64,000 nt of DNA from Hypanus sabinus (GCF_030144855.1 NC_082719.1:69564001-69628000), one strand, 5' to 3'; shown: positions 1 to 64,000, numbered from the stretch's first letter. Notes: generated by a model from the letters alone, not told the origin. Made by a program: numbers and translations.

Positions 1-389
1 ATCTGCTCCTATATATTATGGGCATAATCTAAGGTTTTCCAACATGCAGGATCTGCTCCAAATCACACAACATCTTGATTTGGAAATATATCACTGCTAC
101 TTTTTCCTTCCTGGATCTGAATCCTAGAAAATGTAGACTGTAGGATGCACAAAACCAAATCTCCAATGTTTCTGCCTGTGTTGTCTAAGCCTGCAACCGA
201 GGAAACATGGACTGGATAGGACATCATCAGTTGCAATTTAGTGAAGTATCTGCAGTGAAATGTAATAGTGAAACTGTCTTATGTGCTCTTGTGAGAGGAA
301 GTCTAGAGTCTCTCCACAGCTTCAGCAAGCTACAACTTGGGTCTTTAGGTGAATGGGTGTCACAGTAAGAAAAAAAAATGTCCTGATAC

Positions 390-668
390 CGTGGGTATCA
401 CGGTAGCTATTTCAACTTGAGACATTGGATTTCAATTCAGGTGTCCACTGTAAGGAGTCTCTGTATGACCTCCTTGTGGAATGAATTAGTTTTCCTGGGT
501 GCTCTGATTTCTTCACAGAGTCCAAAGATGTACTGGGCAGGTTAATTGGTCATGTAAATTGTTCTGTAATTAGGTTAGGGTTAAATCAGGGTTCTAGGGT
601 TTCGCTGAATTGGCATGGCTCAGAGGTGACAGATGGGCCTTCTCCATGCTGTATCTCTAAATAAATAA
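390..668 (+). mobile_element. V-SINE/HE1-like SINE, degenerate
   Basis: V-domain-like gggtgctctgatttcttcacagagtccaaagatg; CR1-like 3' end and aaataaataa tail. Confidence 0.6.
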
Positions 669-834
669 GTTTAAAAAGTGGAGTTTATTCTCATTCTTAT
701 TTATTTCCATTCTGTGCAGGGTCAAGAATTTAATGACTTTGTTAATGAGTCAGTTGCCCATTCAGTTCTACCCACCTCAGCTGAGATTGTATAGAATATA
801 TTCAGAGCGACCTGCAACTGTCAAACCATAAATT

Positions 835-1345
835 GACCAACATTGGCCGGTGCTATCATGTTTGCTGTTGTGTGCTGGGGCAGCAGGCTGAGGGTAGCAG
901 ACACCAACAGAATCAACAAACTCATTCGTAAGGCCAGTGATGTTGTGGGGGTGGGACTGGACTCTCTGACGGTGGTGTCTGAAAAGAGGATGCTGTCCAA
1001 GTTGCATGCCATCTTGGACAATGACTCCCATCCACTCCATAATATACTGGTTAGGCACAGGAGTACATTCAGCCAGAAACTCATTCCACCGAGATGTAAC
1101 ACTGAGCGTCATAGGAAGTCAATCCTGTCTGTGGCCATCAAACTTTACAACTCCTCCCTCGGAGTGTCAGACACCCTGAGCCAATAGGCTGGTCCTGGAC
1201 TTATTTCCACTTGGCTTGATGAACTTATTTTTATTTAATTATTTATGGTTTTATATTGCTATATTTCTACACTATTCTTGGTTGGTGCGGCTGTAACGAA
1301 ACCTAATTTCCCTCGGGATCAATAAAGTATGTCTGTCTGTCTATC
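835..1345 (+). mobile_element. Rex1/Babar-like LINE 3' fragment, copy-A specific
   Basis: ORF 843..1187 (VVCWG...HPLH...TERHRKS...AIKLYN); aataaa plus (gtct)n tail; absent near 17425. Confidence 0.8.
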
Positions 1346-1949
1346 TTAAAACAACCACTCATTATATCTAATATAAAAATGTTAAGCCAAAATATTCACA
1401 AAATGTGTTTGAGGCTAAAGGCAAAAAGCCAGTTGTGATGAAACTCCTTAGTTATAAACTCAAGTCTTCCTGTGCCTCTGAGAACTGAATTTGTTTTCTT
1501 TTAGAAGGATTAATGGATTTATCATTCACATCCTACATTACAAGAGCTGTGGTAAGCGACTGCCCTTCTTCCATTTTCTAGCTGCATGGCATCTGGCACC
1601 ATTCTTGTAAATATTCCCAGGCAGAAAGTTGCAGGAAATGGCACATTTTCCTTCTGCATTGAACAAACACTGAAATCTCCAAAATAATATCTCTTCAGGT
1701 GTTCTTAACTCTCATCTACATTCCACCCCTTGGTGACATCAATGACAACACACAGGTTCCACGATACCTTGCCCTCTCCTCTACCACCCCAACCTAACCC
1801 TTTGCGTCTCTATTTTGAAAGGATGTCAGGAAAAGCAGAAATATCCTTTATTAAATATGGGATACTGATGCCATTGTTTTCAATCCTGTTGCTGAGGTAG
1901 AAGATTAACCATAATGTACTGAAAGGTAGAGCAGGCAAGAGGGGATTCA

Positions 1950-2139
1950 AAATTCAGTTCAAAGTAAAGTTATTATCAAAGTATACAAATATCACTGTAC
2001 ACTACCGTGAGATTCATCTTCTTGCAGCATTCACAGTAGAACAAGGAAATACAATAGATCAATGAAAAATTACACAGAAACAAAGACTGACAAATAACCA
2101 AAATACAAAACAAGAAAACTCTGAAAATACAAGAAAAAC

Positions 2140-2170
<31 letters not shown>

Positions 2171-2655
2171 GTTAAAAAGATACTGAGAACGTGGGTTGTA
2201 GAGTACATGAAAGTGTGGCCATAGGTTGTAGAATCAGTTCAGTGTTGAGGTGAGTGAAATGATTTTCATTGGTTCCGGAGCCTGACGGTTGAAGAGTAAT
2301 AACTGTTCCCGAACATGGGGGGATTAGTAAGAGAGCATGGCCTGGATGGAGGTGGTCTTGTGGATGGAAGTTGCTCTGCTTTCTTATGGCAGAGCTACTT
2401 GTAGATGTGTTTAGTGATGGGGGTGGCCTTTCCTGCAATGGACTGAGCTGTATCCACCACATTCTATTGGATTTTCCATTCTTGGACATTGGTGTTTTCA
2501 TAACAAGCAATGATGCAACCGGTCAGGATACTCTCTACTGTGCATCTGTTGAAGTTTGCCCAAGTTTTAGACAACATGGCAAATCTGCACAAACCTCTGA
2601 GAAAGTAGAGCCACGGCCATGCTTTCTTTGTAATGGCACGTACATGCTGGTCCTG
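1950..2655 (-). mobile_element. Decayed Rex1/L2-like LINE 3' end
   Basis: Minus-strand remnant (LYFLRGL..F...TNFNRC...HPGHAL) with A-rich 3' UTR; paralogous remnant at 17515-17865. Confidence 0.55.
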
Positions 2656-2713
2656 GGATAGGGATAAACGTATGATGATCCTTTGCCACTGTCATGAACC
2701 ATGCAGCTCACAC

Positions 2714-2727
2714 GAGAAACGGAAACT
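2714..2727 (-). promoter_or_regulatory. Consensus ISRE (AGTTTCCGTTTCTC), copy 1
   Basis: Matches AGTTTCNNTTTCYC; lies in a block about 97% identical between the duplicates. Confidence 0.4.
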
Positions 2728-3067
2728 CAACACCCAACAGATCAACTGGCAATGTGCATGAGAGGCCAGTGCTCAATGTGACAGATTTAATTGGCCAATG
2801 GGGCCTTTCAGGGTATAGAAAATGTGGATGTTTGGTTTACATAATTTTGAAGGAGTAGGCCATACAGTCATTAATAAGGTCACAGCTGAATGTTTAGAGT
2901 GCTGACACTTCCTTACACAATCCCCATATTTTTCAACTCCCTAATATCCAAAAGCCTAGCAACTTATTATTATCACTATCTAGTGTGAAATGAAATACGT
3001 TGTTTTGCATCAGCACTGCACTGCAAAAATATAACATCACAATTAATTACATAATAAATATAGAGTG

Positions 3068-4400
3068 CGATTGGTTATGGCACACATCAACCATAGCCTA
3101 CTGGTCAACCCTGACGCTTTGCAATTCACCTACTGGAGCAACAGGTCAATGGCAGATGCCATCTCTCTGGCACTACACTCTTCCTTAGAACACCTGGAGA
3201 ATAAAGATGTATCTGTAAGGCTCTTTTTCATTGACTACAGCTCTGCCTTTAATACCATCATTCCAAATAAACTGATTCCTAAGCTCTGGAACCTGGGTCT
3301 TAGCACTCAGATCTGCAGCTGGATCTTCAACTTCCTCACAGACAGGACCCAGGCTGTAAAAATAGGGGACAAGCTCTCCTCTACAATCACTCTGAGCACT
3401 GGTGCCCACAAGGCTGTGTACTTAGCCCCCTGCTGTACTCACTGTACACCGATGATTGTGTGGCCATGATTGTGATTCAATCGAACTCAATATATAAGTT
3501 TGCTGCTGACACCACAATTGTAGGCTGTATCTTGGGTAATGATGAGTCTGAGTACAGAGAGGAAATTAAGAACCTGGTGGCATGGTATGAAGACAATAAC
3601 CTATCCCTCAACATCAGCAAGACGAAGGAATTGGTTGTTGACTTCAGAAAGAGTAGCGGACCGCACGACCCCATCTACATCGGTGGTGCACAGGTGGAAC
3701 AGGTCAAAAGCTTTAACTTCCTCGGGGTGAGTATCGCAAATGACCTGACTTGGTCTAACCAAGCAGAGTCCACTGCCAAGAAGGCCCACCAGCGCCTTTA
3801 CTTCCTGAGAAAGCTGAAGGAATTTGGCCTGTTCCCTAAAACCCTCACTAATTTTTATAGCTGCACCATAGAAAGCATTCTTCTAGGGTGCATCACAACC
3901 TGGTATGGAAGTTGTCCTGTCCAAGACTGGAAGAAGCTGCAGAAAATTGTGAACCTAGCCCAGTACATCACACAAATCAATTTTCCATCCTTGGACTCAC
4001 TTTACACCACACGCTGTCAGAGCAGTGCTGCCAGGATAATCAAGGACACCACCCACCCAGCCAACACACTTTTTGTCCCTCTTCCCTCTGGGAGAAGATT
4101 CAGGAGCATGAAGATTCGTACAGCCAGATTTGGGAACAGCTTCTTTCCAACTGTGATAAGACTGCTGAATGGACTCTGCCCTGGATCTGGGCCGTACCTT
4201 CCAAATATCCGGACCAGACTTGCACTACCTTACTTTCCCTTTTCTATTTTCTAATTATGATTTATAATTTAAATTTTTATTCTATTTACTTCAATTTGTA
4301 CTCCAGGGAGCGCAAAGTGCAGAATCAAATATCGCTGTGATGATTGTATGCTCTAGTATCAATTGTTTGGTGACAAAAAAGTAAAGTGTAAAGTATAAGT
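3068..4400 (+). mobile_element. Rex1/Babar LINE, 5'-truncated, frameshifted RT
   Basis: ORFs 3065..3469 and 3460..4254 ([35 protein letters not shown]); (gtaaa)n-like tail; absent in copy B. Confidence 0.9.
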
Positions 4401-4414
4401 ATAATCTAAAAAAC

Positions 4415-4835
4415 TTACTGCATCAGAGCCTGGTGTGGAAGCTTCAGTGCACAGGTACAAGGCTGCAAAGGGTTGCAGATACAGCCAGCTCCTTCACAGG
4501 CACAGCCCTCCCCACCATCTAGGAGATCTTCAAAAGGCAGCATTTGCCACTAAGCACTCTGAGCATCCAGGACATGCCCTCTTCTCATTACTGCCATCAC
4601 TGAGGAGGTACAAGAGCCTGTAGACCCACTCTCAACAATTTAGTAACAGCTTCTTCCCCTCTGCTATCAGATTTCTGAACATTCCATGAACCCATCCACA
4701 AGACCTCGTCATTTTATTTTTACACACTCTATATTTATTTTGTAATTAATTGTAATGTTATGTTTTTACAGTGCAGTGTTGATGCAAAACAACGTATTTC
4801 ATGTCACAAAAGATAGTGATAATAAACCTGATTCT
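4415..4835 (+). mobile_element. Decayed Rex1/L2-like LINE 3' end
   Basis: [19 protein letters not shown] motif; paralog at 18200-18575. Confidence 0.6.
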
Positions 4836-6206
4836 CATTTGTTTTGAATGTACTGAACCTTTGGGCGCCATCATTCCTCTTGGCCAGAGAATTCCAGAAA
4901 CGTGCTATTCTCTGGTGAAGAAATTTCTCACTGTCACTGTCTTGAATAATATGACACTAATTTTGAGACTGAGGACTTGTTTTGCAATTCTCAGCCAAGG
5001 GAAGCATAAGTCCTTATGTATATCCTCTCAAGCCTGGTAAAAGTTTTGCATATTTCAATGTTTTATAATTTAATTTTCAAGAGAGTGAAAGTCCAATATG
5101 CTTAACCTCTCCATGTTTAACAAACTCACCATTTCAGAATCAATCCAGCGAATCTTTGCTTTATCTGCTGTTCTTTCCTTCCACCTCAGTGATGTCCTTT
5201 TATCTTCCACATTGTATTCCATCTGCCATGTCATTCTACATTCAATTAGCCTGAAGCTCCCTGGTCTCCTCTGCACAGCCCATAGTGCTACCTAAGCCTT
5301 TATTATAATCAAATTTGGATATGTTGTTCCTGCTCCCCTCATCCAAATCACTGATATATTTTATTGAAAGATACAAAGACTCACTAAGATACTAATGATG
5401 ATTTACAATGACTAACTAAGCTACTAACTGGTACATCTTTGGACTGTGGGAGGAAACTGGAGCAAGTGATGAAAACCCATGAGTACTCAGGAAGGAAAGT
5501 ACAAACTTGCTTACAGAGGATGTGGGAATTGAAATATGAACACCAATGACCCAAGATGCAATGACAAGATGCAATTTCTATCTGTTAATCAATTCATCTC
5601 AAGATCCAACAACATAAGGAAATAGGAAGAGGGGTATGCCACAATCTTACCTTGGCTGAGAATTGCAGAACAAGTACTCAGTCTCAAAATTAATGTCATA
5701 TATGATTCAATATAATCATAGCAGGCCTGTCACTGTCCTCATTCCCCTTCTGCAGCAATTCTCCAGTTGACCCTCTGTTCCCTGATGATTCAAATAATAA
5801 TGCACACTGCCTCTTTAAATACTCCCAATGATCCTGGCTCTACAACTCATCAGAATATCAGTGTTACACACACAAAGTACTGGAGGAGCTCAGAAGGCCA
5901 GGCAGTAACTATGGAAAAGGGTATTGTCAACCCTAATGTGTGTCCTGCCGAAGGGGCTCAGCCTGAAATGCCAACAAACTCTTCCATAGATGCTGCCTGG
6001 CCTGCTGAGTTCCTCCATCACTGTGATATGGTGTTCTTTTTGGGTTTATTTTGAGTATGCTCTCTTGTGATCTATTTTCCCTATCAGTGTAAACCTCACA
6101 CTGATAACAGTTTCAAACATTGAAGTGTGATTCCACAAAATTCACATTCAGAGATATGTAGGTGAATCAGCCAACTTGATGCCTTCATCTAATAAAGCAC
6201 ATAAGG

Positions 6207-6212
6207 TTTATT
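6207..6212 (-). terminator. Candidate polyadenylation signal, gene 1
   Basis: AATAAA about 195 nt after the stop; conserved in the gene 2 paralog. Confidence 0.5.
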
Positions 6213-6407
6213 TGTTATTTGCAAAATTATTACAGCAAAAAAAAATCATTTTCCTGCTTGAAAATATGCACAATTTTTCCATAGAGACAAGGGCTTTGAA
6301 CCACAATGTCTGTAAAATTGAAACGTAAAGATTATTTTTAATTCCAGAATAGCAGTGAGCTACAGAAGACATAATCATGAAGAAAACACAAGTATTTTTT
6401 GTAAGAT

Positions 6408-6560
6408 TTAATCTGTTAGTTTCTGAATCCACTGAATATATTCTTCTGTGATCCTTGTATAGACACCAGGCTTTTTGGGAAGTCCACAAGTTTTTTTATA
6501 TCCAAAGGATACAATTCCTCTGAGTTGCTTGTTACAAACCAGTGGTCCACCTGAATCTCC
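6408..6560 (-). CDS. Gene 1 exon 5 (GDSGGPL catalytic Ser to TAA)
   Basis: ttttag|GGAGATTCAGGTGGACCACTG; translates [50 protein letters not shown]. Confidence 0.95.
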
Positions 6561-9500
6561 CTAAAATAACAAGAAAGATAGATTACTGGAAGATTGTTGG
6601 AATCTCTTATCCTCTTAGCTCCACTCTGCCATCTTCTCCCCATAACCCCTGACGCCCACACTGATCAAGAATCTATGAACCTCCTCCATAAATATACTCG
6701 ATGACATAGCTTCCACATCTGTCTGAGACAGTCAATTCCACAGACTAACCATCCACTGGCTAAAGAAAATTCCTCAACATCTGTGTTTGAAAGGGACTTC
6801 CTTGTATTCTGAGGCTGCACCCAGACTCCCCCACTATAGGAAACATCCTCTACAAGTCCAAACTATCTAAGCTGTTCAGTATTCAATAGGTTTCAATGAG
6901 ATCCTCATTCTTCTGATAGATTCAGTTTGATAAAATCTATTAAGCAGCCTCATAGTGCCAGAACAGATTGAATCTGAGCTTGCATAGAAGACAATTCTAA
7001 TTATGTTCAGTTATTGCTACCATACTTTTTTCAATCCAACTTACAAAGCATGCATCTCTCCCTTCCTTTTTGTCGCCAGCACAAAGCATATTCTCAGTTA
7101 TTAAGGGCTGGTGGTCGTAATACTTCCGACTGTTGCACTTTTTTCTGTCTATGATGGTTACGTTTGCTTCTCTGAGGCAATCAGATGCTTTGTCTGAGTT
7201 TGATTTTGTTGCTCCCCATCCCGCAACCGTGCAGACCGTTTGGTCTTTCAAATCCGAAGCCTCTCGTGGCAGTGGTAGAAGGCCCACATACTCATTAAGT
7301 TTTGCCTCAGACTCCAGCTGTAGTAAACAAAAGCATTGGTTTTCTCTTATTTCTGCACATAAAATCTCTAGCATGTTAATTTATTTATTTTAATTTAACG
7401 ACACAATGTGGAGTAGGCCCTTTTGACCCTTTGAACCATGACAACCCACCAAACCCTAAAACGTATTCTTAAATATTCTGCGAAGAATATGTTGGTGCAT
7501 GCAACAGGACAGTTATTTGCTCTGGGGAGATCACACAGTATTAAGTATGCCTCCTTCTAATGATCAAGAAACCAGTTGAAAATGGTCAGAAATCCAAGCA
7601 AACATTAAAATAAATGTAGAACATGTGTATTTTTCGTTCTGTCCACTTTCACAGCTCATCTGTAATATCCACCTGTCCTTCCCAGAGGTGCCCTCAGGCC
7701 TAGTAAGTGCCTGCAGCATTCTCCTACTTTTCTTTCAGAAAAATGAGAAAGTCTGCAGATACTGGAAATACAAAGCAACACACACAAAATGCTGGAGGAA
7801 CTCCAGAGGTCAGGCAGCATGCATGGCAATGAATAAACAGTTGATGTTTCATGCTGAGACCCTTCATCAGGGCTGAAAAGGAAGGGGGAAGATGCCAGAA
7901 TAAAAAGGCGGGGGGAGGGGAGGAAAGCTAGCTGGCAGGTGATAGATGAAGCCATGTGGGGGGGGACGGGCTGGCCCAGGAATCTGATAGAAGAGGAGAG
8001 TAGACCACAGGAGAAAGGGAAGGAGGAGGGGACCCAGGGGGAAGTAATGGGCAAGTGTGAAGAAGTGGGATAGAAAAAGACGGGAGTGGGAAGGGAATGG
8101 CTTACTTGAAGGAGAAATGGAAAAGGAGTGGGTATCAGAATTAAGATGTTTGGCTGCTGGGAAGTATTGCTTTTGGTGGATGGAGCAGAGATGCTCGACA
8201 AAGCAGGTCTCCAATTTATGATGGGTCTCACCAATGTAGAGAAGGCCGCATTGAGAGCAATTGAGAGCACCAGGTACAATAGGCAGCCCCAGCAGATTCA
8301 CTGGTGAAGTGTTGCCTCACCTGGAAGGACTGTTTGGCACCGAATGGAGGTGAGGAAGGAGATGAATGGCGGATGTAGCACTTAGGTCACTTGCAGGGAT
8401 AAGTGCCGGGAGGGACAGATGGACAAGGGAATTGTGGAGGGAGCAATCCCTAAAGAAAGTGGACGGGGGAGAGGGATCTCTTTGGGAAGGCAGAAGCTGA
8501 GGAGGATTCCATGTTGGATGTACAAGCTGATGGGTTGGTAAGCAAGGACAAGGGGAATTCTACTACTGTTAATGTGGCAGGAAGATGGGATGAGTGCTAA
8601 TGTTCAGGAAATGGAGATGCATGTGACGGCAGCATCATAGTGGAGAGAGTGAAACACCACTCTTTGAAGAAGGAGGACGTGAAAGCGAAGCCATATCCTG
8701 GATACAGATGCAGCAGAGGTGGAGGAACTGAGAAAATGTTTTTACAAGAGACTGGGTTGGAAGAGGTATAGTCAAGTTAACCATGGGACTTGGTAGGTTT
8801 ATAAAAGATGTCAGTTGACAGTTTGTCTCCAGAGATGGAGACAGAGAGATTGAGAAAGAGGAGGGAGGTGTCAGAAATGGACCAAGTGAATTTAAAGACA
8901 CGGTGGAAGCTAGCAGCAAAGTTGATGAAATTGACAAGCTCATCATGGGTGCAAGAATCAGCAACATCACAGTCGTAAATGTAGCAGAGGAAGAGTTGGG
9001 GAGAATTGCTAGGGAATGCTTTGGAATATGAACTGTTCTATTAACCAATGAGGAGGCAAACATAGCTGCGGATTCATGCGGGTGCCCATGGCTACCCCTG
9101 AGTCTGGAGAAAGTGGGAGGAGCTGAAGAAAAAAAATCTGAGGGTGTGGACCAGTTCTGTCAAACGGGGAACTTTGAATTTTGTTTAGCTTCTTGAATAA
9201 TTTTATTTCTTCATGAATTGAATAATCTGCAGAGCATAATTTTCTGCTTCCAATTCAGACTTTGCATCTTATGAATATTAAAATGACTTATTGATTTGTT
9301 ACTTTACCCTCAGAGTAACATCTTTTTCCCTTTAAGTGAAAACCCTTTCTTTTCCTGTGATGCGACAGCTTTGTGTGATCAGTTCGTAGGTTAGTACATC
9401 AGCTCTTACTCGTAGAAGGGATTTAAGTCATCGGTGAAAGGCTCGTGGGGGATGGGGGTGTGGCACACAGAAAACTGAATGTGTGGAGTCTGCACCCAGT

Positions 9501-12500
9501 TTACAACGTCAGATTTTAGTGATCGTCTTGGAGGCAGAAATGTACAAAGGACACAAGCGGGTGGGTCAAAGCTGATCAGATGGCGGCAGCTACATCACAC
9601 CCACTGCTGATGAGAACATGCGCCTTGAACAGCAATGGCATCCACTTGGGACTGAGAACACCAGGAGCAAGCGTGCCTCCCACACAGAATTACTGGGGGC
9701 GCTCTGCTGAACATTTGCCTCTCGCAGCTGTAGCATTAAAGTGTGCAAACAAAGGAGCATGAAGTGGTGATTACACAGTTTTAAGTTAACCACTATTAAT
9801 CTCGGGAGGTTAAAAGATTTTGATTGGGTAAATCAAAATAACATGGCGAAGGAATGAATGAAACAGGACTTGTGGATTGATTTGAAAATTTCAATAAATA
9901 ACGGGATTTTACTGGGTTGGGAGCTCCTTATACAACTGGCCAGTGTCTGGAAAATAAATAAACTTCAGCCTCTTAAGTAAACAGGAACAGTAAAAAATAA
10001 AATAATTCATTTTTTTGATAGAGAGCAAATACAGAGGTAATGAAAATTACTCCTGAACACTTGGGACTTCAGCATTGCCAGATTAACAGACATTGACAAG
10101 TTGTTTTTGTTATTCCCTCGCTGCCCCCCCAACACACATTTTAATTTCTTTGCTTTAGTAGTTACATAGAATCATAACACATTTTCCAGTGAACCAGGTA
10201 ACGAAGAGAACATGTGGACTGGGACCCAGGTAAGTAGGAAGTGTGGATACCTTTAAACTTTTAGGAATTTGTTTTAATAACAGACTCACATGGTCAACAC
10301 ATATTAAGGAAATAATAACCAAAAGTAAGAAAGTTCTAAATGTTATGAGTTGTTTAATAGGAAAGGAATGGGATTCTGATTGGAAATCCTTGTAAGCAAT
10401 ATATATAGGATTAATAAGATCAGTACTGGACTATGAAAGTATGGTGTATCATCAGCTCAAGAAAGTTCAAGGTCAAACACTAAGGTTAATCAGTGGGGCA
10501 GTAACCACACCAATGGTGGCAATGCAGTTGAAGTGGGGAGACACACCTCTGGAACTGAGGAGAACGCAGCTTGCATTAACCTATCGGACAAACCTACAAG
10601 GGCACAGAGAAACTCATCCAACTAAACAGTTTTTACATCCATGCTGGAGAAAGGAATGAAAGAAAATCAGGAGCTTTGCATGGACTATTGCAGAAAAAGC
10701 AGAAAGAGCAAGAATAAGGCTGTGAGTGCTACGCTGCCTTTCCCTGGGGTGCCTCCACGGCTGTGTGAAGCACTGGGGTGGACTTCCACAAGGAGACAGA
10801 AAAATAGAGAAGTGGTTTTAAATGAAGAGAGGTTGAATTTGGTGAGCCAGTTCTTGAAGCATGGGGATATCTGAATGGTCAGAAAGCAGTTTATTATGGT
10901 CTAACATTTCGGGACCTGAACTTAGATAGATTGCTCCCTTTGTGTTATAATACAACATGGATTACTATAAATAATCAGTCACTTACTTGGAGTAGCATGA
11001 TGTCATTTTCTTTGCTTTTAATGTCAAAACACTCATGTGGAATTTTATACTTCACATTCAATACTTGCTTCGAGGTTTCATTACTTCCCAATGAATCAAT
11101 TCCAAGAACCACACGGACTTGATTTCGTTTAAAGCCACTAAATAAAACATTTTTAAAATGTGGAGAGGATGGATTATGTTGCAAGCAGTTTATTATATCA
11201 TCTGCTTTAAAATGTGTGAGAATTTGGAGACTTTTGAGAGAATTCGAAGTGATTATAGTTATAAACACATAATGCTTGTTAAAGCTCAATTGACCCTTGT
11301 TTGTGATTGAGGAATGCAATGCTAAAGTTTACGTGACTAGGAATTCGAGTCTACTGTAAGGTGGCCACAGGAATGCTGAAAGTGTGTTGGGGCAGCACGC
11401 ACTTTGCGTGCAGTTCCAGTGTGAAAAGGTTAAAAAGTGACGGAGTTTGGAGACCTTGGCCTCACATTATGAGCAGTTGTAAATTCATGCACGTTACAGT
11501 GTGACCCTTAGATTCCCCCTGCTATATTCTTTCCCAACCACTTGAGTAATTTATTGCAGAAAAGGAAAACACAAATATTGCATAGTGTGTCTAATGGAGC
11601 CTTCTGTTTGAGCCTGTTAAGTTCATTTTGATAGGGTCAGGGATTCTATTTCTTGTATTATTTAAGCGGATGCCTGATTAGTGCTAATAGCAGGGTCCTA
11701 GTTTAGAGAATGTAACTTCTTGAGACGTCACTCGGCCAGGCCACTGATGATCTTTGGGAATTGTTATGAATAAAACTCTCATCGCCATTTCTACATCAGA
11801 GTACTGTCTTCCCACTGCATTTGGGTTCCAATATTGCCAGCACACATCATGATGGAAGGATCCTGCCAAATACTAGACCCAGCGAAGATTGAACAGCGAC
11901 TTTTTGATATCGGTGGCTGGAGATGGAGGGTGCCTTCTATTCCCAGGACGTATCCTGAGTTTATATTCCGAGTGTCCCATGTCTACGTACGAAGCTTCTC
12001 TAGTCTATATTTCTGACTTTCTCCAGTCTCCGTTCTGAGCTTCTCAAGTCGTGAGTGTCCAGTTTCCCAACTTCGGGGACCCTTGACTCCCGTAGGCATT
12101 GCAGTTGAGCACTTTAAGCAGGCTTTGCAATAAAATTTGTTTGATTCAACAAACCAACATTCAATTTAACAGTATAAATTTTGGAAATGTAAAACATTAT
12201 GATCAACCTCCTTCCAAGATCCTTCCCTAGGTTTTGATTTCACGTTTCCTGGGTCCTGACAGTTCTTTCTGGGTCTAAGTATCTCAGCCAAAGTGTTCAA
12301 GGTTCTCAAGGACTTTTCAAGGTCGTCAAGGATCTCAAGGTTGTAAGTGCTCCCCGAAGACTTCTAAGATTTTCCAGTGTTTTTCAGTGTTTTTAAGGTT
12401 TTTTCACATCCAGAAGTACTGGAGGAACTCCACAGGTCAGTCCGCATCTGTGGCAGGAAATGGTCAGTTGATGGCTAGGGTCGAGACCCCTCATCTGGAC

Positions 12501-15175
12501 TCACTCTAGTCTAGTCCAGATGAAGGGATTTGACCAGAAATGTTGACTGTCAATTTCCCTCAGCTGCAGATGCTCCCTGACCTGTAAGGTTCCTCCAGCA
12601 TTTTGTGTGTCGCTCCATTTTCCAGCTTCTGCAACCTCTTGTGTTGTGATTGCTTGTGATGAAGTAAGACAGATTTTCAAAGGAACTGACCACAATGTTC
12701 CAGGGAAAGACAGCCCCTGCCCAATGGTCAGTGAGTGTGGTTTTGGTTTGCATGAAGTCTAAGATACTAACAATAATTTTCTGGAAGAGGCAAGAAGACT
12801 GTAGAAAAATGAAATATAGGTGTCGGTGATCCAAAGGTGTGATAGAAGAATTAAGAATAAATTCCTCACTACTTGGATTCAGAAACCAGTTAGTGAAATT
12901 GGTACAACACACACAAAATGCTGGTGGAACGTAACAGGCCAGGCAGGATCTATAAGGAGAAGCACTGTCGGCGTTTCAGGCCGAGACCCTTCATCAGGAC
13001 TAACTGAAAGGAAAGATAATACGAGATCTGAAATTAGTGGGGGGAGGGGGAAATGCAAAATGATAGGAGAAGACTGGCGGGGATGGGATGAAGCCGAGAG
13101 CTGGAAAGGTGATTGGCGAAAGTGATACAGAGCTGGAGAAGGGAAAGGATCATGGGACGCGAGGCCTCGGGAGAAAGAAAGGGGAGTGGGGGGCACCAGA
13201 GGGAGATGGAGAACAGGCAGAGTGATGGGCAGAGAGAGAGAGAGAGAAAAAACAAATAACTAAATATGTCAGGGATGGGGTAAGAAGGGGAGGAGGGGCA
13301 ATAACGGAAGTTAGAGATGTCAATGTTCATGCCATCAGGTTGGAGGCTACCTAGCCGGTATATAAGGTGTTGTTCCTCCAACCTGAGTGTGGCTTCATCT
13401 TGATAGTAGAGGAAGCAATGGATAGACATATCAGAATGGGAATGGGACGTGGAATTAAAATGTGTGGCCACTGGGAGATCCTGCTTTCTCTGGCGGACTG
13501 AGCGTAGGTGTTCAGTGAAACGGCCTCTCAGTCTGCGTCGGATCTCACCAATATATAAAAGGCCACACCGGGAGCACCGGACACAGTATACCACACCAGC
13601 CAACTCACAGGTGAAGTGTCGCCTCACCTGGAAGGACTGTCTGGGGCCCTGAATGGTGGTGAGGGAGGAAGTGTAAGGGCAGGTGTAGCACTTGTTCCGT
13701 TTACAAGGATAAGTGCCAGGAGGGAGATCGGTGGGAAGGGATGGGGGGGACGAGTGGACAAGGGAGTCGCGTAGGGAGCGATCCCTGCGGAAAGCAGAAG
13801 GGGGGTGAGGGAGGGAAAAATGTACTTGGTAGTGGGATCCCGTTGGAAATTGGTGTTTCCTCAGCATGCTAGCTCCTCTTATTGTAGTGTGTCAGAAGAG
13901 ATGTTAGCTGCTCTAATTATATAAGAGATGTAGATTAACTATGTAAATGCTGGAGCCGATTAGAAAACTGAGAAATGCCAAGAAAGGATGGTCTGATAGA
14001 AGATGGTACACACCCACACATCATCAAAGACCGTGGGAAACTAACAAATTACATTGAGTGAAAAAGGAAATGTAAATTATTAAGATATATTGTCGTATAC
14101 TATAATTATAACTTACAGATTGCAGTGTGCTGCAGTCAGAATCCAAGATGGCTTTATTAACACTCCTCCACACATATGCTGTCCTTTCATCTGGATTGAT
14201 GCCATGTATGGTTTGGAATGATTTCTCACTTTTTTGCCCCCAATGATTTCTGAGCAATCACCTTTTAAAGCAAACAGAGGTTAATGCCTGTGAGGAAAGG
14301 CTCAAAGACAGAGAGGATAGTAACAGAGACGACATGCTTGATGCTGAGTCTAACAGCTCCCTACAGTTGCTATCAGAACATGTTGCTATTACCTGCACCT
14401 CCCTCTAGCCTCAATGTCGGCTGTGAGAGGGTGTAAAGGAGCAGTTAATTAATCACTGACATGGCCCCCAGGGAGGGAGAAATATGATAGTGGTGAAGGT
14501 TAATGACTTGAGGAAAATTATTTTGAGGTTAGTAGTTCCCCCTCCTCTTGGCACCAATGGGAGACAGATACCAGCATTTCCCAGCCTGAGCCTTTCCTGT
14601 CCTGAAGTCACTTTCCACAGATAGTCTCATGGAGAACTTGTCTGTTCCCAGGCTTCAGTCCAATGTTCCAGGTAGACACTGATGACAATCAGTGAAAATG
14701 TGGAATCAGAGAAATTATATAATGGGTAGCAAATTCAATATTGCTTGTTTAATACCTTCTCCAAATTTCAAATTATACCCAAGAGAATTACATCTGTCTG
14801 TCAGTTGTTCATTACTCCTCAAGGAAATAAAACTCTCTTGTTGCATCTTAGCAAGTAGATTTACAGGAACTTTAACACTGAGTCACATTTACCTCATAAA
14901 TTCCATTAAGTTTGTTATTTGTGCTAAAACATGTGTTTAAACGAGAAACAAAACTGCAAGGAAATAAATATTGGCATAAATATGACTGAAAAATATGTAT
15001 CAGACATTGAAAATATGAGGCTAATTATTGTAAACAATATTCAATATATACATCAGCAACTAAACATCAATAACATAAATCCTAATATAAAGTTTAATTA
15101 TTCCTTAATTTACTTACTGGCTGGGCTGAAGGAGACGGCAATCAAAACAAACAGACTGAGCTGCAAAAAGTTCAT
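6408..15175 (-). CDS. Granzyme A/K-like tryptase, gene 1 (259 aa; exons 15175-15118, 14261-14117, 11137-10987, 7317-7045, 6560-6408)
   Basis: Spliced [31 protein letters not shown]...LTAAHC...NDIMLLQL...[14 protein letters not shown]...KKPGVYTRI...LTD*. All introns are GT-AG with phases 1,2,0,0, as in granzymes. Asp189/Gly216/Gly226 give trypsin-like specificity. The PHECF Cys matches the GZMA dimer Cys. A versus K orthology is not resolvable by eye. Confidence 0.93.
7045..7317 (-). CDS. Gene 1 exon 4 (CTVAGWG...MLCAG...RDACF)
   Basis: Within ORF 6997..7374; ctacag acceptor and GTAAGT donor. Confidence 0.95.
7740..9170 (-). mobile_element. Penelope-like element, degenerate (RT C-terminus, GIY-YIG and hammerhead-like end)
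   Basis: GVAMGTRM motif near 9080; [12 protein letters not shown] in ORF 7867..8301; absent from the gene 2 intron. Confidence 0.85.
10200..10840 (+). mobile_element. I-clade (Nimb/Ingi-like) LINE fragment
   Basis: IRSVLDYE...LRLISGA..TTP...PLELRR; its continuation in the paralog carries RNase H. Confidence 0.55.
10987..11137 (-). CDS. Gene 1 exon 3 (catalytic Asp, NDIMLLQ)
   Basis: Within ORF 10975..11319; ttttatttag acceptor and GTAAGT donor. Confidence 0.95.
12410..12650. mobile_element. Penelope-derived fold-back short element
   Basis: Inverted arms ctggaggaact...ttcctccagca around a degenerate hammerhead core. Confidence 0.65.
12904..13845 (-). mobile_element. Young 5'-truncated Penelope-like element (GIY-YIG endonuclease) with 9-bp TSD
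   Basis: ORF 13034..13867 ([24 protein letters not shown]). GAAATTGGT is duplicated at 12895-12903 and 13846-13854; the empty site is at 31196-31204. Confidence 0.92.
12965..13002 (-). ncRNA. Minimal type I hammerhead ribozyme motif (U16.1>C variant)
   Basis: GTC-CTGATGA-AGGGTCTCGGCCT-GAAA-CG-CC-GAC on the minus strand, at the Penelope terminus. Confidence 0.6.
14117..14261 (-). CDS. Gene 1 exon 2 (DCSEIIGG...LTAAHCN; catalytic His)
   Basis: AG acceptor, [37 protein letters not shown] donor. Confidence 0.95.
15118..15175 (-). CDS. Gene 1 exon 1 (signal peptide [19 protein letters not shown])
   Basis: Hydrophobic ORF ending in a phase-1 GTAAGT donor; TATAAA lies 40 nt upstream; in frame with exon 2. 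Confidence 0.85.
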
Positions 15176-15210
15176 TATGGCTGTTCTCGAGCTCATTGTC
15201 AAATTTTCAG

Positions 15211-15260
15211 GTAATTTATATTAAACTCAAAGGGATGTGGTTTCTTCACTTTGATGTCAT
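15211..15260 (-). promoter_or_regulatory. Gene 1 proximal promoter (TATAAA, RUNX site, CRE-like site)
   Basis: TATAAA at 15220-15215 (-); TGTGGTTT at 15236-15243; TGATGTCA at 15252-15259. Confidence 0.65.
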
Positions 15261-15899
15261 TGTTACAAAGATCAAAACATGTTAACACCTATAATGTGAC
15301 ACTAAAAACCAGAACAAACAGACTGAGGAACCCAGAGCTGTGGCCTCCATCACACCACTCCCACAGAACAATGACAAACTGTGAGCACACACAGGGACTC
15401 AAATACTTGCACTAACGGCACTTTGTGCATTACTGTGATATTCTGGTGCTGCTGCAACTTATTTTTTGCTACTTATCTATTTAATACTTTTTTTTTATTA
15501 CTGTCTTGTTTTTATCTACTGCTTTATTTAATTGCCTGAGAGGAAGCTAAACAGAGTTTCATTGTACCTATGTATAATGACAATAAAGATCATTCAAGAT
15601 GCTGCCTGGCCTGCTGAGGTCCTCCAGCATTTTGTGGGTGTGGGGATACCTATTCCGTTATGAAAAGCCACACAACAGGGTCAATACTAACCAGAAAACT
15701 ATAACTATTAGCTTGAGACTTGTTTAAAACTTTGAACTCTATCACTTAATATGTTGTTTGAAGTGGCATAGTTATATTTCTCACATTGCATCAGTTATTC
15801 CACATTGAGTATTGGTGGCAAATAAATAGTGTGTAGGTCATCAGGTATTCCGACATACAGGATCTGCTCCAAATCACACAACATCTTGATTTGGAAATA

Positions 15900-16086
15900 C
15901 GAGGAAATCTGCAGATGCTGGAAATTCAAACACACACAAAATGCTGGTGGAACACAGCAGGCCAGGCAGCATCTATAAGGAGAAGCACTGTCGATGTTTT
16001 GGGTCTCGGCCCGAAACGCCGACAGTGCTTCTCCTTATAGATGCTGCCTGGCCTGCTGTGTTCCACCAGCATTTTGTGTGTGTTGT
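15900..16086. mobile_element. Penelope-derived fold-back element with 14-bp TSD
   Basis: Near-perfect ~65-bp inverted arms; TSD ttgatttggaa(a/g)ta; empty site at about 76-89. Confidence 0.85.
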
Positions 16087-16584
16087 TTGATTTGGAAGTA
16101 TATCACTTCTACTTTTTCTTTCCTTGATCTGAATCCTAGAAATTACTCCTGCTTGAAATGCAGACTGCAGGATGCACAAAACCAAATCTTCAGTGTTCCT
16201 CCCTGTGTTTGCTAAGCCTGCAGCCAAGGAAAGACGGATTGAATGATAATGTCCTGCTAAAACATCATCAGCTGCAATTTAGTGAAAAACCTGCAGCGCA
16301 ACATAGAAGTGAAACTGTCTTAAGTTTCTTAACTGTCTTAAGTTGACGATGTGAGAATTCCTCCACATCTTCAACAAGCTGCAACTTCGGACTTCGGGTG
16401 ACTGGACCCCCGAGTAGGAACTAGACAATGAGAAAAAATGGCCTGATCACACTTGGGTATCACGGTAGCTATTTCAGCTTGGGGCATTGGATTTCAGTTC
16501 AGGTGTCCTCTGTAAGGCGTCTCTGTATGTGCTCCCTGTGGAACGCACTGGTTTTCCAGGGGTGCTCCAGTTTCTTTCCATAGT

Positions 16585-17125
16585 TTACAGTTCTGGTCAC
16601 CGAATTATAGGAAAGATATCAGCAAAATAGAGAGAGTACAGAGAAGATTTACTCGAATGTTAACTCGGTTTCAGCACCTAAGTTACAGGGAAAGGTTGAA
16701 CAAGTTAGGTCATTATTCTTTGGAGCGTAGAAGGTTGAGGGGGGACTTGATAGAGGTATTTAAAATTATGAAGGGGATAGATAGAGTTGATGCGGATAGG
16801 CTTTTTCCATTGAGAGTAGGGGAGATTCGAACAAGAGGACATGATTTGAAAGTTAGGGGGCAAAAGTTTAAGGGTAACACGAGGGGGAATTTCTTTACTT
16901 AGAGAGTGATAGCTGTGTGGAATTAGCTTCCAGTAGAAGGGGTAGAGGCAGGTTTGGTTTTGTCATTTAAAGTAAAATTGGATAGGTATATGGACAGGAA
17001 AGGAATGGAGGGTTATGGGCTGAGTGCGGGCCAGAGGGACTAGGTGAGAGTAAGCATTCGGCATAGACTAGAAGGGCCGAGATGGCCTGTTTCCGTGCTG
17101 TAATTGTTATATGGCTATACATGGT
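16585..17125 (+). mobile_element. CR1 LINE 3' end inserted in a V-SINE, copy-B specific
   Basis: ORF 16657..16902 (LSYRERLNKLGHYSLERRRLRGDLIEVFKI); (atggttat)-like tail. Confidence 0.88.
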
Positions 17126-17948
17126 TCAAAGATGTATTGAGTAGGTTAGTAGCTCGGTGATTAGGTTAGGGTTAAATCGGGGTTGTCGGGACCTGCTGGA
17201 TAGGTATGGTTTGAAGTGCCAGATGGGCCTTCTCCATGCTGTATCTCTAAATAAATAAATACATTTAAAAAATGGAGTTTATTCTCATTCTCATTTATTT
17301 CCATTCTGTGCGGGGCCAAGAATTTAATGACTTTGTTAATGAGTCAGTTGCCCATTCAGTTCTACCCACCTCAGCTGAGATTGTATAGAATATATTCAGA
17401 GTGACCTGCAACCGTCAGACCATAAATCAAAAACAACCCACAATTATATCTGATATAGAAATGTTAAGCCAAAGTATGCACAAAATGCATTTGAGGCTAG
17501 AGACGTAAAGCCAGTAAAAGACAAAAAGAGAAATAACGAAAATGCAAAAGAAGACAAACTGTGAAAATCCAAGAAAAACTAATAATAATAAAAAAATAAG
17601 CAAATAAATAATACGGAGAACATGGTTATAGAGTACTTAAAAGTGAGACTAGTGGTTGTAGTTCAGTATTGAAGTGAGTGAAGTTTTGAGCTTCATTGGT
17701 CCAGGCAATGATGCAACCAGTCGGGATACTCTCCATTGCGCATCTATTGAAGTTCGTCAAAGTTTTAGACGACATGCGGAATCTGCACAAACTTCTGAGA
17801 AAGTAGAGGCACGGCCATGTTTTCTTCGTAATGGCATGTATGTGCTGGTCCCTGAACAGATCCTTTAACATCACATACCTGCTGGTCCTGGGATAGGGAT
17901 AAACGTATGATGATCCTTTGCCACTGTCATGAACCATGCAGCTCACAC

Positions 17949-17962
17949 GAGAAACGGAAACT
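17949..17962 (-). promoter_or_regulatory. Consensus ISRE, copy 2 (about 2.8 kb upstream of gene 1)
   Basis: Identical motif to 2714-2727. Confidence 0.4.
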
Positions 17963-18974
17963 CAACACCCAACAGATCAACTGGCAATGTGTACCTGAGG
18001 CCAGTGCTCAATGTGACAGATTTAATTGGCCAATGGGGCCTTTCAGGGCATAGAAAATGTGGATGTTTGGATTACATAATTTTGAAGGAGTAGGCCATTC
18101 AGTCATTAATAAGGTCACAGCTGAATGTTTAGAGGGCTGACACTTCCTTACACAATCCCCATATTTTTCAACTCCCTAATATCCAAAAGCCTAGTACCTT
18201 ACTGCATCAGAGCCTGGTGTGGAGGCACAGCCCTCCACACCATCTAGGAGATCTTCAAAAGGCAGTTCCTCAAAAAGGCAGCATCTGCTACGAAGCACTC
18301 TGATCATCCAGGACATGCCCTCTTCTCGTTACTGCAATCATCAAGGAGGTACAAGAGCCCGTAGACCCACTCCCAACAATTTAGTAACAGATTCTTCCCC
18401 TCTGCTATCAGATTTCTGAACATTCCATGAACCCATCAACAATGCCTTGTCATTTTTTATGCACTCTATATTTATATTATAATTCATTGTAATGTTATGT
18501 CTTTGCTGTGCAGTGTTAATGCAAAACAACGTATTTCATGTCACACAAGATAGTGATAATAAACCTGATACTCATTTGTTTTGAATGTACTGAACCTTTG
18601 GGCGCCAACATTCCCCTTGGGTGGAAAATTCTAGAAAGTTGCAGTTCTCTGGTGAAAAACTTTCTCCTTGCAACTCTGTTGAGTAACATGATATTCACAG
18701 AACTAAACCAGTGATTCTTTCCTGTATTCTTTTTACTTCAAGGATAACCTTGGTAGAGAGAACAGACCTACACACAATATTCCCAAAGCTGTTTCTTGCA
18801 CTCAATCCTTTTGCAATAAAGACCAATTGCTAACTTTGTCAGTGATCTTTTTAAACACCTTCTTTCAATTGAAAATTATCTGCTGTTCTTTCCTTCTAAG
18901 CCATGTCCTTTCATCTTCCATATTATATTCCATCTGCCATATCCTTCTACATTCAATTAGCCTGAAGCGCACCA

Positions 18975-19180
18975 GCAACGCACAGATTTAACCCTATCTT
19001 AATCACGGGACAATTTACAATGACCAATTCAACTACTAACTGGTACATCTTTGGACTGTGGGAGGAAACCCACGTGCACACAGAAAGAACATATAAACTT
19101 TTGTACGGAAGGATGCTGGAATTGAACTCTGAACTACAATCATATTGTCCTAACCACCATTCTGCAGTGACACCCCACTA
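18975..19180 (-). mobile_element. V-SINE/HE1-like remnant
   Basis: acatctttggactgtgggaggaaacc; paralog at about 5395-5540. Confidence 0.55.
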
Positions 19181-19785
19181 ATATACAGCATCACACACAA
19201 AATGCTGGAGGAACTCAGCAGGCCAGGCAGCATCTATGGAAAAGAGTACAGTTGACGTTTTGAGCCTCCAGCATTGTGTGTGTGTTGCTTGCGTCAGCAG
19301 TTTTTCTCCTGTTTGTGATTGCATGCAGCGTCAATTCATGAGACACCCCACTAGTTATGATCTGTATCAGAAAAGGACCCCTTTATTCTCACTCTTATAT
19401 TTTTATCTGTTAATTAATTCATCTCAATATATAAGAACATAAGAAAATAGGAACAGGGGAATGCCACAAGCCTACAATCAATATAATCATAATGGACGTG
19501 TCACAGGCCTCATTCACCTTCTGCATCAACTCTCCAGTTGACCCTCTATCCCCTGATGATTCAAATAATAGTGCACACTGCCTCCTTAAATACTCCCAGT
19601 GATCCTGGCTCTACAACTCATCAGGATATCAGTGTTTTTTTTTGCTTTATTGTGCTCGCCAGCTCTTGTGATCTATCAATGTAAATCTCACACAGGTAAC
19701 ACTTACAAATCCCACAGAATTCTGATTCAGAGACATGCAAGTAAGTCAGCCAGTTTGATACGTTCATCCAATAGAGCACATAAGG

Positions 19786-19799
19786 TTTATTCATTTATT
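19786..19799 (-). terminator. Candidate polyadenylation signals, gene 2
   Basis: Two AATAAA hexamers about 190 nt after the stop. Confidence 0.5.
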
Positions 19800-19984
19800 G
19801 TAAGATTAATATAGCAAAAACATCATTTTCTGTCTTAAAAGTATGCACAATTTTTCCACATAGAGTAAAGTTATAGACTACGATGTCTATAAACTTAAAA
19901 TGTAAAGACTATTTCTAATTGGCAGAATAGCAGTGATCCACAAAAGACATCATCATGATTAAAGTTCAAGTTTTTTTGTAAGAA

Positions 19985-39017
<19,033 letters not shown>

Positions 39018-39055
39018 TGCAATCAGTTCTGAACAGTAAGCAGATGAAACTGTTA

Positions 39056-39095
39056 TCTATATATAATGAAAGCAACATAATAAGGATGTGGTTAT
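39056..39095 (-). promoter_or_regulatory. Gene 2 proximal promoter (TATA and RUNX site)
   Basis: TATATATA at 39058-39065; TGTGGTT at 39087-39093. Confidence 0.6.
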
Positions 39096-39824
39096 TCAGT
39101 TTGCTCATATATCACCTAATAATTCACAAGCGGCCACATGAGTTGTCAGAAAATTCACATGTGGTACATGGGTCCTGAGGAAAGGCGTTGAAAACAGAGA
39201 AGCTTTTAAGTGCCATCTAGAGTAGTTCAGGTGAATGGAAAAAGTGTTGTGGCTGAAAAGCTAACTGAAGGAGGAGAATAATGGGGTGGAGGACAGGCAC
39301 ATGAAGTGTTTAAGAGATGTGTTCCACATCATACTCATCTCAGAAACAAGGTGGGGTCAGACTATTTTATATTTAATATTTGTGAGAAGAGTTAATTAAT
39401 AACCTTATAGCTAGGGGACCTCCCGGGAGAAGGGATATTCTTTTATTTGAAGATTGAAGATGATTTTGATCAGTCTGAAATTAGAGTATTTAAACCAAAC
39501 GAACTATGATGGTAGCACACACAGACTGCTGGAGGAACTCAGCAGGCCAGGTAGCATCTGTGGAAAAGAGTACAATTGACATTTCAGGCACCTGAAGGGT
39601 CTCAGCCCAAAATATCGACTGTACTCTTTTCCATAGATGCTGCCTGGCCTGCAGAGTTTCTCCAGCATTCTGTGTGTGTTGCTTGGATTTCCAGCATCTG
39701 CCAATTTTCTCTTGTTTGAAATTAGGATGGTGTGAGATTCTGATAACAGAATGGGAAACTACACTGAAATATTTAGCAGTAAAGAAGCAGTGACTAATAT
39801 TTAAAAAATTATTGCAACAACAAA

Positions 39825-40380
39825 TACGTATGGTGGAGAGAGTGAGCAGTTTCAAGTTCCTAGGTGTCAAGATCTTCGAGTATCTAACCTGGTCCCAACA
39901 TATCGATGCAGTTATAAAGAAGGCAAGACAGTGACTATACTTCATTAAGAGTTTGAAGAAATTTGGTATGTCAACAAATATACTGAAAAATTTCTATAGA
40001 TATACCGTGGAGAGCACTCTGACAGGCTGCATTACTGTCAGGAACGGCAAGGAGTGGGGGTGAGGGCTACAGACAGCCATAAAATTATTCAGCTCCACCT
40101 TGGGTACTAGTGTCCATAATGTCCATGGCATCATCAAGGAGAGGTACCTCAGGAAAGTGACATCCATTTTTAAGGACCCCCCATCACCCAGGTTATGCCC
40201 TCTTCTCATTGTTACCATCAGGAAGGAAGGAGGAAGGACTAAAGCCTGAAGGCATATACGCGCTGATTCAGGAACAGTCTCTTCCTCTCTGCCATAAGAT
40301 TCCTAAATGGACATTGAACCCATGAACACTATTTCACTATTTTTAAATATATATTTCTGATCTTGCACTATTTTTTAATC
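39825..40380 (+). mobile_element. Rex1/Babar-like LINE 3' fragment
   Basis: VERVSSFKFLGV...WSQHID..IKKARQ.LYFIK.LKKFG read on the + strand. Confidence 0.7.
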
Positions 40381-40880
40381 AATTTATGAAAAAAATAGAG
40401 AAAGAATTAGCTGAACAATTAGTGTGGAATTAGCAGTTGGGTCAGATGCTTCTTCTCTTCCGGTCCTCATCCAGTCCCGATTAGAGTTTAACATCCAAAG
40501 GCAAACAATTGTTGCCCTTCAACCATCAGGCTCCTGAACCTGAGTAGCTAACTTAACTCATCTTAACACTGAACTGACTCCATCATCTATGGACTCACCT
40601 TCAGAGACTCTACAACTCATTTACTCAATACTTTTTATTTATTTGTTATTCTTATTTGTTTCATATTTGCAGTTCATCTTTTGCAAATCTTTGCTCTACT
40701 CTGAATCTCTGAATGAATCTCAAAATAGTATATGGTCACATATACATACTTAGATAATAAATTTATTTTGAACTTTGAAATTTGAATCAGCTCTCACGCC
40801 TTATTCATTTTAACTAGCTATTCAGCCCAAACAGCCTTAAATAGTGATGGGCCTGTACAACCTTCCACCTCAGTCACATA

Positions 40881-41399
40881 CAGGTTTCCCCCGCTATCCG
40901 AAAGTAGAGTGTTCCTATGGAACCATTCGTAAGCCAAAATGGCGTAAAGCGAAGAAGCAATTACCATTAATGTATATGGGAAAAATTTTTGAGTGTTCCC
41001 AGACCCAAAAAATAACCTACCAAATCATACCAAATAACACATAAAACTTAAAATAACACTAACAAATTATTAAAAGCAGGAATGATATGATAAATACACA
41101 GCCTATATAAAGTAGACGTAATGTATGTACAGTGTAGTTTCACTTAACAGAATTGGGAAAATATAGCCAGAAATGATCTGCAGAGAAAAATCAGCACGTC
41201 CACACATGCGCACACACCTGCCCGCGCACAGCTTCACAGTCATGGTAGACTTACTCGGGGTAAACACAAGTTTACAGCGGGCACCTTTTCTCGTAAAAGC
41301 AAAAATCCTCCGGGTTTCTTTTAGTTAGCAAAAGCAGGTTAGGTCTTTTGTAAAAGCGAAGTGGTGTAAAGACAACTTCTGTAAAGCAGGAGACACCTG
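40881..41399. mobile_element. Tigger/pogo-like MITE
   Basis: TA|caggtttcccccgct ... agcaggagacacctg|TA imperfect TIRs. Confidence 0.7.
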
Positions 41400-44239
41400 T
41401 ATCTTCACTAAGTGTTCGGAGTGATCCTTGTTTCAAATAAGAGATTACTATTTCATGTCATTTGGAGTTTCATGCAGAGATTTTAATGCAAGTGAGCAAA
41501 AACCATTTTCTTATTCCTACAAAAATAAACAGACCTTTTATGCCCAAGGCTGTTCATCCTTTCTCATGCCTTTACCATCAGCATAGCTCGATACCTAACT
41601 ACAGCTCTATACTAATTGTTCAGTAAATTATGGAGAAGAAGAATTGGTTATATGAGCTCATTGTAAAGCAGTTAATTGGCACTGAAACACTTTAGAAATG
41701 TGTTGGCAATTGAAACATTGATGCATGCGGAAAGAAATCAAAGCAAAGTTTTAACAAAATGAATGGTCCAATAATTGGTGCTTACTGACATTATTTGAAG
41801 GATGGAGAGAGTTTACATGCTATCGTTGAATAATGCCAAGGATTGACTTACAGGAGGTTTCATCTGGATGACAGTGTCCATGAGAGTTTAATGTTCCCTC
41901 TGTTCTGCACTGAATATCAAGTTAGATAGTTATAAATTAGTTAAAAAAAACTTAATCCCTTTAAACATCCAGAATAAGTAAAATCAACTGGATATTTGAT
42001 AATGCAGTTACTGCTTCAAAGTTAAAAGTTCGAAGCACATTTATTATCAAAGTAGGTATACATTATACAACCTTGAGAGTTGATATTGTACCGGCAGCCA
42101 CAAAACAAGAAAACCAAAAGGACCCATTAAAAACAATCCAATGAACTCCCAATGTACAGAGGGAAAAAAAATTGCAAACGATGAAGGCAAGCAAACAGCA
42201 TTCAGAATAAATGTGAGTGCACAGACACGAAGCCTGGAGCAGGCCCACAGCCTCAGCCTCAGTTTATCACACAGAGGAGCAAATTATCGCAGAGCAGGCC
42301 CACAGCCTTCGCCTTTTCTTCTCAAAAATAAATTTATTTTACTTTCAACCAAGGATTCATTACTGCAGCTGTAGTGATGCAAAATAAGCAGCTACTAAAA
42401 TACTGGTTTAAATTATACAGTGAGAAAAATAATTCCAAGTTATAACTCCACGATAATGCTACTGTTTTGTGTTGTAAGGCTACTGCGGTTTAAAGTTTTA
42501 AGTCTGACTTTAAGAATTATAGTTTGTATGTGAAACACAGATAGAAAATATATGACAGCTGTCGGATGGAGAAATTCATGTCAATTGTTGGCGGGAAACT
42601 GATATTTTTGATATTTTCATTGTCTGTGGTGAGTATCTTAAAATAACTTGAAAGGTTAAGTTGAACTGTTAAAAGCTAAACAGGATGTAATGCTTAGTGG
42701 TTTGCTTTGAAATGGAGGTTCAGTTTCAGATTCTGGACTGTCCAAGTCATGCAGGGCAGTTTCAACCGTTTGTCATGGAGAGAGGAGGTGGAGACCCAGA
42801 TAGCAGCAGGAAAGACTAACTTTATAGAGCGAACACATTTTCCTGTTCAAATTTTGATTATCAATCAAAATCATGATCAACTACAAATAAAGAGGTTCTG
42901 CAAATGCTGGAAACTCAAAGTAATACACAGAAAATGCTGCAGAAACTCAGCAGGTCAGGCAGCTCAGTCTACGGAGATGAATAAGCAGCTGAAATTTCAT
43001 GTTGAGACTCTTCATCAAGACTGTCCAGGATGATTTTATTTTCCTTGATGAAAATTTCCACTGAGTTGATGTTATCACTAAAGTCATTACCCATATTCAT
43101 TACCATAGATTTGGGTAAAGCAGTGTGTGGCTAGATTTCAATAGGTTATGTGACAGAAAGACAAAAAAGCACCTGAAGTTGCATAAACCTTTTATTTGAT
43201 GTGAAAGAACACTTAATATGCATAGCATCACTTACATATCTCATTTTACAGCATACTAACGATAGTCACTAAAGCAGGTCAATTCTGTTTAGTGCATGCA
43301 AGCTAGAAAGGTTGAATTATGTCACACAGCTTTGGAATTACACAGTGGTAAAGATCTGCAAAATGAAAAGGTAGATAATGGGTGGTACTCCATACAAATG
43401 CAGAATGTAACTTGCTCTCCTGTAATAATTACAGGAATAATGGTGGGTAATCATAGTATCATAAGCAACCATTAGTTTCGAGAGACCATGGATTTGTGCC
43501 TTGGAAAGTTTCCAGGGTGCAGGCCTGGGCAGGGTTGTATGGGAGACCGGCAGTTGCCCATGCTGCAGGTCTCCACTCTCCACGTCACTGACATTGTCCA
43601 GGGGAAGGGCAAGGGCCGATACTGCTTGGCACTGGTGTCGTTGCACAGCAATGCATGGTTAAGTGCTTTGCTCAAGGACACACCACGCTGCCTTAGCTGA
43701 GGCTCAAACTAGTGACCTTCAGATCACTAGACCAACGCCTTAATCATTTGGCCATGCGCCAGTGGTGGGTAATAGTTACAGGAATAATGTGGGTAATAGT
43801 CACAGGAATAATGGTGGGTGGTCCATGCAGAGGTGGAGCACAGCCTGCTCTCCTGTTTACACTTGCAATTTTCTTTCATTTCAAGTGTTCCAAGTACCAG
43901 GAGTGGGGATTTTTAAAATTAGTTTTCTATCAGTTGATGAGAATCATACCAATATGACCAGCTGTTGTTGTATGCAGGAATGGACAACTTCATTTTCTGA
44001 AGAGTTGCAAATGGAATTGAACTTTGTGTAATCATCAGAAAACACTCAAATTTCTTGATGAAGTAGCTGGAGATGGTTATGCTTTGGACTCTACCAGATG
44101 TGATGTGGAACTTGGATGATGACCCAATACAATCACCATAATCTCTCATTGGGGAAATGGCTCCAACCACTGTGGTGTTTTCTCTTTGACCCTTTTAATT
44201 TCAGTGTGTTTAAATAGGTGTCTTGATTCCACTTTTGGG

Positions 44240-44835
44240 CAAGTGCTGCAGGAGAAACTCAACAGGTCAGTCAGCATCTATGGAGAGGAATAAAAAGTCA
44301 ACATTTTGGGTTGAGACCGTTCATCAGGACTGAAAAAGAAGTAGGCAGAAGCTGGAATAAAAGGGTGGATGAGGGGAGGAGCACTAACTATTAGATGCAA
44401 CCCGGTGAGAAGCTGAAGGCAGAAGAATGGTAGAGGGGGGAAAAAAAGACATTTCTTGAAAAGATGGGAGGTGATAGGCAGAAGAGACAAAGGGCTGAAG
44501 AAGAAGGAATCAGATGGGAAAGGACAGAAGACTATGGAATAGAGTGAAGGAGGTAGGGAATTAGAAGAGGTTGAGGATGATGGGTAGGTCCTGAGAATGG
44601 GGAAAATGATAAAGGGGCCGCAGAGAAAATGGAAGACAAAGTTTTGGGGGGGGGGGTTGTGGAGGAGAGAAAGTAAGAGAAATTGATGTTTATGCCATCA
44701 GGTTGGAGACTACCAAAATGGATTATGAGATGTACCTCCTCCAAACTGTGTCTGACCTCAACATGGTAGTAGAGGAAGCCATGGACAGACATGTCAGTGT
44801 GGGAATGGGAAGTGGAATCACATTGGCTGGCCAGA
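44240..44835 (-). mobile_element. Penelope-like 3' fragment
   Basis: ORF 44532..44792 (LEEVHLI..FGSLQPDGINI); degenerate hammerhead core at about 44295-44333. Confidence 0.75.
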
Positions 44836-46146
44836 GAGAGATGGAGCGAAGTTGCCTCATTAGTATCCAGTCTATACCATGGAGCACATTTGTAGAGTCC
44901 CGAGCATGATAGTAGGAGGCTTTGTTGCAGATATGGAACATCTTCACAATGATTTTAAGATGGTTGCTTCTGCCTAAAGCTATCATGGACAAATGCATTT
45001 GCTACAGGCAGGTTGCTGAGTATGAGATCAAGAAGGTTCAACTAACAAAATGCTGGAGAACTCAGCATCAGTAGCATCTATAGCAAGAAATGGATGGTCA
45101 GTGGTTTGGACTGTCTTAATCTTCTATTATTCCTTGAGATGTTTCACTCAAGCCTTACAGCTTTGCCCTTCAGGTTATGATCATTGGCGATGTCACCAAG
45201 CCACACATGGTGATTAACTTTGAAGACCCTTATACAGAGTTTATTCTGAAGCCTTGCTATTTTTAGTGCTTTTTCTAAGTGTTGTTCAGTGAGGAGGAGC
45301 ACTGATTCACCAACTGAAAAAGATGATCTGTGGTAATTGTGAAGAAGTTTCTTTGCTCATGTATGGCCTATTGCCATGAGACTTCATGAGTCTGTAGTCA
45401 ATGCTGAGGACTCCTGTTCCTTTCAATCAATCTATCACTGTCCCACCACCTCTGCTGGACCTATGTTATGTCTGGACAAGATGTGCCCAAAGGTAGTGAT
45501 ACATTGCTTGTAAGGTTTGATTCAGTAAGTGTAATTACATCAGGCTGAAAGTTGTCTAGTCTGTGAATTTCAAAATTTAGACACCAGTCCCTAGTTGTTT
45601 ATGAGCAGGACTTCACGAATTCAATGGCAGTTGAACCAATTCTGTTGTGTTTGAATTCAATGGCTGGGTCAATGCCATAGGATCTGTCTCCAGATTTACT
45701 TATTTGCTTGAATACAAGGGCAACGGAACAAATGAAAGAAGTGTTGAGTCATTTCAACGGGTACTTAAAAGCCAATTACATGCCAGGAGCTACGTTAGTC
45801 AAAACGAGTAAGAGAAGGGTGGATCTGCTCTCGCAAAAGGGCAGCAGATGGGTTTCAGTGACAATCCAGTGATAAGAGATCATCAGCACTCAAATTAACC
45901 AGTATGTTTTCTTTAACCTCTCCTACCGTTAACTGAATTTAAATTCCACTGTTGTTCTCAAGGGATTCAAACTTGGGTCTCTGGGTTGTTAGCGTAGGGG
46001 TGTCTGTTTTACTAACTCTGGTGACTTAACTTCTTCAGCACCACTATATTCACTACCAAATAACATTTCTGCAGGAAAAAAACACATGACTAGACTCTAA
46101 GACATTATAGCAAGCATTATAACAGTTTAGAACATCACTGAAAACT

Positions 46147-46296
46147 TCATTTTGAAATGATCTTCTTAATCCAGGAGAGGTACTTTTCTGAGAGTCGTGT
46201 ATAAATGCCTGGTTTGTGGGGTACCCCACAACTGCATCCAAAGGAAACAATTCCACTGAATTTTCCCTTGCATACCAGTGGACCCCCTGAATCACC
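46147..46296 (-). CDS. Gene 3 exon 5
   Basis: [49 protein letters not shown]. Confidence 0.95.
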
Positions 46297-49200
46297 CTGA
46301 AATGAGAGTAAGAGAAGGTTCTCATCAGCTGTGTTGGTGTCACTGTGGAAACAAATGCCTCACTTAACAAGGTAAATTGGGAAAAAGAGAAGATGATGGA
46401 TAAAAATATCCTTCACTCATTGAGTGCAAATAATGGCCATGTTAATTATTGGGTTGTCACTCATATAGTTAAGGCAGAAAGACTGATTAGCAGAGAAGTA
46501 TCTCAGCTGCCAGTAGCACATTCATTCATCCTGGTCCCTGTAATCAACCAGATAGGAAAGGCTGTTAAATATCTAAACAACTCATCTGTCGCTAATGGGA
46601 GAATTGATCACCAGACCTATGTTCTGTCCTAGTCTTTAGATCAAAGTGGCCGGGTACAGTTCCCATTCCTCCATATGATACCTCACTTAGTGTTTGTTAT
46701 GCATTCCTAGCCACAAGAGTGCAAGAGGAACCTGCTGTAAAAGGGGTCATTATGGAATTTTGTAAATGGTGCTGCAGGACTGTGAAGCCAGCATGAACCG
46801 CTTGACTCCTCACTGCTGTGTGCCAATGTGCTGAAAAACTGGCATAAATCCCCACCCTCTGCTGGTGCCTCCACAGCAATGCAGAGGTTGTTTTTAAGAA
46901 CTGCTGTGAGGCAGGCAGGAGGAAGCAGTACAGATACTTAGCACTGAGGTGTGGGGCTCAAGGTGAACAGTAGTGCGCCAAGCACACAGACCTCTGGGAC
47001 ACAGTATGACGGAGCTTGAGATGTTGCTGCCAACTCGAACTGACTGAGGTCCTTCTGTCAAGAAGACCCAGATCCGGTTACAAAGAGACTGTGCATACTG
47101 TCTTGTCTAAGAATGGCTACTTTGTGCTGAATATACCTTACTGAATACTTCTGAGGTGCTTATAACATTATAACTGTACCCAACATGGCTTGCTGTGGTC
47201 ACAAACAAGTTTTGTGAATTAGTTTAAATCCTGAAGGAAATGCAAAATTAAAAATTGGCAAATCTTGTCGTACAAATCCTGTTGTGGCGTACATATGGTG
47301 ACGGTGAGGAATGATTACTTCTCTTCTAATATTAATTTGTTTCAACAGCAGTTAAAACCAGTCATATACTGTACATGGGATGTCCCAAATGATGAGGGTG
47401 AATAAATATTTTATTTCTTGCTTTCCTGAATGTTGTTTTTGACTCCTTTGGGAATGTAGCGTCGAAACCTGGTTGGTAGAAGGATCACGGGTTGGCTTCT
47501 ATCCAACAGACATGACAAATCTGTTCCAGGAGGAACAGCCAGAGTATATCTTGTGGCCATATCTTCCTAGAAGTGGAAGTGCTGGAAAAACCATTTGCTG
47601 TATTGCTTTTACCCCAAGGTTATGTTGAACACAACAATATTTGTAAGAGGGATTTCTCAGTTTGTCTCCTGTTACCTAGAAATCTAGAATTTTAGAATTA
47701 TTTTTAGCTCATGCATATACTTACCTGGCAGGAATCTTTACCTCCTTTTTCATCACCAGCACAGAGCACATCTGCAGTTATTGCAGGATGGTAGGCGTAA
47801 TATTTAGAACACAGGTTCCTGTCTACAATAGTTACATTTACTTCTTGCAGCACCTTTGGTGGCTGAGGTTTCCCAACAATAGTAGTCCCCCAACCTGCAA
47901 CACTACAACTATCTCCAGCTTTTGCATCCTTTTCCGAGTTCGGCAGGTTCAGGAAATCCACAAACTTGTTCAGGGTCACTGCTTTCTCAAGCTGAAATGG
48001 GAATTTAAGATATATATCATTTACTCATGGGCATGTTGCGACATAGAGTTTGTTATATGCATACATGCCTCTCATTAAAACTTTTTACAAAATCAGAATC
48101 AGGTTTAATATCACTGGCATTGGTCATGAAATTTGTTGTTTTGCGGTAGCAGTGCTTTGCAATACATAATAATAAAATTATAAATTGCAATATATAGAAA
48201 AATTAAATTAAATGTATAGTGTGGAAAGAGATGGAAAGAAGTACTGAGTTAGTGTTCATGGGTTCATTATCCATTCAGAAATCTGATAACAGACGGAAAG
48301 GTGTTGTTCCTGAAACGTTGAGTGTGTCTTAAGGCTCCTGTATATCTTCCTTGATGGTAGCAATGAGAAGAGGGCATGTCCAGGGCGATGGGGGTTTTAC
48401 TTACAAACCAAAGACCAGGTTTTCTGAAATGATGGCAACTAACATTGATCTTTAAAAAAAACATTGTAGACAATGGTAGTTGTGGCATGGAATTTTCCTT
48501 CCTCATCATTTATTCCTATAAGGTAATATGCTTCAGGAACTTTGCTATCAGCAATAGTAATATTAGGAACTGAGAAGAGCAGCCAATTACATTAGTGAAT
48601 GTATAAACACAGCAAACCAAGGCCAGTGAAAGCACATGATATTCCATGTAACAGGACAATAACAAATTTGGTAAATGTACAAAACCTTAGCTTGACTGCG
48701 GAGCAAGACCTCAGTTGCAACTGACTGTCATTGCACATTTATAGAGGTTAAAAGGAGGGTTTGTTATCATTTTTATTATTTTATACATTTACTTTAAAAT
48801 GTAGTTATGAGTTTTTTGTTTTCCTCTTGCTTGCTTCTACCAACATTTTTTTTAAAGCTATCATCAAAATATTTATTACCTCCTGTCAACTTTTTCTAAG
48901 TCAACGGGTGGAAAACTTGGTTTGAATTGACTGCCTGCTTTATTTGATTTAATTCTTCAGAGTATTCTTTGGAGAATAAAATAAGGCATCAGGTAAAAAT
49001 GGGTGAGCAACCCAAGGTGCTTGGTTTCCTCCTGAGGGCCCTGCTTAAAACAAACCCTTCTCAGCTCTGCTGGGTTGAGCTCAAGTTGCTCTTGGGTGCT
49101 AAGTGTAGGTTTAGTGCATAGAATTGGATATTATTGGTTAATTATTTTGTTGATCGACTCTGTACAAAGCATGCTAGAGATTTGTGACTTGAAACAGTAG

Positions 49201-52200
49201 AAAGAGTCTTTGTAAGGGTGATGTCAAAGTGGGTGAAAGGATAAATGATTTAGAATATTGGTTGATCTTTTGGAAGATCATGAAAACTTGATTCAGAATT
49301 TCCATTTGGGAAATGCTCTTACATTTTAGCCTTTAGTTAGCAATGTCATTAATAAACGGTTTGATGAGATATTTGCAACTAAGATTATTAGTGGATGAAG
49401 ATTTATTTTTCATTCTAAGTATTTCCATCTTTAATATCTCTATTTTTCCCTTTTGGGGTTCTTTTGAAGACCCTGACCTGGAGTTACATGCTGACTTCGG
49501 TTCTTTGCGGGAATGGGACCCGCTCTCGGGGTTTCACAGTATCTGTTGTTCTGCACCCCAAGGGCTCGGCCTTAAGAGTTAGGCTCGGATTTGGAAGCCT
49601 AGGATCTCGGGGCTCCGGAGACAGGTGGATCGAGGGTTGGTATCACGGTAGGATACCCGTGTGTTGTCGGGGACGCTGGGGTAACTGCTGCAGTGTGCCC
49701 AGTTTTTTACGTATAGAGCATGAAAAAAAGTAATGTAATGGACTTTTAGCATCATAAACCAGCAAATTATTTGTTATGTCTCACCGCTTGCTGTGAAAAT
49801 GGAGACACCCCCTTCTCCCTTATTAGGGAGAGAGAGCCTGTGGCATGTCGCAAACTGGGTGAAAGGCAAAGTCTTTGGGGTAACTGCACGTCTGTGTCTT
49901 TGCTATTGCTTTGTTCACGTTTGAGTGCTCAGTGGCGGGTGCCGATGTTTTTTTTTGCCAGTGGGGGGAGGGAGGATTGTTGCTCGCTGCTGCTTATGCG
50001 CGGTTGGAAGGGGAGCTGGGGGGGACTTTGGGGTTCTACAGTTAACTGTTGTTCATTCTTTGGGGGACACCTTTGTTTTCGTTGATAGTTGCGAAAAAAA
50101 GCATTTCAGGATGTATATTCTATACATTTCTCTGATATTATTTTTCAAGTATTTAATTCGTGGGATTGAAGACCCACAGCAGCTACTTGTTGCTCAAATT
50201 GAAACATGGCTATCACTTAAATGAAATATTCTAAACTCAGCAAGTGATAATGAAAGAAAAAGAAGATCCGTACTTGCAGCAGCATGATGTCATTTTCAAG
50301 AGTTTGATTTCTGTATTGTGGATGTGGAAACTGCTTGCGAATATAACGTATTTGTTGACTCTGCTCATTTGCTGAAAGAATATGTGCTCCAAGAACCACT
50401 CGAGGAGGCTGGTTTACACTCATGTACTTAGGTGGTCTATTAATAAAAAAGGATAGAAAAATAATATTTTACTGCCATTAAAGATTGCTTTGCAGAAGTC
50501 AACAGGTTGACAGCAATTAGAATCAAATCAATATGGAAATACAAGGTTAAGCAAAATAATTAACAATTATGCAAATAGTAAATTAACTCCTATTTTATGT
50601 AATACACATGATTTAGGATTGGCCACCTGCTCTGCCAGTGATGGTTATACTGATGCCTTTGGAAGAGTATAGCATATGAAAAAGCCCTTCACCCCACACT
50701 GCACTGAACACACTGCTGAAGTAAACTAAAACTCTTCTGCCTATACATGATCCACTTAACACCAATATCTTGCATATTCGTGTGACTATCTAACAGCTTC
50801 TTAGATGCTACTATTCTATCTTCTACCATGACTCCTGGCAGCCAGTCTAGGCACCTAACACTGCCTGTATGTAAAAGCCTTCCCTGTTCATCTCCTTTAA
50901 GTTCTCCACTCCCACCTTAAAAGCATGTCCTTTCCTATGATGTTTCTACTCTGGGGGAGAAGATTCTGCCTACTCTGTCTATGTCTTGCATAGCTTTCAA
51001 ACTTGTGTTTGGGTGTCCCCACCCCCCAGCTGCCATTGCTCCAGAGAAAACAATGCAAGTTTGTCCAACCACTCTCGATAGCTCAGATCCTTTAATCCAA
51101 GCAGCACCCCAGTAAACCACTTCCGCAGCCTTTCCAGAGCCCCACATCCTTTCTGCTATGGGCTGATGTTTGGGATGTCAATGCCCCAAACGCTACCTAA
51201 CTGAATATAGGTACATCCTCCTTACTCATTTTCCCTGAATTAAGACAGGTGTGCCATATGCATTCTTAATAGAGTCATAGAAAAATAAACTACGGAAACA
51301 GACCCTTTGGCCCATCTGTTCTGTGCCAAACCATTTAAATTGCATACTCCTATTGACCTGCACTAGGACCACAGCCCTCCATACCCCTGCCATCCATGTA
51401 CTTAACTAAACTTCTCTTAAAGATTGAAATTCACCTACGGCTTGTTGCTCACTCTCACGGCCCTCTGAGTGAAGAGGTTTTCCCTTATGTTCCTCTTAAA
51501 GAGACCCCAGCACCAGTCCCTGCGGAACGCCACTGGCCACGGCCCTCCAGCCAGAAGAGCAATCCTCCACCACTACAACATGTCTCTTACGGGCAAGTCA
51601 ATTTTGAATCCAAACTACAATATTATTGTAGATCCTATGCATGTTAATTCATCTGGGTCAGCCTATCATGAAGGACCTTGTCAAAATGCTTTAGTAAAAT
51701 CCATACAGACAACATTCACTGCCCTACCCTTGTCAGACATGTTCATCACCTCCTCAAAAAACCCAATCAATTTTGTAAGACATGCCCTGCTCCATGCAAA
51801 GCCATGCTGGCTGTCATTAAACAGGTCGTGTTTTTCCCAAATGCATATAAGTCCCCTCCCCAAGAATCCTCTCCGATAACTTCCCTACCATGATGCCTGA
51901 AGTTTCTGAACTATTAAATTTATTAAAATGTTAAGGTAAGCTTGTAAAATAATCCTACTCCAAACACTATGTAGGAGTCCATGGCTGGATCTATTTGATG
52001 GAGCAACAGAACCAGGCCCATTATAGAAGTTAGCATCTATTTTATAATCAAACACAATGTTGCTTACATTTCACAGTGTGCTGCAGTTAATACCCAGTTA
52101 TGTCCGATCAAAGCTCCTCCGCAAGAGTGACGATACCCCCTTGGTTTTCTAAATATTTGAAGGGATGCCATGTAAGGTTTTGAATGTGGTTTAACGTCAT

Positions 52201-55200
52201 GACCTCCAATAATTTCCTCTCCATGATCTGTAATAAATAGTAGGCAATAAAATTTATTTCTCATGCTTTTTCTTTATTCAGAATTAAGCTGCGACAGTCA
52301 CTAACATATTGAATGTTTATTAGCCACCCCTAATTGTCCTCAACAAAAGCAGCTCAACTATAAAATAAAAACGGAAAATACCGGAAACATTCAACAGGTC
52401 AGATAGCATCTCTGGAAAGGGGAACAATTAATGTTCAGGTCCAGGGACACTCCACTAGAACCAGAAGGTAACATAAGGAGTAATTTTTCAGTAGCAGAGA
52501 AGATGGGGAAGGATGGGTAGAGCAGAAAAAGGATGAGATCAAATAAGTAAATGCAGGAGTAAGAGCAACTGTTAGGATTAGGTCAAACATGAGGAAATCT
52601 GCAGATGCTGGAAATTCAAGCAACACACACAAAATGCTGGTAGAACACAGCAGGCCAGGCAGCATCTATAGGGAGAAGCGCTGTCGACCCTTCGTCAGGA
52701 CTTCTACCAGCATTTTGTGTGTGTTGTTGTTAGGATTAGGTTATGCCTTTCTGTCTGTATAATGTGGCATCGCTGTCAAGGCTGTCAGACATGACCAGCA
52801 GACCAAACTACACCAAAAAAAATGAAAAAAAAATAACTGCCAAAATGATGGCAGGCAGAAATGACTAGTTCTGATTCAGACAGAAAGAAAGAATGAGTTG
52901 ATAGAGGAATGATTAGATATTTCCAAGTCAGCTTGCTGAGTGATTGTAATGCCATTTGCCCTCATCCCACATAATAACAGAACCATTGACTCTGCATCAG
53001 CCTGTTTCAGGGATTTGAAGTGCTGGTTTGGTGTCAGGATCTTTAAGGCACTTAAAGCTGGGCAATAAATGGAGGTCTTACCTCTCTACAACTGGAGTAA
53101 CATGGCTCCATTCTGTGCCTTGTACATGATGCATGACAGTGACCTTGCAAAGCTTCTTCGACAGTGCATTAGAAGTCTGTAGCTTTGACCACCCAGGAGA
53201 AGGACAGCACCACTTACAAGTCCCCCTCCAGGTCACATAACAGCTGACATGGAAGAAACGTTACTCTGGGAGCATTCACAACATGGACAGCGGCTCTTCA
53301 AGAAGTCAGCTCAGCCTTCTTTAGGGCAAATGAGCAGTAAATGCAGATGTTGCCATTGAATACCAAATCTTGTGAACACACTAAAAATGATAATTATATT
53401 TAAAATATAGTTCCTGCCAGAGTTTGAGGTCAGGTGAATTTGATGATGAAAATGTTTCCTAATTTTGATAGTCCGGGTGACAAGATGTAAAACTGAGACA
53501 GCCACATTGGCATGTGTTTTGGTCATGTTCTGTATTGAAGCATTTTTGGAAGTCTATTTTCTCTACAATTTCAAAAGCTTTAAAAATTAATTTACAACCT
53601 AATAAACTGACAGTTTTATTTGGTATAATTCCTCAGTATGTTCATGGTATTTCTCCATCAGACCAACATGTAATTGCATTTGTTACATTATTGGCCAGAA
53701 GGGCTTTTTTGTTGAAATGGAAAGATGCTTCTGCCCCTATTTTGATACAATGGCTCTCTCAGGTGATGCTATGTCTTAGTTTGAAGAAAATCAGAAGTTG
53801 AACTTTTGATCCTCGACTTGATTTTGAGAAAGGAGGGGGGGTTTATTTGCCCGCTACTATCATCTGATTCGAGTTAATTAATATGGTTTCCTTCTGATTT
53901 TTCTTTAAGTGGATTTGAACTGGCGGGTTGATGTTTTTTTTGGAAGCTTGTATGATGTATAGCTCTGGGGTTGTGCTCCCAATGCGGACTTTTTTTTGTT
54001 TTTGTTTTTTTTTTCAGTTAGGGGTTTTTTTTTAGTTATCAGGGGTTCTTTTTTTTCTTTCAAAAAATATTCTTAACACTTTATTTTCTCTTATTATTAT
54101 TGATATATTGCTTAGCTTTATTAATCGATTATTTGCTAATTTAATTCTTTATTGTACATAATGACATATTGACTTAATGTATCTTTTTTTGTTAATCTTC
54201 AATAACAATTAATAAAAAAGATTTAAAAATGAAGATGAATTTGATGATGAGAATCAGGCTGCGATACTCTCTAGAGTAACACATACAAAGTGTTGGCAGG
54301 TCTCAGCCCAAACTGTCGACTCTTCGTTCCTCCAGTATACGTTGCTCTGGATTTCCAGTATTCCCAGAATATTCTGTGTTTATGATAATCCCTATGAAGA
54401 ATGACCAGGAAAATTGGTTCAGGCTGTGTTTTTGGATGAAAGCCACCCATTTCAGAGTGTCACATTTCTTCAGCTCCCTTAGCAGTCTCCATCCCTACAC
54501 ACTGCTGCTTGTAGTCTTTGATTTCTGTCTAATAGAGTCTCAAAGCCAACCAGTGGTGGTATAGTGCAGTGTGTTGATAGTGATGGGGTGAGGCAGAAAA
54601 CAACCACAAGGAGCTCACATCTTATCAAACAAAATATCTCTATAAAAGAAAGAACTGGCCAGGCAGCGATTGTGACAGATAAACAAAGTTAATGTTTCAA
54701 GGAGGTGGGTTTTCATCAAAACTAGTAAAAACTGAAAATCAGTTGAAAAGAAAGGGGAGAAGAATAAAGAGAATGCGTTTGACCCACAGAGGCTGAATGA
54801 GGTCAATGGTGATGCAGGCGAAGAGAAGATGGCAAAGGTCTGTGAATCTGTTTGGAAGAGGTGGAGATAGAAAGAAATATATGAGGACAAAGGAGTTAGG
54901 GATTCAAATATGCTGGAACTGTGCAATGCATTATCTGCTGGAAATCTAGAAGAGAATGCTGGAGATACCAATGAGATATGTCAGCAACTATGGATAGGAA
55001 AGAACGGATCTTCTGGGTTAATAATTCTTTATCTGAAGTGGCCAGATCATAAACAAGCTGGAAAAGCCTTGTAATCTGAAATTCAATAGTAAATCCTAAC
55101 AGCTGTGAAGAGCCTAGTCTGATGATGACATGTGGTTTGTTTAGCTTGGCAGGCGCTTTGTTAGAACAGAGTAAAAGTACAAGGGGTCTGTTTGAAAGTG

Positions 55201-56428
55201 GGATGGAGATTTGAAAGCACCTTTGAGGACTGAACAGAGATTTTGCTTGAAATTATCATCCAGTCCATGCTTCCTTTCTCCAGTGTAGAGGAGACAACAG
55301 TGTGAGGACTGAATGAAGTACACCAAACTGGATCATTGCATTTGGTGGTTATGATATTGCTTGACTCACGCATCTGCCCAATGTAACATTTACACTGTGA
55401 TAAGGAAAATTGTTAGTTTTTTCTTTCTTTTCTTTTTCAATTTTTTCATTAAATTTTCAAAGTCGAATACATAGCAGTCATAATAGTACAAGGGAGTGTG
55501 AGTACGTTGTCGGCAATTAACACATGTGAGTAGAAACTATAGGTAACACCAATATAATTGACCTCCCAAACTCTTAATATAGACAAGATACAAAAAAAAT
55601 AAAAAACGGAAAAAAACCCCAAATGAAAAATGAAAAACAAAGTGAACTAAACTAAACGAAGCTGGGCTATTCTATTATATCAGCTAAAGTAACTAATGTC
55701 ATCAACTCCGCTCCTCTACTCAAATTAATAAATAATATAAAGGAATCAGAAAAGGTCAGATTACATTCTATGAAAGTATTGAATAAATGGCCTCCAAGTT
55801 TCTTCAAATTTAACCGAAGGATCAAAGGTACCACTTCTAATTTTTTCTAAGTTTAAACAAGATATGGTCTGGGAAAATTGAGGTGTAGTTGGGGGATTCA
55901 TCTCTTTCCAATTCATTAAAATAGATCTTCTAGCCATTAAAGTAGCAAATACAATCATCCACCGAGCGGAAGAGGGCAGATCAATCATTCGTAAACCGAA
56001 AATTGTGGTGATAGGGCGAGGTTGTAAATTGTTAGCTTTTCCAATGACAAAAAAAAAGTAATAAAACTTCTTCATCATGTTCAATATTATAATTTAGACC
56101 TACAAGAAAATTGACAAGCAAAATATATATCCTTCTAAGAAATTTTCTTGAATTTGCTACTTGGTGCACTCTAAACAAGGAAGTAAACATGAAAGGTTAA
56201 AAGATGTAGTCATAACTATAGGAAATGTTAATTCATCGAACATTAAAAATGTAGGTTAATAATCTTAAAGTATGTTAAGGAACAGATTATACCACTTAAA
56301 CAGCGTTTTAATAAATTCCAAAACAAATATGATATTTTGAAGTTGTGCTTATTTTGTTACTTACAGGCTGGAGTTAAGAGAAAAGAAATCAATGGAACAT
56401 TTAGAGCATACTTCAATAGTAACTTCAT
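46147..56428 (-). CDS. Granzyme K/A-like tryptase, gene 3 (267 aa; exons 56428-56365, 52227-52068, 50436-50274, 47991-47725, 46296-46147)
   Basis: [43 protein letters not shown]...VLTAAHC...NDIMLLQL...[14 protein letters not shown]...KPGIYTRL...ISK*. Intact frame and canonical introns; lacks the GZMA-type dimer Cys. Confidence 0.93.
47725..47991 (-). CDS. Gene 3 exon 4
   Basis: [11 protein letters not shown]...CSVAGWG...KDSCQ; canonical splice sites. Confidence 0.95.
50274..50436 (-). CDS. Gene 3 exon 3
   Basis: [18 protein letters not shown]...NDIMLLQ; ttaatag acceptor and GTACGG donor. Confidence 0.9.
50665..51890 (-). mobile_element. Cluster of decayed CR1 fragments
   Basis: ORF 51681..51863 (SQHGF..SRACLT.LI.FFEEV...MDFTKAF) and two CR1 3' ends. 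Confidence 0.65.
52068..52227 (-). CDS. Gene 3 exon 2
   Basis: ORF 52064..52264: HGEEIIGG...WVLTAAHCE. Confidence 0.95.
52584..52727. mobile_element. Penelope-derived fold-back element with 14-bp TSD
   Basis: tgttaggattaggt at 52570-52583 and 52728-52741. Confidence 0.85.
53460..54230 (+). mobile_element. L1-clade LINE 3' end
   Basis: HMFWSC..L..FW...[10 protein letters not shown]; T-rich 3' UTR and aataaa. Confidence 0.8.
55425..56035 (-). mobile_element. L1-clade LINE 3' end
   Basis: ORF 55761..56084 ([10 protein letters not shown]...LEKIR...FEETWRPF). Confidence 0.8.
56365..56428 (-). CDS. Gene 3 exon 1 (signal peptide)
   Basis: [21 protein letters not shown] with phase-1 GTAAGT donor; upstream promoter motif homologous to gene 1. 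Confidence 0.85.
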
Positions 56429-56461
56429 TGTCTCTTCCTTTTGATCACTGCAAGGATACTT

Positions 56462-56494
56462 GTAATTTAGTACACACTCAGAAGGATGTGGTTT
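56462..56494 (-). promoter_or_regulatory. Gene 3 proximal promoter (RUNX site, degenerate TATA)
   Basis: GTAATTTAGTACACACTCAGAAGGATGTGGTTT is colinear with the gene 1 promoter. Confidence 0.6.
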
Positions 56495-57409
56495 GTTCAG
56501 TTTATTGCCACCTCAGTGAATCTGAACTTAATAATCTCTCACTTAAGAAACAATTCTAATTATGAGAAGTCACATGACACATTCAAAACTAATGTGTGAA
56601 GTCCAACAAATTTCAGTGACAGGTAATTAGGTTTTCATAGAAATCTTCTTAAAATTATGGAACCTGCCTCTTTATTGTTGATTCCATTGAAATATTCTAA
56701 TAATGTCAAGGATTTGCAGGATTGGGATCCTGCACTTAAAACTGTCTAAATGATATCAAAGATGAATGTTAAGTTTAAGGATACATTGAGAGAATATGTA
56801 CTTTAAAGAGGATTACATTAAAATGGGGTCAGTCTACATTAAATTAGAGGAAAATAATTGAATGTAAGTTTATTCTAATGGCTCAGATTATCTAATTGAA
56901 TACCTGCCATTTACTAGATGCCTGCTCATTAGTATTGATGTATCTGATGAACTCCTGTCTGAGCTTAACAAATTGACCCCATGGCAGCTACTGCACAAAT
57001 CAATACTCTACTTACTACTAGCCGGGATTGTCACTTGACTATTCTCCAGCTTACTTCAATCCTGCTGGTAAAATTTTCCATCAATCTGCTGCAAGCAACA
57101 AATACGACTGGAATACATAGTTGTTATTAATCATATCAAAATGTAGATTGCATATTGTGATTAAAGATTAAAGAAGTGTGAACTGATTCTTGTCCATGGA
57201 TTTTATTGTTTGGTTCCACCACTATTTCAATGACAATTGATAATTTCACTCAGCACTTTAAGGGGAGGTTTACAATGTGATCTTAATTTTAATAATAATT
57301 TGTCACCAGCTTAATATTAGCTGATCGTTGCAACTAACTTTTTTTTTTGAAAATTGAATTAATGTATTAGCCAAAGCTATTTGAAGCACTTCACACAAAG
57401 ATTTCTATA

Positions 57410-58255
57410 CACTCTGTGGCCACTTTATTAGGTACACCCAAGCACCTGCTCATTAATGCAATACCTAATCAGCCAATCATGTGGAAAAATGGAAACATAG
57501 AAAACCGACAGCACAGTACAGGCCCTTCAGCCCACAAAGCTGTACCGAACATGTCTTTACCTTAGAAATTACCTAGGGTTACCCATAGCCCTCTATTTTT
57601 CTGAGCTCCATGTACCTGTCCAGGAGTCTCTTAAAAGACCCTATTGTAATTGCCTCCACCACTGTTGCCAGCAGCCCATTCCACACACTCACCACTCTCT
57701 GAGTAAAAAACCTAACCTTGACATCTCCTCTATACCTGCTTCCAAGCACCTTAAAACTGCCCACTCGTGCTAGCCATTTCAGCCCTGGGAAAAAGCCTCT
57801 GACTATCCACACGATCAATGCCTCTCATCATCTTATAAGCAACTCAGTGCTTAAAAGCATGTAGATATGGTCAAGAGGTTCAGTTGTCCAGACCAAACCT
57901 CAGAATGTGATTCAGGGAAGAAATGTGATTGAAGTGACTTTCACAATGGGATAATTTTTGGTGCCATACAGGGTGGTATGAGTATTTCAGAAACTCCCGA
58001 TCTCCTGGGTTTTCATGCAGAGTATTCTCTGGAGTTTACAGAGAATGGTATAAGCCAGTGAGTGGCAGTTCTGTGGATGAAAACACCTTGCGGATGAGAG
58101 AGATCAGAGGAGAATGACCAGACTGGTTCATGCTGACAGGCTAAGAGGCAAAATACCTCAAATACCCACACATTACAATAGTAGTGTGCAGAAGAACGAA
58201 GTGCTCAACACATTGAATCTTGAAGTGGAAGTACCTAATAAAGTGGCCACTGCAA
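57410..58255 (+). mobile_element. Tc1/mariner deletion derivative with nested CR1 (57487-57835, minus strand)
   Basis: TIRs gtggccactttattaggtac / gtacctaataaagtggccac; GKKCD..DF..G.I.GA...G.SISET.DLLGF HTH remnant. Confidence 0.8.
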
Positions 58256-59434
58256 TATGATATCAACATTAAAATATATAAAATATACAAGTAATACATG
58301 AATTTAGATAGTCCACGCAGATCAATATAGATACATAATCTTCTTTTTCTCTCAAATGGTTTAATACTGTATTCTATTGACCTCACACACACACACAGTG
58401 CCACTACCATTTCTCCTACCATCAATACTCTCTGTACCAATAACGTCTCATAACCAGGCATCACTATTTCACTACCACAGTCCTCAAGAAATGAACACTT
58501 CTCTTCCACCATCTTACATCCTCATTGCCATAGGAGCCCCAGAATGTGCCTGAAATTTGGTCCTTCCAGGTGACCCACTAACACCTCTTACAGGAGTGAT
58601 GGAAAACCTTAGCAGGGGTTGGATCATTCCAAGAGGAGGCTTCTCACTTAGTGGATAGTCTGGAGTTTCTGGTGGCACGGTGATGGACTTGTAAGGGTTC
58701 TGAGCCACTGGAGGGAGGACGGTCGACAAGTTAGTGTTTCAGCAACCGCCCAGTACTCCATTATTCCAGGCCAGATAAGATTTGGCATTTACTTAGACTG
58801 ACCGTTGCATGGGTGAACTACCCATTCAGTATCTTCTGCATCACCATGTAAAACACATGTTTCTGAGTTATTAACAGTGCAAGTTATGTGAAGACAAAAC
58901 TAACATAATGAATGAAAAGTTAATAGCTAACTGGTAGTGGTTGGTGGTAAACCAATTGGAATAGATGGATAGGGATTGTGACTGAGTGAAGCAATGGATA
59001 AGGATAGGTGAAATAATTTTACAGGCCATCCCTGCGTTATGAATAAGCCCTGTCTCTAAAGACGTCCTTATGCTGAATTTTTCCTGAAGTCAGAAAATAC
59101 AGACAAATCACTCAATATAGTAACTATACCCCCACAATATTGTAGTGGATGGCATCAAAAACACTTAAGACTCTTAAGAACACTTACTAAAAGTGGAGAG
59201 GAGGAGAAAACTACTTCTGCCTTTCAAAGGAACAAGCGTTTTGTATATTCATTGAGCTCTGAAATTACTAATATTGGGGGAGCTTGCTCACAACAGGGAG
59301 ATTCCTGTGTCAGGCATACATAATCCAGGGTCATTCTAACTACTGTCTAGCAATATCTCTGGAAGGTTGTGAATTTGCAAACAGGACCTGTGTGGGTCTG
59401 ATTACTGTTTACATCAGTGGTGCAGAGGTGGAGA

Positions 59435-59878
59435 TAGAACACAAAACATAGAAGTACAGCACAGGCCAGGCTGCCCGGCCCACAATGGTTTGGCCGAACC
59501 AGCTGAAAAGCAAGTCAGAAACACCCAAGCATTAATCCCTCCTTCCTACACAATGTCTGTATCCCTTTATCTTCCTCACTTTCATATGCCTATCTAAACA
59601 TCTCCTCAAATCTTCTAATGTATTGGCCTCAGCCGGGCAGCACATTCCAGGCATCCACCACTCTCTGAGAAATTGCTAACCCCGAGATCCTCTTGGAATC
59701 TAGCCCTCTCATCTTCAATTTTAACCGTTTCAACAGTGGAAACAGATGTTCCCTGTCTGCTCTATCTATGCCTCTTATCATCTTATAAACCTCTATCAGA
59801 ATTCCTCTCAGTCTCACTGCTTGACAGCACCTGTCCTCTAAACCAGGCAGCATTGTAGTAAACCTCTCCTGCACCCTC
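59435..59878 (-). mobile_element. Older CR1 3' end
   Basis: ORF 59629..59874. Confidence 0.75.
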
Positions 59879-59911
59879 TCTCATGACAGGCTAATCAAGA
59901 AGATTGAGATA

Positions 59912-62495
59912 CGATAGAACATAGAATAGTACAGCACAGTACGGGCCCTTCAGCCCACAATGTTGTGCTGACACTTAAACCCTGCCCCCCATATAACCTG
60001 CCACCTTGAATTCCTCCATATACCTGTCTAGTAGTCTCTTAAACCTCACTAGTGTGTTGCCTCCATCACTGACTCAGGCAGTGCATTCCACGCACCAACC
60101 ACTGAGTGAAAAACCTTCCTCTAATATCCCCCTTGAACTTCCCACCCCTTACCTTAAAGCCATGTCCTCTTGTATTGAGCAGTGGTACCCTGGGGAAGAG
60201 GCGCTGGCTGTCCACTCTGTCTATTCCTCTTAATATCTTGTACACCTCTATCATGTCTCCTCTCATCCTTCTTCTCTCCAAAGAGTAAAGCCTTAGCTCC
60301 CTTAATCTCTGATCATAATCCATACTCTAAACCAGGCAGCATCCTGGTAAATCTCCTATGTACCCTTTCCAATGCTTCCACATCCTTCCTATAGTGAGGC
60401 AACCAGAAATGGACACAGCACTCCGTGTGGCCTAACCAGAGTTTTATAGAGCTGCATCATTACCTCGCGACTCTTAAACTCTATCCCTTGACTTATGAAA
60501 GCTAACACTCCATAAGCTTTCTTAACTACCCTATCTACCTGTGAGGCAACTTTCAGGGATCTGTGGACATCTACCCCCAATCCCTCTGCCCCTTCACACT
60601 ACTAAGTATCCTGTTATTTACTTTGTACTCTGCCTTGGAGTTTGTCCTTCCGAAGTGTACCACCTCACACTTCTCCGGGTTGAACTCCATCTGCCACTTC
60701 TCAGCCCACTTCTGCATCCTATCAATGTCTCTCTGCAATCTTCAACAATCCTCTGCACTATCTACAACACCACCAACCTTTGTATCGTCTGCAAACTTGC
60801 CAACCCACCCTTCTATCCCCACATCCAGGACATTAATAAAAATCACGAAAAACAGAGATCCTAGAACTGATCCTTGTGGGACTCCACTAGTCACAACTCT
60901 CCAATCTGAAATTACTTCCTCCACCATGACCCTCTGCTTTCTGTAGGCAAGCCAATTCTGAATCCACCTGGCCAAACTTCCCTGGATCCCATGCCTTCTG
61001 ACTTTCTGAATAAGCCTACTGTGTGGAACCTTGTCAAATTTCTTACTGAAATCCATGTAGATCACATCCACTGCACTACCCTCATCTATATGCCTGGTCA
61101 CCTCCTCAATGAACTCTATCAGATTTGTTAGACATGATCTGCCCTTCACAAAGCCATGCTGACTGTCCCTGATCAGACCATGATTCTCTAAATGCCGATA
61201 GATCCTATCTCTAAGAATCTTTTCCAAAACCTTTCCCACCACAGATGTAAGGCTCACTGGTCTATAATTACCCGGACTATCCCTACTACCTTTTTTGAAC
61301 AAGGGGACAACATTTGCCTCCCTTTAATCCTTCAGTACCATTCCTGTGGACAACAAGGACATAAAGATCCTAGCCAGAGACACAGCAATCTCTTCCCTTG
61401 CCTTGTGGAGCAGCCTGGGGAATATTCCGTCAGGCCCTGGGAACTTATCCGTCCTAATGTACAAAGTATTTTAACAACTCCAACACCTCCTCTCCCTTAA
61501 TATCAAAATGCTCCAGAACATCAGCCTCACTCATATTGTCCTCACCACCATCAAACTCCCTCTCATTGGTGAATACCGAAGAGAAGTATTCACTGAGGAC
61601 CTCGCTCACTTCCACAGCTTCCAGGCACTTCTTCCCACCTTTATCTCTAATCGGTCCTACCATCACTCCTGTCTTTCTTTTGTTCTTCACATAATTGAAG
61701 AATGCCTTGGCATTTTCCTTTACCCTACTCGCCAAGGCCTTCTCATGCCCTCTTCTTGCTCTCCTCAGCCCCTTCTTAAGCTCCTTTCTTGCTACCCTAT
61801 ATTCCTCAATAGAACCATCTGATCCTTGCTTCCTAAACATCATGTATGCTGCCTTCTTCCACCTGACTAGATTTTCCACTTCACTTGTCACCCATGGTTC
61901 TTTCACCCTACCATTCTTCATCTTCCTCACTGGGACAAATTTATCCGTAACATCCTGCAAGAGATCCCTAAGCATTGACCACATGTCCGTAGTACATTTC
62001 CCTGCAAAAACATCATCCCAATTCACACCTGCAAGTTCTAGCCTTATAGACCCATAATTTGCCCTTCCCCAATTCAAAATTTTCCTGTCCTCTCTGATTC
62101 TATTCTTTTCCATGATAATGTTAAAGGCCAGGGAGTGGTGATCACTGTCCCCCAGATGCTCACCCACTGACAGATCTGTGACCTGACCCAGTTCGTTACC
62201 TAATACTAGATCTAGTATGGCATTCCCGCTAGTCGGCCTGTCAACATACTGTGACAGGAATCCGTCCTGGACACACTTAACAAACTCTGCCCCGTATAAA
62301 CCATTGGAACTAATCAGATGCCAATCAATATTAGGGAAGTTAAAATCATCCCTGTTATTTTTGCGCCTTTCCAAAATCTACCTCCCAATCTGCTCCTTGG
62401 TATCCCTGCTCCTACCAGGGGGGCTATAGAATACCCCCAGTAGAGTAACTGCTCCTTTCCTGTTCCTGACTTCCACCCATACTGACTCAAAAGAG
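59912..62495 (-). mobile_element. Younger CR1 LINE, 2.6 kb ORF2 remnant (endonuclease C-terminus and RT), frameshifted
   Basis: ORFs 61454..62374 (DFNFPNIDW, ILDLVL, GDSDH), 60742..61302 (NYRPVSLTS, GVPQGSVLG, KFADDTK), 60389..60580 and 60066..60323. Confidence 0.93.
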
Positions 62496-62499
62496 GAAG

Positions 62500-62880
62500 A
62501 TGCATGGGTCCATGGCAAATTGGCTATTTGGCTTATGCATAGAAAGCACAGGGTAATGTTTGGAGAGGTCTGTAATTAGTGGTGTCCCACAGGGATCTGT
62601 GTGGGACCTCTGCTGTTTGTGACGTGTATAAATGACCTGGATGAAATTGGCGATGGGTGAGTTAGTAAGTTTGCAGATGATACCAAGATTGGTGGAGGTG
62701 TGTAAAGTGTTGAAGACTGGCAAAGAATACAGCGTGACGTAGACCAGTTGCAGATATGCGTGGAAAAATGGAAGATGGAGCTTACCCCAGATAAATATGA
62801 AGAATGGCACAGTACAAATGCAACGAGACAGTACAACGTTAAGGGCGAGATCATAGGAACAGGCTCCATGGTGCACAATG
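62500..62880 (+). mobile_element. Decayed CR1 RT fragment
   Basis: SGVPQGSVWD / SKFADDTKIGG read on the + strand. Confidence 0.7.
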
Positions 62881-64000
62881 TTGTGCTGAGTCTGCTAAAA
62901 AGCATAATTGGCTTTCACCATATTTCACCATCGTACACAATCGCATTTCCTTTTCTGGTTTCTGATGTGGACAGTGTTGACAAAGCAGAGTTTGTGATGA
63001 TTTGTCTGCAGATTTTGGAACTGGCTTATTTATACTGTTTTTATTGAAGAAATTAGTCAGTGTGGACACAGCACAAGATTTTTGTGGACACTTGTTATTA
63101 CAAATTAGAGGGATCATTGCTGGGCAGTTTAGGAGTGAATGTATAAAGGACTGTTCTTACATCAAATACAATGAAAATTTTTATTGGCCGTGTATATTAA
63201 GGGACACAACATAGGTATGTAATGATGTGAGGAAAGTTAGCTATAATTCAATTCAACAGTGGAAAAGACTCAAATCTGATGTCTGTGTCTAAATTTCTGA
63301 ACTTAATTTTAAGAGGACAATTGTTTCTAATATGCACCTGCATTTGCAAAGCATACAGGAATGGTGAAGGCAAAAACTTTTGTGTATAGACATTTTTTTG
63401 TACTATCAAGTCAAGTCAAATCACTTTTATTGTCATTTCGATCATAACTGCTGGGAGAGTACACAGTAAAAATGAGACAACTGTGTTTCAGAACCATGGT
63501 GTTACATGACACAGTACAAAAACTAGACTGAACTACGTAAAAACAACACAGAACAAAACTACACTAGACTACAGACCTACTCAGGACTGCATAAAGTGCA
63601 CAAAACAGTCACCCAAACACAACACTTATTGTGGAGAGCTTTTATCAATTCTTTTATTTTTTTCCATGCTGTGGCTGTCACTAGAAAGATTGGAATTGTC
63701 CATTCTTAGATACCTCGGATATGATCTCTGAGCGATAAAGTTTTAAGGGAATTGGGGAATCTCAGATTCCTGTAAATAATCATTAAAGTTGAGTTTGTGT
63801 GTTCATGTGAGAATGGCTGCAGTTTGAGCAGCTGTTGTCTCCTTTCTTTTCACACCTTTTGATTTCGTGTTTAAATTTCAACTTTGGGTTAAGTACCAAC
63901 TATGTCTGTAACTGCAGTATGTTTGAATAACGTCTCACAACTACTTCTTTGAGTGGAAATGAGGTTACGTCCACACTAGTAACTAGTAGAGTGGATAGGG

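Follow-up and report, generated by a model that had tools for sequence, protein, structure and literature searches.

How do two neighboring granzyme genes come to share their protease bodies, introns and 3' flanks and start from different promoters and signal peptides? The question arises in the Atlantic stingray, Hypanus sabinus, where the 64,000-nt stretch of DNA that we analysed (the window) contains three intact granzyme A/K-type genes, all on the minus strand. Genes 1, 2 and 3 alike have five exons, GT-AG splice sites, intron phases of 1-2-0-0, unbroken reading frames and a leader on their own first exon. We found no orphan granzyme exons within the window. The gene models are as follows.

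15175-15118, 14261-14117, 11137-10987, 7317-7045 and 6560-6408, minus strand: gene 1 exons; intron 1 is 856 bp
15118-15175, minus strand: gene 1 exon 1, 58 nt, phase 1 end; K-type 19-residue leader
6408-14261, minus strand: gene 1 exons 2-5 and introns; A-type protease body with His57, Asp102, Ser195, Asp189 and Cys93
39017-38957, 31593-31449, 26580-26430, 23160-22888 and 20131-19985, minus strand: gene 2 exons; intron 1 is 7,363 bp
38957-39017, minus strand: gene 2 exon 1, 61 nt, phase 1 end; A-type 20-residue leader
19985-31593, minus strand: gene 2 exons 2-5 and introns; exon 4 matches granzymes A/K
31594-38956, minus strand: gene 2 intron 1, 7,363 bp, of ancestral length and content; blocks colinear with the A-type intron 1 of the sawfish Pristis
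46147-56428, minus strand: gene 3, exons 56428-56365, 52227-52068, 50436-50274, 47991-47725 and 46296-46147

The vertebrate granzyme A/K (T-cell tryptase) locus contains linked five-exon A- and K-type genes, with Asp189 in all of them and Cys93 in the A-type only, and its copy number is expanded in cartilaginous fish, the elephant shark reportedly having five genes (PMC4646688, PMC8129556). The stingray locus resembles it in gene linkage, exons, Asp189 and the Cys93 pattern. All three genes encode the trypsin triad His57/Asp102/Ser195 (AAHC, DIMLL and GDSGGP motifs), and exon 4 of each matches the Pfam Trypsin family PF00089 (E 1e-18 to 1e-17; 2.9e-18 for gene 1). Among solved structures, gene 2 exon 4 matched granzyme A (E 4e-27) and pro-granzyme K (E 1e-25), followed by complement factor D as the next family (E 8e-12). 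Asp189, the base of the S1 pocket, lies six residues before Ser195 in genes 1, 2 and 3 and predicts tryptase specificity; its contexts read, in translation, DACF/GDS, DACS/GDS and DSCQ/GDS. Cys93, the A-type mark, is found nine residues before Asp102 in genes 1 and 2 (HECF....ND). A Cys at this position is absent from gene 3 and from the K-like proteins P0152 and P0184. In human granzyme A, the extra Cys93 serves dimer formation (PMC4646688). Each exon of gene 3 is 100% identical to P0214, a granzyme K-like protein of Hypanus sabinus, and this gene is a reference paralog outside the swap described below.

Colinearity between genes 1 and 2 extends from the 3' flank to a point 75 bp upstream of exon 2, in agreement with a preliminary description of the locus that had them colinear through exon 2. 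The alignment (75-14336 against 16087-31668) comprises 22 blocks at 71-100% identity, the large ones at 73-92%, with numerous indels. Exon 2 is identical at 144/145 positions and the tail of intron 1 at 72/75 (14262-14336 against 31594-31668). Homology then ends (gene 1, 14336; gene 2, 31668), with identity dropping from 96-99% to random. We describe this stop as abrupt because the 84 bp upstream of it are already at the random level (28/71 identical). The earlier coordinates for it, 14335 and 31665 or about 70 bp into intron 1, were no more than 3 bp off, and the earlier intron 1 sizes of 0.86 kb and 7.4 kb correspond to our 856 bp and 7,363 bp. The rest of gene 1 intron 1 (14337-15117) has no match in gene 2.

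Upstream of this point, gene 1 resembles other genes. Its leader shares only 2/19 residues with P0154, the Hemitrygon ortholog of gene 2. It shares 18/19 with the Hemitrygon K-like protein P0152 and 17/19 with the Hemitrygon gene 1 ortholog P0151. The gene 2 leader shares 17/20 residues with P0154, and likewise with the gene 2 half of a Mobula protein model. "K-like" is NCBI's name for the lineage that we regard as the 5' donor. Proteins of the K-like lineage have a C-terminal extension (...YNVTAEDLY) that is missing from mammalian granzyme K. The proximal promoters, with predicted sites, are listed here.

15176-15297, minus strand: gene 1 proximal promoter, K-like-derived; RUNX-like ACCACA at 15241-15236, TATAAA at 15220-15215
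39018-39100, minus strand: gene 2 proximal promoter, A-type, ancestral; ACCACA at 39092-39087, TATATATA at 39065-39058

The stretch 14821-15259, comprising the gene 1 promoter with exon 1 and 300 bp of the following intron, aligned with gene 3 (56055-56510) at 61% identity over 472 bp (E 4e-21). The same region had no match in the gene 2 upstream region beyond shared transposon copies. The gene 1 promoter is thus closer to that of gene 3 than to that of gene 2, as first proposed. Calling the promoters unrelated went too far, however, since a ACCACATCC motif (RUNX-like) and a TATA box are common to all three genes at similar spacing.

The sawfish Pristis provided an outgroup. Its locus (L002) has the unduplicated order: an A-type gene, then a K-like gene 3.3 kb on in the same orientation, with nothing between. 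The features below are those needed to read the junction in gene 1.

L002, exon 1 about 9968-10027, intron 1 about 8 kb, exon 2 18002-18145: Pristis A-type gene
L002, exon 1 28564-28620: Pristis K-like gene
14337-15117, minus strand: K-derived part of gene 1 intron 1, 781 bp; colinear with L002 28621-29497, the first ~880 bp of the Pristis K-like intron 1
14332-14336, minus strand: switch point from K-derived to A-derived sequence, placed by four-way alignment to ~5 bp
14262-14336, minus strand: last 75 bp of gene 1 intron 1, A-derived, with the acceptor site; aligns with L002 17929-18001, the last 73 bp of the Pristis A intron 1

Window positions 15297-14335 aligned with L002 28442-29497, which covers the K-like promoter, exon 1 and the start of intron 1 (73.5% over 1,065 bp, E 0). 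Positions 14332-13846 aligned with L002 17929-18427, which covers the A-type intron 1 tail, exon 2 and intron 2 (79.3%). In the four-way alignment, gene 1 tracks Pristis K until ...GCATCAAGCATGTCG and, from TCTCTGTTACTATCC onward, gene 2 and Pristis A; only a few bases (microhomology) are shared at the joint. Exon 1 of gene 1 is 86% identical to that of Pristis K at the DNA level. Over the 100 bp before the ATG, gene 1 is 81.6% identical to the Pristis K-like promoter and 57.9% to gene 3, and gene 2 is 88.2% identical to the Pristis A-type promoter; the values of 81.6% and 88.2% have been kept across ~0.3 substitutions per site. These comparisons identify the K-like lineage (Hemitrygon P0152, Hypanus P0184), rather than gene 3, as the 5' donor of gene 1.

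Gene 2 could instead have been the gene that changed, by losing a gene-1-like first exon and taking over a foreign exon 7.4 kb upstream. The unusual length of its intron 1 and the several transposon copies there would fit such a history. The Pristis A gene, however, has the same ~8 kb intron 1, and gene 2 aligns with it through the entire 7.4 kb intron and across the breakpoint (31843-31018 with L002 17734-18596). The gene 2 promoter is likewise 88% conserved in Pristis. In sawfish, sharks and chimaera, too, A-type bodies carry this leader type, which is similar to the granzyme A leaders of tetrapods; in the leader tree, the gene 2 leader falls in one cluster with granzyme A leaders of sharks, chimaera and tetrapods (SH-aLRT 99). 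We rejected gene 2 as the derived gene, which the A-type leaders of Pristis, sharks and chimaera and the colinear Pristis intron 1 contradict and which we consider next to impossible. By these alignments, gene 2 represents the ancestral form, with an A-type first exon and a long intron 1.

Phylogenies of exon 1 and of the exon body are discordant for gene 1, as had been anticipated. In the leader tree, the partners of gene 1 are K-type leaders and those of gene 2 are A-type leaders (99). In the tree of exons 3-5, gene 1 orthologs fall inside the A clade (99/94), and the Pristis A gene is sister (100/97). Forcing the gene 1 body into the K-like clade cost 132.9 lnL and was rejected (AU p = 5e-8). 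Exon by exon, exons 2-5 of gene 1 are most similar to Hemitrygon P0151, then to gene 2 types, with K-like genes far behind. In the body tree, the K-like clade (99/97) falls outside a weakly supported group of tetrapod A, tetrapod K, gene 3 and the A clade. DNA alignments, protein trees and the AU test thus agree that gene 1 has a 5' part orthologous to the K parent and a 3' part orthologous to the A parent, with one switch point.

The spacers extend this pattern beyond the gene. The A-to-K spacer is doubled in Hypanus, with one copy on each side of gene 1.

15822-19984, minus strand: gene 2-gene 1 spacer, A-to-K spacer copy 1; colinear with L002 25257-28441 and window 9-6407
9-6407, minus strand: gene 1 3' flank, A-to-K spacer copy 2, running past the left window edge; colinear with L002 25070-28219 and window 15822-19984
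15900-16086, strand unassigned: palindromic mini-element, 187 bp, inserted in spacer copy 1 only, with TTGATTTGGAA(A/G)TA on either side

The edges of the mini-element insertion are given by the matches of 32-88 to 15843-15899 and of 75-130 to 16087-16142. Relatives of this element occur at 34046-34283, 36199-36318, 39516-39739 and 52576-52727. With a spacer copy on each flank of gene 1, the locus is arranged like an anti-Lepore-type duplication. Window position 32 aligns with L002 28219, and the Pristis K exon 1 begins 345 bp further on; by this alignment a K-like first exon would lie ~0.35-0.65 kb left of the window. P0184, the Hypanus K-like protein, is encoded on the same 109.7 Mb contig as the window, outside it. 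In the Hemitrygon annotation, >10 kb separates gene 1 from the K-like gene, and the 10 kb downstream of gene 1 and the 10 kb upstream of the K-like gene contain no called gene. A relic, rather than a gene, could occupy the predicted site of the K-like parent beyond the left window edge.

Gene conversion offers another route to such a mosaic: gene 1 may once have been a plain K-like duplicate whose exons 2-5, introns and 3' flank were overwritten by A-type sequence. Conversion is active in the granzyme array. Genes 1 and 2 differ at 4/220 positions in exon 2 and the intron tail and at 26/253 in the adjacent intron (Fisher p = 1e-4), and d falls to 0.033 in a 306-bp patch of the spacer, compared with 0.15-0.22 elsewhere. 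Yet the A-derived stretch exceeds 14 kb and runs through the whole spacer to the next promoter-proximal region, a length far beyond known conversion tracts and exactly as a tandem duplication predicts. There is also one sharp switch point, and a second boundary was not seen. We therefore regard long-tract conversion as very improbable.

We favor the model, to which we assign a probability of roughly 90%, that gene 1 is a chimera of a K-like 5' end and an A-type body that arose by a ~11.6 kb tandem duplication (sawfish coordinates). One end of the duplicated segment would lie in intron 1 of the A-type gene (today's gene 2), 73-75 bp before exon 2, and the other in intron 1 of the adjacent downstream K-like gene, ~0.8-0.9 kb from the start of that intron. 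The resulting order would be A gene, chimera, K gene, as in anti-Lepore haemoglobin genes. In the chimera, the K promoter, K exon 1 and K intron start would precede the tail of the A intron and A exons 2-5. Since each first intron is phase 1 and exon 1 codes for no more than the hydrophobic part of the signal peptide, the mature protease is unaltered; the swapped parts would be limited to the promoter, 5' UTR and leader. The preliminary description invoked unequal crossover in intron 1. Pristis alignments and trees uphold an exchange there that gave a protease body another granzyme's promoter and leader, but recombination between long homologous stretches does not fit. Because the joint has microhomology only, the exchange was more plausibly illegitimate unequal crossing-over or replication template switching (tandem duplication).

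The chimera is present as intact orthologs in Hemitrygon and Mobula, so the duplication is old. The paralogs had been called recent; their unconverted segments have d = 0.15-0.22, or 64-75% of the Hypanus-Pristis distance. The dating is imprecise because of patchy gene conversion. Hemitrygon has the order gene 3, gene 2, gene 1 with spacings that match the Hypanus window. In the best tree, the gene 1 copies of the different species group together, as do the gene 2 copies, but support for a single origin before the Mobula-Dasyatidae split is weak (94/46 and 92/49). Instead of a single event in an early myliobatiform ancestor, the same kind of chimera could have formed independently in Dasyatidae and in the lineage of Mobula. 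The AU test did not reject a clade of Mobula gene 1 and gene 2, or Mobula-specific duplication (p = 0.225). Within a species, the leaders of gene 1 and the K-like gene have residues in common that are peculiar to that species (...IAISFTP in Mobula, ...IAVSFIPA in Hemitrygon), and Heptranchias has an independent chimera with a different breakpoint. The three rays are nevertheless alike in breakpoint intron, gene order and propeptide (DCSE), and later conversion between gene 1 and the K-like gene explains the common leader residues equally well. Repeated origin is thus unlikely, though it deserves some weight.

The first exons of both genes are used in RefSeq models of three species. In H. sabinus, RefSeq fuses genes 2 and 1 into a 498-aa product whose coding sequence starts at 39017, the first base of gene 2 exon 1, indicating that the annotators' evidence there did not separate the two genes. 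The Mobula model (518 aa) is a fusion as well, in which the two leaders recur, one in its gene 2 half and one in its gene 1 half. Such models would be expected if one first exon were unused and the genes formed one read-through unit. Hemitrygon RefSeq, however, keeps genes 1 and 2 separate, each with its own leader. Moreover, the reading frame of the Mobula fusion continues straight across the gene 1 leader, so this exon is intact in Mobula. Gene 2 ends in a stop codon of its own, with AATAAA signals ~190 bp beyond, and the gene 1 promoter, ATG, phase-1 donor and leader are 82-86% conserved relative to Pristis K. A prediction artefact therefore has only a slim chance of accounting for the swap.

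We compared the chimera to known systems. Like anti-Lepore-type haemoglobin fusions and the laurasiatherian beta/delta-globin chimeras (PMC4041002), it involves misaligned intragenic exchange between same-orientation tandem paralogs, a predicted retention of both parents with a chimera of the downstream gene's 5' end and the upstream gene's 3' end between them, and later conversion among copies. Unlike the globin chimeras, the stingray gene switches in its first intron, so that one parent supplies the whole mature protein and the changes are confined to promoter, 5' UTR and signal peptide. Its parents were also already very divergent (leaders 2/19), with a microhomology joint instead of homologous recombination. 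The CYP11B1/CYP11B2 chimera of glucocorticoid-remediable aldosteronism (PMC2923798, PMC8750845) similarly results from unequal exchange between neighboring paralogs, places an enzyme body under the other gene's regulatory region, and forms a third gene between two intact parents, an arrangement predicted for the stingray, whose downstream parent lies outside the window. That chimera is a recent human disease allele formed by homologous misalignment, whereas the stingray chimera is fixed and has intact orthologs in three ray genera. The granzyme A/K literature that we found (PMC4646688, PMC8129556) describes whole-gene duplication and divergence, and no A/K chimera or first-exon exchange such as that of gene 1.

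Gene 1 represents a clean natural promoter swap of a well-known kind. It is predicted to be transcribed from the K-type promoter. If that promoter drives gene 1, a Cys93-bearing A-type tryptase would be made where and when the K-like gene is expressed.

Three granzyme A/K-type genes lie on the minus strand of the window.

15175-15118, 14261-14117, 11137-10987, 7317-7045, 6560-6408, minus strand: gene 1, exons 1-5
39017-38957, 31593-31449, 26580-26430, 23160-22888, 20131-19985, minus strand: gene 2, exons 1-5
56428-56365, 52227-52068, 50436-50274, 47991-47725, 46296-46147, minus strand: gene 3, exons 1-5

Each gene has five exons with open frames, separated by GT-AG introns in phases 1-2-0-0, and the encoded proteins have Asp189 as well as the His/Asp/Ser triad. 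All three exon 4 sequences match Pfam Trypsin. When gene 2 exon 4 was compared with solved structures, granzyme A (E 4e-27) and granzyme K (E 1e-25) were the closest, with other S1 proteases far behind. All exons of gene 3 are identical to P0214, a database protein annotated as 'granzyme K-like [Hypanus sabinus]'. Cys93, which marks the A type (PMC4646688), is carried by genes 1 and 2 and is absent from gene 3 and the K-like proteins. An Rfam scan of the window at the gathering threshold found no RNA family.

The preliminary description held that genes 1 and 2 are colinear from their 3' flanks through exon 2 and that this homology stops abruptly in intron 1. A chained self-alignment bears this out. 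Positions 75-14336 match 16087-31668 in 22 blocks of 71-100% identity, with 73-92% identity in the large blocks and many insertions in either copy. The match stops at a point 75 bp before exon 2: the intron 1 tail (72/75) and exon 2 (144/145) are nearly identical between the two genes, but the next 84 bp upstream are identical at only 28 of 71 positions, as expected of random sequence. Gene 1 has an intron 1 of 856 bp and gene 2 one of 7,363 bp, and both leaders read as first described. The gene 1 promoter also resembles that of gene 3, as proposed, and the similarity (61% over 472 bp, E 4e-21) continues through exon 1 and 300 bp into intron 1. The only matches between this part of gene 1 and the region upstream of gene 2 are transposon copies. 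A deleted gene between gene 2 exons 1 and 2 is ruled out, since we looked for remnants of granzyme exons in the spacers and within gene 2 intron 1 and found none.

Several repeats distinguish the two copies. A G+C-rich satellite in gene 2 intron 2 (27365-30489) consists of 89 copies of a 35-bp unit with 91% matches and the consensus TCTACCTTCCCAGCGTACGCCCTGACCCTCTCCGA; it is absent from gene 1 and has no matching block in the alignment with the A-type gene of sawfish (Pristis). A short palindromic mobile element at 15900-16086, a clean insertion with a target duplication of about 14 bp (TTGATTTGGAA(A/G)TA), also occurs at 34046-34283, 36199-36318, 39516-39739 and 52576-52727. Gene 1 intron 2 contains a 277-aa open reading frame (13034-13867, minus strand) with a weak GIY-YIG match (E 0.0015, below Pfam's cut-off), which fits a putative Penelope-like element remnant. 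This frame is absent from the corresponding site in gene 2, where the alignment chain has a 942-bp gap.

We used the sawfish locus (L002) as an outgroup and aligned the reverse-complemented window to it. The sawfish locus carries the gene 3 ortholog, then an A-type gene, then a K-like gene, with no third gene between the last two.

L002 9968-10027 (approximate): A-type gene, exon 1, followed by an intron 1 of about 8 kb
L002 18002-18145: A-type gene, exon 2
L002 28564-28620: K-like gene, exon 1; the gene lies 3.3 kb past the A-type stop codon
L002 31178-31342: K-like gene, exon 2

Gene 2 is colinear with the sawfish A-type gene from the promoter (window 39513-38947, L002 9452-10035), and this colinearity continues through the long intron and past the breakpoint (window 31843-31018, L002 17734-18596). 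The 5' part of gene 1 (window 15297-14335) corresponds instead to the sawfish K-like gene (L002 28442-29497, 73.5% over 1,065 bp), from its promoter through exon 1 to ~880 bp into intron 1. Three bases further along, the match moves to the sawfish A-type gene (window 14332-13846, L002 17929-18427, 79.3%), starting with the last 73 bp of its intron 1 and running through exon 2 into intron 2. A four-way alignment locates the switch to about 5 bp, and the joint has only a few shared bases (...GCATCAAGCATGTCG / TCTCTGTTAC..., K-derived / A-derived). Two stretches of the window, the gene 2-gene 1 spacer and the downstream flank of gene 1, are colinear with the sawfish A-to-K spacer. The two window copies of this spacer can be aligned up to the left edge of the window if the 187-bp insertion at 15900-16086 is skipped. 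The chimera is real and well resolved.

A tandem duplication with one end in A intron 1 and the other in K intron 1 would yield the order A, chimera (K 5' end and A body), K. The outgroup alignment and the doubled spacer are what such a duplication predicts. Because there is no long homology at the joint, its sequence points to illegitimate unequal exchange or replication template switching rather than recombination between aligned paralogs. The duplication would also leave a K-type parent downstream of gene 1. Window position 32 aligns with L002 28219, and sawfish K exon 1 starts 345 bp further; in the paralogous alignment, window position 9 corresponds to 15822, and the gene 1 ATG is 647 bp away from there. 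Together, these two distances predict a K-type first exon 0.35-0.65 kb beyond the left edge of the window. Under this model, a counterpart of 14337-15300 with a K-type promoter would stand there, its intron 1 would run on beyond the site equivalent to 14336, and the P0184 exons would come next. The H. sabinus K-like gene P0184 is on the same contig as the window genes; its model begins at exon 2, without the leader exon, and the annotation shows no other gene within 10 kb of it in either direction. In the Hemitrygon annotation, the K-like gene lies more than 10 kb from gene 1.

We compared leaders and protease bodies among relatives. Searching protein representatives with exon 4 retrieved Mobula P0005, and a word search with P0005 retrieved further ray and shark relatives. 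Database orthologs served as full-length stand-ins for the window genes. Three Hemitrygon akajei proteins represent the combinations.

P0151: gene 1-type leader, gene 1-type body
P0154: gene 2-type leader, gene 2-type body
P0152: leader close to that of gene 1, body of a quite different K-like protease (YGVEIIGGREVK..., C-terminus ...YNVTAEDLY)

Table. Identity of gene 1 to Hemitrygon akajei proteins, by exon (K-like P0152; gene 2-type P0154; gene 1 ortholog P0151)
Exon 1: 18/19; 2/19; 17/19
Exon 2: 30/47; 44/47; 46/47
Exon 3: 20/50; 42/50; 49/50
Exon 4: 46/91; 74/91; 77/91
Exon 5: 29/50; 40/50; 46/50

In skates and sharks, K-like genes also have the leader type shared by gene 1 and P0152 (MKSLQHTLF.SLIAVSLTPA). 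That of gene 2 (M.FQALF.S.MIIYFLTPG) occurs on A-type genes of sawfish, sharks and chimaera and is similar to tetrapod granzyme A leaders. We built a maximum-likelihood tree of the bodies (exons 3-5, 57 proteins, 190 columns). Gene 1 orthologs fall within the A clade beside gene 2 orthologs (support 99/94), the sawfish A gene is sister to both (100/97), and the K-like genes form a separate clade (99/97). Constraining the gene 1 bodies to join the K-like clade lowers the log-likelihood by 132.9 units (AU p = 5e-8). In the leader tree, which at 20 columns is weak in detail, gene 2 leaders group with A-type leaders (SH-aLRT 99) and gene 1 leaders stay among K-type leaders. The exon 1 and body trees thus disagree, as the exon-1 swap put forward in the preliminary description would have it.

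RefSeq treats genes 2 and 1 inconsistently: Hemitrygon has two separate genes, whereas H. sabinus and Mobula have fused models. In H. sabinus, gene 2 (19985-39017) and gene 1 (6408-15175) are annotated as one 498-aa product whose coding sequence starts at 39017. In Mobula, the fused model P0267 (518 aa), annotated as 'uncharacterized protein', combines orthologs of genes 2 and 1 and retains both leader types. A further Mobula model, P0005, runs over 71 kb and links exons 1-2 of K-like sequence with an exon 4 of the A type. These three models and P0184 appear to be wrong, and trees based on models of this sort would misplace these genes.

The two genes had been called recent paralogs, but the chimera is not recent. 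It has orthologs in Hemitrygon, where genes 3, 2 and 1 occur in that order with spacings similar to those in the window, and in Mobula. In segments that seem unconverted, genes 1 and 2 differ by d = 0.15-0.22, which is 64-75% of either gene's distance to the sawfish A gene. The duplication is later than the split from the sawfish lineage. It is probably earlier than the Mobula-Dasyatidae split, with weak supports of 94/46 and 92/49; an AU test did not reject a Mobula-specific duplication (p = 0.225). Patches of raised similarity between the gene 1 and gene 2 units make later gene conversion evident. Exon 2 and the intron 1 tail (14117-14336 vs 31449-31668) are 98% identical, with 4/220 differences against 26/253 in adjacent sequence (p = 1e-4), and a 306-bp spacer patch (2661-2968 vs 17896-18201) has d = 0.033 against 0.15-0.22 in the rest of the unit. 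The distance of these patches to sawfish is ordinary. The gene 1 and K-like leaders of any one species also share residues specific to it, a further sign of conversion.

Exon 1 codes solely for the hydrophobic core of the signal peptide, so the swap leaves the mature enzyme untouched and changes the promoter, 5' UTR and leader. Exon 2 supplies the last part of the signal region and the propeptide, which reads DC/SE before IIGG. In pairwise alignments with Pristis, the 100 bp before the ATG are 81.6% identical between gene 1 and sawfish K and 88.2% between gene 2 and sawfish A, against ~73% for the non-coding DNA around the promoters. The ACCACATCC motif and TATA box are retained in both promoters, which look functional. 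Because intact orthologs are present in three genera, we argue that gene 1 is probably a working gene. The gene 1 protein is evolving faster, with end branches in the body tree of 0.13-0.15 compared with 0.05-0.09 for gene 2, and pN/pS between the two genes is ~1.3 in exons 3-4. At residue 192, gene 1 has Phe where gene 2 has Ser, and two residues of the 217-220 loop differ between them. We infer that gene 1 is expressed under K-type control, which predicts that its expression follows that of the K-like gene rather than that of gene 2. In mammals, GZMK and GZMA are linked genes whose expressing cell types are partly different (PMC8129556). Relative to the sawfish A gene, two non-coding blocks exceed the ~73% background identity: 35207-35398 (84.5%), within gene 2 intron 1, and 39720-39826 (84.1%), ~0.7 kb upstream of the gene 2 start. 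These blocks could be regulatory elements of the A type that were not passed on to gene 1, or shared repeats.

A second 5' exchange occurs in a sevengill shark. The Heptranchias perlo locus (L001:1-27838, CM068637.1:64389143-64416980) contains a compact 7.8-kb gene, P0153. Exons 1-2 of P0153 are K-like (leader 100% and exon 2 89% identical to P0156) and exons 3-5 fall in the A clade (95/86); P0153 is thus an independent chimera, or a 5' conversion, with its switch in intron 2. L001 1-10624 duplicates 14071-27838 at 94.6-98.2% identity, which places P0153 in a young tandem duplication, and a further K-type exon 1 lies 9.4 kb downstream. We considered Mustelus asterias P0201 as a reciprocal chimera (A-type leader, K-like body) and set it aside, because its model spans 52.6 kb and is probably misjoined.

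The mechanism that formed gene 1 is textbook and not itself new. It is the same as in anti-Lepore globins, laurasiatherian beta/delta-globin chimeras (PMC4041002) and a CYP11B1/CYP11B2 promoter-swap allele (PMC2923798). The granzyme A/K locus has an ancient origin and has expanded in cartilaginous fish, and almost nothing is known of the cytotoxic-cell proteases of these animals (PMC4646688). Our literature search found no description of a granzyme A/K chimera or first-exon exchange.

One tentative reading, to which we give a probability of about 0.3, is that exchange of 5' modules between A-type and K-like genes has recurrently re-wired where elasmobranchs produce a tryptase. Rays fixed a chimera in which K exon 1 precedes an A body, and the sevengill shark has an independent, recently duplicated one in which A exons 3-5 follow K exons 1-2. 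Should the K-type promoter be active in different, perhaps perforin-poor cells, as for mammalian GZMK, gene 1 would place a dimer-capable A-type tryptase in a K-type programme, and its faster protein evolution would reflect a new function. The locus is a natural experiment: a promoter and leader swap between the two oldest granzyme lineages that is old, naturally replicated and leaves the mature enzyme as it was. How gene 2, gene 1 and the K-like gene are expressed in immune tissues of rays would reveal what the proximal K-type and A-type regulatory regions specify.
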